Origin: Thermoanaerobaculia bacterium | Lineage (GTDB): Bacteria > Acidobacteriota > Thermoanaerobaculia > Multivoradales > J023 | DNA length: 64,000 nucleotides | Assembly (NCBI GenBank): GCA_030431255.1 | Contig: JAUIJL010000005.1 | Location: forward strand, 29,313 to 93,312 | Direction of reading: 5' to 3' | In this document: positions 1 through 64,000 of the stretch, piece after piece | How the letters are laid out: every line of letters starts with the position of its first letter | How positions within the stretch are numbered: the first letter of the stretch is position 1 | The notes under the pieces: model-generated | The model's database searches: none | Told to the model about the DNA's origin: nothing | Seen by the model: the letters and a program-made list of their open reading frames with translations, nothing else | Position numbers and translations under genes: made by a program

Positions 1-1
1 G

Positions 2-847
2 GTGGAGATTCGGCGCCGACTGGGATTCATCTTCCAGGCGCACAACCTCTTCGAATCTTTGACCGCGCTGCAAAACGTGACCCTGGCTTTGGAGCTGCAC
101 GGCGAGAGCCGCCATGAGATCGATCGGCGAGCCAAAGCCATGCTCGGCGCCGTGGGCCTCGGGGATCGCATGGGCCACAAGCCGGAGGCCCTCTCCGGCG
201 GTCAGAGGCAGCGGGTCGCGGTCGCCCGTGCCCTCGCCCACCGACCCGGCCTGATCCTGGCGGACGAGCCCACCGCCGCTCTCGACGCCCAAACCGGTCG
301 ACAGGTGATCGAGCTCTTGCAAGAGCTGGCCCACGAGCAAAAGACCTCGACCCTTTTGGTCACCCACGACAACCGCATCCTCGATGTCGCCGATCGGATC
401 GTCAACATGGTCGACGGCCGAATCGTGTCCGACATCCGGGTCGGCGAATCCCTGGAGATCTGTGAGTTCCTCGCCAAGGTACCGGCGTTTGCCTCCCACA
501 GCCCAGGAGGCCTGACGGAAATCGCCGAGCACATGCGACGCCGCACCTTCGGCCCCGATGAGGTGATCTTTCGGGAGGGAGAAACCGGCCACGGATTCTT
601 CATCATTCGGTCGGGCTCGGTACGCATCCTCGACGATCCCGAAGGGCACGAGCTGGCGGTTCTCGAGCCGGGTCAATTCTTCGGCGAGGTGGCCCTGATG
701 ACCGGCCGGCCCCGCAATGCCACGGCCGTGGCCGTGGACCACACCGAGCTCCTCTTCCTGGCCAAAGAAGCGTTTCAACAAGCGCTCGACCGTGAAAAGA
801 GCTTTCGCGACCAATTGCTCCAGGTCTTCACGGTCCGCCATTCGTAG
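2..847 (+). CDS. ABC transporter ATP-binding protein (MacB/LolD-like), 5'-truncated at the window edge, fused to a C-terminal cyclic-nucleotide-binding (CAP effector) domain
   Basis: ABC signature LSGGQRQRVAVARAL, Walker B LILADEPT, H-loop LLVTHD. The C-terminal 120 aa carry cNMP-binding hallmarks (FREGETGHGFFIIRSG...FGEVALMTGRPRNATAVA). Confidence 0.8.
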   Translation: MEIRRRLGFIFQAHNLFESLTALQNVTLALELHGESRHEIDRRAKAMLGAVGLGDRMGHKPEALSGGQRQRVAVARALAHRPGLILADEPTAALDAQTGRQVIELLQELAHEQKTSTLLVTHDNRILDVADRIVNMVDGRIVSDIRVGESLEICEFLAKVPAFASHSPGGLTEIAEHMRRRTFGPDEVIFREGETGHGFFIIRSGSVRILDDPEGHELAVLEPGQFFGEVALMTGRPRNATAVAVDHTELLFLAKEAFQQALDREKSFRDQLLQVFTVRHS

Positions 848-1024
848 CTCCCACGGAACGGAAATCAAGCCAATTTGCTGCCGCCTTGTGCCCCCGAGCA
901 CGGGCGTTATACTTTTATCTGCACATTGTCGACCGCCGGCTCGAACGATGCGTTGGTCAAAAGCGAGCTTCCACCCTACCGTTCGACCTCCACGCCCCAT
1001 TCATCCGCCCGTACGGAGCCCCCC

Positions 1025-1438
1025 ATGAACCTCGCCGACAAGAGCATATTGATCGCCGAGGACAACCCCGTGAGCGCCATGGTCCTCGAAGGGATGCTCA
1101 GCTCCCTCGGTTGCCGCGCAACCACCGCCGCAGACGGTCTAGAAGCCTTGGAGCAGCTGGAGCAGGCATCTTTCGATCTGGTCCTGATGGATTGTCGGAT
1201 GCCCCGCCTCGACGGCTATCAAACCACCGAGCGGATCCGAGCCCATCCGCGATTCGCGGAGCTGCCGATCGTCGCGGTGACCGCCGAGCAGGGCCAAGAC
1301 CTCCAACGCTGCCTAGACGTGGGCATGAATCAGGTCCTGACCAAACCCGTCGAGCTGGAGAGCCTGCGCCGGGCCCTCGAGTCGTGGCTCAGAGCGCCCC
1401 CTGGGGTCTTCGCAGAGGAAAGCGGAGTCATCTTCTAG
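1025..1438 (+). CDS. Single-domain response regulator (CheY-like receiver)
   Basis: ILIAEDNPV...DLVLMDCRMPRLDGY...LPIVAVTA...TKP receiver motifs (Asp pocket, phospho-Asp, Thr, Lys). Start taken at Met51 of ORF 875..1438. Confidence 0.85.
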   Translation: MNLADKSILIAEDNPVSAMVLEGMLSSLGCRATTAADGLEALEQLEQASFDLVLMDCRMPRLDGYQTTERIRAHPRFAELPIVAVTAEQGQDLQRCLDVGMNQVLTKPVELESLRRALESWLRAPPGVFAEESGVIF

Positions 1439-1449
1439 GGGCCCTTGGG

Positions 1450-1600
1450 CTGGCCGTCCCCAACGTAGGGGAGGGCCTTGCGTCCTCCCGCTCTTCCGGA
1501 TTCCGAATCGGACGGGCGGGAAGGCGGCTGGCCGTCCCCAACGTAGGGGAGGGCCTTGCGCCCTCCCGCTCTTACGGATTCCGAATCGGATGGGCGTGGA
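1450..1600. repeat. Two tandem 78-bp direct repeats (about 93% identical), each with a GC-rich hairpin (gggagggccttgcgccctccc) and a short palindrome (tccgaatcgga); intergenic between the receiver gene and the giant adhesin gene
   Basis: The repeat unit ctggccgtccccaacgtaggggagggccttgcg[t/c]cctcccgctctt[c/a]cggattccgaatcgga is read directly at 1450 and 1528. Confidence 0.8.
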
Positions 1601-1733
1601 AGGCGAGAGGCTTTGCAGAGGTTTGCAAATCTGAATTGGAAGTTTTAACCTCACATTTCATGATAGTTTTCCCCTCACGTCACTGGGCGCTCATTTCCGG
1701 AGCGTTCCGAGAAACTTCTAGGGGAATCCTCTC

Positions 1734-4700
1734 ATGCAAAGCAAACCGACCGCGGCAACGCCTCTTATTGCTCTTCTAACTTGTTTGACGGCAGTTATAT
1801 GCTGGCTATCCGGCACGACTTCACACGGCCAAGAGCTGATCGACATGGATCAGGATTTCGAAGGCCTCGAAATCACAGCTCTCGCCCACCACGCAGGCAT
1901 TTCCCTGACTCAGGGCCAGCACAACGGTCTACAAAGCGGCGACCTCAACAACGACGGTCAAACCGATCTGGTGATCGGTGCCGGCGGCCGCAACGAAGCG
2001 ACTGTGCTGATTGACGGTGAGGTTTTCATCAAGCTCGGTCCGTTGGCCCCTTGCGGCACGGTGGACCTCAGCGATCCGGCGGAATTCGACATCCATATCG
2101 TCGGCTCCGACCCGCAGGACGTGCTCGGCTGGACCAGCCTGGTCGCGGACATCACCGGTGACGGAATCGACGACCTGCTGGTCAGCGCGTTGCGCGCCGA
2201 CGGTCCTGCCAACGCCCGAGCCGATACCGGTGAGATCTACGCCTTCTTCGGCCCCCTCTCCCCGGGCACTCTCGACGTGAGCACCGACGCCGACTGGACC
2301 CTCTACGGCGGACAGGACAACGAACCGCTCGGGGCCGATATGGCCATTGGCGATCTCAACCACGACGGCCAGCCGGATTTGGTGGTTGGGGCTCCGGACA
2401 CGGCGAACGTCCATCCCGGCGAAGCCCATATTTTCTTCGGTCCCATCGCCGCCGGCTCCCATGACCTGGCATCCCAACCCGCCGACGCCTCCGTCGTCAG
2501 CGCAGACACCGGTGACCAGGTCGGTTATTCCCTCGGCATCGCCGATCTCAGCGGCGACGGACTCGACGATTTGGTGGTTGCAGCCACCGGAGCTCGGCTC
2601 ATTGCCCAGGGTGAAACCTACGTCTTCTTCGGACCCATCGCCGCCGCCGCGGCCCTCGATCGAAATGACGCCGATGTGATCGTGCACGGCACTCGCACCA
2701 TTCAGAGCTTCGGTCGCGGGCTCGACATCGGCGATCTCAACCACGACGGTCAAAGCGATCTCGCCATCGCTTCCAGCTATTTGGAAAATCCCGCCACGAC
2801 CGAAATCACGGGCGCGGCTTCCGTGCTATTCGGTCCTTTGAGCACCGGCACCACCATCGCCTGGGATCAAACGGATGTCGTCTTGTTTATGAGCGAGGTT
2901 GGGCAGGTCCACGACTTGACCGTGGGCGACGTCACCGGCGATGGCTTCGACGATCTCGCGATCGGCGCACCCACCAAAAATCCCGAGGGTCGCGGCACCG
3001 CGGGCGAGGTGGAGATCGCCTTCGGTCCTCTCGCTTCGGGTGTGTGGAACTTTGCCACGAGCCCGGCCGATCTACGCATCATCGGCAAGACCCAGAACGG
3101 CCAGCTCGGCCGGGGCATGACCATCGCCGACCTCACCGGAGACGGCGACTTGGACCTCACCATCTCCGCGTCTTTCCACGCCAATGTCCATGGCACCAAC
3201 GGTGAGGTCTACGTTTACGACGGCCCGGTCGGCTTCCCGATCGACGCCGATCCAGCGCCGGCTTGTGTCGCCTCCAGCCCGCTGACTCTCGCCGGCAGCA
3301 TCAGCTCCGGCCAATCGATCGACCAAGTCGAGGCCCTGGTCAACGGTAATGCCGTCGGCACGGTCTGCTTGGGATGCGGCATCGACCCCAGCTTCTCTTT
3401 TGACTTCCCCCTCGCCGCCTGTGACAACCTGATGCGCTTCCGAGCCGTCGACGACACCGGCCAAGTGGGCGTCGCCACCCGAAAGACTCGCCTGGACGCC
3501 GATGGGCCGGTCTTCGGCGATTGCAACGACATCGAGGTCGAGGTGGCGGAAGGCATCAACGGTGCCGGCGTCCAATTCAATCCGGATCCGGTGGACGCTT
3601 GCGACGGCAACCTGCCGAGCTCCTGCAGCCACGCTTCCGGCAGCTTCTTCCCCCTCGGCGTGACCCAGGTTTCCTGCGACAGCACCGACACCTGCGGCAA
3701 TCCATCGACCTGCGACTTCCGGGTGATCGTCGAAACCGAGACCTTCGACAATACGGAATGCCGGGAAGACGACTTCTCCCAGCCACCGAGCGCGATCTGG
3801 TCCCTCGACACCGTGGGCGACGCCTCCGCCTTGGAAGCCGGAGCGTCCGTCAGCGGCGGCGAGCTGCACCTCAAGGGCACGGGCACGTCTCTCTACGACG
3901 ATCCCCAGGATCACACCACGTTCTTGCACCAAACTGTGACCGGTGACTTCTTCGTCGAAACCGAGATCACCTCCATCCCCGTGGACCTCGGCGGCCAATA
4001 CCGCAAAGGTGGGGTGATGGTGCGCGCAGGTCTAGCGGACGACGCGCCCCGGGTGATGGTGCAATTGGTCCCCCACTTCCCCCAAGGCGCGGGCGACACC
4101 ATGGCGATTCAATTTCACTATCGCGATGCCCTCGGCCAGGCCTTCGAGCTGGGCAGCACGGTGCAGAACATCACCTTGCCGGTTCGGGTCGGCATGTCCC
4201 GCCGTGGTGACGACCTGACGGTCTACTTCGCACGCGACGGTCAGCCGTGGGTCCAACCCGCGGGCGGCTTGGGCAGCGGTCTGGTCAACCTGGATCTCGG
4301 ACCGGACGCCTTGGTGGGTCTCAACGTCACCTCCTACGACGACCAACAACCTTTCACCATGGGCTTCAACGAGGCGTCGATCTGCCAGCCGAATGACGTC
4401 GATCCAGATCCGGTCTCGGTCGGCTGTGACGACCAGGATCCCGTGGATGTGATCTACCTGATGGACCTATCGGGCAGCATGGCCCGCACTTTCGACGGCA
4501 CCTCCAAGCTGGAAGCGTCTCGCCAAGCGATTCACCGCTTGAACGACACCTTCAGCACCTTGACCGACGGCAGCCAAGCGGCTTTGATCACCTACTCCTT
4601 GGGGCAATTCGAGACCGATCCCGCCCAGGCGACCCAAGTGGTGAGCTCGTTCACCGACTTCGCTTCCGTCAGCACGGCAGTGGACGGCCTCAACTTCGGC

Positions 4701-6209
4701 GCGGTGCAGCCCCTGGACGCTTCGCCCACGGCTCTAGCGCTGGCGGCCGCGACCCAGCTCCTGCAAAGCGCCGGCAATCCGGCCCATCGGCAAGTCTTGA
4801 TTTGGTTCACCGACAACCTTCCGAACGTCGACGATCAGCTCAACGGCGGCTCGGTCTACCAGGAGTCGGAGGTGAGGGCACTGAGCATCCTCGACGGCGT
4901 TGGCGATTTCCTGCCCCGCGGCGAGGTCGCGTGGCTGGGCAACGCCAACATCTTGTCCGGCGGCACCATCGTCTTCGACGGTGAGGTGTTGGCGGACGCC
5001 ATGGCCGGCATCGAGAACCTGCTCGCCGGCTTCCCCACCACCCGCATCCTGAGCGCCGTGCCTCGGGACGACGGCTCGTCGAGCCCGGTGATCTCCGAGG
5101 AGCTGTTGGACTATGCGGCCCACCAGAGCGGCGGCGCGGTCTTCGGCGGCACGGGCTCCGACCAACTGATCGAGGCCATGTCCGACCTGCTGGCGGAGGC
5201 CTATTGCAACATCGAAGGGGGCGCCAGCGTCGGCGGCCGAATCTGGCGCGATCTCGATGCCGACGGCACCCAAGATAGCGGCGAAAACGGCGTCTACGGT
5301 GTCACGGTGGAGCTGCTCGACAACACCCAGACCGTGATTGCTTCCGCCGTCACCGGCACCTCGGGCACCTATCGCTTCATCGATATCCCGGCCGGTAGCT
5401 ACGACGTCCGGATCGATTCGGCGAGCCTGCCGTCGGAGCTGACCATCGCCACCTTCGATCCCGACGGTGTGGGCTCCGCGGACTCCTTCGCCGTGACCCT
5501 CGCCGCTTTTGACGCCATCACCGACGGGGACTTCGGTTACGGGGAGACCACCCCGAACACCCAACCGCTGACCGCCTGCGTCGACGACGACTTCAACGAC
5601 GGCGTTCTGCAAGCGGATTGGCGGTCGACCTACCTGGGCAACGCCGACCAGGGCACGGTGGACGAGTCCAATGGCTCGCTCAAGCTCTCCGGTGACGGCA
5701 CGACCCTCTTCGGCGCGTCCGACAACGGTCACTACTTGTACCGTCACGTCAACGGTGATTTCCGCGCCGAGGTCGACGTGGTCGACTTCCCGGTGGATCA
5801 AGGCGGCGCCTACCGCAAGGCCGGTCTGATGGTGCGCGACGGCTTCGGCAGCGCGGCTCCGCGGGTGATGGTGCAATTCGTTCCCCATTGGGCGGGCGGC
5901 AGTAGCACCGCTTTGCAATTCGGCTACCGCGGCACGGCCGGTGCGTCCGACGCGCTCTTGGCCACCAACGTGAACAACCTGCAGCTGCCGGTGCGCATCG
6001 CCATCGAGCGCCAGGGCAACCTATTCACCGTGGAATACTCCACCGACGGCGGCACCACGTGGATTCAGCCCACCGGCCAAGCCGGCGGCTCCATCAGCCT
6101 GAGCATGAGCCCGATTCTTTCCGTGGGTCTGGACGCGGTGTCCTACGACGCCGAGCTCGAGCTGACGGCTGAGCTGGACGATTGGAGCCTGTGCCCTCTG
6201 ACGCCCTGA
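1734..6209 (+). CDS. Large secreted multidomain adhesin-like protein. Domain order: signal peptide, FG-GAP/integrin-alpha beta-propeller repeats, HYR-like Cys-rich domain, ConA-like jelly-roll domain, VWA (MIDAS) domain, Cna-B/SdrD-B domain, second ConA-like domain.
   Basis: N-terminal signal peptide. Repeated DLNNDGQTDLVIGA / DITGDGIDDLLVSA / DLNHDGQPDLVVGAP FG-GAP units. VWA motif VIYLMDLSGSM. Cna-B-like GGRIWRDLDADGTQDSGENGVYGVTVELLD. Two paralogous segments (YRKGGVMVR...APRVMVQLVPH versus YRKAGLMVR...APRVMVQFVPH). Confidence 0.85.
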   Translation: MQSKPTAATPLIALLTCLTAVICWLSGTTSHGQELIDMDQDFEGLEITALAHHAGISLTQGQHNGLQSGDLNNDGQTDLVIGAGGRNEATVLIDGEVFIKLGPLAPCGTVDLSDPAEFDIHIVGSDPQDVLGWTSLVADITGDGIDDLLVSALRADGPANARADTGEIYAFFGPLSPGTLDVSTDADWTLYGGQDNEPLGADMAIGDLNHDGQPDLVVGAPDTANVHPGEAHIFFGPIAAGSHDLASQPADASVVSADTGDQVGYSLGIADLSGDGLDDLVVAATGARLIAQGETYVFFGPIAAAAALDRNDADVIVHGTRTIQSFGRGLDIGDLNHDGQSDLAIASSYLENPATTEITGAASVLFGPLSTGTTIAWDQTDVVLFMSEVGQVHDLTVGDVTGDGFDDLAIGAPTKNPEGRGTAGEVEIAFGPLASGVWNFATSPADLRIIGKTQNGQLGRGMTIADLTGDGDLDLTISASFHANVHGTNGEVYVYDGPVGFPIDADPAPACVASSPLTLAGSISSGQSIDQVEALVNGNAVGTVCLGCGIDPSFSFDFPLAACDNLMRFRAVDDTGQVGVATRKTRLDADGPVFGDCNDIEVEVAEGINGAGVQFNPDPVDACDGNLPSSCSHASGSFFPLGVTQVSCDSTDTCGNPSTCDFRVIVETETFDNTECREDDFSQPPSAIWSLDTVGDASALEAGASVSGGELHLKGTGTSLYDDPQDHTTFLHQTVTGDFFVETEITSIPVDLGGQYRKGGVMVRAGLADDAPRVMVQLVPHFPQGAGDTMAIQFHYRDALGQAFELGSTVQNITLPVRVGMSRRGDDLTVYFARDGQPWVQPAGGLGSGLVNLDLGPDALVGLNVTSYDDQQPFTMGFNEASICQPNDVDPDPVSVGCDDQDPVDVIYLMDLSGSMARTFDGTSKLEASRQAIHRLNDTFSTLTDGSQAALITYSLGQFETDPAQATQVVSSFTDFASVSTAVDGLNFGAVQPLDASPTALALAAATQLLQSAGNPAHRQVLIWFTDNLPNVDDQLNGGSVYQESEVRALSILDGVGDFLPRGEVAWLGNANILSGGTIVFDGEVLADAMAGIENLLAGFPTTRILSAVPRDDGSSSPVISEELLDYAAHQSGGAVFGGTGSDQLIEAMSDLLAEAYCNIEGGASVGGRIWRDLDADGTQDSGENGVYGVTVELLDNTQTVIASAVTGTSGTYRFIDIPAGSYDVRIDSASLPSELTIATFDPDGVGSADSFAVTLAAFDAITDGDFGYGETTPNTQPLTACVDDDFNDGVLQADWRSTYLGNADQGTVDESNGSLKLSGDGTTLFGASDNGHYLYRHVNGDFRAEVDVVDFPVDQGGAYRKAGLMVRDGFGSAAPRVMVQFVPHWAGGSSTALQFGYRGTAGASDALLATNVNNLQLPVRIAIERQGNLFTVEYSTDGGTTWIQPTGQAGGSISLSMSPILSVGLDAVSYDAELELTAELDDWSLCPLTP

Positions 6210-6217
6210 TCGCTACC

Positions 6218-6302
6218 CAACGGCATAGCCAAAACAACGGCATAGCCAAAACAACGGCATAGCCAAAACAACGGCATTGCCAAAACAACGGCATTGCCAA
6301 AA
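6218..6302. repeat. 17-bp tandem repeat x5 (caacggcatagccaaaa x3, then caacggcattgccaaaa x2), starting 9 bp after the adhesin gene stop
   Basis: Read directly in the sequence; five perfect or near-perfect head-to-tail units. Confidence 0.9.
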
Positions 6303-6804
6303 CCGGCTCGGGGTCTTGGGCCCCGGGCCGGTTTTCTTTACCCAGCCGGGTTGGCCGTTCAGCGAGCGACCTGCCCCGGTTTCAACACCCATTGGGGCTC
6401 GGTGGGCTCGCGACCTCCCGCGGAGTGATCGAGCGACGCTCCACGGAGCCGGGAATCGTGTGGGACGTCGCGGCACCAGGGCTGAACGCCGGCTCCCCGG
6501 GACCACCCACCAACCATGTGCCCGACCCGCGCCCTTCGCAGCCGGATCCCAATCCCGCCGACATCGCCAAGCCGCCGAGCCCGAGCCGATAGAAGAGTCG
6601 ACGGCGATCGAAAAAGATGTGAGACGGCGTCACCCGCTCCATGGGATCTATCTTCGCCTCGTTGAGCGATTTTCTTTGGATATCTTTCATGGGCACAGTC
6701 CTCGGCGTGGCTCGGACGCGGGAAGCTTTCGTCTCACCGAGCCTACGGTTGGGCCAAGGAATTGGCCTCATCCAGGCCACCAAGCACCGACAGGCTCAAC
6801 GACA

Positions 6805-8016
6805 TCAGTGCAATGCAGTGTTTTGCGCGGTCCGAGAGAGGTACATCGAAAGACCGATCGGCGCCAGCAGAGGCGGCAACAACAACACTGCTTGCGCCAA
6901 AGCCGGGAGCAAATCCAAAGCACCGCTTTCGCTGAAAATAATCGCCGCAGCGCCCAAAACGACCCAAGGTAACGCCCCGCGATCCTCGGATCGTCGGCTC
7001 CACGCCAGGGCCGACGCGCCGCACAGCATCGGCACGAAAATTATCAAGCTATGGCTCCAGATGACCGGCATGCCCAACATGCCCAACAGACACAACAGCA
7101 CCAGGTCGAGCCGTCGGTCCTGCCGCCGGCGAAGTCGCCACCAAGCCACCGAGCAGATCGCGCCGGTGAAAAGCACCAAAATCCACAGGGGCGAGCACTC
7201 AACGCCGAGGGTCTGCAAGATTCGACCGATCGATACCGCGCGAATATCCGTCAATGAGCTCGGGCGAGCCGCGGGCATCTCAAATAAGTAGGGAGACGGC
7301 GCGTTCAGCACCAGACTCGCCACCCCGGCAGAGATCGACGTCTTCAGCCACGGACGATGACGGGCCACCCAACCTCCCACCCCGAGGACGGCCACCGCCG
7401 GAACGGCAAACGGTTTGATCAACACCGAGCAGGCCAAGAGACAACCCGCCACCACCGGCCGTCGTTCCATGATCTCCAAAGCCGTCCACAACAGCGCAAT
7501 GGCCATAAACGACACATTGGCGACCGCCACCCCCAGCTCGACCCCCGTCGACACCACCAGCAGCCCACCGACCAGGAACCAGACCTTTAGGGAATCGTTC
7601 CTGGAGGAATTGGCCCCCGTGCCACCGAATCGACGCCACCATCGCACCGCCCACCCCGCGATCACCAGCAGGGAGCAAAAGCTGAGCAGGCGCAGGAGAG
7701 CCCGGCTGCCTTCCATGCCGAGCCATCGGCTCGACCAGCTACCGAGATGGGCAAAGGCCGGCGGGTAAAGATAGCCGTCGACAGTGAAGGGAGAACGTCC
7801 CTGGGTAACCGCCTCGAAGGCCAGGAGATAAATCCCCTCATCCACCCGCGTCTCGGAATCCAACCAAGTGTCCCCGAAGCGCAAAAGCAAAAGCCCGGCG
7901 ACGATCAAAGGCCCGACTACAGCCCTCCACGCGCCCCATCTTTCGACACCGGAAGTGGCCGTCCGCTCGGATTCAGCTCCGCGAGATGTTGGTCTTTCGA
8001 TCGTGTTTCTCCCCAA
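6805..8016 (-). CDS. Polytopic integral membrane protein, GT-C-fold (DUF2029/PMT-ArnT-like) glycosyltransferase candidate
   Basis: About 10 hydrophobic helices. DEGIY motif (DE-x-x-Y) in the first predicted extracytoplasmic loop, as in GT39/GT83/GT87 enzymes. Exact start uncertain. Confidence 0.55.
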   Translation of the reverse strand: MGRNTIERPTSRGAESERTATSGVERWGAWRAVVGPLIVAGLLLLRFGDTWLDSETRVDEGIYLLAFEAVTQGRSPFTVDGYLYPPAFAHLGSWSSRWLGMEGSRALLRLLSFCSLLVIAGWAVRWWRRFGGTGANSSRNDSLKVWFLVGGLLVVSTGVELGVAVANVSFMAIALLWTALEIMERRPVVAGCLLACSVLIKPFAVPAVAVLGVGGWVARHRPWLKTSISAGVASLVLNAPSPYLFEMPAARPSSLTDIRAVSIGRILQTLGVECSPLWILVLFTGAICSVAWWRLRRRQDRRLDLVLLCLLGMLGMPVIWSHSLIIFVPMLCGASALAWSRRSEDRGALPWVVLGAAAIIFSESGALDLLPALAQAVLLLPPLLAPIGLSMYLSRTAQNTALH

Positions 8017-8163
8017 TGAGCCGCGATCATATCCCGGCTCCCAAAACCCGGCCGGTAGCGGCCCGGATCCAAGACCACAGGTTTCGATAGGATGGGGATC
8101 TGGGTCTTCCTACTGAAGTCTCAGATCTCTGCGTGCCGTGCTTCCACGGCCGATTTCGAGAGG

Positions 8164-8802
8164 ATGCCCATGTCGAATGAGCCCGACCTGCCCCACGACT
8201 CCGCGGACGACGCGATTTCGCCGGAAATCACCCGGCTGCTGCAGAGTTGGACCTCGGGTGATGCCCAAGCCGCGTCGACGCTACTGGAGAAGGTCTATCG
8301 GGATTTGCGCAAACAGGCCGCGAGCTATTTGCGCCGAGAGCGCTCCAACATCACCTACCAGCCGACGGCTCTGGTGAATGAGGTCTACATGAAGCTCAGT
8401 GAGCAGGACCGCATTCAATGGCAGAGCCGATCCCATTTCTTTGCAATCTCCGCCCAGCTCATGCGCCGGATCCTGGTGGATCATGCCCGTGCTCGCCACA
8501 GTCAAAAGCGGGGCGGAGATCAGGTCAAGGTGCCGTTCGAGCTGGCTTTGGAAAAAGCGGAGGTGCGGCCCAGCGAGCTGTTGGCCCTGCACGACGCGCT
8601 GAAAGAGCTGGCGGCCGTGGACCCCATGAAGGCCCAATTGGTGGAGCTCCGGTTTTTCGGTGGCCTGCAATTTCAAGAGATCGCCAAGGTGCTCGACGTA
8701 TCCTCTCCGACGGTCAATCGACATTGGCGGGTGGCGCGGGCATGGCTGTTCCGGCAGCTGAACGGCGAGGCGGGCTCCGAGACCGAAAATCCGCTTCCTT
8801 GA
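8164..8802 (+). CDS. ECF-type RNA polymerase sigma factor (sigma-70 family, TIGR02999-like group common in Acidobacteria/Planctomycetes/Myxococcota)
   Basis: LLQSWTSGDAQAASTLLEKVYRDLRKQAASYL...ALVNEVYMKL (region 2) and LVELRFFGGLQFQEIAKVLDVSSPTVNRHWRVARAWL (region 4 HTH). Start taken at Met25 of the ORF. Confidence 0.85.
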   Translation: MPMSNEPDLPHDSADDAISPEITRLLQSWTSGDAQAASTLLEKVYRDLRKQAASYLRRERSNITYQPTALVNEVYMKLSEQDRIQWQSRSHFFAISAQLMRRILVDHARARHSQKRGGDQVKVPFELALEKAEVRPSELLALHDALKELAAVDPMKAQLVELRFFGGLQFQEIAKVLDVSSPTVNRHWRVARAWLFRQLNGEAGSETENPLP

Positions 8803-8816
8803 GTCGGCTTCCGCAC

Positions 8817-8880
8817 AAAAAAATCCCGCCTTTCGGCGGGAGGAAAGGGACGGCGTTCGCCGTCTCGGAGCTTGTTTAAC
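8817..8880. terminator. Bidirectional terminator region between convergent ECF sigma and RND-OMF genes: hairpin cccgcctttcggcggg flanked by an A7/T7 run, and hairpin gacggcgttcgccgtc
   Basis: Inverted repeats read directly. On the minus strand the first hairpin is followed by TTTTTTT. Confidence 0.55.
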
Positions 8881-8903
8881 TTGTCTAAAACGTGCTGCTC
8901 GGA

Positions 8904-11900
8904 TCAGCTCTGTCCGCTGGGGGTCGCCACCGCCAAATCGTAGGCAATCCACGCTTTCAGCAGCTCCAGCTTGGCCAGGGAGCTCTCGGTCCGCTGGCGA
9001 CGAAGGGCCGCTTCGGCGACCAAGAGATCGTTGGTGGTCGAACGACCCGCCGAATTGCGCTCTTGCTCGACCCTGAGGGTTTCGCCGGCCAGCTCCGTGC
9101 CCCGGGCCCTGACCTCCACCGCCCTTCGAGCCACGGAAATCTGGGCCAAGGCATTTCGCACCTGAAGCTCAACCCCTCGGCGGAGCTCCACCAAATCGGC
9201 TCGCACCGCCGCTGCCTCGGCCTCGAAGGCCGCTCGTCGGGGAGCCCGTGTGCCTTTGGCAAAGGGCACCCAAGTGACGTTGACGGTTCCTTGGACCAGC
9301 TCCTCCGGGCGAAACGGATCGCCGTCGGACTGCTGTAGGCTGGCCACCGCTTCGAGCTTCGGCAGCCGTTCCGCCTTGACCGCCTTGGCCCGCAGCTCCA
9401 AGGCCCTGAGCTGAGCTTCCAAGGCCCGTAGATCATGCCTTGAGGCCAAGGCCGTGGAAATTGAATCTTGGAGGGAGGGCTCGAATTCGCGGTCGTGCTC
9501 GCCGTCCCATTTGGGCTCCGCCCCGCCATCGAGGCCGAGAGCCCGGCCGAGATCCGCCACCGCCACCTGCCGCTGCTCTGCCAAACGGCTTTGATCGAGC
9601 TCACCGGACTCCAGATCCAGCCGAACCTTCAGCACCTCGGCCTGCAAGATTCTTCCGGCTTCGACCCGCGCCTCCATCTCCTCCACCCGGGCCTTCAAGC
9701 TCTCAACAAAGGCTTGGGTCGCTTGGGCGGCCGCGTCGAGGGACAACACCGTCAGCCAAGCGTCCGCCGCTTCCGTCGCCAGCTCTTGACGCAGCCGCTG
9801 GGCTTGCAGACCACGGGCTTCGGCCACGGATTCCGCGGCCGGCGACTCGTAGAGCAGGTTTGAAGGATCGAAGATCGGTTGGCTCACCTGGAGCACCAAA
9901 GAAGTGCTGGTCCGATCACCGAGGGTAAATCCCCCGATGGGAGTTTCGAAATCGTAGTCACGATCTCGCCACACCCAATCTCCGACCACCGCCACAGAAG
10001 GAAGACGAGCGGATCGACGGCTCGCCACCGCGGTTTGCGCCGCGGCTTCCGCCCGCAGATCAGCGGCCTTCACCAAGCCTCGGAGGGCGGCCAGCTCCAT
10101 GGCTTCGGCGAGGGTCACGGCTCGCAAGGGCTCGTCCCGGCCGGTGGCAGGCTCGACGGAGCCATCGATATCGACGGCTTGCTCCGTTTCATCCCCATGG
10201 TTTGGCGAGCCCGTGGCCGCGGCCGCAGGATCGACCCACACCAAACCCGTCACAATCACCACGAAAGCGATCGAAGCCGCCGCCAGGGATCTGCGCCCCA
10301 TGCCCAAATTCTTCCAGCTCGGACGAACGAAGAAGAGCTTGTAGAGGGCCGGGATCACCAAGAGGGTGAGCACCGTCGAAGCCATCAACCCCGAGATCAT
10401 CGCCCAGGCCAAGGGCGGCCACAGGGTCGCGCCGGAAAACGCCAAAGGCGACAAACCGGCCACAGTGGTGAGCATGGTGAGCAGGATCGGACGCGCCCGG
10501 CGTTTCACCGCCTCGGTCAAGGCCTCATCGATATCGGCACCTTCTCGACGCCGGGTTTCGATCACATCCAACAGCACGATCGCGTTGTTCACCACGATGC
10601 CCACCAGGGAAATGACCCCGAGCATCGACATGAAACCGAAGGGTTGGTTCGAAAGGATCAGCCCGGGCACCACGCCGGTAGCCGCCAACGGCACCGTGGC
10701 CATGATGATCGCCATGCGCCGGAAGGAATTGAATTCCAACAGCAAAAAGAAGAGCAACAACAGCAGACCCAGTGGCATCTTCTGCAGAATCGCGGCGTTG
10801 GCTTTGCCCGACTCCTCCAGCTCGCCGCCGAGCTGCAAACGCACTCCCGCCGGCAGATCGAGCTCCGCCAGCTTCGGCTCGAGCTTTTGCGAGACCCGCT
10901 GCGCGGTGACCCCTTCCGCCAATTGGGCCTGGACCTTGACCACCCGATTTCGGTGCTTGTGGTGAACCGCCGCTGGGAGCCACTCCACCTCGAGGGATGC
11001 CACCTGCTCCAAGGGCACGGGCTGCCCGCCGGGCACGGCCACGTCGACGGTGGAGAGGTTATCGGCGAGGAATTTCTCCCCTTCCGACGACCGCACCTTG
11101 ATCGGAATCGGGTCCTCGCTGACCCGATATTGCCCGATCTCCATACCCAAGGTGCGACCGAGAAGGGCTTGGGCCACGTCCGTCCGCGCCAAGCCGTGAC
11201 GGGCGGCGGCCGCATCGTCGATCTCGAAACGCACCGCCGGCGCTCCCAGGCTGAGATCGTGGCGAACATCTCGGGTGCCTTCGATCGAGCGCAGGGCCGC
11301 CAACACCTCGTCGGCCACCCCTTCCATTTCTTCGAAGTCGTGACCGACCACCATGATCTCCACCGGCGCCTCAATGGGCGGACCTTGCTCCAAACGTCGT
11401 GCCACCACCGCCGCTTCGGGGACCTCCAACCGAACCCATTCCCGCACCCAATCGATCACCGGCTCCACGGACTCGAAGGCATCGGTTTCCGCCACCAACA
11501 TGGAGCGGTGGGGCGAATTGGGCCGAGACAGCAGGTTGTAATAGAACTTCGGGCCGTTGCGACCGACGAAGGTGCCCACCGACTCGACGTGGACATGTCG
11601 CATCAAGGCCGCTTCTAGCCGCTTGGCCACGCCGTCGGTGGTTTCGATGTGGGTGCCTTCGGGCATCTCCAGCTCGACGATCACGGTTTTTCGATCGGAA
11701 GCGGGAAAGAATTTCACCTCCACCCACCGGGCGCCGAAGACGGTCAGCACCAACAACAGAGCCGCGCCCATCAATACCCAGCCGGAGCGACGCACCGCGA
11801 GCGCGGCGATGCTTTCGGGCATCTTGGAAAATCGGCTCTCGCGGTTGGCTTTCGGTCGTGCCTTGAGCATCAGCTCCGAAAGCACGGGGGTCACCAAAAT

Positions 11901-13325
11901 GGCGAAGAGGTAGCTGACGGTGAGCGACAACATGATCATCACCGGAATCGTGCGGGTGAAATCAGACGTGTTGCCCTTCGCGATCAGCATCGGAACAAAG
12001 GCCGCCAGGGTAGTGCCGGTCGCCGTGCCCAGGGGCACGGCCAGCTCCTTGACCGACACCACCGCAGCTTCGTGCACGGGGATGCCTTGGTCGAGGCGAT
12101 ATTGGATGTTCTCCACCACCACGATGGCGTTGTCCACCAACATGCCGAGGGCGATCACCAGAGCGGCAATGGAAATTTGGTGCAGCACACCGCCACCGGC
12201 GGCGAAAATGCCGATCGAGCCGAAGGCCACCAACGGCACCACCAACGCCACCACCAAACCGAGCCGAAGGCCCATCGCAATGAAGAGGATGCCGGCGACG
12301 ATCAAGATGCCCAAGCGCAGAGAGCCGGTCAGCTCCTGCAAACGGCTCTTGACCAAGTCCGGTTGAAAGATCATTTCCTCGATCGACACCCCATCCAACC
12401 GTCCGGCCGCGGCCTCGACCGTCTCCCGGACCTGGTCGCCGAAACGAACCCGGTCAATGCGATCCTGGGGCACCACCGCCACGCCGATGGCCGGCTCCCC
12501 ATTCCAACGCATGATCTCTTGCTCGGGCTCGGCCGGTCCCCGTCGCACTTTGGCCAGCTCGCTCAACGGCACCGATGAGCCCGAAGGCAGCAGGATGGGT
12601 GTCTCCCGCAGCTCCTCCAGGGAACGCAGCTCCGTTTGGGGTCGTAGGTTGGCGGTTTTTTCACCCAAGTAGATCAAACCGCCCGGCACGATCCGGCTGC
12701 GCTGGGCCAGCTGCAAGCCGAGCGCGCGGGGGTTGAGACCCAAACGACGGGCCGTGGCGTCGTCGTATTCGATCGTGATCTGCTCACCGGGATCGGCGAC
12801 GAGCCTCACCTCTTTGACCCCGTCGAGGGAAAGTAAATCCCGCTTCAGGGTCTCGGCGGCGTGTAAAAGTGCCAACGGATCAGGGGATCCGACCAAGGCG
12901 TAAACGATGGCTTCTTGGGACACCAAGTCGTCGTCGAGCTCGGGATCGTAAACCCCGGAAGGGAATTCGCGCCGGGCCTCGTCGATGGCGTCTTCCACCT
13001 CGTCCCAAGCCGCGTCCGTGTCGTAGACCGTTTCCAACAGCTCCACGTGCTGGATGGCGACACCGGCGCGGGCGGTGGAATCCACGTAGTTGATGGTCGA
13101 CACCTCGGCGAGATGCTCTTCCAAGGGCTCGACCACCATGCGCTCGACGGTCAGCGCGTCCGCGCCGGGAAATACCGTCACGATCAAGCCGTCACGATGG
13201 GGAAATTGCGGGTCTTCCTCCCGCGGCATGGTCAGCCAGGAGCTGAATCCCGCCACCGCCAAGAGCAACGTCGTGGCAATCACCAGCCGACGACGTTGTA
13301 AGATGCCGTCCAACAGCTTCATCAC
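8904..13325 (-). CDS. RND efflux permease (AcrB/CzcA family, about 1030 aa) fused in-frame to a C-terminal TolC-like outer membrane factor domain (about 440 aa)
   Basis: N-terminal 12-TM RND architecture with two large periplasmic loops. After the last TM comes a signal-peptide-like segment (MGRRSLAAASIAFVVIVTGLVWV), then an OMF-like coiled-coil/beta-barrel repeat sequence (TolC-type duplicated repeats, rich in AEA/LRA heptads). The 1473-aa frame is uninterrupted in the ORF track. Confidence 0.8.
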   Translation of the reverse strand: MMKLLDGILQRRRLVIATTLLLAVAGFSSWLTMPREEDPQFPHRDGLIVTVFPGADALTVERMVVEPLEEHLAEVSTINYVDSTARAGVAIQHVELLETVYDTDAAWDEVEDAIDEARREFPSGVYDPELDDDLVSQEAIVYALVGSPDPLALLHAAETLKRDLLSLDGVKEVRLVADPGEQITIEYDDATARRLGLNPRALGLQLAQRSRIVPGGLIYLGEKTANLRPQTELRSLEELRETPILLPSGSSVPLSELAKVRRGPAEPEQEIMRWNGEPAIGVAVVPQDRIDRVRFGDQVRETVEAAAGRLDGVSIEEMIFQPDLVKSRLQELTGSLRLGILIVAGILFIAMGLRLGLVVALVVPLVAFGSIGIFAAGGGVLHQISIAALVIALGMLVDNAIVVVENIQYRLDQGIPVHEAAVVSVKELAVPLGTATGTTLAAFVPMLIAKGNTSDFTRTIPVMIMLSLTVSYLFAILVTPVLSELMLKARPKANRESRFSKMPESIAALAVRRSGWVLMGAALLLVLTVFGARWVEVKFFPASDRKTVIVELEMPEGTHIETTDGVAKRLEAALMRHVHVESVGTFVGRNGPKFYYNLLSRPNSPHRSMLVAETDAFESVEPVIDWVREWVRLEVPEAAVVARRLEQGPPIEAPVEIMVVGHDFEEMEGVADEVLAALRSIEGTRDVRHDLSLGAPAVRFEIDDAAAARHGLARTDVAQALLGRTLGMEIGQYRVSEDPIPIKVRSSEGEKFLADNLSTVDVAVPGGQPVPLEQVASLEVEWLPAAVHHKHRNRVVKVQAQLAEGVTAQRVSQKLEPKLAELDLPAGVRLQLGGELEESGKANAAILQKMPLGLLLLLFFLLLEFNSFRRMAIIMATVPLAATGVVPGLILSNQPFGFMSMLGVISLVGIVVNNAIVLLDVIETRRREGADIDEALTEAVKRRARPILLTMLTTVAGLSPLAFSGATLWPPLAWAMISGLMASTVLTLLVIPALYKLFFVRPSWKNLGMGRRSLAAASIAFVVIVTGLVWVDPAAAATGSPNHGDETEQAVDIDGSVEPATGRDEPLRAVTLAEAMELAALRGLVKAADLRAEAAAQTAVASRRSARLPSVAVVGDWVWRDRDYDFETPIGGFTLGDRTSTSLVLQVSQPIFDPSNLLYESPAAESVAEARGLQAQRLRQELATEAADAWLTVLSLDAAAQATQAFVESLKARVEEMEARVEAGRILQAEVLKVRLDLESGELDQSRLAEQRQVAVADLGRALGLDGGAEPKWDGEHDREFEPSLQDSISTALASRHDLRALEAQLRALELRAKAVKAERLPKLEAVASLQQSDGDPFRPEELVQGTVNVTWVPFAKGTRAPRRAAFEAEAAAVRADLVELRRGVELQVRNALAQISVARRAVEVRARGTELAGETLRVEQERNSAGRSTTNDLLVAEAALRRQRTESSLAKLELLKAWIAYDLAVATPSGQS

Positions 13326-14452
13326 CGATCCCCCTCGGTGGATCCCTCGACCGGTTCCACAGGCTCACCGTCGAGCAGACCTCGCTGCCCCCCTACGACC
13401 ACCCGATCGCCGGGGGACAGCTCCCCTTCGACCACCACGGAGTCGCCGATCAAGGCCCCCACCTCGAGCCGAACCTTTTCAACCCGATGGCCACCTTCGG
13501 CCGCAACGACTTTGAATAGGGCGGGTTGTCGCCCTCCGGGATTGATCACCGCTTCCACCGGCACCGTCATCGCTTGATCCGAGGTCAACGAAATCCTCAG
13601 CTCGGCGGTCGCGCCGACCACCAGACTCGGATCCGCAGCCAACCGTGCGACCACCGGGAAGAGCCTGCCGGCACCCGCGGCGGTCCGGCCCACGGAATCG
13701 ATGGTGGCGTCGAACGGCTTGGGCCCCTGATGGGGCAAGAACACAGCTGCGGAATCCCCTTCGGAGATCCGAGGCACGACGCTCTCGGGCACCTCGACCT
13801 CCACCTCCAGATCACCGTCGCCGGAGAGCACCAGGACCGGCCTGCCCGGCGACACAAATTCCCCGGGCTCAAAAAACACCTCGGTCACGGTGCCCTTGAA
13901 GGGGGCTTTGAGCCGAGTCTCGTCGCGCAATCGCTCCGCTTCCCGCAAACGGGCGCCGGCCGCGTCCTCGCCGGCCCGCAGGGCTTGCAAGCCGGCTTCC
14001 ACCTTTTCCAGCTCCTCCGCGGTCGCGGCCTTTGCGGACAAGAGCTTGCGAGCACGCTCAGCGTCCCGCTCTGCTTGGGCGCGGCGGGCCTGGAGCTCAG
14101 CCAAAGCCCCTTGAGCTCCGGCCACCGCATTCTCCACCTCTAGGCCGTCGAGCCGGGCGAGCACGGCGCCCTTCTCCACCACATCCCCGACCTCCACCGG
14201 GCGGGCGACGATGCGCCCCCCCAGCGAGAAGGCAAGGCGCGCTCGTTCGACCGCTTGGGTGACGCCGGAGAATCGCAAATCCCGCTGACTGGAAGCGGAA
14301 TCGACCCTGCCAATTTCTACCCGCTTGGTCGGCGCCTTACGGCTGTCCGAGCTCACCGCCGGCTCTGAAACTCCGGTCATGTAGACGGCGGCGATGAACG
14401 TGGTGAGACCCACCACGACGTTTCTATGTCTGTTGAGAATCGAGAGGATCAC
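13322..14452 (-). CDS. RND efflux membrane fusion protein (HlyD/AcrA-family periplasmic adaptor)
   Basis: N-terminal TM, biotin-lipoyl-like hairpin and long coiled-coil (LQARRAQAERDAERARKLL), beta-barrel and MP domains. Stop overlaps the RND start (ATGA). Confidence 0.85.
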   Translation of the reverse strand: MILSILNRHRNVVVGLTTFIAAVYMTGVSEPAVSSDSRKAPTKRVEIGRVDSASSQRDLRFSGVTQAVERARLAFSLGGRIVARPVEVGDVVEKGAVLARLDGLEVENAVAGAQGALAELQARRAQAERDAERARKLLSAKAATAEELEKVEAGLQALRAGEDAAGARLREAERLRDETRLKAPFKGTVTEVFFEPGEFVSPGRPVLVLSGDGDLEVEVEVPESVVPRISEGDSAAVFLPHQGPKPFDATIDSVGRTAAGAGRLFPVVARLAADPSLVVGATAELRISLTSDQAMTVPVEAVINPGGRQPALFKVVAAEGGHRVEKVRLEVGALIGDSVVVEGELSPGDRVVVGGQRGLLDGEPVEPVEGSTEGDR

Positions 14453-14599
14453 GATTTTTCTCCAATAAATCGGCCGACCTGACTATGAACTGGCCAACCG
14501 GTCAATATCGACAACAACATACCTCTACGCGGTGATTCATCCAGGGTTGCATCGAATCGAGAATTCAGGTCCGGCGAGGTTAGGTTTCGGTCTCAGGGA

Positions 14600-15289
14600 T
14601 CACTCGGTCTCATCCCTCGGAGCACGGACCCCTTCAAAGAAAATCTTCACCATATCCCGCAGATATCGCTCGTCCAAACTTGGGCCATCGATTTCGGAAT
14701 CGACCATCGAGAGAGTCAAACAGTGGCTTTGGAACCAAGAAAAGGGCAGCGCAATCAAGGTTTTGATAATGAAAAACGGCTCCAGATCTCGCCGAATCCG
14801 CCCTTCTTCTTGCGCTTCTTGAATCTTTCGGATGCCGATTTCGAAGAGCTGCTTCTCAGGATCCGCCGCGCATTGGCTGTCTTCCTCCTCCACAAAGCGC
14901 CAGCCCATGAATCGCACGGATTTGGGATCGTTTTGCAAGAACCGGAAATACGCGACCAAAGACTCTTCCAACAAGGTCTCAGTGGATTCGGATTGCTCCA
15001 AGAGCTGCATTTGAAGGTCGAAGTATTCTTTGAAGTGACGATCCTGAACCGCTTGCCAGAGCTCTTCTTTCGAGCCGAAATGGTGATGGATCAAGCTCTT
15101 GGTCACCTCGGCTCGCCGAGCCACCTGGCTGATCGAGGTGGCCGCCGGCCCATGGCAAGTGAAGAGATCCTCGGCCGCATCCAAGATAGCTTTGCGCGTG
15201 GCCTCTGGATCCCTCCGGCGCCGAAGATCCGCGGACTCTTCTTCCTCCGGTGACGCTTTGGGAGGGGTGTCGCTGAGATAAATGGCCAT
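14600..15289 (-). CDS. TetR/AcrR-family transcriptional repressor
   Basis: HTH: ATRKAILDAAEDLFTCHGPAATSISQVARRAEVTKSLIHHHFGSKEELWQAV. Directly upstream of the MFP-RND-OMF genes on the same strand. Confidence 0.85.
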   Translation of the reverse strand: MAIYLSDTPPKASPEEEESADLRRRRDPEATRKAILDAAEDLFTCHGPAATSISQVARRAEVTKSLIHHHFGSKEELWQAVQDRHFKEYFDLQMQLLEQSESTETLLEESLVAYFRFLQNDPKSVRFMGWRFVEEEDSQCAADPEKQLFEIGIRKIQEAQEEGRIRRDLEPFFIIKTLIALPFSWFQSHCLTLSMVDSEIDGPSLDERYLRDMVKIFFEGVRAPRDETE

Positions 15290-15325
15290 AGCGCTCGCTT
15301 TCTGGGCTTCTGAAGATTTCGGTCC

Positions 15326-15360
15326 GCGAACCGGTCGGCCTATTAACTGACCGGTCGGCC
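15326..15360. promoter_or_regulatory. Candidate TetR operator: two copies of (a/g)accggtcggcc, containing the self-palindrome gaccggtc, 20 bp apart in the tetR upstream region. Related ggccgacc/aaccggtc elements recur at 14460-14497 upstream of the MFP gene.
   Basis: Direct repeats and palindromes read in the sequence; function inferred from position only. Confidence 0.3.
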
Positions 15361-15477
15361 AATAATAATTGGTAAGGAATCTGAGGTCAAGCGGTGAACC
15401 AACCCACGGGCTTTGGTAGTCTGACCCTTGGACCGAAAGAGAGTCCAGTGAGCCGTCATTCGAATCGGAGGTGATGT

Positions 15478-17415
15478 ATGTGTGGGATTGTAGCGATGTT
15501 CTCCCAGGGAGGGACCCTACGGCGAGAACGTCTCGCGGCGGCCGTCTCCTCGATCGAGCACCGCGGCCCGGACGGTGAGGGTCTGTGGCTCTCGCCGGAT
15601 GAAAAGGTAGGGCTCGGGCACCGTCGGCTTTCGATCATCGATCTCGAAACCGGTGCGCAACCGATCTCCGACGACGATGGGCGGGTGATCGTCGTCAACG
15701 GAGAGCTCTATGACTTCGAGCGGATTCGAGAGCGCCTCCAGCAAGCGGGCCACCGATTCCGCACCGACTCCGATAGCGAAATTGCCTTACACCTTTTCGC
15801 CGAGCACGGCTCCGGATGTTTTCCACATCTGCGCGGAGAATTCGCTTTTGCCCTATTCGACCCCAACCTGAAAGTTCTTTTTGCGGCCCGCGACCGATTC
15901 GGCATCAAACCCCTTTTCTATGCCCAGCACGACGGAGTGCTTTACCTCGCTTCGGAGATCAAGGCCCTCTTCGCCGCCGGCGTGCCGGCGAGATGGGACC
16001 TCGAGTCCTATTGGGACCGAGGATTCCTGCTCCGAGATCGCACCCTCTATGCCGGGGTGCACCAAGTGCCGGCAGGATATGCTCTCATCGCCACGGAATA
16101 CGGCGTGCGGCTCGAACGGTATTGGGACTTCTCCTATCCTGCTGCCGAGGATTCGACCTTGGAGACCTCACGCCAAAGCGAGCAGGAGAGGGTGGCCGAG
16201 CTGCGCCGATTGTTGGATGAATCGGTGGGGCTGAGGCTGCGGGCGGATGTGCCTGTGGGAGTCTATCTCTCCGGAGGGTTGGACTCTTGCACCGTGCTCG
16301 GCTTGGCGGCACGGTTGCACAACGCCCCCGTCGATGCGTTCACCCTGTCGTTCGAGGACATTTCCAGCGGCAATCCGGTCTTCGACGAGGGGGACATCGC
16401 CCGCGAGATGGCCGAGAGCACCGGCTCCCACCTCCACCTCCTGAGGGTCAGCCAAAAAGATCTGGCAGACTCCTTCGCCGATGCCGTTCGACACGGCGAG
16501 ACCATCTGCATCAACGCCCATGGAGCGGCCAAATTCCTGCTCAGCCGGATGGTCCGGGATCACGGCTACAAGGTGGTCTTGACCGGCGAAGGCGCGGACG
16601 AGGTCTTCGGTGGTTATGCACCGTTCCGCCAAGACATGTTGCGGCACAACAACGAAGGTCAGGATCCGGACACCCTGCAACGTTTGCTCGCCATGTTGGA
16701 GGACACCAACGCCGTCAGCTCTTTGGTGATGGCCGAGGAAGATCCGGAGGCCGCGGGTTGGTTGCGTCGGGAGCTGGGATTCGAGCCTGCCCATCTGGCG
16801 GCCCTGCGGCCGTGGATGAGCCAGCTCTCGCGGCTTTGTCGGGACGGTTTCGGCGAGATGCACTACGAAACCATGATCGATCGCTGGCTCGTTCACCTCG
16901 GCAACACAGCCCATCTCGCCGCCATCGAGCCGGTCCACGCCTCCATGTACCTGTGGTCGAAAAGCATGTTGGTGAGCTACATCCTGGTCAATCTGGGGGA
17001 TCGCATGGAGATGGCCCACTCCATCGAGGGGCGGGTTCCCTTCCTCGACCACCACTTGGTGGATCGGGTCACCCAATGGCCCGTCCACACCAAGATTCGG
17101 GGCATTACCGAGAAGCACATCTTGCGGGAAGCCGTGCGCGATGTGCTGACGGACACGGTCTATCGTCGGCAAAAGCACCCCTTCACCTCGCCGCCTAGCA
17201 CCGCGGAAACCGACGGCGCCCTCTTCACCTTAGCCCAAGACACCCTGCGCAGCCGGCAGATGGCGGACCAGCCCTTTTACGATCCGGCCAAGGTGAGCCA
17301 CTTCCTCGACAAGCTCAAGGGCTTACCTCCCGGTCCCCGGCTCGGGGCCGACGCACTGGTGATGGAGATTCTCAGCCTGGCTACCCTCCAAGGCTGTTTT
17401 TCGCCCTCCGCGTGA
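15478..17415 (+). CDS. asnB: Asparagine synthetase (glutamine-hydrolysing), AsnB family
   Basis: N-terminal MCGI (class II amidotransferase catalytic Cys2). SGGLDS PP-loop motif. 645 aa. Confidence 0.9.
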   Translation: MCGIVAMFSQGGTLRRERLAAAVSSIEHRGPDGEGLWLSPDEKVGLGHRRLSIIDLETGAQPISDDDGRVIVVNGELYDFERIRERLQQAGHRFRTDSDSEIALHLFAEHGSGCFPHLRGEFAFALFDPNLKVLFAARDRFGIKPLFYAQHDGVLYLASEIKALFAAGVPARWDLESYWDRGFLLRDRTLYAGVHQVPAGYALIATEYGVRLERYWDFSYPAAEDSTLETSRQSEQERVAELRRLLDESVGLRLRADVPVGVYLSGGLDSCTVLGLAARLHNAPVDAFTLSFEDISSGNPVFDEGDIAREMAESTGSHLHLLRVSQKDLADSFADAVRHGETICINAHGAAKFLLSRMVRDHGYKVVLTGEGADEVFGGYAPFRQDMLRHNNEGQDPDTLQRLLAMLEDTNAVSSLVMAEEDPEAAGWLRRELGFEPAHLAALRPWMSQLSRLCRDGFGEMHYETMIDRWLVHLGNTAHLAAIEPVHASMYLWSKSMLVSYILVNLGDRMEMAHSIEGRVPFLDHHLVDRVTQWPVHTKIRGITEKHILREAVRDVLTDTVYRRQKHPFTSPPSTAETDGALFTLAQDTLRSRQMADQPFYDPAKVSHFLDKLKGLPPGPRLGADALVMEILSLATLQGCFSPSA

Positions 17416-19964
17416 CCACTATGCCGATCGATCCCTTCCACGCCGAGAGGTATCTTCCCGCCACGGGCCTTCAGGACTTCGTCCAGGCCCTCGAGGCTTG
17501 GCTCTTGCCGGGTTGGGAAACCAGCCTGCAGATGGAAGATCCGCTGACCCAAACCCTCGAAGAGGTGGCGACCTCCTTGGTCGATCAGCGGGCCAGAGAC
17601 CTCGCGCTGGCCCGTTTGCCGGAGGCGTTCACGGAAGCTCCGTCACCGTGGATGATCGAACGCCTGGGTTTTCACCAATGCCATATCTTTCCGTTGGTTT
17701 CGGGCGAGCGCCCCTTTGGGCGACTGCTGCTCTTCGCGGAAGCCGACACCCGCCGGCTCGGTCGAGATCGTGAGCAACAAATTGAGCAGCTATGCTCCGA
17801 AGCCGCCGCGGATCTCGAGCGAGCCCGAGCCCACCACGAAGACGAAAAATTTTCGGAGCGGCTGCGAAAGATCACAGAGACCGAGCTGGCGATTCGCTTC
17901 TCCGGTGCCGCCTTGCGTCTCTGTGAGTGGCTGCGCGCCACGGTCATCCTCGGCTATCGTGGCAATGAGCTGAAGATCCTCGAAGCCCGGCACGGCAGTC
18001 GTAGACAGGAGCGCTTTCTCTATCGAAAGCTGCCCTTCGAAGGCACCCACCTGGCCAAGCTGGCCGCCGGCATTCAGACCGGCGCTCCGGCCGTGCTGGA
18101 CGCAAGCAGCTTCCGCCGATACGCAGAGGGTGAGGCCCTGGCGCCTTTGGTCAGGATGCTTGAAGACGCTCAAGTGGAGACCCTGCCCTTGGAGTCCGCC
18201 GGCCGCTTGGTAGGCTCGGCGGTGCTCTTCCACGGACGTGCCCCGACGGGCGCGGAACGGGCCGCCATCGGACGGCTGTCGGACTCCCTGGCATTTTCTT
18301 TGGATCGCATCCGACCAGAGCGCCGTCGCGCTTCGGGATTGCTCTATCTCCAGGGCTTGCTCCGCTCCTCCCGCGGCGGTGCGTTGGTCGACGTGCTCAG
18401 GACCGTCGTCGAAGAGATCATCACCTTTTTAGGGGCGGACGCGGGCATCCTCGCCCTGGTCGATACGGAGACCGGCACGCTCCTGCTCTCCGAGCACGCG
18501 GGATACGGCCACGACGCCCAGCTGCCCAAATCCATCCCTTTCCACCAACAAAAGAGCAGCTCGATTCTGGCCCACGTCTTCCGCACCGGAGAGCCGTACG
18601 CGGCCCCGGATATTCGAGCCTCCTCCATCTACTTGGCCGCCGACCCGTCGATTCGCTCGGAAATTGCCGTGCCCCTGAGGTTGCACGGCGAGACCGTGGG
18701 TGTGGCCATGGCCTCGAGCCGCCTCCCCGACACTTTCCACACCGACGACAGCGCTAGATTCCAGCTGCTGGCGGATCAAATCGCCGTCGCCATCGACGAT
18801 GCGCGGTTGTTGGATGATCTCCGGGCGCAGCGCCAAGAGGAGGCGATCCAGCGCCAACATCGGCATTTCGGTTTTCACCCCTCGGTGCACGCCGAGGATG
18901 TGGAGTATCACTTCGGCAACCTCGTGGGTGAGCCGTCCGGGCCCATGGGCCGGGTTTACCGCACCATCGAACGGGTCGCCGGACGCGAGCAGGACATCGT
19001 GCTCATTCTGGGCGAAACCGGCAGCGGCAAGGAGATGATCTCCCACGCCATCCACAACGCGTCACCGCGCCGCAGCCGCTCCCTGGTGGCGACCAATTTC
19101 GCGGCCTTGGGGGGCGACCCGAATCTCATCCAAAGCGAGCTCTTCGGCCATGAAAAAGGCAGCTTCACCGGTGCGGTCCGCCGACGGAAGGGCTGTTTTG
19201 AGAAGGCCCACGAATCGTCCCTCCTGATCGACGAGCTGGGGGACATCACACCCGCTGTGCAGGTCAAATTGCTCCGGGTCTTGGGACGAAGCTCCAAGCG
19301 GGAATTTCAACGGCTCGGTGGTGAGCAAGAGCTTTCCTGCGATGTGAGGGTCTTGGCGGCGACCAACAAGGACCTGCGAGCTGAGATGGCCGCCGGCCGT
19401 TTTCGGGAAGATCTCTACTATCGCCTGAGCGCCCTGGTGGTCCGGATTCCGCCCTTGAGGGACCGCCCCGGCGATATCCCCTTGTTGGTCCGGCATTTCA
19501 CGCCGCGGCTGACCAACAATCTACCCCTTCGGATCGCCAAAGGAGTGGACGAGGAGCTGGCCGCCTACGACTTCCCGGGCAACATCCGCCAGCTGGAGAG
19601 CGTGCTTCTGCGCGCCATCGTGATGTTCGGCAATCCCGACGAGCTGACCAGGGAAGACGTTCGCCACGCTCTACAAATCGAGGAAGAGGCCTCTGGAGAG
19701 CTCCCGGGATCCGCCACGCCGACCCTTATCTGCCCGGACCCACCTCCACCGGATTGGTTTTGGCAGGAAGTCTACGAGCCCTGGAAAGAGCGACGGCTCA
19801 GCCGGGAAGCGGTCGAAGGCCTATTACGTCGGCAACTCGCCGGCCAACAGGGCTTTTATTCTCGGGTCGCGACCCGATTGGGCGTCGCCAAAGTCGACTA
19901 CCAGCGCTTCATCGACTTCCTCAAACATTCGGGCCTCAAAGTCGACCACCGACCATTTCGGTGA
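17412..19964 (+). CDS. Sigma-54-dependent transcriptional activator with N-terminal tandem GAF-like sensor domains (no receiver domain)
   Basis: AAA+ sigma-54 interaction domain with the GAFTGA-equivalent loop (ELFGHEKGSFTGA), Walker A ILGETGSGKE and arginine finger region. Start overlaps the asnB stop (ATGA). Confidence 0.85.
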   Translation: MTTMPIDPFHAERYLPATGLQDFVQALEAWLLPGWETSLQMEDPLTQTLEEVATSLVDQRARDLALARLPEAFTEAPSPWMIERLGFHQCHIFPLVSGERPFGRLLLFAEADTRRLGRDREQQIEQLCSEAAADLERARAHHEDEKFSERLRKITETELAIRFSGAALRLCEWLRATVILGYRGNELKILEARHGSRRQERFLYRKLPFEGTHLAKLAAGIQTGAPAVLDASSFRRYAEGEALAPLVRMLEDAQVETLPLESAGRLVGSAVLFHGRAPTGAERAAIGRLSDSLAFSLDRIRPERRRASGLLYLQGLLRSSRGGALVDVLRTVVEEIITFLGADAGILALVDTETGTLLLSEHAGYGHDAQLPKSIPFHQQKSSSILAHVFRTGEPYAAPDIRASSIYLAADPSIRSEIAVPLRLHGETVGVAMASSRLPDTFHTDDSARFQLLADQIAVAIDDARLLDDLRAQRQEEAIQRQHRHFGFHPSVHAEDVEYHFGNLVGEPSGPMGRVYRTIERVAGREQDIVLILGETGSGKEMISHAIHNASPRRSRSLVATNFAALGGDPNLIQSELFGHEKGSFTGAVRRRKGCFEKAHESSLLIDELGDITPAVQVKLLRVLGRSSKREFQRLGGEQELSCDVRVLAATNKDLRAEMAAGRFREDLYYRLSALVVRIPPLRDRPGDIPLLVRHFTPRLTNNLPLRIAKGVDEELAAYDFPGNIRQLESVLLRAIVMFGNPDELTREDVRHALQIEEEASGELPGSATPTLICPDPPPPDWFWQEVYEPWKERRLSREAVEGLLRRQLAGQQGFYSRVATRLGVAKVDYQRFIDFLKHSGLKVDHRPFR

Positions 19965-20022
19965 TCTCGCACCCTGGCCGGCCTCCGAGTGGGCGAATAC
20001 AAGATTCGCGATCTCGACCAGC

Positions 20023-20125
20023 AGGGGCGATCCTTGTGATCGCCCTTGCCGAACCCGTAGGGGCGATCCTTGTGATCGCCCTTGCCGAACCCGTAGGGGC
20101 GATCCTTGTGATCGCCCTTGCCTCT
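20023..20125. repeat. Three tandem 36-bp units (aggggcgatccttgtgatcgcccttgccgaacccgt). Each contains a perfect 8-bp-stem hairpin (gggcgatc-cttgt-gatcgccc). They lie between convergent genes and are probably stacked bidirectional terminators (a REP-like element).
   Basis: Repeats and inverted repeats read directly; the third unit is truncated. Confidence 0.85.
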
Positions 20126-20798
20126 AAGGCCACTCGACGCGGCGGGAGTTGAACCAGGCGTCCAGACAACGTACCTTGCCGCCGGCTACGGACCATTCGT
20201 GGGGCTCGTGAAAGTGGCCGAGCGAGAGGGAGTCGTACCCTTCAGCCAGGCGTCGCTCCGCATACTTTCGAATCGGCTCCTCGGGGATCCGGCGCCGATG
20301 TTTGAAGTTGGTCTTGGCCAGCTTCTCTTCCGTGGAACGGACCAGCTTCTGGGCGAGACCGGAAGGCAGCCCCAAGATCAACAAGCGGATGGGGGCGCTT
20401 TTGGAAAGCCATCGCCAAAACAGATATTGGCGATCCCGGTCGTTTAGGCCGTCACCGTGCACACATAGGTGCCGACGTCCGTCGATCTCGAAGGAGACTT
20501 CCAAAGCGATTTGGTCGAAGGCGTCGGCATAGGGGCTGCCGATGAGAAAGAAATCCCGATTGCCTTCCACGTAGTCCACTCGAACTCCCTGCTCCCGCAG
20601 GCGCCGCAGCTCGGGCACGACCTTGCGAACCTCTGGGGTCTCGAACTTTCGGCTTCCCACCCAGACGTGGAAGATGTCGCCCAGCAGAATCAGGTGCTTG
20701 CAGCCTTGCCCCGGGAGAGCCCTGATCTGCTCGATGAATTGGTCGCCATCTCCCCCGGGACCGCCGAGGTGGGAATCGGCGATGATCGCCACACTCAA
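20124..20798 (-). CDS. lpxH: UDP-2,3-diacylglucosamine diphosphatase-like (LpxH family) calcineurin-type metallophosphoesterase
   Basis: Colinear with E. coli LpxH motifs: IADSHL, LGDIFHVWVG, EGNRDFFLIG, CVHGDGLNDRDRQYLFWR, LGHFHEP. Confidence 0.7.
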   Translation of the reverse strand: MSVAIIADSHLGGPGGDGDQFIEQIRALPGQGCKHLILLGDIFHVWVGSRKFETPEVRKVVPELRRLREQGVRVDYVEGNRDFFLIGSPYADAFDQIALEVSFEIDGRRHLCVHGDGLNDRDRQYLFWRWLSKSAPIRLLILGLPSGLAQKLVRSTEEKLAKTNFKHRRRIPEEPIRKYAERRLAEGYDSLSLGHFHEPHEWSVAGGKVRCLDAWFNSRRVEWP

Positions 20799-20811
20799 AC
20801 GTGACCTCCGA

Positions 20812-21894
20812 TCAAACGATGGTCAGCTTGGGACGTTTCGGCTCAGCGACCTGAGAGACCACGGCCTCGGCGACTTTTTGAAAAGCCTCGGCATAAACAC
20901 TGTCCGGCTGGGTCACCACGATCGGCTCACCGGAGTCACCGCCCTCGACGATCGCCGGATCCAGCGGAATCGCCCCGAGGAACGGTGCGCCGAGCACGTC
21001 GGCGATCCGCTTGCCTCCGCCCCGTTTGAAGATCTCGATCTCTTCCCCACAGCAGGGGCATTTGAAGCCGGACATATTCTCGATGACACCGGCGACGGGC
21101 ACGTCGACTTTGCGGAACATACCCAACCCTTTTCGCGCGTCGATCAGGGCAACATCTTGGGGGGTGGTCACGATCACCGCCGCGGAGAGGGGCACCCGCT
21201 GGGTGAGGGTGAGCTGAGCGTCACCGGTTCCCGGGGGCAAATCGACGATCATGAAGTCGAGGCGTCCCCAATTCACCTGACCGAGCATCTGCTCGATCGC
21301 CCGCATGACCATGGGTCCGCGCCAGATCACCGGGGTGTCGATATCCACCAAGAAACCCAGGGACATGATTTTGACCCCGAATTTTACGAACGGCGACAGG
21401 CTCTGGCCATCGGTCCGGGGTTTCTCGTGGATGCCGAACATCATCGGCATGGACGGGCCGTAGATGTCCGCGTCCAGCAGACCGACCCGATGTCCTTGAG
21501 CGGCGAGGGTCACCGCCAGGTTGGCGGACACCGTGGACTTGCCCACTCCGCCCTTGCCGGAGGCCACGGCGACGATATTCTCCACGCCGGGAAGCAGCTT
21601 CGGATCCGCGGTCACACCCGACTTGACCGCCTCCCGCTTGGGCGGCTCATTCACATTGAGCCTCGCTTCCGCGGCGCTGATTCCCTCCACAGCGGCGACT
21701 GCGGCCTCAGCTTCGGAGCGCACCTGTTCCGCCGCTTCAGGATTGTGGGTCGACATCTCGAGCGAGACCGTTGCCACAGCACCTTCCACCGTCACTGAGC
21801 GGACAAATCCAAAAGAGACGATATCGCGGCTCATTCCCGGATATCGAACCGCCTTGAGGGCATCCCAAACCAGCCCTTCGAGATCATTGGCCAT
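20812..21894 (-). CDS. Mrp/ApbC/NBP35-family iron-sulfur cluster carrier ATPase with N-terminal DUF59 (MIP18-like) domain
   Basis: Deviant Walker A GKGGVGKSTVSANLA; CxxC motif (FKCPCCGEE). Start taken at Met39. Confidence 0.9.
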   Translation of the reverse strand: MANDLEGLVWDALKAVRYPGMSRDIVSFGFVRSVTVEGAVATVSLEMSTHNPEAAEQVRSEAEAAVAAVEGISAAEARLNVNEPPKREAVKSGVTADPKLLPGVENIVAVASGKGGVGKSTVSANLAVTLAAQGHRVGLLDADIYGPSMPMMFGIHEKPRTDGQSLSPFVKFGVKIMSLGFLVDIDTPVIWRGPMVMRAIEQMLGQVNWGRLDFMIVDLPPGTGDAQLTLTQRVPLSAAVIVTTPQDVALIDARKGLGMFRKVDVPVAGVIENMSGFKCPCCGEEIEIFKRGGGKRIADVLGAPFLGAIPLDPAIVEGGDSGEPIVVTQPDSVYAEAFQKVAEAVVSQVAEPKRPKLTIV

Positions 21895-22128
21895 ATCTTG
21901 AACCTTTCTGGGGAATCTACATCTGCGGAGGGAACCGGCGTCGACGCCGATCGGCAAAGGATATACCAATCCACGAACCCAGCCCAAACCCTCCCTACCT
22001 GAGCTCATACCGGGTACTTTTCGAGAGTCGCAAAAGACAGACGCCCCGACGAATCGGGGCGTCTTTCAGCGCTTCTGAGCGCGCGCGGAAGGAGCACTGC
22101 GGGCGTGCCCACAGCGTTCACTAGAAGA

Positions 22129-23481
22129 CTACTGCACGGTGATGGTCTTCGTGTCGTTGGGCGAGCCGCCCCGCACCGATGCCCTCACCGTGAACGAGGT
22201 GATCCCAGCCGGAATCGTATTGGCTTGGAATGTGATCGTCACCTCCGCGATTCCGTCGGAACCAGTTGCTTTCGAGCAGCCCGTCTCCGAGCAATCAAAG
22301 CTCAACGAAGCTCCGGAGCCGTCAACGGCATTGAAGGTCACAATCTCGTTTGACACCCGGTTGCTTCGGCTATCGGTCACCAACGCCGACAACGTGATGC
22401 TGGATTCGGTAGTCCGGGTCACAACACTCGTGCTCGGAGTCAAGCTCACCGCGGCAGGAGCGTCGCGGATCTCGATCGCTGCCGTCGCGGTTTCGCTGTT
22501 GCCCACAAAGCCGCTCACACCGCCGGAGCCGGGCACATTTCCCGCCTGGAAGAAGACCGTTCTGCGGCCACCCGACACGCCCACCTGCAGGCTGGAGGTG
22601 AAATTGCCGGTGGAGGAAGTGCTCAGGGTCCCCAAGTTGCCGTCGAGGAATACTGTCTGCTGGCTCGTGATGAGATTGTTGTTCTCATCACGTATGGAGA
22701 TGCTGATCTGCGACTGCTGAAGCACGTCTACGATTCGCGGATTGGCGACCAGCTCCAACTGCGGTTTGCGAGTGGTGCCGAAAGTCACTTCCACGGTGGC
22801 GTCATCGCTCGATCCCACGGAAGCCGTCACCGTCGCGGTGCCAGACTGGCTGGAGGTCAGCGTGGTGCTCACGATACCGCCGTTATTCGTCGAAAGCTGT
22901 AGGGCGGAATCGCCGAGTGTGCCGAGGGTCGTACGCACGTTCACCGTACCCGTGGTCAACGGGGCACCGTCCGCTTGCCGAGCCGTCATGGTGATGGTGG
23001 AGGTTCCGTTGAGCGCTACGTCCGACGGATTCGCATCCAAAGTGATGGTCGGGTTATCTTCGGGATTCAGTCCGATACGTACGTCAGTGGTCGCCGAGGC
23101 GCCCTCTCCTCCGCTGGTCAGGGCCACAGTAATCGTCGCCGTCCCCAACCTCCCGTCGCTCTCCAGCTGTGCCGTGGCTCTGCCGGCCTCACCCACCTCG
23201 ACGATATTGCCCGGAACCAAGGCACCGTTCGTTTGACGGACCATGATCCTGCCAATGGTCGTCGTGATGGTCAGCTGAGTGCCCGGGTTGAGGGGATTGC
23301 CGTCCGGGCGAAAACCCGTGATCGAAATCGTGGAAGAGCCGTCGAGATCGATCTGGCTCGGGCTGGCGGACACGGTCAAGGTGCTGCCCGTGGGAGCAAT
23401 GGGATTATCGGCGCTGTCGCAACCGAACAGATAAGCGCCCAAAAGCAGAAGCGCGGTCAGAATGGCCAGTCGTCTCTTCAT
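22129..23481 (-). CDS. Secreted lipoprotein with four bacterial Ig-like (Big_1, invasin/intimin-type) repeats
   Basis: Lipobox LFGC after signal peptide. About 100-aa repeats with alternating S/T-rich beta-strands (TLTVSASPSQIDLDGSSTISIT...). Confidence 0.7.
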   Translation of the reverse strand: MKRRLAILTALLLLGAYLFGCDSADNPIAPTGSTLTVSASPSQIDLDGSSTISITGFRPDGNPLNPGTQLTITTTIGRIMVRQTNGALVPGNIVEVGEAGRATAQLESDGRLGTATITVALTSGGEGASATTDVRIGLNPEDNPTITLDANPSDVALNGTSTITMTARQADGAPLTTGTVNVRTTLGTLGDSALQLSTNNGGIVSTTLTSSQSGTATVTASVGSSDDATVEVTFGTTRKPQLELVANPRIVDVLQQSQISISIRDENNNLITSQQTVFLDGNLGTLSTSSTGNFTSSLQVGVSGGRRTVFFQAGNVPGSGGVSGFVGNSETATAAIEIRDAPAAVSLTPSTSVVTRTTESSITLSALVTDSRSNRVSNEIVTFNAVDGSGASLSFDCSETGCSKATGSDGIAEVTITFQANTIPAGITSFTVRASVRGGSPNDTKTITVQ

Positions 23482-23505
23482 GGATAGATCTTTACCTGAT
23501 TGCTG

Positions 23506-23565
23506 GAAACTGATTGCCGGTAACCCGGTTAATTCCCGGAGCCTGGTTGATTGCCGGAATCCGGT
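23506..23565. promoter_or_regulatory. Three copies of a TGATTGC(C/T)GG motif in the upstream region of the Big_1 lipoprotein gene
   Basis: ctgattgctgg / ctgattgccgg / ttgattgccgg read directly within 60 bp. Confidence 0.3.
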
Positions 23566-23747
23566 AGCTGGGAAGGCGGATGGTCGGGAGGTCTTTTCGA
23601 CGCTTCGAAGGCAGTATACGGATAGAGCCGAGCAAGCGTCTAGCCGATCCAGAAACGATCGGCGATTTCCCTTTCACCTGCACTCTCAACACGGCGAAGG
23701 GCGGTCCCGAAAGACCGCCCTTCTTCAGATTTCTCTAAACCGAACAC

Positions 23748-25763
23748 TCATGGAGTAATCGTGAACAGCGCGTCCCCCCCACAAGATTCCCCATCCTCGT
23801 TCGTACACCTAACGTAAATGGTGAAGGTATCGAAACTGGTGAAGGTATGGGTCCCGAAGAAGGTGTCCAGGTCTTGAGCAGGCGCTAGACCCGGACCTTC
23901 ATTGTCAAACCACCAAGCGATCGAGCTTTCGACAATCGCAGCATCCCCTCCCAGGGGCGCAACCGTGAATGTGTAGGGTCCCAAAGAGCCGGCCTGAGCG
24001 GTGGGAAGTCCCAAAGAGACACCGACCAAGCCGCCGCCACCGCCGCCGCCACCGCCACCACCGCCACCGGCGGTACACGCATCTCCCGTCGGGAAATAAC
24101 CAAAAGCGTTGCTGAGTGTATTGCTACATCCTGTATTCAGGTTGGTTACCTGCACGTTGACGAAGGCTACACCGGCAGCGCACTCCGCAGTCGTGAAACC
24201 ACCAGTATAGGCAGGCACTGTAACGGTAATTTCTTCGCCGAAGGCCCCGCCAATGGATTGGATACCGGCCGGCAAACCGTTGAAGGTCACACGGATCGGT
24301 GGATCAAAGCCCACGGCATAACCGCGACCGACACCGACGATGGTCCGTATGTCGCCCGCAACACCCGTGTTCTCGCCAAGGAAGCCAAGAACCTGAGGAC
24401 GCACGGGCCGATACGTAAATGCCGGCCCGGTCGTCGTTTCGTTGGTCTCAAGGTTGACCACCCGCGTGGTACCGGATTGATTAGAGCAACCGATGTTCGC
24501 GCCGACAGTGCGGAAGAGGATCTCCGTACCCGAGACTGAGACCACTTGCTGGGCCAATGCGCCAGCTTCTACCGCCACCGGCTCCTCGAAGCCTTGGCCG
24601 AATATGGTGACCTCGTCACCGCCGAGGTACTCACCCTCGTTGGGACGGATCGACGAGATAAACATCTGGCCGCCGGCTCCGCCGTATTGGAAGGCACCCG
24701 ACAAGGTGGCCTGTTGACCGCTGGTGGGATCCCTTACGATCAGGCTGACCCGACTGTTGGCATTCGGTGCATTCGGACCCGTAGCCGACGGTGTGATCAC
24801 TTCCATCCGGGTCGGCGTGATCGACAGCACCGTCGCCTCGATCAACGGACCGTTGGTGAAGTAGACCTGAGCCTCGTTACCGAAGCCCTCACCGCGAACC
24901 GTAACCTGGGTGCCACCTTCGTTCGGACCCTGGGTCGGGCTGATGGAAATCAGCTTGAGGGTCGTGGTGCCCTGGGTCGAGCGGGTATACGTGAAGGCGC
25001 TCGCCAAGGAGTCCGTGGCGGTCGGATTGCCGTTCTCATCAAATCCATTCTCAACCGTCACGGTTGCGGCGGCATTCTGACCGGAAGCCAAGTTGATCGC
25101 CGGTGTGCGCGCGGTGATTCGGGTGCTGCTCTGAACATTCGTATTCTCCGCCACCAAGGTGCCGAAGGAGCCGGTGAGCAGGACGCGAGCCGGGGAGACA
25201 AATCCGGAGCCGGAAATGATCAGGGTGGTGCCACCGGAAGGCGGACCCACGCTCGGGCTCACAGAAGACACCTGGAACGGAGCGGCCTGAACGTCGATCA
25301 TCTGGATTCGGGCGGAGCCGAAGCTCGACTCGATTTGGGCCCGAACGATAATCGTGGTGTCGAAAGCGACGGTTCCGGTCACCAGGGTCGCCCGGGATTG
25401 CCCCGCCTCATCGAAAACGATCGGCACGGAATTACCGGCCTGACCATCGTTGGTGGTCAAGGTGCCGTTGGTCGTGCTCAGTAGAGCCGTGGTGCCGGGT
25501 GCAACGATCTGATTGTTGTCCGAGCGACGAGCCGAGACGAGGATTTGCGCGGTGCCCGAGCCGGCGTTCAGATCGAATTCGGCCGGGTTGGCCGTGACCG
25601 AAATCGTCCACGTCGAATTGTTGGTGTTGTCGGTCACCGGAGGGGGATTCCTCGCCTCAACCGGTCCCGTCACATCGTCCGAGTCGCAGGCTCCCAAGAA
25701 GAGAGCCAAGATCATCACGATCCCGGATAGAAGGTTGATGACTGGATTCTTTTTGCTACGCAT
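23748..25763 (-). CDS. Secreted lipoprotein with Ig-like and three IPT/TIG domains and an internal Gly13 linker
   Basis: Lipobox LGAC. TIG-like units (VSSVSPSVGPPSGGTTLIISGSGF, ISISPTQGPNEGGTQVTVRGEGF, ISSIRPNEGEYLGGDEVTIFGQGF). GGGGGGGGGGGGG encoded at about 24030-24070. Confidence 0.7.
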   Translation of the reverse strand: MRSKKNPVINLLSGIVMILALFLGACDSDDVTGPVEARNPPPVTDNTNNSTWTISVTANPAEFDLNAGSGTAQILVSARRSDNNQIVAPGTTALLSTTNGTLTTNDGQAGNSVPIVFDEAGQSRATLVTGTVAFDTTIIVRAQIESSFGSARIQMIDVQAAPFQVSSVSPSVGPPSGGTTLIISGSGFVSPARVLLTGSFGTLVAENTNVQSSTRITARTPAINLASGQNAAATVTVENGFDENGNPTATDSLASAFTYTRSTQGTTTLKLISISPTQGPNEGGTQVTVRGEGFGNEAQVYFTNGPLIEATVLSITPTRMEVITPSATGPNAPNANSRVSLIVRDPTSGQQATLSGAFQYGGAGGQMFISSIRPNEGEYLGGDEVTIFGQGFEEPVAVEAGALAQQVVSVSGTEILFRTVGANIGCSNQSGTTRVVNLETNETTTGPAFTYRPVRPQVLGFLGENTGVAGDIRTIVGVGRGYAVGFDPPIRVTFNGLPAGIQSIGGAFGEEITVTVPAYTGGFTTAECAAGVAFVNVQVTNLNTGCSNTLSNAFGYFPTGDACTAGGGGGGGGGGGGGLVGVSLGLPTAQAGSLGPYTFTVAPLGGDAAIVESSIAWWFDNEGPGLAPAQDLDTFFGTHTFTSFDTFTIYVRCTNEDGESCGGDALFTITP

Positions 25764-25810
25764 TTCGGGTCTCCGTCTCTCGTTTCGCTTGTCCATGGCC
25801 GGCCGTAGCA

Positions 25811-26371
25811 TCAGAAGGTCGTCGTCAGAGAAGGCACGAACTCGAAGGTTTGAGCGCGCGGAACACTGGACACGTCCACACCGGCCAGCGTTTGCCCAAA
25901 GACCCGCATTTGTACATTCAATTTGATGATCGAGGCACCGGTTTCGGAGTCCACCGCACCGTTCTGGAACAGCAGGTCCGCCAACGGCTCACCACGGAGC
26001 TGCTCAACGGTCATGACCGGCAGACCGGTGTAGCTGAGCTGTCCACCGGCAGGCACCGTTCCAACCACGTTGTATACAAAGGGCAGAGGAACGCGAGTAC
26101 CCGTATCCACTCGGGTGTAGGTGAGCTCAATGGTGTTCAGCTGAACATCCATCAGTGATGAGGAGCCACCACCGGGTCTGGAGATCACACTGTTGATGGT
26201 CACCTGATCGAGGGCCAACAAGTCGGTGTCGTTGACGCCTACCCGGAAGGTGGAGTCATCGAACTCAACCTCGAGCAAGACCCCGCCCGTGTCCGTTTCA
26301 CCGACTCGTTCGGTGCAACCGGACAAGATCAGAAACAACGTGATTGCAATCAGTTGAAGTGCTGCTTTCAT
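25811..26371 (-). CDS. Small lipoprotein of unknown function, immediately downstream of pilQ
   Basis: Signal peptide with lipobox LSGC; no recognisable domain. Confidence 0.5.
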   Translation of the reverse strand: MKAALQLIAITLFLILSGCTERVGETDTGGVLLEVEFDDSTFRVGVNDTDLLALDQVTINSVISRPGGGSSSLMDVQLNTIELTYTRVDTGTRVPLPFVYNVVGTVPAGGQLSYTGLPVMTVEQLRGEPLADLLFQNGAVDSETGASIIKLNVQMRVFGQTLAGVDVSSVPRAQTFEFVPSLTTTF

Positions 26372-26405
26372 GGACTTTCCCCTGGAGCTTTCCACGTCTT
26401 CGGGA

Positions 26406-29036
26406 TCAGAATTGGATGATTCGAGGCGTGATGAAGATCATCAGCTCGTTGTTGTCGTCACTACGATTGCGGTTCTTAAACAGGTGCCCGAGAATCGGCA
26501 CCCTCGCCAGGCCGGGGACCCGGTCTTGGCTTTGGTTCGACGACACCTCGTAGATACCGCCGATGACCGCGGTCGCACCATCGCGCACACGAACTTTGGT
26601 TCTCGCGTCTCGGGTGGAGATCGGAGCACCGCTGGCGCCTACGAAGAGCAAGCCGAGCTGCGGAATTCGCTTGGCGACGTTGATGTTGAGCACCACGGTT
26701 CCGTCCGCCGCGACCTGTGGGGTGACCCGCAAGCGCAGGGTGGCGTTGACGAATTGAACCGAAACGGTTCGATCCGACACGGTTTGGATCGGGATCTGAA
26801 CGCCACTTTGGATAGAAGCAGAGTTGTTGTTGAGGGTCGTGATCCGCGGCGCCGAAACGATGTTGATCAGACCTTCGGCTTCCGCCGCCACCAGCTGGGC
26901 ATTCAACCGGAACGTGTCCAGAATGTTGCCCATGGCGAAATTCAAGAAGCCGGTGGAGCCACCCGTGATCAAGCCGACGCCACCGTCACCGCTGACGTTA
27001 TTCGGGAATTGAAGACCCGTGGTGTTGCCGTTCTGATTGTTGGCGGTGAAGTTGAAGCCCCATGCAATACCCAGAGATCGGCTGAAGCTCTTGGTCGCCT
27101 CGACGATCCGCGCCTCGATAGTCACCTGTGGCGACGGGGTATCCAAGCTGTCGATCACCGCCAGCACCGTGTCGATGTTGTCCGGCAGCTCGCGGATGAT
27201 CAGGGTGTTGGTCCGGGAGTCGACCTGGACCGATCCCCGGCGGCTGAGGATGTTGCCGGAGCGGCTGCGCAGCAGCCGGGCGGTGGTTCCGGCGCGCGCG
27301 TAGCTCAGGCTGCGCATCACCGTCCGCAAGGGAATGGACTTTTGACGGGCCCGGCGCAGCCGACGCTGCTCTTCAGCTTCCTGACGCAGCTTCTTGGTCG
27401 GAGCGATGCGGACGATGGTGCCGTCGATATCCATGCCCAAGTTGTTGATCTTCAGGATCTGCTCCATCGCCTGATCCCAGGGCACGCCCTTGAGCTCAAC
27501 GGTCACCGTGCCGCGAACGCCGGGTTGGATGACGAAGTTGAGATCGCTGATCTTGGCGAACGAGCGAAGGGTCTCCACCAAGTCCGCATTCTTCAGCGAC
27601 ATGCTGATCGGATCACCGACGTATTCCCGCTCCTGGCGGCTCACCACCAGGGGGCCGAAGGATTCGAGCAATCGTTCCTGCTTGGTGCGCCCCTGGTCGT
27701 CGAGCTCTACATTCTGAGCTTCGAAGAGGGAGACGTCCCCCGCTACCCTGCCGTTCCCTGAAATCTCGATCGGCGGGGGCTCGTAGGCGTCCGCGGCAGG
27801 CGTAGGCTCGGCAGAAGGCGACGGTGTCCATTCGGCGACCGCGGTGGTCTCCTGGGGAGCCACCACAGGCTCGTAGACATCCTCTACCTCGGGCTGGGCC
27901 TCGAAAGAATCGACGCTACCCGCGCCCGAAGCACCGGTATCGTCCATCCCAGCAACGACCTCGACCGGCTCGGGCTCCGGTTCCATCTCCTGGGTCATGG
28001 GCTCTGCTAGGGTCTCGGCGCTCGCCATCTCAGCAGCGGCGCTGTCACCGAAGCTCACCAGCATGCCATCGGCGGTACGGCTGATGCTCGGCACGGAGAA
28101 GTTGTGTAGGTCGAAAACCACTCGCGAGACCGGCTCGGGGCGCGGCTTAAACTGACCGACCCGGATTTGGTCGACGTCGGAGCTGCCGACGCGAACTGTG
28201 GAGCTGGCTCCGGTGTTGACGACACCGGTCAGATCCACCACAAAGCGGTCCGGATTCTCGAGGCGGAAAGTCGAGTAGGTGAAGTCACCATCACCGCTGA
28301 TCTGCACCACGGTTGAGCTGCCGGCGCTCAGCACCTCGACACCGTAGAGCTGGGAGGCGGTGACGCCTTGGGGCGAAGGTCCGAGCTGCGGAGCCTCGGG
28401 GGTTCCATAGGTCTGCGGCACTGCGGCAGAAGCGACTGGTGGCGGCGCTGCCACTGGATCGGCCGCCATGGGCTCGGAATCGGCCACCAAGGTTTCGACC
28501 TCGGGCTCGTCGATGGGCTCATAAGCTAGGGTCACGTCCTGAGCGCTGTCGATGGGCAGCAGCTCCAGACGCAAGATGTTGCCGTCGCCGGTGAGGGAGT
28601 GCTCACTCGCGGAGCTGGTACGAACCACGAATCGGGTCAGCGGACGCTCGGCGTCGTCCAGACGCTCGATCTCGATGTCGCTGACCAAGCCATCGGCGGT
28701 GGCTTTAGGGCTCACTGCGGCGCCTGCCAGGCTGTTGGGTAGCTCGACGACAAGGTCACCGTCGGGATTCCTGAAGCTGGTCCAGACCAGCGGGCGATCG
28801 GCAACCAATTCAATCGACGCGCTCCGGCCGTCGTCGTCGACGCGAAGATCGTCGATATTCGCCGGGGTCCGAACCTGGGCCGTAACCCCCGCGTTCGACG
28901 ACTGCGCCCCTGACTGCGCGCTGACGTCAGCTCGCTGCCGCTTGGCAGAAGAGCACCCAACATGAATGATCAGCAGAGCCATCGCGGCCGCCATGGCCAA
29001 ACGTTGACTGCTTCTCTTCTCCTTGCTCTTGCCCAT
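26406..29036 (-). CDS. pilQ: Type IV pilus secretin PilQ, with N-terminal AMIN domains
   Basis: C-terminal secretin domain (NIVSAPRITTLNNNSASIQSG...VPGLARVPILGHLFKN...ELMIFITPRII). N0/N1 domains and AMIN-like beta-sandwiches. Acidic, proline-rich linker. Confidence 0.9.
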   Translation of the reverse strand: MGKSKEKRSSQRLAMAAAMALLIIHVGCSSAKRQRADVSAQSGAQSSNAGVTAQVRTPANIDDLRVDDDGRSASIELVADRPLVWTSFRNPDGDLVVELPNSLAGAAVSPKATADGLVSDIEIERLDDAERPLTRFVVRTSSASEHSLTGDGNILRLELLPIDSAQDVTLAYEPIDEPEVETLVADSEPMAADPVAAPPPVASAAVPQTYGTPEAPQLGPSPQGVTASQLYGVEVLSAGSSTVVQISGDGDFTYSTFRLENPDRFVVDLTGVVNTGASSTVRVGSSDVDQIRVGQFKPRPEPVSRVVFDLHNFSVPSISRTADGMLVSFGDSAAAEMASAETLAEPMTQEMEPEPEPVEVVAGMDDTGASGAGSVDSFEAQPEVEDVYEPVVAPQETTAVAEWTPSPSAEPTPAADAYEPPPIEISGNGRVAGDVSLFEAQNVELDDQGRTKQERLLESFGPLVVSRQEREYVGDPISMSLKNADLVETLRSFAKISDLNFVIQPGVRGTVTVELKGVPWDQAMEQILKINNLGMDIDGTIVRIAPTKKLRQEAEEQRRLRRARQKSIPLRTVMRSLSYARAGTTARLLRSRSGNILSRRGSVQVDSRTNTLIIRELPDNIDTVLAVIDSLDTPSPQVTIEARIVEATKSFSRSLGIAWGFNFTANNQNGNTTGLQFPNNVSGDGGVGLITGGSTGFLNFAMGNILDTFRLNAQLVAAEAEGLINIVSAPRITTLNNNSASIQSGVQIPIQTVSDRTVSVQFVNATLRLRVTPQVAADGTVVLNINVAKRIPQLGLLFVGASGAPISTRDARTKVRVRDGATAVIGGIYEVSSNQSQDRVPGLARVPILGHLFKNRNRSDDNNELMIFITPRIIQF

Positions 29037-29188
29037 GTCCAAATCGCCTCCGACGGATTGCCTAGAACGGATTTGCTCTAAGGTCGGTCCGCTTGGGTTT
29101 CCCATTCGATCGATTCCTCAGTCCTATTCGGACGGTTCCTACCGTCCCTTCTAAGGACGGTTTCCACCGTCTCCTCTACGGACGGTAA

Positions 29189-29836
29189 TTACCGTCGCGA
29201 CGGGTACAGCCTCTTGACCACCTCGCGGAAGGGCTTCAAAGCAGTGGGGTCGTTGACACTCTGCTTGAAGACCACCTCACCTAGGGTGATTCTCACCACG
29301 TCGCCGTCCCAGAGCTCATCTCCGGGACGCAACAGAAAGCTCGTTCGTTCACTGGCGGACTTAACTTGTGCAACCGGCCCGTCATCCAAAATGAAAATGC
29401 CTTCGATCCGAAGCTCGGCGATCAACAAACCCGGAATGCCGTCCGGTCTCTCCCGCCGACCATCGTTCTTTCGTCGCTTTCTCAACAACGAGCGGAAAGG
29501 ATCTCGTCGGGCTCCGGGATCGTAGGTGAAGGCGTCCGGTGAGGACAGCACCTCTTCATCCATCGCCAGGAGGTCGTCCACAGCGCCGAAATCGATGGCT
29601 TCGCCATCCACAACCGCACCGTCGGAGTCACCGTCCTCTTCGTCCGAAATCTCCGCGTCTGTATCGTCTACGTCGACGAGCTCCGCATCCGAATCGTCAT
29701 CGGCAGCCGAGAAGTCGTCGTCTTGGGCCGCAGCCAACGGTACCCAAAACAGACATAGAAGCAGGAATGCGAAAACGGACGAAGCCACCCGGAAAGGGGC
29801 AAGCTCGACCGTCCGAGAAGGCAGATGGGTGCTCAC
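29189..29836 (-). CDS. pilP: Type IV pilus assembly lipoprotein PilP
   Basis: Position in the pilMNOPQ order. Signal peptide, acidic linker, C-terminal PilP beta-domain (DPFRSLL...). Confidence 0.7.
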   Translation of the reverse strand: MSTHLPSRTVELAPFRVASSVFAFLLLCLFWVPLAAAQDDDFSAADDDSDAELVDVDDTDAEISDEEDGDSDGAVVDGEAIDFGAVDDLLAMDEEVLSSPDAFTYDPGARRDPFRSLLRKRRKNDGRRERPDGIPGLLIAELRIEGIFILDDGPVAQVKSASERTSFLLRPGDELWDGDVVRITLGEVVFKQSVNDPTALKPFREVVKRLYPSRR

Positions 29837-30435
29837 GCCTCATCCTCCTCGTTCTCGTTTCCCTGGTCGCGATCAATGTAGAGGAACGTCTTCATCGTGA
29901 ATGTCGCGGAGATGGTTTGGTTACGCCGCTTTTTCCCACGTTTGGCCTTGATGCTCAGCTTGTCGACGTTGATGATGCGCGAGAATCGGGAGACTCGATC
30001 GAAGAAGAGCGCCAGGTTGTGGTACGAGCCGGTGAGCCGGACTTGAATGGGCCACTCGTAGTAGAACTCGCGCTCCGACCGACGCCGAGGAGTGAAGCTG
30101 AGCAAGGTGAAGTCTCCCTGCTCCGTCAATGTGCGGATCCGGCGCAGCAGATCTTGGGTCTTGCGCTGAGCCGGCAACACCTTGAGCAGCTTGTCGAGCT
30201 CCAGCTGCAGGCGGCTGACCTCTTCTCGGAATTGAGGAAGGCTCTTCTGTGCCGTGCGACCCTCGTTGATCTTCTTCTCGAGCTTGGTGAGATTCTTCTT
30301 CTTCTTGACGATTTCCTTTTTCAAGGAAGTCACGGCCGTCGCATGGATGAGAAACACCAAGATCCCGGTGATCACCACGGCAACCGCCGCTGAGATGTAC
30401 CAAGGCTTACCTTCTAGACCTGTTTGTACCGCCAT
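29833..30435 (-). CDS. pilO: Type IV pilus assembly protein PilO
   Basis: Single N-terminal TM, coiled-coil, C-terminal ferredoxin-like domain. Operon position. Confidence 0.75.
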   Translation of the reverse strand: MAVQTGLEGKPWYISAAVAVVITGILVFLIHATAVTSLKKEIVKKKKNLTKLEKKINEGRTAQKSLPQFREEVSRLQLELDKLLKVLPAQRKTQDLLRRIRTLTEQGDFTLLSFTPRRRSEREFYYEWPIQVRLTGSYHNLALFFDRVSRFSRIINVDKLSIKAKRGKKRRNQTISATFTMKTFLYIDRDQGNENEEDEA

Positions 30436-30452
30436 TTCTTCTCTCCTAGATC

Positions 30453-31061
30453 TCAGGTCTCGTCCGCTTGGGTGGCGTCTTCACCAGAAGGAGGTGGCTT
30501 GGGAAGCTGGAACCGGAAGTTGATTTGGAAGGTGTAGGTATTCCTTTTCGCCCTTCGCACATTGCGGGTATCCGGCTCCTTGAACTCGGGCACCAAGCTG
30601 AGGTTCTCGATGAACGTGGCGATGGCATTGGTATTCAGAGCTTGACCCGAGAGTCGGACCCGCTTACCTCTCACGTTCATGGATTTCAGCCAGACCAGAT
30701 CGGGCAACGCCCGAGACACCCTATCCATGAGATGAACCGGCCCGCGCCGTTTCGCCGTCAGCTCGTTGATCAGATCGATTTTGGTGTTCAGTCGGCGACG
30801 TTTCCGTTTGAAGACTCGAACCTCTTTGAGAATCGGCTTGAGCTCTTTGACCTCCGCGCGAGCCCGCCTGATATCCGACTGCAGACTCTTGAGCTCGGAG
30901 TTGACGACCAACCACCAGCACAGGCCGACCAACAGGCCGACGACCACTCCGGCAGCGAGGATATAGATCGAGGGATCCTGTTCCCCGATATTGATCCGGG
31001 ATTTGGCTTTCCGGGCGACAACCGGCCGGCGGCCTTCGGAAATGAGATTAATACGGATCAT
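30453..31061 (-). CDS. pilN: Type IV pilus assembly protein PilN
   Basis: N-terminal MIRINL PilN signature, single TM, coiled-coil. Confidence 0.8.
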   Translation of the reverse strand: MIRINLISEGRRPVVARKAKSRINIGEQDPSIYILAAGVVVGLLVGLCWWLVVNSELKSLQSDIRRARAEVKELKPILKEVRVFKRKRRRLNTKIDLINELTAKRRGPVHLMDRVSRALPDLVWLKSMNVRGKRVRLSGQALNTNAIATFIENLSLVPEFKEPDTRNVRRAKRNTYTFQINFRFQLPKPPPSGEDATQADET

Positions 31062-31064
31062 GGT

Positions 31065-32156
31065 TTAGTCACCTACCCGGCGGATCGCCAATCCCACCGA
31101 CACCGCCAGCATCGGCGCGATGGCTTCTAAATAGTCGGGATCGAAATCTTTGTAGCTCACTTTGCGCAGGGGATTCAGCAGCTCTGTCGGAACACCGAAT
31201 CGCTCTCGGAGCACTTCGAGAAGATTCGCCGTCAATGCGCAGCCCCCGGAAAGCACCAACTCATCGACCGCGCCCTCACTCGAGGTGGCGCTGAAGAAGT
31301 CGAAGGTCTTTTGGATCTCGTTGGCCATTTCCTCAGAGACGTTGTCGAGCACCCGACGAGCGTCGGCCGCTGAATAGGAGCCGACGGTCTCACCGCGCTT
31401 GAGCAGCTCGGCTTGGTCGAAGGAGAGGTTGAACTCGCGCTGAAGGGCTTCGGTGAATTGATTGCCACCGAAGGAGATATCGCGCCAGAAGACGCTGCTT
31501 CCGCGAACCACCATGTTGATGTTGGTGACGCCCGCACCCATGTTGATCAGCGCGACGTTTTTCAGCGGATCGAGATCGTAATTGAGCTCGTAGGCGTTCT
31601 GGATGGCGAAGGCGTCGATATCGACGATGACCGGGGACTTGCCGCTCTGGGAGATGACCGACACGTAGTCGTTGACTTTCTCTCGCTTCACGGCCACCAG
31701 CAGCACTTCCATCTCTTCCTGGCCGTGCTCGGCCTCGCCAAGGGTCACATAGTCGAGCCGGACGTCGTTGATGTCGAAGGGAATATGCTGCTCGGCTTCC
31801 CATTGAATCGACTCGTCGAGCTCGTCGGGCGACATCTGGGGAAGCTCGATCTTTTTGATAATCACCGAGTGACCCGAGACCGACGTCGCGAAGTTGGCGC
31901 TCTTGACCTTGGCGGTTTCGTTCAGCTTCTGGATCGCATCGACCACCAATGAGGAGTCCATGATCGAGCCATCGACGATCGCCTCGGGAGACAGCGGCTC
32001 AATTCCAATGCGTTGCAGCTGGTATTGCCCGCCTTTCTTCTCTTTCAGCTCGATGAGCTTAATCGTAGCGCTGCCGATGTCTAGACCGACGACTCCTTTG
32101 GAGCGAGCGAAAAACACTGATCGCGTGCCTCTTTGGTCGTTGGGCGGCGGCCCCAT
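31065..32156 (-). CDS. pilM: Type IV pilus assembly ATPase-fold protein PilM (actin/FtsA-like)
   Basis: VGLDIGSATIKLIEL phosphate-1 motif, FtsA-like fold. Start taken at Met31. AT-rich promoter-like region upstream (32250-32460). Confidence 0.85.
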   Translation of the reverse strand: MGPPPNDQRGTRSVFFARSKGVVGLDIGSATIKLIELKEKKGGQYQLQRIGIEPLSPEAIVDGSIMDSSLVVDAIQKLNETAKVKSANFATSVSGHSVIIKKIELPQMSPDELDESIQWEAEQHIPFDINDVRLDYVTLGEAEHGQEEMEVLLVAVKREKVNDYVSVISQSGKSPVIVDIDAFAIQNAYELNYDLDPLKNVALINMGAGVTNINMVVRGSSVFWRDISFGGNQFTEALQREFNLSFDQAELLKRGETVGSYSAADARRVLDNVSEEMANEIQKTFDFFSATSSEGAVDELVLSGGCALTANLLEVLRERFGVPTELLNPLRKVSYKDFDPDYLEAIAPMLAVSVGLAIRRVGD

Positions 32157-32466
32157 GCCGTGCCCGAAAAGACTGTATTGATGCCAACTTAACTCAATTC
32201 CTTCAAGCGTTTTGGGAGCGTAGCAGTCGGTCTCGCGCGGTGTCAAGATCGACTCATTCGCTTTTTGCTATATCCGGACACCTTTTGACGTAGCAATTTG
32301 CTCGAAAGCTCGGTTCCGGGCACCACATAAGGTATGACACCATTGCCACACTACAATATACAGTAGCCTGGCGACAAATTGGCTCACCGGCTCGGCGAGG
32401 CTGCCATTTTGATCAAGAAAACTTCGAGCTGGGAGCACCGACCCCCTTGGATGGGGCCCGTAATCG

Positions 32467-34695
32467 TCACTTCCTCCTGGACGAGGATCGCACGGAGCTG
32501 CGCATCTCGCGCATGACTCGGATGACCCCCTCCAGGGACTCGAAAGCCGTGCACATGCGGTCCAGGTGCTTGCGGTTGCGCACCTCGACCACGAAGGTGA
32601 TCAACCCTCGTCCGGTCTCGGTATCGGCTTCGAATTGGCGGATGTTGCTTCCTTCCTTGGCGATGACTTCCGTCAGGCGCGCCAACATCCCCTTCTGGTC
32701 TTCGGTTTCCAGGGTCAAGGAAACCGGGAAGAACTGCCCCGAGCTGGGCTGTCGTGCCCACTCCACCTCGATCAGGCGGCTTTCATCGAATGACAAGGTC
32801 TTGAGATTGGGGCATTCCAAAGAATGGACGGTGATGCCCCGACCACGGGTCACATAGCCCATCAAGTCGTCGCCGGGCACCGGACGGCAGCATTTGGCCA
32901 GGCTGGCCATCAGGTCGCCATGGCCCTTGATGATCAGCGGACCTGCCCCGGTCACCCGATCGACGGCCCGGCGAATGGGTCCCGGCGGCTCGGGAGCGGG
33001 TGGGGTTTCCAGTTGTTGCTCGTCGAGCAACGCATCCAGAACTTGGCGATAGGAGACCCGCCCATAAGCCAGCCGATAGTAGAGATCGTCGAGCTTGGAG
33101 AGCCCTTCCCGCTGCAGATATTCCTCGAGCTTCGGGCCTGCCAGGACCTTCTTCGGTTGGAGACGCAGCTTGCGCAGCTCCCTCTCCATGATCTTTCGAC
33201 CGATGGCCTGGGCCTCTTCCTTTTGCTGGGTGTTGAGCCAGTGCCGAATTTTGCTGCGGGCCCGCGAGGTGGCGACGATGTTGAGCCAGTCGCGGCTCGG
33301 CCGACGTTGGGGAGAAGTGATGATCTCCACCATATCGCCGTTGGCTAGGGGAGTTTTGAGCGGCACCAACTTGCCGTTCACCCTCGCGCCGGTGCATTGG
33401 TGCCCGACATCGGTGTGGATGTGATAGGCAAAATCGAGCGGCGTGGCGCCTCGAGGGAAGCTGCTGACATCGCCTTTGGGGCTGAATACATACACTTCGT
33501 CCGGGTACAGATCTATCTTGAGCGCGGACAAGAACTCTCGTGGGTCTTTGACCTCTTTTTGCCATTCCAACAGCTGACGCAGCCAGAGGATATTCCGATC
33601 ATTGGAGCCTTGGCTCGAGCCCGCGCTCTTATATTGCCAATGGGCGGCGATCCCCTCTTCGGCGATCGTATCCATTTCCCGGGTTCGGATTTGGACCTCG
33701 AACGGCTGCCCTTTGCCCCCCACCACCGTGGTGTGCAGGGATTGATAGAGATTCGGCTTGGGCATCGCGATGTAATCTTTAAATCGGCCCGGAATCGGAC
33801 GCCAATTCTGATGCACCACTCCGAAGGCGGCGTAAGTATCCTTCAGGTCGTGGGTAATGATGCGAAACGCCAAGAAATCATAGAGCTGAGAAATATCGAT
33901 GCCTTGGCGTTGGAGCTTTCGAAAAATAGAGTAGTAGCGCTTGACCCGATAGCTGATTTCGGCATCGATATCGGCGGCGTCGAGGGCGTCTTTCAGGCGA
34001 CGTGCAATGCGTTGAAGCAGCCCGCGGGCGCTGCGCATCTTGTCGCGAACTTTGGTGTCGAGCTCGCCGAATTGACGCGGATAGCGAAAATAAAAAGCCA
34101 GGTCCTCGAGATCCCCCTGCACCCGCGACATACCGAGACGGGAGGCGATCGGCGAGTAGATCTCGAGGGTCTCACCGGCGATTCTGCGCTTTGCCTCCGG
34201 AGACATATGCTCCAAGGTCATCATATTGTGCAACCGGTCCGCCAGCTTGACGAGAATGACCCGCAAGTCCCGAGCGGAAGCCAAGATCATCTTGCGAAAG
34301 GTCTCGGCCTGAAGCTCATCCCGACGCACATACTCCGTCTTGCTGATTTTCGTCACGCCGTCCACCAGCTCGGCCACATCCTTGCCGAATTCCTTTTCGA
34401 GCACCGACTTGGTGGTCAGAGTGTCCTCCAGCACGTCGTGCAACAAGCCGACAGCGACACAAGTCTCATCAAACTTCAAATCAGCCAACAAATAGGCCAC
34501 GTAGATCGGATGGGTGACGTAAGGCTCGCCGGATTTACGCTTTTGATCCCGATGTTTTTCCTCGGTGAAATCGTAAACACTCTTGAGGAAAACTTCGTCA
34601 TACCCACGTCCATGGTGATTCAGCCGCTCGAAAATGGTTTCGAGATCGACCTTGCGCCGCGGACGCACCGGGGGTTTGGGGAGCTTCTTCGTCAT
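32467..34695 (-). CDS. relA/spoT: Bifunctional (p)ppGpp synthetase/hydrolase RelA/SpoT (Rel)
   Basis: HD hydrolase motif HDVLEDT. RelA_SpoT synthetase domain, TGS and ACT C-terminal domains. 742 aa. Confidence 0.9.
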   Translation of the reverse strand: MTKKLPKPPVRPRRKVDLETIFERLNHHGRGYDEVFLKSVYDFTEEKHRDQKRKSGEPYVTHPIYVAYLLADLKFDETCVAVGLLHDVLEDTLTTKSVLEKEFGKDVAELVDGVTKISKTEYVRRDELQAETFRKMILASARDLRVILVKLADRLHNMMTLEHMSPEAKRRIAGETLEIYSPIASRLGMSRVQGDLEDLAFYFRYPRQFGELDTKVRDKMRSARGLLQRIARRLKDALDAADIDAEISYRVKRYYSIFRKLQRQGIDISQLYDFLAFRIITHDLKDTYAAFGVVHQNWRPIPGRFKDYIAMPKPNLYQSLHTTVVGGKGQPFEVQIRTREMDTIAEEGIAAHWQYKSAGSSQGSNDRNILWLRQLLEWQKEVKDPREFLSALKIDLYPDEVYVFSPKGDVSSFPRGATPLDFAYHIHTDVGHQCTGARVNGKLVPLKTPLANGDMVEIITSPQRRPSRDWLNIVATSRARSKIRHWLNTQQKEEAQAIGRKIMERELRKLRLQPKKVLAGPKLEEYLQREGLSKLDDLYYRLAYGRVSYRQVLDALLDEQQLETPPAPEPPGPIRRAVDRVTGAGPLIIKGHGDLMASLAKCCRPVPGDDLMGYVTRGRGITVHSLECPNLKTLSFDESRLIEVEWARQPSSGQFFPVSLTLETEDQKGMLARLTEVIAKEGSNIRQFEADTETGRGLITFVVEVRNRKHLDRMCTAFESLEGVIRVMREMRSSVRSSSRRK

Positions 34696-34722
34696 CGATC
34701 GTGCCGAGGGAACGGGTTGGGA

Positions 34723-35382
34723 TCAGCCTCCGGCTTCGTCGGCGGCTTCGTCGACGGCCGGGGCGCTTTCGACGACCTCCAGCTCTCCAAGCACACTGAA
34801 GAGCTGTTCCGTCAAGCGCGCTTTAGAATCGTCCCCGGCTGGATAGTTGTAAACCATTCGCAGCTCGCGATCGCCTTTCGGATGGACGATGAAGATCGCC
34901 GTTTCTTCCAAAGTCCGACCGCCCTCGGTGTACTGCCCCCGGGAATAGAAGGCGGTGCCCAGCTGGGAGCCCAGCTCCCTTTGACCTTTGAACACACCGT
35001 CAGGGCGGGCTTCGAGATCCGCCTTATGGCGCTCGACCGCGGCGACCAGGTTGATGCCACCGGTTTCGGCTTCGGACTCGTGAATTCTGAGGGTGCCTTC
35101 GACTTGGGGATCGGCGGGCACCAGCTCGATGACCGAGCCCTCGTTGGAGCTCAGCTTGAAGAACGCGGGAACGTCCGCGACCGCCATGCCGAGCTCCGCA
35201 TTCTCCACCCGCTCGCCCTTCGCTGCTGCCTCCTCCGTCTGGGGCTCCTCGGTGGGAGCACAAGCCGACAAAGCGACGACGACCCATAAGATGGAGCTGA
35301 TTCTGGCCAGGGTGACGAGACTCGATCGGAAGGACGTAGACCGGACGGATGTAATCTTAAAGGACATCGAGAAAGAGAACAT
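34723..35382 (-). CDS. Hypothetical secreted (lipo)protein
   Basis: Hydrophobic N-terminus with Cys (ALSACAP). No recognisable domain. Exact start uncertain. Confidence 0.45.
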   Translation of the reverse strand: MFSFSMSFKITSVRSTSFRSSLVTLARISSILWVVVALSACAPTEEPQTEEAAAKGERVENAELGMAVADVPAFFKLSSNEGSVIELVPADPQVEGTLRIHESEAETGGINLVAAVERHKADLEARPDGVFKGQRELGSQLGTAFYSRGQYTEGGRTLEETAIFIVHPKGDRELRMVYNYPAGDDSKARLTEQLFSVLGELEVVESAPAVDEAADEAGG

Positions 35383-35591
35383 TGAGAAGCTCCACGTTGA
35401 TCTAAATTCTGAGCCCGGTTCGAGAGCGACAGACTACCCTACCGGTACCTTTTCGGCCCCTGCTCAAAGAAGCCGAGAATCATTTCGACCCGAATATACT
35501 TCAGTTTGAGCCGGTCTGCAGACTGTCGGAGGGCGGCCCTGGGGATAAGACACCAATCACCGAAGCCCGAGCTTGTCGCCGAAGCCCGGGG

Positions 35592-37346
35592 CTAAGGCAA
35601 AGGCTCCACCACGCCGGCAGCTCCCGCTCCGCCGCGGGGATCGGCTCCAGCCTCCACCCAAGCCCGATCCCCTTCTACCACCCACCGCACGGCCTGGACT
35701 TGGGCGAGCGATTTGACGTCCGCCAAGGTGTGACCACGCGCCTCCAAGGCAGCCCGGGTCTCGGGCGATAAGGCATCCGCCTCGAAATACAACTTGTCGG
35801 GACGCCATTGGTGGTGAATACGCGGGCGATCCATCGCTTCCTGAAGCCCGTCCTCATCGGCGATGACGCCGAGCAGCACCTGCATGGTGGCGGTCGGAAT
35901 CCGAGAGCCGCCTCGACCGCCGATGGCGATCGCCTCGGCGGTACCTTTCTCTCCCTCGCGCCAAGCCAGGGTCGGGCTCTGGGAAGAAAGCATCCGTTTG
36001 CCGGGACGCACGGCGTTGGCTTCCCCTTGAATCAAACCGTAGAGATTGGGGCGGCCGGGCGCGGCGGCGAAGTCGTCCATTTCATTGTTGAGAAAGAACC
36101 CGGCCTCGGGCACGTAGAGACCACAGCCGAAAAGACCGTTCAAGGTCGTGGTCAAGGCGACGAGATTGCCGTCCGCGTCGACCACCGAAAGGTGGGTCGT
36201 ATCCTTGGGCTCTTCCACGTGCACGGAATCGTTGAGGTCGCTCCACAGCTGGACCTCTGAGGACGGAGTGGCCTTATCGGGCTCGAGGGTGGACACCCGC
36301 TGCTTCAGCCAGGTCGCATCCAGCAGGTCGGAAGCTCGGGCCGAGGTAGTGGTCGGATCACCGAGCAAGAATCGATCGGCATAGGCGCGCCGCCACACCT
36401 CGGCGATGAGGTGGGCCCGATCCGCACCGAAGCGCTCCTGGTCGCGCCAGTCCACCGCTTCCAGCTGTCTGAAAGAGGACGCGATCAAAATACCGCCGGA
36501 CGACGGCAAATCCGCGGAGGCAAAGCTCCAACCGAAAGCCTCGAAACGCACCGGCGTGCGCCAGATCGGCTCGTAGCCCGCCATATCCGCGGCGGTCAAG
36601 ATGCCACCGTGTTTCTTCGAGCTCCGCTCCACGGCCTGGGCGACGGCGCCCTGGGTGACCGCCTCGGGTCCCTCCGCCGCGTATCGCTCGAGGGTCAAGG
36701 CCAGCTCCGGCAGCTTGATCAACGTCCCGGGTTCGGGCACCCGGCCGTTCGGCAGCCAAATCGCCGCGGTTTCAGCAAAGCGCGACAGCATCTCCTGCTC
36801 TTCGGCCAAAGCGTCGGATAAGCGGCTCGACGCGATAAAGCCCTCTTTGGCCAATTTGATCGCCGGTGCCACCACCTGGGCCCAAGGCAGCTTGCCGAAT
36901 TTCTCGTGCAACGCGTGCAAACCCGCCGGCGACCCCGGCACGCCCGCCGCCAAAGGACCGATCAGGGACGCTTCCGGAATCGGATTTCCCTCTTCGTCGA
37001 GATACATCTCCCGAAAAGCGGCGGCCGGGGCTTGCTCACGGAAATCCAAATGAGCGATTTTGTCGCCCATTTTCAGAGTGGCGAAGCCGCCACCGCCCAA
37101 ATTGCCCGCTTCCGGTTGGACTACCGCCAACGCCAGGGCGGTGGCCACGGCGCCGTCGACCGCGTTGCCACCACGGTGCAGGATCTCCAAACCCGCCTCC
37201 GTCGCCAGACGCTCGTCGCTGGAAACCGCGCCCCCGGTCCCACGGAGGGTTGGACGAGACGCCGCGAGCAGAGGGGCCACTCCCGAGGTGATCAACAAAC
37301 AACCGGCAGCGGCTCCAACCCACAGACCCTTGCGTAAACCGAGCAT
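35592..37346 (-). CDS. ggt: Gamma-glutamyltranspeptidase
   Basis: Ntn-hydrolase catalytic Thr in TTHLSVVDADGNLVALTTTLNGLFG. Signal peptide. Start taken at Met53. Confidence 0.9.
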   Translation of the reverse strand: MLGLRKGLWVGAAAGCLLITSGVAPLLAASRPTLRGTGGAVSSDERLATEAGLEILHRGGNAVDGAVATALALAVVQPEAGNLGGGGFATLKMGDKIAHLDFREQAPAAAFREMYLDEEGNPIPEASLIGPLAAGVPGSPAGLHALHEKFGKLPWAQVVAPAIKLAKEGFIASSRLSDALAEEQEMLSRFAETAAIWLPNGRVPEPGTLIKLPELALTLERYAAEGPEAVTQGAVAQAVERSSKKHGGILTAADMAGYEPIWRTPVRFEAFGWSFASADLPSSGGILIASSFRQLEAVDWRDQERFGADRAHLIAEVWRRAYADRFLLGDPTTTSARASDLLDATWLKQRVSTLEPDKATPSSEVQLWSDLNDSVHVEEPKDTTHLSVVDADGNLVALTTTLNGLFGCGLYVPEAGFFLNNEMDDFAAAPGRPNLYGLIQGEANAVRPGKRMLSSQSPTLAWREGEKGTAEAIAIGGRGGSRIPTATMQVLLGVIADEDGLQEAMDRPRIHHQWRPDKLYFEADALSPETRAALEARGHTLADVKSLAQVQAVRWVVEGDRAWVEAGADPRGGAGAAGVVEPLP

Positions 37347-38782
37347 CAAAGCTCCTTCAGCTCCGTCACCATGCCCTGGACCGCCTTCTTGGCGTCGGCG
37401 AAGAGCATCATGGTGTTGTCGTATTCGAAGAGCTCGTTCTTGATGCCGGCAAAACCCGGGCTCAAGGAACGTTTGATCATGATCACGGTCTGGGCATTCC
37501 AAACCTCGATCACGGGCATGCCGTAGATCGGGCTTCCAGGGGTCTTCTCCGCCGCCGGATTGACCACGTCGTTGGCGCCGACGACGATCGCCACGTCCAC
37601 GCTCTTGAGCTCTGGATTGGCGGTATCCATTTCCAACAGCTGCTCGTAGGGCACGTCCGCTTCCGCCAGCAACACATTCATGTGTCCGGGCATGCGACCG
37701 GCCACGGGATGGATGGCGTATTCCACCCGAGCGCCCCGTTTTTCCAACAGGCTAGCCAGCTCGCGCACCGCGTGCTGGGCTTGGGCGACCGCCAGACCGT
37801 AACCGGGCACGAACATCACCGACTCGGCGTCTTCCAGCACCAAGGCCGCTTCCTCAGCGCTGAAGGAACGCACCGGACCGTATTCGTCGGCCCCTCCTCC
37901 ACCACCGCTGGAGGCGGTTTCCTCCGCGCCGAAACCGCCGAAGAGCACATTGGCCAGGGTGCGGTTCATGGCCACGCACATGATCTGCGTGAGGATCAAT
38001 CCCGACGCACCGACCAAGGCACCGGCGATGATCAACACATTGTTCATCAGCACGAATCCAGTGGCCGCGGCGGCGAGACCCGAGTAGCTGTTGAGCAATG
38101 AAATGACCACCGGCATGTCGGCACCGCCGATGGGAATCACCAAGAATACGCCCAACAACAAGCTCGCCGCGAGCACCACCAGGGTGAGCATGGCCAAGGT
38201 GCCGGGATCCGCCACCGACCAAGTGGCGTAGAGGCCTAAGCCGAGGCTGACGCCGACTAAAGCGAGGTTGAGCACATGACGGCCCGGCAGCAGGATCGGG
38301 TTGCCGCTGATCTTTCCGGCAAGCTTGAGATAGGCCACCACCGAGCCGGAGAGGGTCAGGGCGCCGATCAACATGGACAGCACCGCGGTAATGCCCGGCG
38401 CGGTGCCGAGGGCTTCCACCGCGGTGCCGGCGCCTTCCGCTTCGATGACGTTTTTCCACAACAAGGAGGCCGCGACCAAGGCGGAAGCGCCGCCACCGGA
38501 GCCGTTGAACAACGCCACCATCTCGGGCATGGAGGTCATCTCGACTTTGATCGCCGCCACCGCGCCGATCAAACCACCGACCACCAGACCGACGAGAATC
38601 CACTGATAATCGACGGTGCCCATTTCGATCAGGGTCGCGATCACCGCCACCAGCATGGCCGACGACGACAAGATGTTGCCGCGCCGCGCGGTTTTCACCC
38701 GGGTCAGGCCCTTGAGGCCGAGGATGAATAGGACCGCCGAGGCCAGGTAGAGGGTAGGTACCAAATTCTCGAGCAGGCTCAT
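37346..38782 (-). CDS. pntB: NAD(P) transhydrogenase subunit beta
   Basis: N-terminal 9-TM domain plus C-terminal NADP(H)-binding domain III (GYGLAVAQAQH...). Confidence 0.9.
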   Translation of the reverse strand: MSLLENLVPTLYLASAVLFILGLKGLTRVKTARRGNILSSSAMLVAVIATLIEMGTVDYQWILVGLVVGGLIGAVAAIKVEMTSMPEMVALFNGSGGGASALVAASLLWKNVIEAEGAGTAVEALGTAPGITAVLSMLIGALTLSGSVVAYLKLAGKISGNPILLPGRHVLNLALVGVSLGLGLYATWSVADPGTLAMLTLVVLAASLLLGVFLVIPIGGADMPVVISLLNSYSGLAAAATGFVLMNNVLIIAGALVGASGLILTQIMCVAMNRTLANVLFGGFGAEETASSGGGGGADEYGPVRSFSAEEAALVLEDAESVMFVPGYGLAVAQAQHAVRELASLLEKRGARVEYAIHPVAGRMPGHMNVLLAEADVPYEQLLEMDTANPELKSVDVAIVVGANDVVNPAAEKTPGSPIYGMPVIEVWNAQTVIMIKRSLSPGFAGIKNELFEYDNTMMLFADAKKAVQGMVTELKEL

Positions 38783-39066
38783 TTCTTTTTCTTCCCGAAC
38801 ATGCCGAGCATGCGATCCGTGACCAGGAATCCACCGACCACGTTGACGGTGGCGGTGATGATGGCGAATAGGCCCAAGATGCTCGAGATCTTCGTATCAC
38901 CGCTGCTCGACGCCACCAGGGCGCCGACCACCGTGATGCCGGAGACGGCATTGGCGCCGGACATCAGTGGGGTGTGCAGGGTGGGCGGAATCTTGGTGAT
39001 GATTTCGAAACCGACAAAGACCGCCAACACGAATACATAAAGACCGATCAACAACGGACCCATCAT
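38779..39066 (-). CDS. pntA: NAD(P) transhydrogenase subunit alpha part 2 (membrane domain)
   Basis: 95-aa, 3-TM PntAA C-terminal piece, ending in KKKK. Confidence 0.85.
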   Translation of the reverse strand: MMGPLLIGLYVFVLAVFVGFEIITKIPPTLHTPLMSGANAVSGITVVGALVASSSGDTKISSILGLFAIITATVNVVGGFLVTDRMLGMFGKKKK

Positions 39067-40205
39067 TTGCTGTCTCCTTCGAGAGCCTCACGGGTCGGCG
39101 CGTGTCGCACCTCACCGTTGTGGGTGAGCAACGCTCCGGCGACCACTTCGTCTTCGAGGTCCAAATTCACCCCCGACTCGCCGAGCAACGGCTCGATCAA
39201 AGCCCACACATTTCGCGCGTAGAGCTGGCTGGCGTCATAGGGGGTGTCGGCGGGCAGATTGGACGGTCCGAGAATCGTGACCCCTTGGTGAATCACTTCC
39301 TCCTCCGCCTTGGACAGCACGCAGTTGCCGCCTTGGGCGACGGCCAGATCGACCACCAAGGATCCGGGGCGCATGCCTTCCACCATCTCCTGGGTCACCA
39401 GCACCGGCGCTTTGCGACCGGGAACCAACGCGGTGCAGATCACCACGTCCGCCTCGGACACGTGACGGGTCACGATCTCCCGCTGCTTGCGCAGGAACTC
39501 CTCACCCATTTCGCGGGCATAACCGCCTTCCCCTTCGCCACCGCCCATGTCCGGCAGCTCGATGAAGCGACCGCCCAGGGATTCCACCTGCTCCTTGACC
39601 ACCTCGCGGATGTCGGAGACCTCGACCACCGCGCCCAGGCGTTTGGCGGTGGCCACCGCTTGCAGACCGGCGACACCGGCACCCATGACCACCACTTTGG
39701 CGGGACGGATGGTGCCGGCCGCGGTCATCAACAGCGGGAAATACTTCGCCAGTCGATAAGCGGCCAAAAGCACGGCTTTATATCCGGCGATGGAAGCTTG
39801 GGAAGACAGCGCGTCCATGGACTGGGCGCGGCTGATCCGCGGCACCAGCTCCATGGCCAAACAATTGATTTTTTGATCGCGGTAGGCGATCACGGCGTCG
39901 GCATGTTGGTGCGGTGCCACCAGGCCCACGCAAACGGCTTCCGCTTTGAGCTGCCGAATCTCGTCGGCGCTCAAGCCGGACACCGTGGCCACCAGATCGG
40001 CGTCGGAAAGCGCCGCGCTTCGGTCCTCGACCACCGAGGCGCCGGCAGCAGTGAATAAATCGTCCGGAAAGTGGGCTCGGTCGCCGGCTCCCGCTTGAAC
40101 GGCAACCTCCAAACCTTTGCCGACCATCTTCTTGACGGTCTCCGGAGTTGCCGCCACCCGGGGCTCCCCGGCAGCGGACTCATTGGGGACGAAGACTTTC
40201 ATCAT
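39063..40205 (-). CDS. pntA: NAD(P) transhydrogenase subunit alpha part 1 (NAD(H)-binding domain I, alanine-dehydrogenase fold)
   Basis: Rossmann GAGVAG motif (VVVMGAGVAGLQA). Confidence 0.9.
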   Translation of the reverse strand: MMKVFVPNESAAGEPRVAATPETVKKMVGKGLEVAVQAGAGDRAHFPDDLFTAAGASVVEDRSAALSDADLVATVSGLSADEIRQLKAEAVCVGLVAPHQHADAVIAYRDQKINCLAMELVPRISRAQSMDALSSQASIAGYKAVLLAAYRLAKYFPLLMTAAGTIRPAKVVVMGAGVAGLQAVATAKRLGAVVEVSDIREVVKEQVESLGGRFIELPDMGGGEGEGGYAREMGEEFLRKQREIVTRHVSEADVVICTALVPGRKAPVLVTQEMVEGMRPGSLVVDLAVAQGGNCVLSKAEEEVIHQGVTILGPSNLPADTPYDASQLYARNVWALIEPLLGESGVNLDLEDEVVAGALLTHNGEVRHAPTREALEGDSK

Positions 40206-40292
40206 GATCGCGTCCTGCTCCACGAAATGGAAATGTGCCCGGATCCTACCCGGCCGCCGTCGACCGGTGCAAGGAGCTTGCTGGATCGACGA

Positions 40293-40742
40293 TCACACCC
40301 CCGTCAGCCAGCTGAACCACCAATTCAGCAGGATGACCGCGATCAGCAGCGCCTGGATTCCACGGGGGACGCGGCGGGGCAAGCCGGGCAATGGCCGACC
40401 GGACATCAACCATGCTCCCGAGACCAAACCTCCGCCGATGAAAAACACCCAGGCCACCGTGGGCAGCGGATAGCGCGCGAGGGCGTCGAAGGGGCGCAGC
40501 TCCGCCAGCAAGGCGGCGGCGCGGGTCGTGCCGCAGGTCGGACAGGGAACCCCGGTCCAAGACTTGAACGGGCAGCTGGGCATGCCTCTCACCACGAGGC
40601 CACCGAAAGGAGCCGCGAGCAGCAGGATCAGAGCCGTGCCGGTCCACAGCAGGGCGCCCTGTCGCCGCCCCTTTTGAACCATCCGACGGTGAGCCACCTC
40701 GGGTGCGGACCTATCGGTTGACCCAACCGTGCTCTCGGTCAT
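40293..40742 (-). CDS. DUF2752-type small membrane protein
   Basis: CPFKSWTGVPCPTCGTTRA signature plus hydrophobic helices. Confidence 0.55.
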   Translation of the reverse strand: MTESTVGSTDRSAPEVAHRRMVQKGRRQGALLWTGTALILLLAAPFGGLVVRGMPSCPFKSWTGVPCPTCGTTRAAALLAELRPFDALARYPLPTVAWVFFIGGGLVSGAWLMSGRPLPGLPRRVPRGIQALLIAVILLNWWFSWLTGV

Positions 40743-40751
40743 GGAGTCGCC

Positions 40752-41489
40752 TCAAAGACCCGCCATGCCCGCGGCCAAGGCGGCGGCGATGGCAAAGGCC
40801 CCCACCATGAGGCAAGCGCAGCACAAGAGGGCCGGAATCAACACAGCGATGGCTGTGCGCACGAAGGTGGTCCGATGGACGACCGCGAAACCGATCACCA
40901 GGAGCACCAACGCCACCGTGAGATTGATGAAACCACCGAATAGCGGCACAAAATTACCCAACGCGCAAACCTGAGCGTAACAAGCCACTTTGAACGTGCC
41001 CTCGAAGCCCATTTCCGAGCCTTCCAAAGCACCCACCAAGAACAAGAAAAGATGGTTGAGCGCGCAACCGATGAAGAGCACCACGACGAATATGAACGGA
41101 AAGATGATCGCCATGATCACGACGGAAATGAAGGTGGGAGCCGCCGCAAACCCCATTTGCTCCATCTGCTGGAGAAGATCCGTGCCCGCGAGACTGCCGA
41201 ATGGATCGAACACCAAACCCCAGAGCTGGCCGACGATCGCCATGGCCCAGCCGAGGATCAACGCGAATAAAAACGGTCCCACATAATCACCGTCCAAGCG
41301 CAGCCGGCCGAACGCCCCTTTCGGATCGGTCACCAGCAGCTTCACCGTCTCTGCAAAAGCGTTGAGAAATCCGATCTCCTCCCGCTGATCCCAGGGCATG
41401 GGCGATACAGGGGAGGCAGCCGGCGGCGGTCCGTAGCCGGGAGGTGGTGGGTACGAAGGCGGGGATGGCGGCTGTGTCGGATCCGTCAT
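40752..41489 (-). CDS. Yip1-like multi-TM membrane protein with a proline-rich N-terminus
   Basis: N-terminal PPSPPSYPPPPGYGPPP followed by five hydrophobic helices. Confidence 0.5.
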   Translation of the reverse strand: MTDPTQPPSPPSYPPPPGYGPPPAASPVSPMPWDQREEIGFLNAFAETVKLLVTDPKGAFGRLRLDGDYVGPFLFALILGWAMAIVGQLWGLVFDPFGSLAGTDLLQQMEQMGFAAAPTFISVVIMAIIFPFIFVVVLFIGCALNHLFLFLVGALEGSEMGFEGTFKVACYAQVCALGNFVPLFGGFINLTVALVLLVIGFAVVHRTTFVRTAIAVLIPALLCCACLMVGAFAIAAALAAGMAGL

Positions 41490-41660
41490 GGCAAGTCCTC
41501 GGCAAGCTCAAACGCGGAAGGACGTAGAGCACGAATATGTTAACCCGGAACCCGCCGCGCACCCTTGATCTGCCCGGGCCGGTCACGCATAATCGGTCCA
41601 GAGAATTCGTAATTTCGAAGTCCTTGTGGATCCCACTGACGACCGATCCCACTAACGATA

Positions 41661-42818
41661 TTGAGGGCCGGCATTGAGAGCACCCACCGACCCAGCTCCC
41701 GTCGCTCCGTGAGAATCGCCCACCTCATCCACGGCCTCGGGCTCGGCGGCGCCCAGCAGGTGATCAAATTCATCGTGCAAGAGCGCGGAGCCGAGGACTT
41801 CGAGCACTTGGTGTATTCCTGTCACGGCGGTGTTTTCCAGGAGCAAATCGAAGAGGTCGGGGGCAAGGTCAGGATCCTTCCGCGGCGGATTCCCAAATTA
41901 GATCCCTTCTGGGTCCGCGGCATGGCCAAGGCCATGGTCGACGACCGGGTCGACATCGTGCACGGGCATCTCTTTGGTGACAGCTTGCACGGCTATCTGG
42001 CCGCCAAACGGTCTCAACGGCTGCCCATGGTCTTGACCCTGCACAACTCCACGGACGCGCGCACCGGTTTGCAGCTGCGGGGTTATCGCTGGCTGCTGAA
42101 TGGAGACACGGTGCCGGTGGCCTGCGCGGAATTCGTGCGCACCAGCTTTGTGGACGCCATGGGCTCCGCTGCCCGGAACGTGCGTACGATTTCCAACGGC
42201 ATAGCCTTCGACGAGCAAGGTCCCCGGGCCGAGCGCTCCGAGCTTCCCGAGCTTGGGCTCCGTCCGGACGCCGTCATTTTCGCCACCATCGGGCGCTTGG
42301 AGGAGCAAAAGGCCTACCCCGTGCTCTTCCAAGCCCTTCGCGAGCTGATCGACTCATCCCACGCGGACTTCCAGGTCGTGATGTTCGGCGACGGATCCCT
42401 GCGCCGAGATCTCGAGCAAATGCGCCTGGATCTGGGCCTGGAGGATCACGTCCAGATGGCCGGATTCCGCAAAGACATCACCCGCTGGCTGCCGGCCGTG
42501 GACGCGGTGGTCTTCAGCTCGATTTTCGAAGGGTTGCCGATCGCCCTGCTGGAAGCCATGGCCACCCGACGGGCGGTGGTGGCGACCCGAGTGGGTGGCA
42601 TGCCCGGCGCCCTGAAATCCGATCGCGACGCCTTGTTGGTGCCGTCGCGGGATCCCCGGGCCTTGGCCGAAGCCATGGGTCGAGTCATCGACCAGCCGGA
42701 TCTGCGCCGGCGATTGGGGGAGTCGGCCCGGTCTCGATTCGAGGCGGAATTCACCGCCGAAACCATGACCCGACGTTACGAAGACCTTTATCGGGAGGTC
42801 ATGGACCGGCGTCATTGA
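41661..42818 (+). CDS. Glycosyltransferase family 4 (GT-B, retaining)
   Basis: N-terminal GLGGAQQ motif; C-terminal EGLPIALLEAMA...VVAT motif. Confidence 0.85.
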   Translation: MRAGIESTHRPSSRRSVRIAHLIHGLGLGGAQQVIKFIVQERGAEDFEHLVYSCHGGVFQEQIEEVGGKVRILPRRIPKLDPFWVRGMAKAMVDDRVDIVHGHLFGDSLHGYLAAKRSQRLPMVLTLHNSTDARTGLQLRGYRWLLNGDTVPVACAEFVRTSFVDAMGSAARNVRTISNGIAFDEQGPRAERSELPELGLRPDAVIFATIGRLEEQKAYPVLFQALRELIDSSHADFQVVMFGDGSLRRDLEQMRLDLGLEDHVQMAGFRKDITRWLPAVDAVVFSSIFEGLPIALLEAMATRRAVVATRVGGMPGALKSDRDALLVPSRDPRALAEAMGRVIDQPDLRRRLGESARSRFEAEFTAETMTRRYEDLYREVMDRRH

Positions 42819-42837
42819 CGCTCCCGGCCCGAAGCCC

Positions 42838-44064
42838 ATGCACATCGCCTACCTCCACTACCTCTACGGCCGAGACACCGCGTTGCACCACGTGCGGCAA
42901 TTCTCGGAGGCGGCCCAGGCGCTGGGGCATCGGATCGACGTGCACGCCATGAACCTGGCTCCCCCACCGACTTCCGACGGGGCGTCGGGCCCGCCCCCAA
43001 GCCTCAAGCTACGCCTGCGCCGACAGCTCAAGAAACGCTTTTCTCGCTATCTGCACGACCCTAAGGAATTCCTCTGGAATTGGCGCTACATCCGTAAAGA
43101 AAAAGCCTTGTTGGCCCAAGATCCACCGGAGGCCCTTTTGGTGCGCAGCCAAGGGCTCGGCATCTCCTGTGTGCCCGTGGCGCGTCACTTCGACATCCCC
43201 TTGGTGCTCGAGATCAACGCCCCCATGAGCGAGGTCTTGGAATACCTCGACCAATACCGCCACATGGTGCGCCTGCGGAAATGGGCCGGCACCTATAAAT
43301 TGCGTCGGGCCCAAGGGCTGGTAGTGGTCTCCCAAGCTCTGAAGGATTATTACGTCGGCACCTATGGCCTCGACCCCGAGCATGTGACCGTGGCCCACAA
43401 CGGCGCCGACCTCGAAATCTTCCATCCCGGGGTCGAGCCCGACCCGAAATTTCCCCACGACCCCGAGCGACCGCGCATCGGTTATGTCGGTTCGTTTCAG
43501 AAATGGCATGCCCTGGACCTCATGGGCTCCATGATCGCCGACGTCGCCGAGCAGCGTCCCCACACGCGTTTTTTGATGGTCGGCTCCGGGGCCGGCGTGG
43601 AAGACATCCGCGCCGCGACCCCGGCCCTGGGCGAGGATCGGCTGGTCTTCACCGGCCGGGTGGAGCATGCCCGTGTGCCCGGCTTGGTCGCCGCCCTGGA
43701 CATCGGCATCTTGGCGGAAGCCGCCGATTATCAATGCCCGCTCAAGGTCATCGAATGGATGGCCGCCGGCATTGCCGTGGTCGCCCCCGACCACGGGCCC
43801 TTGCGGGAGCTGATCGAGCACGACGTGCATGGGGTCCTCTTCAAAGCCGGAGACACCGAGGCCCTCGCCCGCGCCGTCATCGAGCTGGTGGACGATCCCG
43901 AGCGGCGGCGACGGCTCGGGGCGGCGGCGGCGGAAAGGGCCCACCGATCCATGTCCTGGCAAGACAACGCGCGCACGGTCGTCGGTGCTTGCCGGGCGGC
44001 GGCGGAACGGCTGAGATCCGGGACGTCCCCCAGGGTTTCATCGCCATCCGAGGGGAGCGCCTAA
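42838..44064 (+). CDS. Glycosyltransferase family 4
   Basis: C-terminal GT1/4 motif (IEWMAAGIAVVAPDHGPLRELIE). Confidence 0.8.
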   Translation: MHIAYLHYLYGRDTALHHVRQFSEAAQALGHRIDVHAMNLAPPPTSDGASGPPPSLKLRLRRQLKKRFSRYLHDPKEFLWNWRYIRKEKALLAQDPPEALLVRSQGLGISCVPVARHFDIPLVLEINAPMSEVLEYLDQYRHMVRLRKWAGTYKLRRAQGLVVVSQALKDYYVGTYGLDPEHVTVAHNGADLEIFHPGVEPDPKFPHDPERPRIGYVGSFQKWHALDLMGSMIADVAEQRPHTRFLMVGSGAGVEDIRAATPALGEDRLVFTGRVEHARVPGLVAALDIGILAEAADYQCPLKVIEWMAAGIAVVAPDHGPLRELIEHDVHGVLFKAGDTEALARAVIELVDDPERRRRLGAAAAERAHRSMSWQDNARTVVGACRAAAERLRSGTSPRVSSPSEGSA

Positions 44065-44067
44065 GCC

Positions 44068-45117
44068 GTGAAGACCCGTCCCCTGCGCCGTGCGCTGTTG
44101 CTGACCCTCAGCGCCCTCTTTCACGGCTCCGGTGCGGCCGCTCGGCAACGCCGGCGGCGGCGTTCCAAGGGCGACTTTCGGATCTACATCCTCGAGTATC
44201 ACGGCATCAGCGCGGATCATCGAGAGTGGGAAGGCACCATCTCCCAACAGCGTTTTCGACGCCACCTCCGTTGGCTGAAACAGCACTTCTCATTCACCAC
44301 CGTCGCAGGCGCCGCTCGGCTCTTGGCCTCCGGCGAGCTCGATCGGGATTGGTGTGTGATCACCTTCGACGACGGCTATTTGAATAATTTTGAAAACGCT
44401 TGGCCGGTGCTGCGCGAGCTCGACCTACCCGCCACCATCTACCTCACCTCAAGTTTTCTCGACGGTCGAGAGCTGTGGTTCGACGTCGCCCGAAGGGCTT
44501 TGACCACCTGCCTTGAGCCAGGGGCGGCGGACGCCACCCCGCCCTGGGTCGCCGAGCGCTTGGCGGAGAGCTTGGGTGCTTGGCCCCCGACGCTCGAGCT
44601 GGAAAGCGCCATGCGCTTGTTGAAAAGCAAAAGCGCCGACGAGCGCATGGAGACGGTGCGCCAGCTTCAGGCCGCCGGCCTCGACCTGCCGGCCGCCGCC
44701 GCGCCCATGTCCTGGGATCAGGCCCGGGAGCTCCAACAAGCCGGCATCGAGCTCGGTGCCCACACCGTCGAGCATCCGATTCTCTCCAAGCTCGATCGAC
44801 AGTGTCAGGAAGCCGAGATCCGCGGCTCCATCGAGCGGCTGACCGAGGAGCTGGGGCGGCGACCCACGACCTTCGCCATGCCCAACGGCTCCCAAGCCGA
44901 CTACAACGCCGACACCTTGGAGGTCTTGGCGTCCCTCGGCATCGAGGCCGCCTGCACCACCCGTCGGGGCTCCTGCTCGCCGGGAAGCAACCCTTTGGAG
45001 CTGCCCCGCCTCGGCGTCGGCAGTGATACCGTCAGCCTGCTCAGTGCCCGCATCGCCGGCCTCTTCGACGAGCAAATCCGTCGCCGGCTCAGCCGTTTGT
45101 CCTTTTCCCGCGCGTGA
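44068..45117 (+). CDS. Polysaccharide deacetylase (CE4, NodB homology domain)
   Basis: NodB motif 1 (TFDDGY); NodB domain present. GTG start. Confidence 0.8.
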   Translation: MKTRPLRRALLLTLSALFHGSGAAARQRRRRRSKGDFRIYILEYHGISADHREWEGTISQQRFRRHLRWLKQHFSFTTVAGAARLLASGELDRDWCVITFDDGYLNNFENAWPVLRELDLPATIYLTSSFLDGRELWFDVARRALTTCLEPGAADATPPWVAERLAESLGAWPPTLELESAMRLLKSKSADERMETVRQLQAAGLDLPAAAAPMSWDQARELQQAGIELGAHTVEHPILSKLDRQCQEAEIRGSIERLTEELGRRPTTFAMPNGSQADYNADTLEVLASLGIEAACTTRRGSCSPGSNPLELPRLGVGSDTVSLLSARIAGLFDEQIRRRLSRLSFSRA

Positions 45118-45143
45118 TCGTGATCTAGGAGCTCCGACCCTCC

Positions 45144-46580
45144 ATGACCGACCTCTACACCCGTGTTTTCGAGCACACCCTGTGGCCGATGTCGAATATC
45201 GTCAACGGCACCACCATCCATCAAAAGCTCGATTGGTTGCTCGGCCAGGAGCACGTGCCCCGCGACGAAATTCGCCGTCGGCAGGAGTCCTCGGCGGCCA
45301 AGGTCGTGGAGATGACCCGCAAGCGCAGCGATTTCTATCGCGAGCTATGGCAGCGCAAAGACGGCCCGAGGTCCGACTTCCCCATGCTCGACGGCCTGCC
45401 GGTGGTGACCAAGAACCACTTCGCCGAAGCGCAGGGGGCCTTCCCACTGCCCAGCCGGGGGCGCCTTATTTCCTGCGTGACCTCCGGCTCCACCGGTCGG
45501 CCCATGACGTTCCATCGCTCCGTCGAGCAGGAAAGCTGGTTCTGGGCCCTGCGTTTTCGCATTTGGCGGTGGGCCGGCTACCGCCCCGGGGATAAATACC
45601 TGACTATTAACCTCAATCCCCGAAAGGGTTGGAAGAAGAAGCTCCAAGATCGCCTCTTCCGCTGCTCCTATCTGACCTTCAACGCCGACAATCAGGACAG
45701 CGCGCGCATCGTCGACGAGCTCCAAAGACGTGGCATCGAGCACATCAACGGCTTCTCTTCGTCGCTCTTCGTGCTCGGCCAATATATGCTCAAAAACGGG
45801 CTCAAGGCCCCTTCGGTGCGGGGCATCACCGCCACTGGCGACAGCCTCTATCCCGCCTATCGGGAAACCATCGAAAAAGCCTTCGGTCGACCGGTGCTCG
45901 ACTATTACGGCGCCGGCGGCGAGGGAGTCCACCTCGCCAGCCAAACCTACGAGTCCTTGGCCGACGGCGGACGTTTTCTCTTGCACCCGGAGAACGCCTT
46001 AGTGGAGCTGCTCGACAGAGACGGACCCGTCGCTCCCGGCAAGTTGGGGCGGATCGTCGTCACCCAATTCCACAACGAGGCCATGCCGCTGATCCGCTAC
46101 GAGCTCGGGGACGTCGCCGAGGCCGCCGACCCGAACTGGACCTGCCCGAGCGGTCGCACCCTGCCGATGATGGGCAAGGTCGAAGGCCGTGTGCCCGACT
46201 TGATCGTGGTGCCAGACGGCACTTACCTGGTGCCCCATTTCTTTGTGGTGTTGATGAAGGGCCTGCAGTCGATCTACCGCTACCAAGTGATCCAACGACA
46301 GGAAGGCCGCATGGAGATCCTGCTCCAACCGGAGGGGGATTGCTCCCGCTCCCAAGTGGAGGAGACCATTCGCCGGGAAGTGGGAAAGGCGACCGACGAT
46401 CAAATCCAGGTGTCGTTCAGGTGGGTGGACGACATCCCCCTGACCTCGGGGGGCAAGCGTCGCTTGGTGATCTCGGATTTGGCCCGCAAGCTGATCAAAA
46501 AGGACGACGAGAAGGACGCTTACCTGGGCCAGGGTGCTGCCGGCGGCGCTTCGCAAACCCCCGAGGACGACGGCGCGTGA
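45144..46580 (+). CDS. CapK/PaaK/F390-synthetase-like adenylate-forming enzyme
   Basis: AMP-binding core SGSTGRP, PaaK-like fold, C-terminal GGKRR lysine loop. Confidence 0.8.
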   Translation: MTDLYTRVFEHTLWPMSNIVNGTTIHQKLDWLLGQEHVPRDEIRRRQESSAAKVVEMTRKRSDFYRELWQRKDGPRSDFPMLDGLPVVTKNHFAEAQGAFPLPSRGRLISCVTSGSTGRPMTFHRSVEQESWFWALRFRIWRWAGYRPGDKYLTINLNPRKGWKKKLQDRLFRCSYLTFNADNQDSARIVDELQRRGIEHINGFSSSLFVLGQYMLKNGLKAPSVRGITATGDSLYPAYRETIEKAFGRPVLDYYGAGGEGVHLASQTYESLADGGRFLLHPENALVELLDRDGPVAPGKLGRIVVTQFHNEAMPLIRYELGDVAEAADPNWTCPSGRTLPMMGKVEGRVPDLIVVPDGTYLVPHFFVVLMKGLQSIYRYQVIQRQEGRMEILLQPEGDCSRSQVEETIRREVGKATDDQIQVSFRWVDDIPLTSGGKRRLVISDLARKLIKKDDEKDAYLGQGAAGGASQTPEDDGA

Positions 46581-47803
46581 AGCTGAGATTGCTTTTCGTC
46601 ATCACCACCTCCGATTTCGGCGGCAGTGAGAGCTTTCTCTATCGTTTGGTCAGCCGCATGGACCCGGAGCGATTCGACATCGAAGTGTGCTCCCTGTGCC
46701 CTGTGGGCCGCACCGCCGAGCAGATCCGCGAGCTCGGCATCGTCGTCACCTCCCTGAACATGCACCGCCGGGCCAAACCCGCGCAAATGCTCACCGCCAC
46801 GTTCCGGCTGGCCCGGCTCTTCCGCAAAAGCTTCGGCGGACGGGGGGCGCATGGTGTTCAGAGCTTGTTGTACCGGGCCAATGTGCTGGCGGCCGCCGCC
46901 CGTCGGTTGACCCGCTTGGCCCCTGGATCGGCTCCGTTCTTGGTGACCGGTCAGCGCAGCTTGATCCCCACGGGTCGCAGTCTCGACTTTCGAGCCCAAC
47001 AGCTGACCCGCGATTGGGCCGACCGGGTGGTCGCCGTCTCCAAGGCGGTAAAGCAAGAGCTGCATCAAACCGAATCCATCGCCGACGAAAAAGTCGTGGT
47101 GATTCAAAACGGCATCGACCTCGAGCACTTCAGCCCGCCGGCGCCGGGGGAGCGATCCGCCGCCCGTGCCGCCTGGGGCCCAGCTTCCGAGTACCCAGCT
47201 TCCGACGACTCTGCTTCCGACAACCCTGCCTCCGGGAATCCCGCCTCCGAAGACGCCTTCGTCATCGGCGCCGTGGGTCGCTTTCATGGTCCCAAAGGCC
47301 TCGACGTCTTGATCCGCGCCTTCGCCAAAGCCCGTCAGACCCGCGAGCATATGTGGTTGGTCCTGGCCGGAGACGGCCCCGACGATGCCGCATTGCGGGC
47401 TTTGGTCGATTCCCTGGGACTGCAAGACGCCGTGCGATTCTTGGGTTTTCAAAAAGACCCCCGCCCCCTCTACCCCGGCTTCGATCTCTACGTGCTGCCG
47501 TCCTTGAAGGAAGGCTCCCCCAACGCCCTGCTCGAGGCCATGGGCCGGGGCTGCGCCTGCGTGGCGTCCAACGTCGGCGGCGTGCCGGAAGCGATTATCG
47601 ACGGCGAATCCGGCTGCTTGGTTCCCCCTTCAGATCCGGACGCCCTCGCCCGGGTGTTGCTCGAGCTGGCCGACGATCCGGATCGCCGGCGACGTCTCGC
47701 CGACGCCGCCCGAGAGCGGGTGGAGAGCCACTTCGATCTCGAGCAAATGATCCGCGCCCATGAGGAGCTGTACTTGAGCCTGGGTGCGGACAGCGGGGCC
47801 TAG
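46577..47803 (+). CDS. Glycosyltransferase family 4 with an internal low-complexity insertion (PAS[DE] x5)
   Basis: KLRLLFVITTSDFGGSE N-terminal motif; EGSPNALLEAMGRGCACVAS C-terminal motif. GTG start overlapping the upstream stop. Insertion ASEYPASDDSASDNPASGNPASEDA at about 47175-47250. Confidence 0.8.
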   Translation: MKLRLLFVITTSDFGGSESFLYRLVSRMDPERFDIEVCSLCPVGRTAEQIRELGIVVTSLNMHRRAKPAQMLTATFRLARLFRKSFGGRGAHGVQSLLYRANVLAAAARRLTRLAPGSAPFLVTGQRSLIPTGRSLDFRAQQLTRDWADRVVAVSKAVKQELHQTESIADEKVVVIQNGIDLEHFSPPAPGERSAARAAWGPASEYPASDDSASDNPASGNPASEDAFVIGAVGRFHGPKGLDVLIRAFAKARQTREHMWLVLAGDGPDDAALRALVDSLGLQDAVRFLGFQKDPRPLYPGFDLYVLPSLKEGSPNALLEAMGRGCACVASNVGGVPEAIIDGESGCLVPPSDPDALARVLLELADDPDRRRRLADAARERVESHFDLEQMIRAHEELYLSLGADSGA

Positions 47804-47914
47804 GCTCCCCTCACCGCGCCACTTCTCACCCAAGAATCACTTCTCTCCCAAAAATCGAGGAGATAAGATCGGGCGTCCCATGGATTTGACTCGCCTCATC
47901 GAAGGGATTTCCCC

Positions 47915-50068
47915 GTGACCGCTTCCCGCCAGACGGCTATTTTGGGCGCTTGCTTCGGCCTCTTCTTGGTGTTACTACCCTTAGGCCTCGAAAAACCCGG
48001 GCTGCCGATCCAAATTCGCGCCGATGAGCCGACCTATTTGGCCATGGCCGCGAGCATCGCTTTCGACGGCGACCTGCGGTGCGAGGCCCAGGACGTCGAC
48101 CGGGTTTTCGGTCAATTCCCCTACAGCCGTCCCCCGACTTTTCATCTTCAGAGCACGGACGGATGGTCGTCCCCACCGTTCTTCGACCGAGAGCCCATCT
48201 ACGCCTGGGTCGCCGCCATACCCGTCCGTTTCTTCGGGGCCAACGGCATGGTGGCCCTCAATGCTCTTTGCTTCCTCGGCCTTTTGGCGCTCACCGGCCA
48301 CCGCCGACGAAAAGACGGCAGCTCATGGGGGCCCGGGCACCTTTTCGCATTTGTCTTCTTGGGGCTCAGCGCCGCCTTCGTCCAAGTCTTCTGGTTGGGC
48401 TCGGCCCTATTCCACGCTTTGCTGGTGGTCGCCGCCCTAAGGCTGTCGGAGGCCGCGAAAGAGCCTCACGCCTCGACACCCGTATCCCAGAGCTTGGGCT
48501 CGGGCGCCCTGCTCGGCGGCGCGGTTTTTTCCCTACCCTGGCTGGCCTTGCTCGCTCCGGCCTGTTGGGTCCGACGCCGGGCGGCGCCCTGGGTGATCGG
48601 AGCCGCCCTGGGTTGGATCTTGGCATTCGGAGCCGGCTGGATACTCGGTGCGCCGGGTCCATTCACAGAAACGGAAACCCGCAGCTTTACGGTCGCTTCT
48701 CCCTATGAGGCTCCTTGGCTCGACGAAGATCTCGGACCCGTGGAGCCCCGATCGGTGCTCGGCGAACGACGAGCCCAGCTAGCGGCAGAAACGGTCACAG
48801 ACTTGATTTACTCCCTGATCGAGCAGCGATCGGGATTCCTGGCCTATTTCCCGGCCGGGCTGGTGCTCTTGATCCTGCTGATCGTGTACCGCCGCCGAGG
48901 TCTGGCGGGTTTCGGCTCGGATCGCGTTTGGCTGGCCGCCGGCATCGGAGCGACAATCCTGATCCAGCCCTGGGTCCGCTCTTCTGAAGTCGGCGGCGAA
49001 GTCTTCGGCAATCCGGCCCTGGTGGTGATCGCGCCGGCGCTGCTCTTCCTTTTCCGCCGCCCCCCAACCCAAGCGGCGACCCTCGCGGCCGTAGCCCTCG
49101 GGGTCTTGGTCCTGGGCCCGGCCTTGGTCTCATGCCTGGGTCCGGCGGTCGCCTACGCCGGTTTGCAAAGCCACACCCGAGCGGCGGTGTTGTCCCGCTT
49201 GCCCCTGGATCTCAGCTTTGTCGCCACCGAAGGGGACTATCGATCCTTGCCGGCCGGCGGTCCCGAGGAGCTCGGTCTTCAGCTGTGGGCTCCCTCCAAC
49301 CTCACCGAGCTGCGGGGGGACGAGGTCTGGTCGCTGGGCAACGCCAAGGTGCATCTCTTCTTGACCGCCGACCAACCCTTGGACGACGTCATTTTCCAAG
49401 TGCGTAATTTGGCGTCCTTCAACCGGGTCCGTGTTCGATTCGCCGGCGAGCGGCAAACGCTCCACTTCCAGGAGGTTCCGGACACCGGAAGCGCGACCCG
49501 TTTGAGCTTTGAGCGAGCCGGGCAGCAACGCCTTCAGGGAGAGCGAGAGATCTGGGTTTATCCGCTCACTGTCGACACCAGCAAGGGCAAGAAACCCTTC
49601 TGGAACGGCAACTCCAGCCAGAATTTCTACCTCGGCGCCGCCATCGCCTATTTGGGCTCGGAATCGTTCCTCGATCTGCCGGTTTACGGAGCGAGCTTCA
49701 GCGCCTGCGAAGCCCCTTCGCCCGTGGAAGCCGACTCGGAATTTCTCGCGCTGGCCAAGGTCACCAACACCAGCGAGATCCCGTGGACCGTGGGGGGCGC
49801 CGTGGAGGTGCGTCTCGGATATCGCTGGCTGCGGTCGGACGGCAGCATCGTCTTTGAAGGGGATCGCACGGATTTGAACGCCACCGTGCCCCCCGGGCAG
49901 GAAATCACCACTTGGATGACCGCCAAGAGCCCGCCTCAGCCGGGCACCTACACCTTTGAGCTCGACCCGATCTTCGAAAACGTGGCCTGGTTCTCCAGCC
50001 GAGGGGTGGCCACCTGCAGACGGTCCGTCGACGTCAAAGCCCCTGCCCGCGAGCCGTCGGCTCCCTGA
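47915..50068 (+). CDS. Large integral membrane protein, GT-C-fold glycosyltransferase/polymerase candidate, with a roughly 300-aa C-terminal extracytoplasmic beta-rich domain
   Basis: More than 10 TM helices. DEPTY (DE-x-x-Y) motif in the first loop. The C-terminal 300 aa are hydrophilic. Confidence 0.55.
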   Translation: MTASRQTAILGACFGLFLVLLPLGLEKPGLPIQIRADEPTYLAMAASIAFDGDLRCEAQDVDRVFGQFPYSRPPTFHLQSTDGWSSPPFFDREPIYAWVAAIPVRFFGANGMVALNALCFLGLLALTGHRRRKDGSSWGPGHLFAFVFLGLSAAFVQVFWLGSALFHALLVVAALRLSEAAKEPHASTPVSQSLGSGALLGGAVFSLPWLALLAPACWVRRRAAPWVIGAALGWILAFGAGWILGAPGPFTETETRSFTVASPYEAPWLDEDLGPVEPRSVLGERRAQLAAETVTDLIYSLIEQRSGFLAYFPAGLVLLILLIVYRRRGLAGFGSDRVWLAAGIGATILIQPWVRSSEVGGEVFGNPALVVIAPALLFLFRRPPTQAATLAAVALGVLVLGPALVSCLGPAVAYAGLQSHTRAAVLSRLPLDLSFVATEGDYRSLPAGGPEELGLQLWAPSNLTELRGDEVWSLGNAKVHLFLTADQPLDDVIFQVRNLASFNRVRVRFAGERQTLHFQEVPDTGSATRLSFERAGQQRLQGEREIWVYPLTVDTSKGKKPFWNGNSSQNFYLGAAIAYLGSESFLDLPVYGASFSACEAPSPVEADSEFLALAKVTNTSEIPWTVGGAVEVRLGYRWLRSDGSIVFEGDRTDLNATVPPGQEITTWMTAKSPPQPGTYTFELDPIFENVAWFSSRGVATCRRSVDVKAPAREPSAP

Positions 50069-50175
50069 CTGAAGATCTGAGCGATCGCTCTGGATCGAGC
50101 TGAACACCGCCCCGGAAGCACACTCTGCCTGTGTAATAATCCGCCATCTCGCTGAAAGGGGCGGGTCCATTTCAT

Positions 50176-52274
50176 ATGCCCACGGAAAAACCACATCTCG
50201 ACACTCAGCCGGCAAAGGCGGCCGAAAATCCGCCGTGGGTGGTGTTGGTGGGCTTGCCTCAGGCGACGGTGGAAGACCTGCGAGCCACAGCCGACGCATC
50301 CGAGGCACCTCCATTCCGAATCCAATCGTTCACGGCCCATCAGGCGGAGGCCCTTCCCAGCTCGGACCTTCCCAGCTCGGACCCTCCTGGTAGCGGACCG
50401 AGGGTGCTGGTGCTCGGGCCCGAGCTATCGGCCGAAGAGGGCCGAGAGCTGATCCAACGGACCTCGGACCTGGATCCGTGGCGGCGAGCGCACAATATTG
50501 TGCTCGGGGCGGGCGCCGGTATCCGTCACTTTCACGATCTGGTGGTCGAGGATCGAGCCTATTTCCTGGCCCGGGATTTTCCGAGCTCGGTGGAGACCCT
50601 GGCCTTGATCCGCTCCGCGCTCAGCCACGGATCGCTCTACGGCGACCCGGAGAAGCCCCGCACCTTGGAGCGGCTCCTGGACCATCGATCCAAGAACAAA
50701 CGCGTTCAAGCCGACTCTCCGGCTGAAATCGTGCTCAATGAGGTCGTCGGCCAAAAGAATCTTGCCGGTCTGCTCGGTCGCACCACCCGCATGTTGGAGC
50801 GTCTGGTCAGCGCCGATCGGACCGATTGCTTCCTTTACGAGCCCGCGTCGGACACCCTGCGCTCGTTCCAAGCTCCCAGCCACGAGCAGGACAGCTTGGC
50901 CGCAGGCACCATCGCCTTTGCGATGCGCACCGGCTCGATCCAGATCCTAGAACGGACCTCGGATTCTCCTTTCTTCGACCCAGATTTGGATGGGTTTCGA
51001 GCCGATGGTCACGGGCAGGCAGACGGAAAAGCCCGCCTCCTGGTGGTCCCGCTGACGGTCCGTGGCCCACGCTCCATCGGCATCGAAACGACCGCCCCCC
51101 GAGGGTACCCGGCCTTTGCTGTCTGGGTGGCCTGGAGATCCGCTCACCGAGAGCCCTTCGATCCGGACGACGCGCGCAACGTCCAACGCACCACAGGCCC
51201 CCTCATCCCTTTGATCGCGGACCTCCTGTTGCAGGAGGAGCAGCAGAATCTGCTGCGACAATCCCAAGCCGGTGCCGACGCCCCCGGTGGTCGTGGATCC
51301 TCCAGCCAACGCATCTCGTTCCGAGCGGAGGCCCTTCAGCACTATTACGAAGGAGCCCCGGACCACGGCGAGATCTTGCGCATCAGCCCGGAGTGGACCC
51401 GCTACGCCTATCCTCTGCTGCTGCTGCTCTTCGTCAGCGCCATCCTCTTCAGCATCTTCGCCAAAGTGCACGAATACGCCGAGGGCGTGGGCATCGTGCG
51501 CCTCCAGGGACGTGTCGACGTCAACGCTCAGGTGGGCGGTACGGTCAGCCGAGTCCTGGCGCAGCCCGGCCAGGCGGTCGAGAAGGGTCGGCTTCTGGTC
51601 AAGCTTTACGACGTGCAAGAAGAGGCCGAGCTGGAACGCGTTCAGCGGGAATTCGAGCTCGGGCTGTTGGATCGGCTGCGCCGGCCGGCGGATCCGGTCA
51701 CTGCCCGTACTCTCGGTGCCCTTCGGGCGCAGCGCCAGCTGGCCCTATCGCGGCTGGAAGAACGTTCCGTTCGCGCTCCGGTGGCGGGCATCGCCAGTGA
51801 TATTCGGGTGCAGCCCGGGCAGCTGCTCGCTCCCGGTGAGGTGATTTTGTCGCTGCATCGACAGGACGAGAGCCAACGGCTCCTGGGCATTCTTCCCGGC
51901 CGCTACCGACCCCAGATCCAAGTGGGAATGCCCTTGCGATTCGAGCCCGAAGGCTTCCGCTACGCCTACCAGCACTTGGTCGTGGACGCGGTCAGTGACG
52001 AGGTCTTCGGACCGGCCGAGGCTCGGCGCATCCTCGGCCCCGGCATCGGTGACGCGGTGCCGATCTCGGGCCCGGTGGTGTTGATCGAGGCTCGTCTGCC
52101 CATGGGTTATTTCGAAAGTGAGGGCACCGTCTACTCGTACCACGACGGCAGCCTCGGCCGATTTGAGCTCAAGGTGCGGTCGGAGCGCATTCTGCTCACC
52201 CTGGTCCCCGGCTTGAAGGCCCTATTCGCTGAACGGGAAGCTCCAGCAAAGACGCCACCAGAAAGCGCGTCACC

Positions 52275-52278
<4 letters not shown>
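50176..52278 (+). CDS. HlyD-family type I secretion membrane fusion protein (bacteriocin/NHLM-type) with an unusual roughly 400-aa N-terminal cytoplasmic extension (GAF-like fold suspected)
   Basis: A single TM (YAYPLLLLLFVSAILFSIF) at about aa 410, followed by a HlyD-like biotin-lipoyl/coiled-coil/beta-barrel region (VGIVRLQGRVDVNAQVGGTVSRVLAQPGQAVEKGRLLVKLYDVQEE...). Confidence 0.7.
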
Positions 52279-54571
<2,293 letters not shown>

Positions 54572-54575
<4 letters not shown>

Positions 54576-55660
54576 AGATCTCCGAGCGCCTCAAGGAATC
54601 GACGATCCTGCGTTCCGGCTTGCTGGTCGCCACGGGCGTCGCGGCCGGAGCCGTGTTGATGCTCGGCCTGCGAGCCGGACCGGACTCGGGACCGACCACC
54701 GCCCTGACCACGGACGAGACGTCGAGCGCGAGCGCGTCCCAGGCGGCTCGATCTCCGGCTCCGGCTCCGGCTCAAACCCTAAATGCGAACGCGGAGCCGG
54801 GCTGTTTCGTCGGCGCCTTGGTGCCCCGGGAAGAGGCAGATGTAGCCGCTGAGATCGAAGGTATTCTCGAAGGCTTGAACGTCAGAGTGGGAGATCGCGT
54901 GCAAGTCGGCGATCCGCTGGCGACCCTCGATACGCGCGCTTTGAGCCATCAATTGGCCATCGAGGAGGCGAATCTCAAAAGCGCCGAGGCGGAGCGGAAA
55001 AAGCAATCGATCGAGGTGCAGCGCGCGGCCCAAGAAGAGCAGCGCCGACTTGCCCTCTCGGGTTTGGTGTCCCGCGAGGAAGGTGAGGCGGCGGCCTTTC
55101 GAGCGAGCAGCGCCAAAGCGAGCTTGGAAGCGGCCGAGGCCCGGTCGAATCAGGTCCAAGCGCGAATCGACGAGATCAGCGACATCCTCAGCCGGTCGGT
55201 GCTCCGGGCGCCGTTCACGGGCCTGATCTCCCGGCGGTACCTGGATCCCGGCTCGCGGACGCTTGTCGGCACACCGGTGGTGCGGCTGGTTCGGCTCGAC
55301 GATCTCATGGTGCGATTCGCGGTGCCGTTGGAAGTGGCCGAAGACCTCGAACCCGGCGATTCGATCCGCGCGGAGCTGGTCAACGAGCGCTCGGCCTGGT
55401 CGGGCGTCGTCGAGCAAATCGCTCCGGAAATCGATCCGGCCGCCCTCTTGGTCTTCGTCGAGGCCCGGCTGGAAACCCCGAATCCATCTGCTGAATCGGG
55501 CGCCGACTCCCTGGTCTTCGGCACCGAAGCCCGGGTCAGTCTGACCGACCCCGGGCAAGATCCGCCGAAATGTTTGACCACGGAGCCGAAGTCGGCAGCG
55601 GCCGTAGGGGCGGGGCTTGCCCCCACCCGCTCCAGCGAGTTGAAGCTTCAAGATCGCTGA
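54572..55660 (+). CDS. Second membrane fusion protein (periplasmic adaptor, HlyD/AcrA-like), translationally coupled to the ABC gene
   Basis: N-terminal TM, biotin-lipoyl-like ATLDTRAL...RAPFTGLIS motif pair, coiled-coil. Confidence 0.75.
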
Positions 55661-55712
55661 ATCGCGGCCTGGGCGCCGTCAGAGTTGGAGCTGGATCCGA
55701 TCTCCGATCACT

Positions 55713-57449
55713 CTAATCCGAAGCAGAGCCCCAGGTTTCTTCCGCCGTCCGACACCCTTGACCCACGCAGTCCTGAAGCTCCTGGACCTTGGACCGCATC
55801 ATGGCGAGGAAAACCGTGTAGCTCGGGTGGTTGAGCAGGTCGACGACTTGGTCGGGATCGGTTTTCAGATCGAAGAAGAATTCCTCGCTATAACCGCCCG
55901 GCCAGATCGGGTCCTGATACGAGATGTAGGTGAGATTGCTGATCATGGCCTCGGTCATGGGGTCGGTGCGCACCGCGTGGTAGTCCGGGAAGACCCACCA
56001 CCGCTGAGGCCCGACGGGATTCTGTCCCCTGGGATGCTCCGCTTCGAGCAGCAAGTTCTTGCGCCAGGGCCCCGGGCTCGGCTCCCCCTGAAGATACGGA
56101 CGCAGGGAGCGACCGTCGATGGCGTAAGACGAGGCGGCCCAGGGCAATCCAGCGTAGTCCAAAAGGGTCGGAGCCAGATCGACATTGCCCACCAGAAGAT
56201 CGGTGCGCGCCTGGTAGCGGGGCCCCGGTGGTCGCACTACCAACGGCACCCGAACCGATTCGTCGTAGGCCAATCCCTTATTGCCCAAACGATGCTCACC
56301 GAGGAAATAACCGTTGTCGGACGTGAAGACCAACACGGAGTTGCTCAATCGCCCGGCGGCGGCCAGGGCGTCGACCACCCGACCGACCATCACGTCGATC
56401 GACAGCATGGATTCCAGCCGCTCGGAGTGCAATCGACGGAGCTGCTGTAGGTTGTCGCCGCAGCTCAGGGCCTCCCACTTGTCTTGCACCGCCTGAGGGG
56501 TGGCCGCGAAGCTGTCGAAGGAGGCTTTGCCCAGCCCCGGCAAATCGAAGCCGGGAGCCGGATCGCCACCTTTTTGACGCAGGCAACCCTGAGGGAAACC
56601 GTCGCAACCGTATTCCGCGTAATCCGAAGCCGGATAGCCGTCGATGATGCCGTCGTTGTTGAAATCTCCCCGATCCGGGCTCAAATAACCCGTGAAATTG
56701 GGGTGCGTGTTGCTGTTGCAGCCGTCGTGATTCCAATCGGTGAGCCATTCCACGTGGGGGGCGGTCGGCGCCAAATACAAGAAGAGGGGGTCGGCGGCGG
56801 GAACCGTGTTGATCACCAGCTCCGCCTGCTCGCCGACGGCGCGGGTTTGATAGGTCGTGGGCAGCTCCACGCTGCCGTCGGGCCGCACAAACCGATAGCT
56901 GCCCGGCACCAAGGCATGAGAAGGGATGGCGCGCCAATAGCTCCATCCCGCGGGCGCGGGCGTACCCACGCCGTAACCGTTCTTATATTTGCCCACCAAG
57001 GCGGTGTAATAGCCGGCTGCTTGCAACCAAGTCCCCAGGGTCGGCCGATCGGCGCCGCCCGGGTGAAATGCGGCGTAACCGCCGTTGGTGCCGGTGACGT
57101 TTTGTACCCCATGGTTGTGCGCGTATTGGCCGGTGAGAAACGTCGCACGGGAGGGGCAGCACAACGAGTTCGACACAAAGGCCTGCGCCACATCGGTGCC
57201 GACGTCCAGAAAATGCTCTTGGATCCTCGGCAACTTACCGCCGTCGAGCAATTGGTGGAACGACCCCAGATCGAGATCGTCGACCATGATCACGACAAAA
57301 TTGGGCGGCTGCTTGCCGGCGGTTTCCCATTCGGGGCCGTCGGCGCCGACGGCCGACGCCGCGAGCCAGATGGTTGCGAAACCAACCAAGAGAATAAAGT
57401 GAAAGCCGAGAGGCCGCAGGCGTTGCTGAAGGTGGAAATTGCGAAACAT
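55713..57449 (-). CDS. Sulfatase (formylglycine-dependent arylsulfatase/sulfamidase family)
   Basis: Signal peptide. NFVVIMVDDLD. Sulfatase signature CCPSRATFLTGQYAHNHG (C-x-P-x-R). Confidence 0.9.
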   Translation of the reverse strand: MFRNFHLQQRLRPLGFHFILLVGFATIWLAASAVGADGPEWETAGKQPPNFVVIMVDDLDLGSFHQLLDGGKLPRIQEHFLDVGTDVAQAFVSNSLCCPSRATFLTGQYAHNHGVQNVTGTNGGYAAFHPGGADRPTLGTWLQAAGYYTALVGKYKNGYGVGTPAPAGWSYWRAIPSHALVPGSYRFVRPDGSVELPTTYQTRAVGEQAELVINTVPAADPLFLYLAPTAPHVEWLTDWNHDGCNSNTHPNFTGYLSPDRGDFNNDGIIDGYPASDYAEYGCDGFPQGCLRQKGGDPAPGFDLPGLGKASFDSFAATPQAVQDKWEALSCGDNLQQLRRLHSERLESMLSIDVMVGRVVDALAAAGRLSNSVLVFTSDNGYFLGEHRLGNKGLAYDESVRVPLVVRPPGPRYQARTDLLVGNVDLAPTLLDYAGLPWAASSYAIDGRSLRPYLQGEPSPGPWRKNLLLEAEHPRGQNPVGPQRWWVFPDYHAVRTDPMTEAMISNLTYISYQDPIWPGGYSEEFFFDLKTDPDQVVDLLNHPSYTVFLAMMRSKVQELQDCVGQGCRTAEETWGSASD

Positions 57450-57679
57450 GGTGTCCTCGATGGCATGGGCTGGATGGGCTGAGGCACCGCTCGATGGCAG
57501 CGGTGAGGCCGACGTCCGCCGTCGGCGTCCAACTAGAAGTGCATCTCCCGTGCCGGCGTGCCTCGGCTCCACAAAAACACCATTGATCAGAGGTTTGCGG
57601 ACGGATCGCAGCCGCCTACCCCGCTTCGCTGAATCCGCCGTTGACAACGCTGTCTACGATCGAGACACCTCAAACGCCA

Positions 57680-57710
57680 AAGGCCCGCCGAAGCGGACCT
57701 TTGGACGGAC
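57680..57710 (-). terminator. Imperfect GC-rich hairpin (ccaaaggcccgc-cgaa-gcggacctttgg) downstream of the TonB-receptor gene; possible terminator
   Basis: Inverted repeat with one mismatch, weak T-tract. Confidence 0.35.
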
Positions 57711-57733
57711 AATAGAACGAGACCTAAGCTAAA

Positions 57734-64000: not shown

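Follow-up and report, generated by a model that had tools for sequence, protein, structure and literature searches.

An RND inner-membrane permease and a TolC-fold outer-membrane factor (OMF) are encoded as a single polypeptide in the window (the whole 64,000-nucleotide stretch of DNA that was analysed), and the fusion is real, far beyond chance or error, since essentially all of its best 120 database relatives have both domains in a protein of 1430–1520 aa. The open reading frame is uninterrupted from 8904 to 13325 on the minus strand and gives 1473 aa when read from a GTG; the NCBI gene model (P0001) begins at the ATG at 13322 and has 1472 aa. The translation of the junction contains zero stops and the DNA from 10210 to 10340 is open throughout. 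A preliminary description of this region had a complete permease continuing into an OMF sequence with no stop between them. Translation and Pfam agree with this and show the OMF to be complete as well, and the missed stop between the domains that it considered is not hidden in the junction sequence.

The same fusion is found in more than 110 protein clusters at 47–88% identity, although these relatives share phylogeny and counts across them are not counts of independent events. Further fused cluster representatives reach down to 34% RND identity (for the fusion alone), so that the lack of any conserved fusion among relatives, which the preliminary description had named as refuting, does not hold. 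Their sources are metagenome-assembled genomes labelled Acidobacteriota, Myxococcota and Desulfobacterales/Desulfobacter/Desulfobulbus. In all, well over a hundred related proteins from bacteria share the RND::OMF design. A stop lost, or a frameshift introduced, during assembly or sequencing could in principle have joined two normal genes or left a pseudogene, as a 1–2 nt indel at an ATGA overlap of the type seen in one unfused relative (L002, below) would yield just such a fusion. However, the clusters are independent and come from varied samples and sources, the fusion-bearing contigs include long ones (5.2 and 9.3 Mb), and the RND and OMF halves are both well conserved. Since the fusion is conserved, this reading is effectively refuted.

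The permease, the OMF and their operon

The permease module comprises residues 1–995 (10341..13325, minus strand) and ends in TM12 and a conserved ...VIPALY motif. With membership of the RND superfamily defined by a full-length match to the ~1020-position ACR_tran model, which spans 12 TM helices and a pair of large loops in the periplasm, the module belongs to it over the full model length: Pfam PF00873 pairs residues 9–998 with model positions 6–1020 of 1021 (E 5e-147) at 491.6 bits, against a cut-off of 28. The label ‘AcrB/CzcA-type’ given to it earlier thus holds at the superfamily level but not at the subfamily level, where the scores fall below the NCBIfam cut-offs for HAE1 (TIGR00915; 250 bits against a whole-protein cut-off of 940), HME CusA/CzcA (TIGR00914; 254 against 701) and RND_permease_2 (396 against 1250), and its length, put at ~1030 aa, is corrected to about 1000 aa. 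The closest solved chain is 6vej (E 1e-135, query residues 4–1000 against chain residues 9–1011), which we take to be TriC; MexK is next among solved chains (E 5e-125, aligned end to end), with AcrB at only 1e-45. By sequence similarity, the nearest characterised relatives of the permease are MexK and TriC.

The OMF module comprises residues 1068–1473 (8907..10124, minus strand). Pfam PF02321 (OEP) matches it in two stretches up to residue 1463 (E 6e-42; 144 bits against a cut-off of 22), and its AlphaFold2 (AF2) model, with pLDDT >90, shows helices H1–H8 and four beta-strands. Foldseek aligns the module to TolC (1ek9) with an E of 3e-18 and a target-normalised TM-score of 0.78. By a definition of the OMF/TolC family as two OEP repeats and a fold of four beta-strands plus long alpha-hairpins per protomer, the module belongs to it; the narrower OMF model TIGR01844 falls short of its cut-off (78 against 225), and a phmmer search of the OMF part against the PDB gave zero matches at E 1e-3. 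The sequence of the module is very divergent. Lipoprotein OMFs of the OprM/NodT kind are recognised by a lipobox, with a Cys at +1 after the signal peptide, and no lipobox Cys is present in or after the hydrophobic segment that precedes the OMF (…GLVWVDPAAAATGS…), which sets the protein outside that group. In the fused relatives the AxA motif at this place is followed by E, Q or A, unlike a lipobox.

As the preliminary description had it, the fused gene closes a TetR–MFP–RND::OMF operon as its final gene, and both upstream genes were confirmed by domain search. The cassette opens with a TetR-family regulator of 229 aa (14600..15289, minus strand; Pfam TetR_N and TetR_C_21), followed by a periplasmic adaptor, or MFP, of 376 aa (13322..14452, minus strand; Pfam HlyD_3 and HlyD_D23). 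The MFP scores 195 bits against TIGR01730 (RND_mfp; cut-off 94.9) and so supplies the adjacent cognate adaptor of a tripartite operon. It carries an N-terminal hydrophobic anchor and a putative coiled-coil hairpin of ~78 aa, and its stop TGA overlaps the ATG of the permease as TGATG. The probable operon start is a sigma-70-like promoter match, TTGACC-17-TATTAT (15362..15390, minus strand), upstream of the TetR gene; the evidence here is weak because it is a consensus match only, and one match was found where 0.9 would be expected by chance. The probable operon end is an intrinsic-terminator-like hairpin of 7 bp (6 GC) followed by a T-run (8824..8841, minus strand), ~60 nt past the stop codon. 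The gene order TetR–MFP–fusion is kept in two distant fused loci (L081 and L082), relatives down to 49–55% identity, in which a TetR with TetR_N and TetR_C_21 occupies the same position.

Architecture and proposed origin of the junction

Between the two modules lie four elements, all on the minus strand. A basic cytoplasmic loop (n-region), KLFFVRPSWKNLGMGRR, read from the sequence as residues 996–1012 (10290..10340), leads into the hydrophobic segment SLAAASIAFVVIVTGLVWV (residues 1013–1031, 10233..10289), which could be either an internal signal-peptide core or a 13th TM helix. It is followed by a c-region, D-P-A-A-A-A-T (residues 1032–1038, 10212..10232), with candidate signal-peptidase-I sites at AAA|A and AAA|T, and by an acidic disordered spacer (residues 1039–1067, 10125..10211), most of which has an AF2 pLDDT <50; residues 1043–1082, a stretch of 40 residues overlapping the spacer, have a net charge of −7. 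The peptide MGRRSLAAASIAFVVIVTGLVWV, which the preliminary description had singled out as signal-peptide-like, is indeed so and lies where it was placed, at residues 1009–1031 (10233..10301). The 19 residues of the hydrophobic segment have a mean Kyte–Doolittle value of 2.32, on a par with the protein's true TM helices, and AF2 places a helix there with moderate confidence only.

This order is constant across the family. A basic loop (median net charge +4 in 113 relatives) comes first, then a hydrophobic stretch free of charged residues and with a median length of 20 aa, then an AxA-type motif and, after a spacer, OMF helix H1. The order was seen in 113 aligned full-length fused relatives and in 21 more distant representatives, the latter being those with a correctly printed junction, and every one of these proteins has a comparable hydrophobic segment. 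A Sec-type signal peptide cleaved by signal peptidase I should combine an n-region of basic character with a hydrophobic h-region and a c-region whose −3 and −1 positions hold small residues. The window protein and 107/113 relatives show this n/h/c layout, though the −3/−1 rule is a permissive one of our own making that uncleaved TM1 and TM7 often pass. An AxA motif stands at the c-region position in 77/113 relatives, against 52 ± 5 in local shuffles, and also in the uncleaved TM1 (50/113) and TM7 (40/113) of the same fused proteins. Among the aligned relatives no other conserved junction motif was seen. The spacer, in contrast, is conserved in neither length nor sequence, ranging from 0 to 60 aa (median 10 aa in the 113 relatives), and at 40 aa that of the window protein is among the longest of the family.

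The unfused members of the pump family point to where this junction came from. Two Nannocystales loci (L002 and L021), with 51% identity across both modules, are unfused in the order MFP–RND–OMF. In L002 the TGA of the RND gene overlaps the ATG of the OMF gene as ATGA, with a Shine-Dalgarno motif, and the OMF opens with an ordinary signal peptide, MIAALLALVLVAPPSPSQA; in L084 the RND gene is followed by a 24-nt spacer containing GAGGAG and then by the OMF gene. A further unfused locus (L083) has the order TetR–MFP–OMF–RND, with a weak TetR_C_21 match in its TetR. Where these genes keep a stop and a separate start, the window gene has merged the frames. Standalone OMFs of this subfamily begin with an ordinary signal peptide, which stops 0–10 residues short of the H1 motif that they have in common with the fused proteins (as in P0136, MRRTLILLALLTPLAARA|EELDLEAAM). 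The layout of these signal peptides is shared by the fused junction, which looks like the former export signal of the OMF. We propose from these comparisons that the fusion arose by frame merge of a translationally coupled RND–OMF gene pair. Met1009 (10299..10301), which falls inside the basic loop of the window protein and is retained only in its nearest relatives, is probably the relic start codon of the formerly separate OMF gene. The hydrophobic stretches of fused proteins are slightly longer and more hydrophobic than those of standalone signal peptides (20 versus 17 residues; hydrophobicity 2.8 versus 2.5), and would therefore fit a stable anchor too.

Proposed separation of the two halves

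The reading that we consider probable is a polyprotein: the OMF half would be exported by way of an internal signal peptide and set free by signal peptidase I, and a 13th helix would remain on the RND. The RND half, with its 12 TM helices, would insert co-translationally and leave its C-terminus in the cytoplasm. The basic loop, the ~19-residue hydrophobic core and the AxA would then act as the Sec signal peptide that once stood at the N-terminus of the OMF, inserting N-in/C-out and directing Sec-dependent translocation of the ~440-residue OMF half to the periplasm. Signal peptidase I would cut after AxA, at AAA|A or AAA|T (residues ~1035–1038), so that the RND would end in a short loop in the cytoplasm followed by a 13th TM helix. 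The released soluble OMF precursor would trimerise, insert into the outer membrane and join the MFP and RND in an ordinary tripartite pump. The preliminary description had offered re-export through a 13th TM helix, cleavage by signal peptidase and translation from the internal ATG as options. Its topological argument for the first is sound, since the cytoplasmic C-terminus of the RND means that a 13th N-in/C-out helix would re-export the chain, and the evidence favours export by the segment and signal-peptidase cleavage acting together.

What decides against leaving the chain uncut is the geometry of the assembled pump. The RND projects 7 nm above the inner membrane, the next 6 nm contain MFP density only, and RND and OMF make no contact in the assembled complex (PMC4754349), while H1 of the OMF lies in the equatorial domain, halfway up an alpha-barrel of 10 nm (PMC8277102). 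Together these heights put H1 ~18 nm from the inner membrane, a gap that a tether could span only with at least ~50 fully extended residues. A permanent 13th TM helix that keeps the OMF covalently attached to the RND, so that a single chain has an anchor in each membrane, is feasible in topology (N-in/C-out after TM12). The segment equals true TM helices in hydrophobicity and is slightly longer than standalone signal peptides, and the 40-aa disordered acidic spacer of the window protein could reach ~14 nm fully extended. With spacers of ≤10 aa in 58/113 relatives and ≤30 aa in 107/113, however, a permanent tether is ruled out for most family members, so that a conserved function cannot depend on it; the lack of spacer conservation also argues against a tether, which would in addition leave the AxA enrichment unexplained. 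We regard it as very improbable. Equally slight is the chance that the window protein and a few relatives with long spacers (40–60 aa) stay uncut, which would require a pump geometry more compact than the MFP-bridged one, or, more mildly, that they are cut and the 13th helix has become functional in the RND trimer, for example as an in-built AcrZ-like modulator.

The geometry thus requires some separation of the two halves, and two other routes to it were weighed. Another protease or site could separate them, for example by a cut in the cytoplasmic loop, with the signal peptide of the OMF uncleaved or separately processed; we think this unlikely, as the AxA-type c-region is the sole conserved junction motif seen and the junction is laid out just as SPase-I signal peptides are in standalone relatives. 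Alternatively, ribosomes could initiate at Met1009 and produce an OMF precursor of the normal kind, the read-through fusion being minor or discarded. The window gene and its closest relatives (P0002, P0003, P0006 and P0007) do have a Met at the very point where a signal peptide would start (M-G-R-R-S...), a GGAAG lies 9 nt upstream of the Met1009 ATG in the window gene, and in unfused relatives the OMF start is at the corresponding point, behind a Shine-Dalgarno motif. As a general mechanism this option nevertheless lacks support: a Met is found in the basic loop of just 23/113 fused relatives, and the three relatives examined at the DNA level (L014, L081 and L082) have no Shine-Dalgarno-like motif before any in-frame ATG, GTG or TTG there. 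GGAAG itself matches the Shine-Dalgarno consensus poorly, ribosomes that translate the RND part would run on and produce the fusion anyway, and the missing stop codon throughout a large family would go unexplained. Internal initiation is for these reasons a doubtful alternative, though somewhat less so than a different protease. With its long spacer and an in-frame ATG behind a weak GGAAG, the window gene could make some OMF separately, and internal initiation could supplement the cleavage route in its clade rather than replace cleavage.

Related systems and implications

The operons of MexJK and TriABC in Pseudomonas aeruginosa, whose RND subunits MexK and TriC are the closest solved relatives of the window RND, are not known to include a gene for an OMF and rely on OprM or OpmH instead; the dedicated OMF of the window gene, in contrast, is built into the RND polypeptide. 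Among the unfused genomic relatives examined, the closest, from Halomonas socia (L005), has gene sizes that fit TetR–MFP–RND, and no OMF-sized ORF was found downstream; Marinobacter and Halopseudomonas loci match at a similar identity. AcrAB–TolC, like the window operon, has RND, MFP and OMF all present, and TolC and the window OMF share the TolC fold and the lack of a lipobox, but TolC is a separate gene serving several pumps, whereas the window OMF is covalently encoded with one RND. A polyprotein with a comparable plan is FbcH of Bradyrhizobium japonicum, a cytochrome b–c1 precursor reportedly described by Thony-Meyer and colleagues around 1989–91 as being split post-translationally into two subunits of one complex. 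In FbcH a multi-TM inner-membrane protein and a downstream exported partner are joined via an internal signal sequence, as the polyprotein reading has it for the window gene, but the system is the respiratory bc1 complex. The part set free from FbcH remains in the inner membrane, whereas the window OMF would have to reach the outer membrane. SecDF of Thermus thermophilus is a natural fusion of two adjacent RND-superfamily machine genes (PMC8277102), and two machine genes have likewise become one polypeptide in the window gene. The halves of SecDF, however, are both inner-membrane and stay joined as one 12-TM unit, so no compartment change or cleavage is needed.

The RND, MFP and OMF components of these pumps are individually well known; to our knowledge, a natural, widely conserved RND::OMF fusion is absent from the textbook picture. 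Such a fusion was not mentioned in the results of a full-text literature search or in the early, large portion of a major 2021 review of tripartite pumps. It offers a natural construct in which to study the coupling of OMF export, RND insertion and pump assembly, and ~1450-aa entries of the fused family annotated as ‘RND permease’ or ‘TolC family’ would be two-component precursors. If the polyprotein reading is true, an outer-membrane protein would be exported in bacteria by an internal signal peptide behind a 12-TM protein, and RND pumps would gain a built-in 13th helix. Unlike a pump that shares TolC, each pump would own a dedicated exit duct, with RND and OMF production locked at 1:1 per protomer.

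The fused gene and its operon

The RND permease and the OMF are encoded on the minus strand by a single uninterrupted ORF (8904..13325) of 1473 codons counted from a GTG. The public gene model of this protein, P0001, is 100% identical and starts one codon later, at an ATG at 13322 that, within TGATG, overlaps the stop codon (TGA) of the preceding gene. Translation and the DNA at 10050-10450 show a junction without stop or frame change. Together with the Pfam matches, this bears out the preliminary description of a complete permease running into an OMF without a stop, and the missed stop or frameshift that it had suggested looking for is not there. The permease part is ∼1000 aa, rather than the ∼1030 aa originally proposed: ACR_tran matches residues 9-998, taking up model positions 6-1020 of 1021 (E 5e-147), and OEP matches in two stretches extending to residue 1463 (E 6e-42).

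Upstream on the same strand lie the gene for the periplasmic adaptor (MFP, 13322..14452), which matches HlyD_3, HlyD_D23 and TIGR01730 (195 bits versus a cut-off of 95), and upstream of it the TetR regulator gene (14600..15289). A promoter-like site is located at 15362..15390, and at 8824..8841, ∼60 nt past the stop of the fused gene, there is a clean terminator hairpin followed by a T-run. Since two same-strand genes precede it and these signals flank the set, the fused gene is the last of a three-gene operon, and gene order and domain matches thus agree with the TetR-MFP operon described previously. Over 14500..15500, which takes in the TetR gene and the region upstream of it, G+C content is 0.51-0.56, clearly below the 0.62-0.67 of the flanking operon genes.

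An ECF sigma factor gene on the plus strand (8092..8802; Sigma70_ECF, E 7e-56) faces the end of the pump operon in convergent orientation, with the terminator hairpin lying between the two. In L081, the locus of a distant fused relative, an ECF sigma gene is also directly downstream of the fused gene, which may be coincidence or a conserved neighbourhood. Beyond it, the window carries a 403-aa ORF on the minus strand (6805..8016) without a Pfam match at E 1e-3, and a 1491-aa ORF on the plus strand (1734..6209) with five FG-GAP repeats and HYR, VWA, SdrD_B/CarboxypepD_reg and DUF1349 domains; the domains of the latter suggest a large adhesin-like protein, secreted or at the surface, that is unrelated to the pump.

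Spread of the fusion and identity of its modules

The search for orthologous fusions proposed in the preliminary description was productive. The best 120 matches in a collection of 5.8 billion proteins were almost exclusively 1430-1520 aa long, with both PF00873 and PF02321 present and 47-88% identity, and the few shorter entries were mostly labelled partial or came from short contigs. Source names among these 120 include Acidobacteriota, Thermoanaerobaculia, Holophagales, ‘Sulfomarinibacteraceae’, Desulfobacterales, Desulfobacter and Desulfobulbus, to which the matches listed from a genome scan added Myxococcota. Several fused matches lie on contigs of 1-9 Mb, and both L081 (55% identity) and a Desulfobacter locus, L082 (49%), carry the TetR(TetR_N+TetR_C_21)-MFP-fusion cassette. 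An exhaustive HMMER search with the OMF module alone as query added ∼30 fused proteins, each representing a 50%-identity cluster, with RND halves only 34-52% identical to that of the window protein. Conservation of the fusion rules out a sequencing or assembly artefact. One apparent fused match, in the isolate Desulfoluna limicola (L061), was discarded, as its RND region consists of two separate ORFs without a fusion. A fused homologue with a 1435-aa ORF (40% identity) was also found on contig CAZZLC010000021.1 (L014), in a MAG labelled ‘uncultured Enterobacteriaceae bacterium’; such a source is unexpected for the fused family and may reflect misbinning or mislabelling. Since fused proteins carry database annotations (‘efflux RND transporter permease subunit’, ‘TolC family protein’ or ‘AcrB/outer membrane protein TolC’), the sequences themselves are already public.

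The pump components belong to known families: the RND superfamily, OMF/TolC, MFP and TetR. By sequence, the RND half is nearest to 6vej (E 1e-135), which we take to be TriC of TriABC, and MexK (E 5e-125), with AcrB at only 1e-45; because it also falls below the NCBIfam curated cut-offs for the HAE1, HME and generic multidrug RND models, it is placed in a divergent MexK/TriC-like clade. In a phmmer search at E 1e-3, the OMF half matched no PDB sequence. Residues 949-1473 were modelled with AlphaFold2 from an alignment of 42 family members; the mean pLDDT is 86.5 (>90 from residue 1068 onward), and the model contains an entire OMF protomer: H1, H2, two strands, long H3, H4, equatorial H5, H6, two strands, long H7 and H8. 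In Foldseek the modelled OMF matches TolC 1ek9 (E 3e-18, TM-score 0.78), with similar scores for OprN, CmeC, VceC and CusC. We consider the OMF half established as a complete protein of the outer-membrane type. The same model places TM12 at residues 970-999 and, with moderate confidence only, a junction helix at 1012-1029, followed by a disordered stretch (1030-1067). The mechanism of the pump is presumably that of other tripartite RND exporters, and its nearest characterised relatives export drugs and biocides.

Unfused relatives and the layout of the junction

The OMF-module search also returned numerous standalone OMFs, 405-470 aa long, which fall among the fused proteins when ranked by similarity. 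They start with ordinary signal peptides that stop 0-10 residues short of the same H1 motif, as in P0136 (MRRTLILLALLTPLAARA followed by EELDLEAAM), P0139 and P0144. Among the matches listed, two Nannocystales loci (L002 and L021) have the order MFP-RND-OMF and are 51% identical over both modules. They appeared fused by tblastn coverage and proved unfused once the ORFs were inspected: the RND stop overlaps the OMF start (cccaATGAtc) downstream of a caggagg Shine-Dalgarno motif, and the first residues of the OMF are MIAALLALVLVAPPSPSQA followed by RPDD. At a further unfused locus, L084, the RND ends in ...VVPALYTLAFRDAPPASAA at its stop codon, and a 24-nt spacer with GAGGAG precedes the OMF P0136. 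A different order, TetR-MFP-OMF-RND with 4-nt ATGA overlaps, is seen in L083 (332..3674), where the RND N-terminus closely resembles those of the window protein and the fused members, and therefore fusion, fission and rearrangement have all occurred within this pump family. The closest unfused RND inspected among the matches listed is that of Halomonas socia, and Marinobacter, Halopseudomonas and Thiocapsa loci show similar identity (42-49%) among the genome-scan matches listed. In the Halomonas locus (L005), TetR- and MFP-sized ORFs, assigned by size alone, lie upstream of the RND, and no OMF-sized ORF was found downstream of it.

Judged from these gene arrangements, the simplest history would be that the reading frames of a translationally coupled RND-OMF pair merged, which would have made the OMF signal peptide an internal segment. 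Met1009 (M-G-R-R-S...), which the window protein shares with its nearest relatives, looks like a relic start codon. On a rough NJ tree of the OMF module the fused state requires at least 16 changes versus 18.5 for shuffled labels, a scatter reflecting either repeated fusion and fission or a tree lacking resolution.

In the window protein, the permease end (...VIPALY(995)) is followed by a basic loop that includes Met1009 (KLFFVRPSWKNLGMGRR), a hydrophobic segment at residues 1013-1031 (SLAAASIAFVVIVTGLVWV; mean hydropathy 2.32, comparable to that of the protein's genuine TM helices), D-P-A-A-A-A-T (1032-1038), an acidic spacer and LRAVTLAEAM, the start of H1. Across 113 aligned full-length fused relatives, the median net charge of the loop is +4, and the uncharged hydrophobic stretch has a median length of 20 residues (range 14-34). 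Small residues can be placed at -3/-1 at the end of this stretch in 107, as AxA in 77, most often followed by E, Q or A; anchoring on the first charged residue past the stretch gives A-[E/R]-A. The layout recurs in 21 of 27 distant fused representatives, those with the junction extracted correctly, the other six extracted windows having missed it. Local shuffles yielded AxA in 52 ± 5 (maximum 64 in 200 shuffles) versus the 77 observed, an enrichment that we read as supporting, not decisive. The -3/-1 rule is permissive, as the uncleaved TM1 and TM7 of fused proteins often satisfy it too, and together with stretch length it was rejected as a discriminator between signal peptide and anchor; for that reason the case rests on geometry and on the comparison with standalone relatives. 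Two distant fused representatives, P0221 and P0224, are compositionally different, being rich in K, I and N, and are probably from low-GC organisms. Their predicted junction ends (...PLSA/QT and ...SSFA/QI) place Gln at the predicted +1, reminiscent of the ‘Q-rule’ for signal peptidase I substrates of Bacteroidetes (PMC5837995).

Geometry and proposed separation of the two halves

Since the RND C-terminus is cytoplasmic, the loop basic and the spacer acidic, the positive-inside rule predicts an N-in/C-out hydrophobic segment, and we regard it as established that the topology of the fusion works. In published pump geometry the RND reaches 7 nm above the inner membrane, and a 33-nm complex shows ∼6 nm of MFP density only, with RND-OMF contact absent (PMC4754349). 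An OMF is 14 nm long, with a 4-nm barrel and a 10-nm alpha-barrel, and H1 and H5 form an equatorial belt at mid-height of the latter (PMC8277102). Adding 7, 6 and 5 nm puts H1 ∼18 nm from the inner membrane, a distance that takes at least ∼50 fully extended residues to bridge. The median spacer between the hydrophobic stretch and the invariant H1 Leu is 10 residues, with lengths of ≤10 in 58 of the 113 relatives (half), ≤20 in 92, ≤30 in 107 (95%) and ≥50 in 3. In the window MFP, roughly 78 residues separate the two lipoyl half-motifs; we take these residues to be a normal coiled-coil hairpin, and if so an MFP-bridged assembly is expected for this pump. Because the spacers are too short for such an assembly, the RND and OMF halves must be physically separated.

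The AxA-type motif of fused junctions coincides with the position of the signal-peptidase site in standalone relatives, which makes signal peptidase I the obvious agent. We infer that it would cut at this motif, leaving the RND with a ∼17-residue cytoplasmic loop and a 13th helix; separation by another protease or at another site seems improbable to us. A permanent, uncleaved tether is excluded by geometry for most members and is just conceivable for the few with long spacers, including the window protein (40 residues, the fourth longest), only if the pump is more compact than current structures. Internal initiation at Met1009, with a weak GGAAG 9 nt upstream, is a plausible additional route in the clade of the window protein. 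However, Met is present in only 23 of the 113 loops, so an internal start is not family-wide, no Shine-Dalgarno-like motif precedes an in-frame start in the loops of L014, L081 and L082, and such initiation leaves the read-through product unexplained. Cleavage by signal peptidase I thus remains our favoured reading of the family.

The nearest conceptual precedent known to us is the cytochrome b-c1 polyprotein FbcH of Bradyrhizobium. In the full-text literature covered, a scope that excludes most subscription journals and TCDB, and in the part of a 2021 Chem Rev review covered by keyword, we found no description of a natural RND-OMF fusion; this silence is absence of evidence only. What makes this family unusual is that inner- and outer-membrane components are covalently encoded, with a predicted internal signal peptide as the join.

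Follow-up and report, generated by a model that had tools for sequence, protein, structure and literature searches.

Two lipoprotein genes directly follow pilQ in the pilMNOPQ operon of a Thermoanaerobaculia bacterium and may encode partners of the PilQ secretin

The type IVa pilus operon pilMNOPQ of a Thermoanaerobaculia bacterium was found to be followed directly by two lipoprotein genes, whose products are apparently undescribed components of the pilus machine or proteins that work with it. The first gene encodes a 186-aa lipoprotein, here termed SLP, and the second (gene 2) a TIG lipoprotein. One interpretation of these data, to which a probability of roughly one half is given, is that SLP is an outer-membrane lipoprotein docked on the secretin and that gene 2 encodes a co-expressed, variable Ig-like stalk. 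Literature searches returned no published description of a module of SLP, PilQ and gene 2.

The window, which is the whole 64,000-nucleotide stretch of DNA analyzed, contains eight open reading frames on the minus strand that are placed as in the initial annotation, namely pilM, pilN, pilO, pilP, pilQ, the SLP gene, gene 2, and gene 3. The pilM gene (31065..32117; Pfam PilM_2, 1e-79) likely starts at a GTG codon at 32117 with AAAGAGG just before it, as read from the sequence, and the open frame continues to 32246. It is followed by pilN (30453..31061; Pfam PilN, 1.6e-15), pilO (29833..30435; Pfam PilO, 1.3e-30), and a divergent pilP (29189..29836) that overlaps pilO by 4 bp. The pilP product gave no Pfam match and is without a lipobox, and it was identified through an orthologue profile for which the top three PDB matches were PilP chains, 3jc8 from M. 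xanthus (E=1e-3) and 2y4x and 2lc4 from P. aeruginosa. The gene order is that of a type IVa pilus alignment and secretin operon, as assigned with Pfam and NCBIfam and, for PilP, by way of the PDB profile only. The initial annotation had listed pilin, pilB and pilT as missing from the window, and this held: a Pfam scan of all other large open reading frames detected no pilin, PilB, PilT or PilC, and a six-frame search of the window for the class III prepilin motif gave no match.

The pilQ gene (26406..29036, minus strand, with an open frame that extends to 29105) is called as an 876-aa protein in the public collection. Its product contains, by Pfam, a Secretin domain (3e-44), two AMIN domains, and STN, N0 and Secretin_N domains, and it scores 371 bits with the NCBIfam model TIGR02515, above the cutoff of 284. 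The Secretin domain spans residues 740-898 in an open reading frame of 899 aa, so that the protein has no C-terminal extension or S-domain. A lipobox (IIHVGC/SS, with an unusual residue at -3) was predicted at the N terminus of PilQ in the window. A lipobox is also predicted in most PilQ orthologues, many of which have a canonical one (LLGC, AVAC, AAGC), while others have a signal peptide of the signal peptidase I type. For most of these genomes the prediction is that PilQ is itself lipidated, so that the protein may not need a targeting factor.

Downstream of pilQ, the three same-strand lipoprotein genes of the initial annotation were recovered with intergenic distances of 34, 47 and 266 bp, where 35, 48 and 267 bp had been given. 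The SLP gene (25811..26371) lies 34 bp from pilQ. Gene 2 (23748..25811) could start either at an ATG at 25811, which overlaps the SLP stop codon as TGATG, or at an ATG at 25763, which leaves the 47-bp gap. Gene 3 (22129..23481), separated from gene 2 by the 266 bp, encodes a 450-aa Big_1/Invasin_D3 lipoprotein. All three proteins carry a signal peptide and a lipobox, with the sequence LSGC in SLP, LGAC in the gene 2 product, and LFGC in the gene 3 product.

The pilMNOPQ operon had initially been thought to continue into all three of these genes, and the present data retain the first two and part with the third. No convincing terminator was seen in the pilQ-SLP and SLP-gene 2 gaps, which are too short for a promoter or a terminator. 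Gene 3, judged by its sequence context, appears to be a separate transcription unit outside the pilQ operon, because a stable hairpin follows gene 2, because gene 3 has a conserved promoter-like element of its own, and because it is missing from Holophagales-type loci. The hairpin is GC-rich (23696..23723, minus strand; MFE -29.1 kcal/mol, z -4.7), with a 12-bp stem and a UUCG loop 25 nt past the gene 2 stop codon, and nearly all loci have a corresponding hairpin after gene 2, with energies of -20 to -44 kcal/mol. It is likely to be an operon terminator or a 3' stabilizer. The promoter-like element, TAGACG-N18-TATACT (23613..23642, minus strand), is present in the exact form CTAGACG-N18-TATACT in 40 Thermoanaerobaculia-type loci, a single time in each and invariably ahead of gene 3, and an alignment of 39 sequences contains 15 invariant columns. 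The element was also considered as the general promoter consensus of the lineage, and this was rejected since 1.37 Mb of sequence contained 41 exact matches and every one of them precedes gene 3; relaxing both hexamers added only three matches over this length. The spacer between gene 2 and gene 3 had no match in Rfam. Gene 3 itself is followed by an intrinsic terminator (22039..22064, minus strand) comprising an 11-bp stem with eight GC pairs and then a T-run.

The initial annotation also proposed that the genes beside pilQ are not random neighbours, and the comparison of loci bears this out for SLP and gene 2. The order relA-pilMNOPQ-SLP-gene 2 was kept in each of the 79 informative loci of the classes Thermoanaerobaculia and Holophagae, which were located with a 13-sequence alignment as query, and it holds down to 29% SLP identity. 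Across the loci, the pilQ-SLP gap ranges from -4 bp to an upper end of about +26 to +35 bp and the SLP-gene 2 gap from about 0 to 70 bp (mostly 7-35 bp), with overlap of stop and start codons being common; in three loci (L014, L018, and L020) in which SLP and gene 2 seemed to be fused, a TAG stop codon separates them. The module is carried by at least 142 species genomes from a widespread part of the Acidobacteriota in which uncultured members dominate.

It could be that the three lipoproteins are general proteins of the envelope or cell surface, for example adhesins or envelope tethers, that have no pilus role and merely ride on the pilQ transcript. In proteobacteria the aroK and aroB genes follow pilQ and have no pilus role, so that conserved co-transcription after pilQ is not proof of such a role, and since aroK is still found a few genes downstream in many of the present loci, old synteny evidently persists here. 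Genes 2 and 3 also encode fast-evolving modular proteins of the ordinary Big_1/TIG/PKD kind, Holophagales do without gene 3, which has a separate promoter, and there are no pilin or pilus ATPase genes nearby. However, SLP was found solely in the position directly after pilQ in the 80 loci examined from two classes, it is not a housekeeping gene, and it diverges in step with the secretin domain in particular and not with PilP. A passenger origin is considered unlikely on this evidence.

The relationship between SLP and PilQ was studied by partial Mantel tests with the species background removed. SLP correlated with the PilQ secretin domain with r values of 0.55-0.70, and r was still 0.51 after control for RelA, PilM, PilN, PilO, PilP and the N0N1 part of PilQ (p=0.001 throughout). 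The PilN-PilO positive control gave r values of 0.47-0.67, and the co-divergence of SLP with the secretin domain is therefore as strong as that of this known pair. The correlation of SLP with PilP was only about 0-0.15, although pilP adjoins pilQ on the upstream side. Note, however, that mirror-tree correlations of this kind can also reflect linkage on the chromosome or rate shifts that outer-membrane proteins have in common.

SLP is a member of a small, previously unannotated lipoprotein family. Its lipoprotein signal reads MKAALQLIAITLFLILSGC, and the lipobox cysteine is kept in at least 90% of the aligned homologues. The family comprises 307 clusters among 1.84 billion representatives, and the 133 homologues found, none of which is named, are all stand-alone proteins of ~185 aa with many invariant polar residues. 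R87, D89, R93, N137, D141 and E143 of SLP are among the conserved positions. The level of conservation is close to that of PilN (median identity 43% versus 42%). No relative of SLP was found in Pfam (E <=0.01), NCBIfam or the PDB, and the Pfam search gave no TPR, LysM or CpaD match. An AF2 model (pLDDT 86.9) places a tether of ~10 residues after the lipobox, followed by a single beta-sandwich domain in which two short turns are the only helical elements. By hhalign, SLP was not recognized as a diverged relative of the PilP beta-sandwich (probability 1.5% against the local PilP profile) or of a Big_1 domain.

The initial annotation had suggested a TPR or PilF-like pilotin fold for this 186-aa protein, and that suggestion is refuted by the beta-sandwich model and by the lack of any pilotin, including PulS/OutS, AspS, MxiM and ExsB, among the 50 Foldseek matches listed. 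SLP could still be a pilotin in the strict sense, that is, a transient outer-membrane chaperone that targets PilQ or helps it to multimerize and that stands in, without TPR motifs, for PilF, PilW or Tgl. SLP does have the lipoprotein signal peptide of type IVa pilotins, its gene lies directly after the secretin gene and is coupled to it, and it co-evolves with the domain bearing the beta-lip on which type IVa pilotins are proposed to act (PMC10653833). A new fold would not disqualify it, as pilotins share no common structure from one system to another (PMC3542185). The known type IVa pilotins, however, are all six-TPR superhelices (PMC10653833) and SLP is nearly all-beta. In addition, PilQ stops at the secretin domain and so lacks an S-domain, and a lipobox of its own is predicted in most genomes. 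In liposecretins of the HxcQ type, such lipidation of the secretin itself makes a pilotin unnecessary. Taken together, a strict pilotin function for SLP is regarded as doubtful.

The gene 2 product consists of a lipobox, a Pro-rich linker, an N-terminal domain resembling Big_1/Invasin_D3, about four TIG repeats, a poly-Gly segment, and a PKD-like C-terminal domain. Pfam detected TIG in three stretches (4e-23, 81.6 bits against a cutoff of 20.9), and gene 3 likewise passed the Pfam gathering thresholds for Invasin_D3 (7e-17, 62.3 bits against 33) and Big_1 (4e-14, 52.9 bits against 34.9), which places both products among the bacterial Ig-like proteins. Gene 2 orthologues range from 268 to 1582 aa and vary in their content of TIG, PKD and Cys-rich DUF4215 modules, while the Big_1-like base and, across both classes, the mature N terminus, C-[SA]-x-[DE]-[SA]-P, are kept. 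Shuffling of such modules in the stalk is typical of extracellular proteins and suggests that gene 2 products are exposed at the cell surface, and the very variable length is a poor fit to a machine part of fixed stoichiometry. Both genes 2 and 3 diverge fast (median identity 34%). The N-terminal domains of the two proteins matched each other in hhalign with 98% probability, and the gene 3 domain is, by sequence, a predicted paralogue of that of gene 2. Gene 3 was confined to Thermoanaerobaculia-type loci. In the PDB, sequence and profile searches found no solved relative of gene 3, and for gene 2 they matched nothing beyond plexin IPT domains and artefacts of the poly-Gly segment; the N-terminal region of gene 2 used alone as a query returned a single match.

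The partial Mantel correlations run as a chain from the secretin domain to SLP (0.57) and from SLP to the TIG repeats (0.42), with only 0.12 between the TIG repeats and the secretin domain. It is conceivable, if rather improbable, that this chain reflects a cargo route in which SLP is a new adaptor bound to a lipid-anchored secretin and the type IVa pilus machine places gene 2, perhaps also gene 3, at or through the PilQ pore and onto the cell surface. The motif conserved across both classes right after the lipidated cysteine of gene 2 would fit such a route, as would the extracellular domain types (PKD, DUF4215) of its orthologues. Type II secretion surfaces the lipoprotein PulA, and other surface lipoproteins that depend on type II systems, as well as secretion that depends on type IV pili, are known. 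This evidence is entirely indirect, however. Surface exposure is itself predicted from the PKD and DUF4215 modules of orthologues, and the motif after the cysteine might just as well be a sorting signal, of the Lol or another type. We also know of no type IVa pilus system that exports a lipoprotein. If such an adaptor did operate, lipoprotein display or export would be a new function for type IVa pilus systems.

The preferred reading remains that of a secretin-docked SLP with a gene 2 stalk. Under this model, the pilMNOPQ operon would be extended by two co-transcribed and translationally coupled lipoprotein genes, and SLP would be made in step with PilQ and dock on the membrane-embedded secretin domain, where it may act as an accessory or stabilizing subunit and fill, without a TPR fold, the role of pilotin-type or secretin-associated lipoproteins. 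The gene 2 product would form a lipid-anchored Ig-like chain in which the Big_1-like base is conserved and the TIG/PKD stalk varies. This chain would probably be held beside the secretin via SLP and would most likely project from the cell surface or serve as an adhesin there. Gene 3 would be paralogous to the base of gene 2 and would now be a separate, often leaderless unit with a strongly conserved promoter. A role as adhesin, pilotin-like factor or structural partner is thus suggested for these lipoproteins by their context, and an inner-membrane location of the Acidobacteriota lipoproteins is also possible. Binding of SLP to PilQ would define a new structural class of secretin partner and provide a handle on secretin assembly or decoration outside model organisms. 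The two families, now annotated as 'hypothetical' or 'IPT/TIG domain protein', also gain names and a testable role.

Several known systems resemble this arrangement in part. The type IVa pilotins PilF (P. aeruginosa), PilW (Neisseria) and Tgl (M. xanthus) reside in the outer membrane as lipoproteins that serve PilQ specifically, as the pilQ-coupled SLP may also do, but they are all-alpha proteins whereas SLP has a beta-sandwich of ~160 residues, and their genes usually lie away from pilQ whereas that of SLP follows it immediately. The pilotins of type II and type III secretion systems (PulS/OutS, AspS, MxiM, and ExsB/YscW) are small lipoproteins like SLP and have become structurally diverse by convergent evolution (PMC3542185), but they bind a C-terminal S-domain that PilQ lacks here. 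The periplasmic proteins TsaP and SlkA/SlkB are accessory binders of the PilQ channel and not core machine parts (PMC13392014). Unlike SLP, they are not lipoproteins and their genes are not beside pilQ, and TsaP has a peptidoglycan-binding LysM domain together with FlgT-like domains, whereas SLP has neither LysM nor any other Pfam domain.

Among other pilus classes, Tad (type IVc) loci encode the secretin CpaC/RcpA followed by CpaD/RcpB and the lipoprotein TadD in one operon. An envelope lipoprotein gene directly after the secretin gene is therefore shared with the SLP locus, although the pilus class differs and SLP did not match the Pfam CpaD model. In Akkermansia, Amuc_1098-1100 extends a type IV pilus secretin cluster in a lineage-specific way and includes 'pili-like' proteins of the outer membrane. 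The NCBIfam model of the Amuc_1098 secretin matches PilQ weakly, but SLP, gene 2 and gene 3 had no match to the NCBIfam models of this cluster, and its folds differ from theirs. HxcQ-type liposecretins have the kind of lipoprotein signal peptide that is predicted for PilQ in the window and for most of its orthologues, but HxcQ is a type II secretin, and lipidation is a prediction for PilQ, some orthologues of which have ordinary signal peptides. Intimin- and invasin-type adhesins likewise contain Ig-like Big_1/TIG repeats, but are held by an inverse-autotransporter barrel, whereas the products of genes 2 and 3 have a lipid anchor and are without a C-type lectin tip. To our knowledge, accessory factors of type IV pilus secretins come almost only from proteobacteria and Myxococcus, and comprise TPR pilotins, TsaP, FimV and the Slk plugs. 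The part of the Acidobacteriota that carries the SLP locus would have a fixed but different set, made up of a probably lipidated secretin, a new beta-sandwich lipoprotein that co-evolves with the pore domain, and an Ig-like stalk lipoprotein.

The interval between relA/spoT (32467-34695) and an mrp/apbC gene (20812-22008) contains eight head-to-tail ORFs on the minus strand, five of which are pilM, pilN, pilO, pilP and pilQ. Strong Pfam matches were obtained for PilM, PilN, PilO and PilQ, the outer-membrane secretin of the type IVa pilus (T4aP), and PilQ scored above the cutoff of the NCBIfam PilQ model (371 bits versus 284), with two AMIN domains, STN/N0, Secretin_N and a secretin domain reaching the last residue. 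The fourth gene had no Pfam match, and a profile of 14 orthologues returned PilP structures as its top three PDB matches (Myxococcus xanthus 3jc8, E=1e-3; Pseudomonas aeruginosa 2y4x and 2lc4). The three ORFs downstream of these encode predicted lipoproteins: a 186-aa protein, here termed SLP (25811..26371; lipobox LSGC); the gene 2 product (23748..25811; LGAC), with a Pro-rich linker, a Big_1-like domain, about four TIG repeats, a 13-Gly run and a PKD-like end; and the gene 3 product (22129..23481; 450 aa; LFGC), with Big_1/Invasin_D3 repeats. The gaps following pilQ, SLP and gene 2 are 34, 47 and 266 bp, respectively, the second becoming a TGATG overlap at the start taken by the public gene call. 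Beyond these genes nothing pilus-related was found in the 64-kb window, and the initial annotation, which had described this gene order, the lipoproteins and the lack of a pilin, pilB or pilT, was right in every detail.

Several other features of the window were recorded. A predicted 219-aa lipoprotein (34723-35382, minus strand; lipobox LSAC) between relA and a gamma-glutamyltranspeptidase gene belongs to no Pfam or NCBIfam family. A single 1473-aa ORF (8904-13325, minus strand), preceded by a HlyD-type adaptor gene (13322-14452), contains a complete AcrB-type RND pump (ACR_tran, residues 9-998) and a TolC-like OEP domain (1285-1463), and represents an unusual fusion of pump and outer-membrane factor or else an artefact (assembly or frameshift). 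A 1491-aa protein with FG-GAP repeats, HYR, VWA, SdrD_B and DUF1349 (1734-6209, plus strand), encoded near an ECF sigma factor gene (8092-8802), resembles large surface or adhesion proteins. A LanM-type class II lanthipeptide synthetase (DUF4135 and LANC_like; 61011-63968, minus strand) and a C39-peptidase ABC exporter with HlyD-type adaptors (50176-55660, plus strand) form a possible lanthipeptide locus, and a cobalamin riboswitch (Rfam RF00174, 50 bits; 59661-59925, minus strand) lies upstream of a TonB-dependent receptor gene (57734-59632).

The distribution of SLP was studied at protein and locus level. A 5.8-billion-protein collection yielded 133 homologues, all of ~180-200 aa, all unnamed or 'hypothetical' and none with a Pfam domain, the named sources being Acidobacteriota, Thermoanaerobaculia and Holophagales MAGs; when 1.84 billion cluster representatives were searched exhaustively with a profile, only 307 clusters emerged, again of stand-alone proteins of the same size. 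Scanning one genome per species detected a relative in 142 species, and the best 80 loci were compared, with 10-kb flanks, by tblastn with the window proteins. The gene order is conserved: pilQ directly precedes SLP in all 79 loci whose contig extends upstream (gap -4 to ~+26 bp), and on every contig of sufficient length the relA-pilM-N-O-P-Q-SLP order is complete, even where SLP identity falls to 29%. SLP is followed, in both classes (Thermoanaerobaculia and Holophagae) and mostly after 7-35 bp with a Shine-Dalgarno sequence often overlapping the stop codon, by a lipoprotein with the mature N terminus C-[SA]-x-[DE]-[SA]-P, a Big_1-like domain and TIG repeats. These gene 2 orthologues range from 268 to 1582 aa, with PKD or Cys-rich DUF4215 modules gained or lost between loci. 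The 13 consecutive Gly codons of the window's gene 2 (~24033-24071, minus strand) lie between its TIG repeats and its PKD-like C-terminal domain, and tblastn matches in other loci usually end just before them, so the part beyond is lineage-variable. Gene 3, which shares a homologous N domain with gene 2 (hhalign 98%), is confined to Thermoanaerobaculia-type loci (L001-L053); its place is taken in Holophagales-type loci (L054-L080) by a TPR protein, accB-accC, thiE and aroK, the last recalling the proteobacterial pilQ-aroK linkage. The TPR protein is cytoplasmic, follows gene 2 in L054-L080 (at ~12-18 kb) and also in L019 and L034, and in some Holophagales-type versions has a C-terminal end resembling a Roadblock/LC7 domain.

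The pilQ-SLP and SLP-gene 2 gaps are too short for a promoter or terminator, and scanning found only weak sites, inside coding sequence and no more frequent than in shuffled sequence. A hairpin (23696-23723) with a 12-bp GC stem and a UUCG loop lies after gene 2, the 58-nt segment containing it folding at -29.1 kcal/mol (z -4.7), and in nearly all loci a counterpart of about -20 to -44 kcal/mol is found 3' of gene 2. Given this hairpin, the promoter-like element TAGACG-N18-TATACT between it and gene 3 (23642-23613, minus strand) and a strong terminator after gene 3, the operon comprises pilMNOPQ-SLP-gene 2, and gene 3 forms a unit of its own. The earlier proposal that the operon continues into three lipoproteins thus holds for SLP and gene 2, with no strong intervening signals, and fails for gene 3, where a probable terminator hairpin and an independent promoter-like element were found.

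In its exact form the element is found a single time per locus, in 40 of the 53 Thermoanaerobaculia-type loci and always immediately ahead of gene 3; all 41 exact matches in 1.37 Mb (80 loci plus the window) occupy this position, and relaxing both hexamers added only three. Its conserved boxes are CTAGACG and TnCGTATACT, and CTAGACG-N14-TnCGTATACT (23613-23656, minus strand) is invariant in ~40 species with gene 3 proteins only ~34% identical. In roughly two-thirds of loci the upstream hairpin carries the -35-like box in its loop and has the spacer as its 3' arm; stem co-variation was evident (68% of cells paired versus 57% in shuffles and 41-55% in slid controls; double changes, 77 versus 40). 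Since TAGACG...CGTATA is an imperfect inverted repeat, the element could be recognised by a specific sigma factor or regulator. The gene 3 ATG lies 8-14 nt past TATACT in most loci, implying an mRNA with little or no leader; the window and L001, its closest relative, have lost this ATG and have a leader of ~131 nt. Within the window's leader (23495-23565, minus strand) the motifs CCGGCAATCA and CCAGCAATCAG are repeated; both motifs are missing from L001 and therefore probably represent a recent insertion.

The AlphaFold2 model of SLP (29-sequence alignment; mean pLDDT 86.9, pTM 0.71) is a confident single beta-sandwich with two short helical turns, beginning ~10 residues past the lipidated Cys. 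Among the 50 matches listed by Foldseek against the PDB there were only generic Ig-like sandwiches (TRAP-beta, ApaG, arrestin, Calx-beta, fimbrial chaperone) at TM <= 0.55, and no pilotin, PilP, TsaP or TssJ; comparing the SLP profile with the local PilP and with the gene 2 and gene 3 Big_1-like domains revealed no relationship. Every characterised T4aP pilotin is a six-TPR superhelix (PMC10653833). The suggestion that the 186-aa lipoprotein might have a TPR or PilF-like pilotin fold is hence ruled out at fold level. SLP could instead be a strict, transient pilotin of new fold, but this is unlikely: T2SS/T3SS-type pilotins bind the secretin S-domain (PMC3542185), whereas PilQ here lacks one, its secretin domain ending the protein. 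A predicted lipobox and then a conserved SS or AS is present in most PilQ orthologues, including the window's (IIHVGC then SS), and PilQ may therefore arrive at the outer membrane as a lipoprotein itself. Lipoprotein-type signal peptides were predicted at the PilQ N terminus in the window (28950-29036, minus strand) and in most orthologues (L001-L080); one subclade (e.g. L014-L020) has signal peptidase I-type PilQ signals and a tendency to short gene 2 proteins (268-425 aa).

Conservation of SLP is similar to that of PilN (median identity 43% versus 42%); genes 2 and 3 evolve faster (34%). Pairwise distance matrices from 50 genomes were compared for RelA, PilM, PilN, PilO, PilP, two PilQ regions and SLP, with species signal removed by partial correlation and significance assessed by partial Mantel permutation. 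SLP and the PilQ secretin domain were the strongest pair in every design: r=0.55-0.70 with RelA controlled, with or without PilM, in all taxa or Thermoanaerobaculia only (p=0.001), and 0.51 (0.53 on ranks; p=0.001) with all six other proteins controlled, including the rest of PilQ. The known heterodimer PilN-PilO, the positive control, gave 0.47-0.67, and SLP versus PilP about 0-0.15. SLP correlated with the gene 2 TIG region at 0.42, and gene 2 with the secretin domain at 0.12; the pattern is thus secretin domain to SLP to gene 2. Linkage alone is no easy explanation of this pattern: gene 2, only 0.6 kb from the pilQ end, and PilP, encoded just upstream of pilQ, do not track the secretin domain. 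It is improbable that the lipoproteins are unrelated envelope proteins merely sharing a transcript, as aroK-aroB follow pilQ in proteobacteria. The mirror-tree signals are only suggestive of a functional SLP-secretin link.

From the established gene content, synteny, operon signals, fold class and co-evolution signal, we infer that SLP, kept near the membrane by its short tether, would dock on the exterior of the PilQ barrel, at its membrane-embedded portion, and serve as a stable accessory subunit or an assembly factor. Gene 2 would be anchored beside it via its conserved N-terminal motif and Big_1-like base and project a lineage-variable Ig-like stalk, probably at the cell surface, given that such modules typically occur in extracellular proteins. 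Export of gene 2 as cargo of the pilus machine has a precedent in PulA and the type II system, and is very doubtful here. Gene 3 may have arisen by duplication of the base domain and gained a strong promoter of its own. The locus merits follow-up, being specific and testable.

No description of a pilMNOPQ-SLP-gene 2 module was found in the literature searched, and SLP has no model in Pfam or NCBIfam (June 2026). SLP is one new protein family within this operon, and the locus is not a new type of system: it is a lineage-specific version of a known one, the T4aP secretin operon with accessory lipoproteins.

Follow-up and report, generated by a model that had tools for sequence, protein, structure and literature searches.

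A periplasmic adaptor (MFP) encoded in the window, by which we mean the whole 64,000-nucleotide stretch of DNA analysed, carries a two-domain cytoplasmic module ahead of its membrane anchor, consisting of a degenerate receiver (REC-like) domain followed by a GAF domain, and its gene runs directly into that of a C39-bearing ABC peptide exporter (PCAT). We propose, with a probability of roughly 60%, that this tethered module is regulatory and gates lanthipeptide processing and export at PCAT. The adaptor belongs to an uncharacterised protein family; the REC-GAF-MFP architecture is rare among MFPs, yet the family is sizeable and the window protein is no one-off. The adjacency of the family to PCAT, a leader-cleaving exporter, suggests control of peptide export at the level of the protein. 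The features of the locus are given in Table 1.

Table 1. Features of the adaptor, the export cassette and the lanthipeptide genes, in window coordinates
Feature	Position	Strand	Basis or remarks
Whole adaptor gene, REC-like + GAF + TM + HlyD/MFP adaptor	50176..52278	+	700 aa, ATG start
Degenerate receiver (CheY-like) domain, aa ~20-155	50233..50640	+	AF2, family profile, Foldseek
GAF domain, aa ~183-329, and long C-terminal helix, aa 330-367	50722..51276	+	Profile, Foldseek, Pfam in orthologues, AF2
Gly/Ser/Pro-rich disordered linker, aa ~368-381	51277..51318	+	pLDDT <50 in both AF2 models
Juxtamembrane segment, aa 381-408, SFRAEALQHYYEG...LRISPEW	51316..51399	+	Conserved; canonical adaptor starts here
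Single transmembrane helix, aa ~405-429	51388..51462	+	Only hydropathy peak in protein; AF2 helix 405-428
Periplasmic adaptor: barrel-sandwich (lipoyl), short alpha-hairpin (480-502 / 507-529), beta-barrel	51463..52245	+	Pfam, AF2, Foldseek
PCAT / LanT-type ABC transporter, C39 + ABC_membrane + ABC_tran	52275..54575	+	Pfam; start overlaps adaptor stop (ATGA)
Second adaptor, MacA/RND_mfp type, 362 aa	54572..55660	+	Start overlaps PCAT stop (ATGA)
LanA precursor, 70 aa, leader ...VDDEALSSLTGG then core CSYGTFCPTSAICSPCPPKHCY	60702..60914	-	TIGR03898, 56.9 bits vs 23.5
Class II lanthipeptide synthetase LanM	61011..63968	-	TIGR03897, 897.5 bits vs 304; Pfam DUF4135 + LANC_like

The adaptor is encoded by a single continuous gene

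The original prediction had placed about 410 residues in front of the transmembrane (TM) helix, and Kyte-Doolittle analysis agrees, the sole hydrophobic segment of the protein lying at aa ~409-432 (YAYPLLLLLFVSAILFSIF); the membrane anchor lies inside the chain (residue ~410), far from the N-terminus. The gene is one uninterrupted frame with no internal stops. GC3 lies between 0.70 and 0.82 in each 100-codon block over its full length, and because it is uniform throughout, the N-terminal part looks no less coding than the remainder. Both GC3 and conservation run on across the junction, which argues against an artefact in which a frameshift from sequencing or assembly, or the loss of a stop codon, had joined a REC-GAF gene to an ordinary HlyD gene. 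Six close homologues are all full-length and collinear with the window adaptor (646-734 aa), the nearest of them share its MPTE... N-terminus, and collinear orthologues span 35-80% identity. Since the homologues are full-length and collinear, a missed stop or frameshift in the adaptor gene need not be assumed.

The fusion of REC-like domain, GAF domain and adaptor in a single chain is conserved in 156 of the 174 proteins that we collected, with the same continuous frame in independent assemblies from NCBI, ENA, JGI and Logan, and a protein identical to the window adaptor is called in an independent Logan assembly. What would favour a merger is that stand-alone REC-GAF-TM genes are known elsewhere and that frameshift-like breaks occur in the adaptor gene at two long-read MAG loci (L020 and L023). 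In the split forms, however, it is the REC-GAF protein that still carries the TM helix, and the junction never falls between the cytoplasmic domain and the TM helix. We therefore rejected the artefact, which the continuous frame, the uniform GC3, the identical independent protein and the 156 collinear relatives make vanishingly improbable. No internal stop splits the gene, in keeping with the single fused protein first proposed. An AF2 model of the full-length adaptor, built from a 40-sequence alignment, has a mean pLDDT of 84.2 and supersedes an earlier, low-confidence model of the N-terminus only, made from 6 sequences (pLDDT 60.6).

The cytoplasmic module combines a pseudo-receiver with a GAF domain

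The 400-residue N-terminus had been put forward as a single sensor or regulatory domain with a GAF-like signature. The GAF assignment was correct and the quoted stretch (aa ~196-258) falls within a genuine GAF domain; the single domain, however, proved to be two, a pseudo-receiver and the GAF domain. Residues 21-155 adopt a (beta-alpha)5 fold of five strands and five helices in the AF2 model. A family profile matches solved receivers, the nearest being the REC domain of the HD-domain regulator 3hv2 (E=4.7e-12), followed by HupR (6.9e-12) and NtrC (4e-5), and Foldseek against the PDB aligns the domain with receivers at TM-scores of 0.68-0.73. Pfam Response_reg is found at E<=1e-3 in 2 of 40 family members, with 27.3 and 22.2 bits, under the gathering cutoff of 30.2. 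The phospho-acceptor position at the end of beta3, equivalent to D57 in CheY, is held by Gly81 in the window adaptor and by Gly in 163 of 166 family members, with Asp in one only. After beta1 the domain has G-L/F/G in place of the acidic pair DD. With Gly at the acceptor and DD absent, the REC-like domain is, judged from its sequence, a pseudo-receiver that is predicted to be incapable of phosphorylation. A phosphorylatable response regulator was rejected on the identity of the acceptor position.

Residues 183-367 form a GAF fold followed by the long C-terminal helix, mostly with pLDDT >90. The window N-terminus by itself matches the GAF domain of the HD-GYP phosphodiesterase PmGH (4mcw) at E=0.0031, and a 6-sequence family profile matches the same domain, the nearest in sequence, at E=6e-13, with PDE10A (2.5e-6) and CyaB2 (1.3e-5) also detected. 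Foldseek against the PDB likewise returns 4mcw (E=1.7e-6) and 3eea (TM 0.63), together with Lcd1 and PDE GAF domains. In the orthologues, Pfam GAF aligns over the quoted stretch with 47-51 bits against a cutoff of 22.4, and family members tabulated singly have GAF scores that exceed the Pfam cutoff; at E<=1e-3, GAF_2 is present in 34 and GAF in 26 of 40 members. The window adaptor itself gives no Pfam GAF match. Its clade has SPFFD where the family has DPRYD (D264S and R266F, at two positions that are at least 90% conserved in the family), and its GAF domain carries variable loop insertions. It is possible that ligand binding by the window GAF is altered or lost, as these substitutions may indicate.

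The two domains evolve at different rates. The REC-like domain is fast-evolving, with N-terminal identities of 35-72% where the MFP part retains 69-92%, and dN/dS is 0.33 for the REC-like domain, 0.09-0.10 for GAF and 0.05-0.06 for the MFP part, values that indicate purifying selection on the adaptor gene. The same order of REC then GAF is found in a dual-sensor histidine kinase (6oap/6oaq/6ob8), which aligns over ~360 Foldseek columns at E ~2e-6. This kinase and PmGH are signalling enzymes of the soluble type whose receiver can be phosphorylated, whereas the window protein has Gly at the acceptor position and a membrane adaptor as its output.

The periplasmic part is of the HlyD/MacA type

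The linker between the module and the membrane varies in length and sequence across the homologue alignment, and in the full-length model the disorder covers aa 369-381, between the GAF helix and the juxtamembrane one. Its flexibility speaks against rigid helical signalling, and a passive tether or scaffold fits it equally well. The juxtamembrane segment that follows is of the FRxEAL type, and across 40 sequences R383, P405 and W407 are invariant and F382, L401 and S404 at least 90% conserved.

The C-terminal part is an MFP, or periplasmic adaptor, of the HlyD/MacA type, as the original prediction had claimed at the level of the HlyD family. Pfam HlyD_3 (31.9 bits, cutoff 22.2), HlyD_D23 and Biotin_lipoyl (22.1 bits, cutoff 22.1) match the window adaptor only within aa 447-590, and residues 59-143 of HlyD (8dck_C) align with aa ~409-493 at E=1.2e-7. 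The periplasmic domains are modelled with pLDDT ~90, and the structural relatives recovered by Foldseek include MacA (6.8e-15) together with EmrA, MexA and BesA (E 1e-15 to 1e-11). The curated secretion models TIGR01843 (41.7 vs cutoff 208.65) and TIGR03794 (34.3 vs 156.2) align with just the TM-proximal ~85 residues, model positions 4-90 of the former corresponding to aa 408-493 and positions 26-103 of the latter to aa 415-491. The NHLP transport trio (TIGR03794/03796/03797) was rejected as an identity for the cassette, as all scores lie under the curated cutoffs and the second ABC gene is absent.

The adaptor resembles the CvaA/HlyD MFPs of CvaAB-TolC (microcin V) and HlyBD-TolC in its single TM anchor, lipoyl/barrel-sandwich, alpha-hairpin and beta-barrel, in its FRxEAL-type segment and in the operonic, translationally coupled C39-bearing ABC exporter. 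It differs from them in having ~380 extra cytoplasmic residues (REC-like and GAF) instead of the usual few tens, and in its short hairpin, modelled as two helices of ~23 residues each. A further difference is that the window operon encodes an additional, MacA-like adaptor.

The adaptor gene is coupled to that of a peptide exporter

A C39-peptidase ABC exporter lies directly downstream, which bears out the claim that the adaptor serves a peptide exporter. The PCAT scores 107 bits for Peptidase_C39, 123 for ABC_membrane and 130 for ABC_tran, and its translation shows the motifs Q..ETDCGAACL and HHFVV. Among NCBIfam models NHLM_micro_ABC1 scores highest, with 633 bits, but this is under the cutoff of 853 and the PCAT is not an equivalog. 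Of 22 related loci, nearly all have a PCAT orthologue (45-94% identity) directly 3' of the adaptor gene. The second adaptor (TIGR01730, 127 bits vs cutoff 94.9; Pfam HlyD_D23 and HlyD_3) is also conserved in related loci, where it lies downstream or, in divergent orientation, upstream. Two distinct MFPs serving one inner-membrane transporter are also seen in TriABC-OpmH of P. aeruginosa; there, TriC is an RND pump and, unlike the window adaptor, TriA and TriB are both without a cytoplasmic sensor module. The cassette contains no outer-membrane factor gene, and the only OEP domain among the scanned ORFs is in an unrelated RND locus. A scan of 49900-56000 for Sigma-70 promoters and terminators gave nothing above shuffled expectation.

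The N-terminal module defines a family of 146 cluster representatives (50% identity) at E<=1e-30. The collection of 174 proteins includes 135 with the order REC-GAF-MFP and ~21 with PilZ-REC-GAF-MFP, and the 156 fused proteins stem mostly from MAGs of Acidobacteriota, Myxococcota and Proteobacteria. The N-terminal PilZ domain of the ~21 members is above the Pfam cutoff in 4 of them; Pfam finds none in the window adaptor. Forms in which the N-terminal part is a separate gene had been named beforehand as a point against the fusion. Such genes do exist: two complete stand-alone REC-GAF-TM genes encode 392 and 407 aa without a periplasmic domain, and a PCAT gene overlaps each. They do not refute the fusion in the window and show instead that the module travels with PCAT, which it tracks even where the periplasmic adaptor part is missing. 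Since the stand-alone proteins adjoin PCAT, the partner of the REC-GAF module is probably PCAT.

Lanthipeptide genes encode the likely cargo

The LanA precursor belongs to the mersacidin/lichenicidin family (TIGR03898), its leader ending in ...LSSLTGG ahead of a Cys/Ser/Thr-rich core. A GG leader end with hydrophobic residues at -4, -7, -12 and -15 is the recognition pattern of C39 peptidases, and the LanA leader, read from its sequence, is hydrophobic at each of these positions. We regard the class II lanthipeptide from the nearby lanM/lanA genes as the likely cargo, assigned by proximity only. The lan genes are on the opposite strand at a distance of 5 kb from the cassette, a sulfatase and a TonB-dependent receptor gene lie in between, the upstream synteny of the cassette consists of exopolysaccharide genes, and no lan genes occur near more distant family members. 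These observations would fit a cassette that is not a lanthipeptide exporter but handles another double-glycine peptide, or serves immunity or efflux, the module regulating that function instead. We consider this improbable, as copies of lanA 84-96% identical to that of the window adjoin the same cassette, with lanM also present, in three loci (L003, L004 and L006), and the lanA/lanM linkage is kept in four loci across 50-80% adaptor identity and directly abuts the cassette in L004. The leader pattern argues in the same direction, and the genes examined around lanA/lanM in the window include no further transporter.

A proposed role in gating export

In the mechanism we favour, the adaptor would be the HlyD/CvaA-type MFP of an export machinery built on PCAT in a diderm, probably of the Acidobacteriota, and the C39 peptidase domain would cut the leader of the lanM/lanA class II lanthipeptide at its GG site. 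The FRxEAL juxtamembrane helix, near residue 380, opens the canonical adaptor, and the pseudo-receiver, the GAF domain with its exit helix and the Gly/Ser linker lie ahead of it. The TM helix would hold the module as a regulatory input device against the exporter on its cytoplasmic side, where it would touch the C39 peptidase, the nucleotide-binding domains, or both. Leader cleavage and transport would in this way be made dependent on a cytoplasmic signal, for example a small ligand on the GAF domain or a protein partner on the pseudo-receiver. Only tentatively do we put forward a more specific version: the module, which in some members includes PilZ, would sense a nucleotide second messenger or metabolite and act as an allosteric on/off switch of the PCAT C39 protease and/or ATPase.

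The module could also have given up sensing altogether and act as a scaffold, in which the receiver, degenerate as it is, and the divergent GAF domain provide a cytoplasmic oligomerisation or docking platform that might dimerise around PCAT, or recruit LanM or the leader peptide to couple modification and export. Loss of the phospho-acceptor across the family would be consistent with this, as would a window-clade GAF that is under Pfam thresholds and deviates at two of the conserved positions, and the flexible tether between module and membrane. Divergence is also faster in the N-terminus than in the other genes of the cluster, as expected for co-evolution with a variable partner, and in the haemolysin system the short cytoplasmic N-terminus of HlyD binds substrate and triggers TolC recruitment. 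A dock specific to one cargo or enzyme, however, is difficult to reconcile with a module that is kept beside PCATs of differing neighbourhoods, with lanM at some loci and radical-SAM/NRPS genes or nothing obvious at others. The addition of PilZ, a dedicated second-messenger receptor, in ~21 members points to a signalling input, and a GAF dN/dS of ~0.1 shows that its fold and surface are tightly maintained. On this evidence a purely structural role appears rather unlikely, and we infer that the module regulates and does not merely scaffold, with PCAT as its target and the lanthipeptide as cargo.

Export by PCATs and type I secretion systems is usually described as regulated through transcription and substrate availability, and the cytoplasmic tail of the adaptor is short. 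If gating by the module is correct, the maturation and secretion of RiPPs and bacteriocins in these diderms would be controlled post-translationally at the exporter itself, a form of control that to our knowledge has been reported neither for a PCAT nor for a type I secretion system. Such a checkpoint on the release of antibiotic peptides would bear on producer self-protection and on bacteriocin timing. It would also matter when RiPPs of uncultured Gram-negative phyla are produced heterologously, since an exporter that stays silent could block the yield. With six tethered cytoplasmic domains per adaptor hexamer, the family offers a structural handle on the crosstalk between adaptor and ABC exporter.

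Comparison with other sensor-adaptor proteins

A literature search for GAF in combination with HlyD, MFP or lanthipeptide found only a passing mention from 2015 (PMC4452313). The phrase 'GAF domain' is absent from a 2021 review in Chem Rev that covers tripartite and T1SS systems, and in Haft 2010 GAF appears incidentally only. The 2015 report, in PLoS One, describes proteins with GAF, HlyD and Biotin_lipoyl domains in SecA_DEAD / Peptidase_M50 loci of Planctomycetes, Verrucomicrobia and Proteobacteria, and its authors suggested a sensory or regulatory role for them (PMC4452313). These proteins are like the window adaptor in their Pfam-level architecture and in having a neighbouring second HlyD-type gene, but in place of an ABC transporter their loci encode a SecA_DEAD ATPase and a membrane protein resembling Peptidase_M50 (PMC4452313). 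The basic GAF and HlyD architecture is already on record (PMC4452313), though never studied, and what we add to it here is a reading drawn from domain architecture and gene neighbourhood.

A functional parallel is Alg44 of Pseudomonas aeruginosa, in which a PilZ domain is followed by a TM helix and an MFP-like periplasmic domain, and whose c-di-GMP-binding motif is required for alginate production (PMC4436075). As in the window adaptor, an N-terminal cytoplasmic receptor domain sits on a membrane-anchored MFP-like protein, in this case providing post-translational control of output (PMC4436075), and the PilZ domain is at the same end as in the ~21 PilZ-bearing members of our family. By analogy, Alg44 provides a functional precedent for a cytoplasmic receptor on an adaptor. 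The two differ in that Alg44 has PilZ only, without a REC-like or GAF domain, and the window adaptor has no PilZ; Alg44 partners the glycosyltransferase Alg8 in polysaccharide secretion, whereas the window adaptor would partner an ABC peptide exporter.

Domain architecture of the adaptor

The adaptor gene is a single open reading frame (ORF) that begins with ATG and is interrupted by no stop codon. Over its whole length the third-position GC of every 100-codon block lies between 0.70 and 0.82, and the first 400 codons are therefore as coding-like as the recognisable C-terminus. A hydropathy scan identified one hydrophobic segment only, at residues ~409-432, the same transmembrane (TM) helix as named in the original prediction. 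Pfam matches were confined to HlyD_3, HlyD_D23 and Biotin_lipoyl, all within residues 447-590, with no domain recognised upstream of residue 447, and the NCBIfam T1SS HlyD and NHLP HlyD models aligned from residues 408-415 on only. About 410 residues thus precede the TM helix, as had been predicted, and the canonical adaptor starts at approximately residue 380.

The protein belongs to the HlyD/MFP superfamily, as originally assigned, and probably works as other members do, having the fold, the anchor and the coupling to a transporter. The adaptor part of the AF2 model matches MacA, EmrA, MexA and BesA at E values of 1e-15 to 1e-11, and by sequence it matches HlyD (8dck_C, 1.2e-7). Membership in the curated T1SS-HlyD or NHLP-HlyD subfamilies was rejected because the scores fall far under the cutoffs.

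The N-terminal 400 residues, predicted to be one sensor or regulatory domain containing a GAF-like stretch, do carry the GAF but comprise two domains. Both sequence and fold identify the second as a GAF. Of the homologues from the first search round, the two most divergent reach 47-51 bits against Pfam GAF (cutoff 22.4) at exactly the stretch singled out earlier. A six-sequence profile matches the GAF domains of the HD-GYP protein 4mcw (E=6e-13), PDE10A (2.5e-6) and CyaB2 (1.3e-5); the adaptor sequence alone still matches 4mcw (E=0.0031). Ahead of the GAF, residues ~20-155 adopt a receiver fold, for which a 27-sequence profile matches the receiver structures 3hv2 (4.7e-12), HupR (6.9e-12) and NtrC (4e-5). 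This first domain is a pseudo-receiver, a receiver homologue that fails the defining phospho-acceptor test, because glycine (Gly81) stands at the position of the phospho-acceptor aspartate. Glycine occupies this position in 163 of 166 members of the family sharing the module, and aspartate in one only.

Structure prediction followed by a Foldseek search had been proposed for this region. With six sequences the AF2 model of the N-terminus was weak (pLDDT 60.6), and its Foldseek matches comprised GAFs, receivers and the tandem REC-GAF part of a dual-sensor kinase. The full-length model built with 40 family sequences reached a mean pLDDT of 84.2. When codons were compared with those of the two closest orthologues, dN/dS was 0.09-0.10 in the GAF, 0.33 in the receiver-like domain and 0.05-0.06 in the adaptor part, showing that the module is kept by purifying selection.

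Features of the adaptor (AF2 full-length model for domains), its cassette, neighbouring genes and related loci
Feature	Position	Strand	Description
Adaptor ORF	50176..52278	+	700 aa
(beta-alpha)5 domain	aa 21-155		pseudo-receiver
GAF	aa 183-329		followed by 38-residue exit helix, aa 330-367
Disordered stretch	aa 369-381		Gly/Ser-rich
Juxtamembrane helix	aa 382-392		short
TM helix	aa 405-428		
Adaptor part	after TM helix		with short hairpin
PCAT	52275..54575	+	766 aa; ATGA overlap with adaptor stop; Peptidase_C39, ABC_membrane, ABC_tran
Asn-Gly repeat	52296-52330	+	start of PCAT
Second adaptor	54572..55660	+	start overlaps PCAT stop; MacA/RND-type
Sulfatase, TonB-dependent receptor	55713-59632	-	
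218-aa ORF	59863-60519	-	
lanA	60702..60914	-	lanthipeptide precursor
lanM	61011..63968	-	class II synthetase
RND ORF	8904-13325	-	1473 aa
HlyD-type adaptor gene	13322-14452	-	overlaps RND ORF
GAF + sigma-54 activator	17412-19964	+	850 aa
Exopolysaccharide-type block	41661-50068	+	directly 5' of adaptor
Stand-alone REC-like + GAF + TM gene	L027:2702-3880		metagenome contig; 392 aa, no periplasmic adaptor domain
Stand-alone REC-like + GAF + TM gene	L028:241-1464		metagenome contig; 407 aa, no periplasmic adaptor domain
lanA/lanM region	L004:14130-20773		related locus, 50%-identity adaptor

Conservation of the fusion

Among 5.8 billion proteins, a word-indexed search returned six relatives only, all full-length (646-734 aa), collinear and 35-80% identical. 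Searching with a profile built from the first 400 residues recovered 23 proteins; almost all are 630-734 aa long, and most have precomputed annotations of GAF and adaptor domains. When 1.84 billion cluster representatives were searched exhaustively with HMMER, 146 matched at E<=1e-30 over most of the module. Using family-built profiles we assigned architecture classes to 174 collected proteins: 135 are REC-like-GAF-MFP and 21 PilZ-REC-like-GAF-MFP (156/174 in one chain), and the rest include a few fragments or other architectures. The fusion is therefore conserved in orthologues, a point the original prediction had marked for checking. The relatives' GTDB genomes are MAGs of Thermoanaerobaculia/Acidobacteriota, Myxococcales and Proteobacteria, and at their loci the three parts share one reading frame, bar two long-read assemblies (L020, L023) with obvious frameshifts. 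A protein identical to the adaptor was also called on an independent Logan assembly. Given this family-wide single-chain architecture, the independent assembly and the single frame at related loci, we rejected a frameshift or merging of two genes as the source of the fusion, and consider such an artefact extremely improbable.

The bare architecture has been seen before; its closest precedent, compared at the level of architecture, is a passing remark in PMC4452313. Our literature search turned up no work on adaptors bearing a GAF or a receiver in PCAT or T1SS systems, and the proteins form an as yet uncharacterised family of sensor-module adaptors with a moderately wide distribution.

The export cassette and its probable cargo

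The ABC transporter following the adaptor is a PCAT, as it combines Peptidase_C39, ABC_membrane and ABC_tran domains; among NCBIfam models it matches NHLP export ABC1 best, under cutoff. A low-complexity Asn-Gly repeat (SNGNGNGNGNGS), a short tandem repeat in the DNA, lies ahead of its C39 domain. The second adaptor scores 127 bits against TIGR01730 (cutoff 94.9). In more distant family members a PCAT orthologue (45-61% identical) still directly follows the adaptor, and at many of these loci a second adaptor lies downstream or divergently upstream.

The family, including stand-alone sensor-anchor proteins, is dedicated to PCAT exporters, and the member studied here is tied to a class II lanthipeptide cluster. 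The lanM and lanA genes lie 5 kb downstream of the cassette on the opposite strand. LanM scores 897.5 bits against TIGR03897 (cutoff 304), and the 70-aa LanA belongs to the mersacidin/lichenicidin family (56.9 bits, cutoff 23.5), its leader ending ...VDDEALSSLTGG before a Cys/Ser/Thr-rich core. Cassette and lanA/lanM recur together at three related loci (L003, L004, L006) where the adaptors are 50-80% identical, and in L004 the lan genes directly abut the cassette, beside YcaO and dehydrogenase genes. The lanthipeptide is thus the probable cargo. At the loci of more distant members lan genes are absent; that the cassette here handles a cargo unrelated to the lanthipeptide seems to us improbable.

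Sulfatase and TonB-dependent receptor genes separate the cassette from lanA/lanM. The sulfatase is also present at L003, and in L004 neither gene stands between cassette and lanA/lanM. Between the TonB receptor gene and lanA is a 218-aa ORF with no Pfam or NCBIfam match, and in L003 a thioredoxin/TPR protein occupies the comparable position. In L004, genes for a GMC oxidoreductase, a nitroreductase-family protein and YcaO come after lanA/lanM, suggesting a hybrid lanthipeptide/azoline RiPP cluster that relies on an exporter of the same kind.

Possible regulation or scaffolding of peptide export

The original prediction of a sensor or regulatory domain fused to a peptide-exporter adaptor is supported and refined by the architecture and neighbourhood described here. 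The protein would serve a lanthipeptide-exporting PCAT as its CvaA/HlyD-type adaptor. Its N-terminal module, tethered at the cytoplasmic side of that exporter, would be a regulatory input device through which a cytoplasmic signal controls leader cleavage and export. We put the probability that the module regulates peptide export at about 0.6. Several features argue against a simple ligand sensor: the receiver is dead, the GAF of this clade is divergent (no Pfam match, SPFFD for the family's DPRYD, variable loop insertions), and in the AF2 model the membrane link is flexible, with no continuous signalling helix. A passive platform for docking or oligomerisation is therefore the main rival reading, which we judge rather unlikely, if a serious contender.

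Split forms, which the original prediction had named as counting against it, do exist elsewhere as REC-GAF-TM proteins, while the gene studied here is itself one ORF. Twelve cluster representatives of 357-407 aa consist of the REC-like domain, GAF, juxtamembrane segment and TM helix, ending within 3-29 residues, and the three placed on contigs are all complete genes. For the two whose neighbour was read (L027, L028), the overlapping downstream gene is a PCAT with a C39 domain 61% and 51% identical to that of our exporter. Module and anchor are kept beside a PCAT with or without the periplasmic domain, which points to the cytoplasmic parts of the PCAT as the module's partner.

Family members of ~740-770 aa begin with a PilZ domain (24.5-35.7 bits, cutoff 22.5, in the four proteins checked, P0039, P0099, P0110 and P0111; the count of ~21 rests on a family-derived profile). 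In part of the family a dedicated second-messenger receptor is thus joined to the same end. The closest functional precedent for the adaptor is Alg44, whose c-di-GMP-binding motif is needed for alginate production (PMC4436075), and by this analogy the PilZ members hint at a possible c-di-GMP input. On the strength of architecture and neighbourhood, the family gives a clear lead, open to experimental test, on how peptide export may be controlled after translation.

Other genes in the window

The exopolysaccharide-type block contains several GT4 glycosyltransferases, a polysaccharide deacetylase, a CapK-like acyl-CoA ligase and a 717-aa multi-pass membrane protein with no family match above threshold. 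The order of the block is kept in L003, and the 717-aa gene is kept in L006 too. The 850-aa GAF and sigma-54 activator, a bacterial enhancer-binding protein encoded after an asparagine synthase-like gene, is the second GAF protein of the window and is unrelated to the adaptor. Downstream of an overlapping HlyD-type adaptor gene, the 1473-aa ORF combines an AcrB-type RND permease (ACR_tran, aa 9-998) with an outer-membrane efflux protein domain matched in two stretches, the best at aa 1285-1463. This apparent fusion of RND and OMF parts in a single chain would be unusual, and a lost stop is conceivable.
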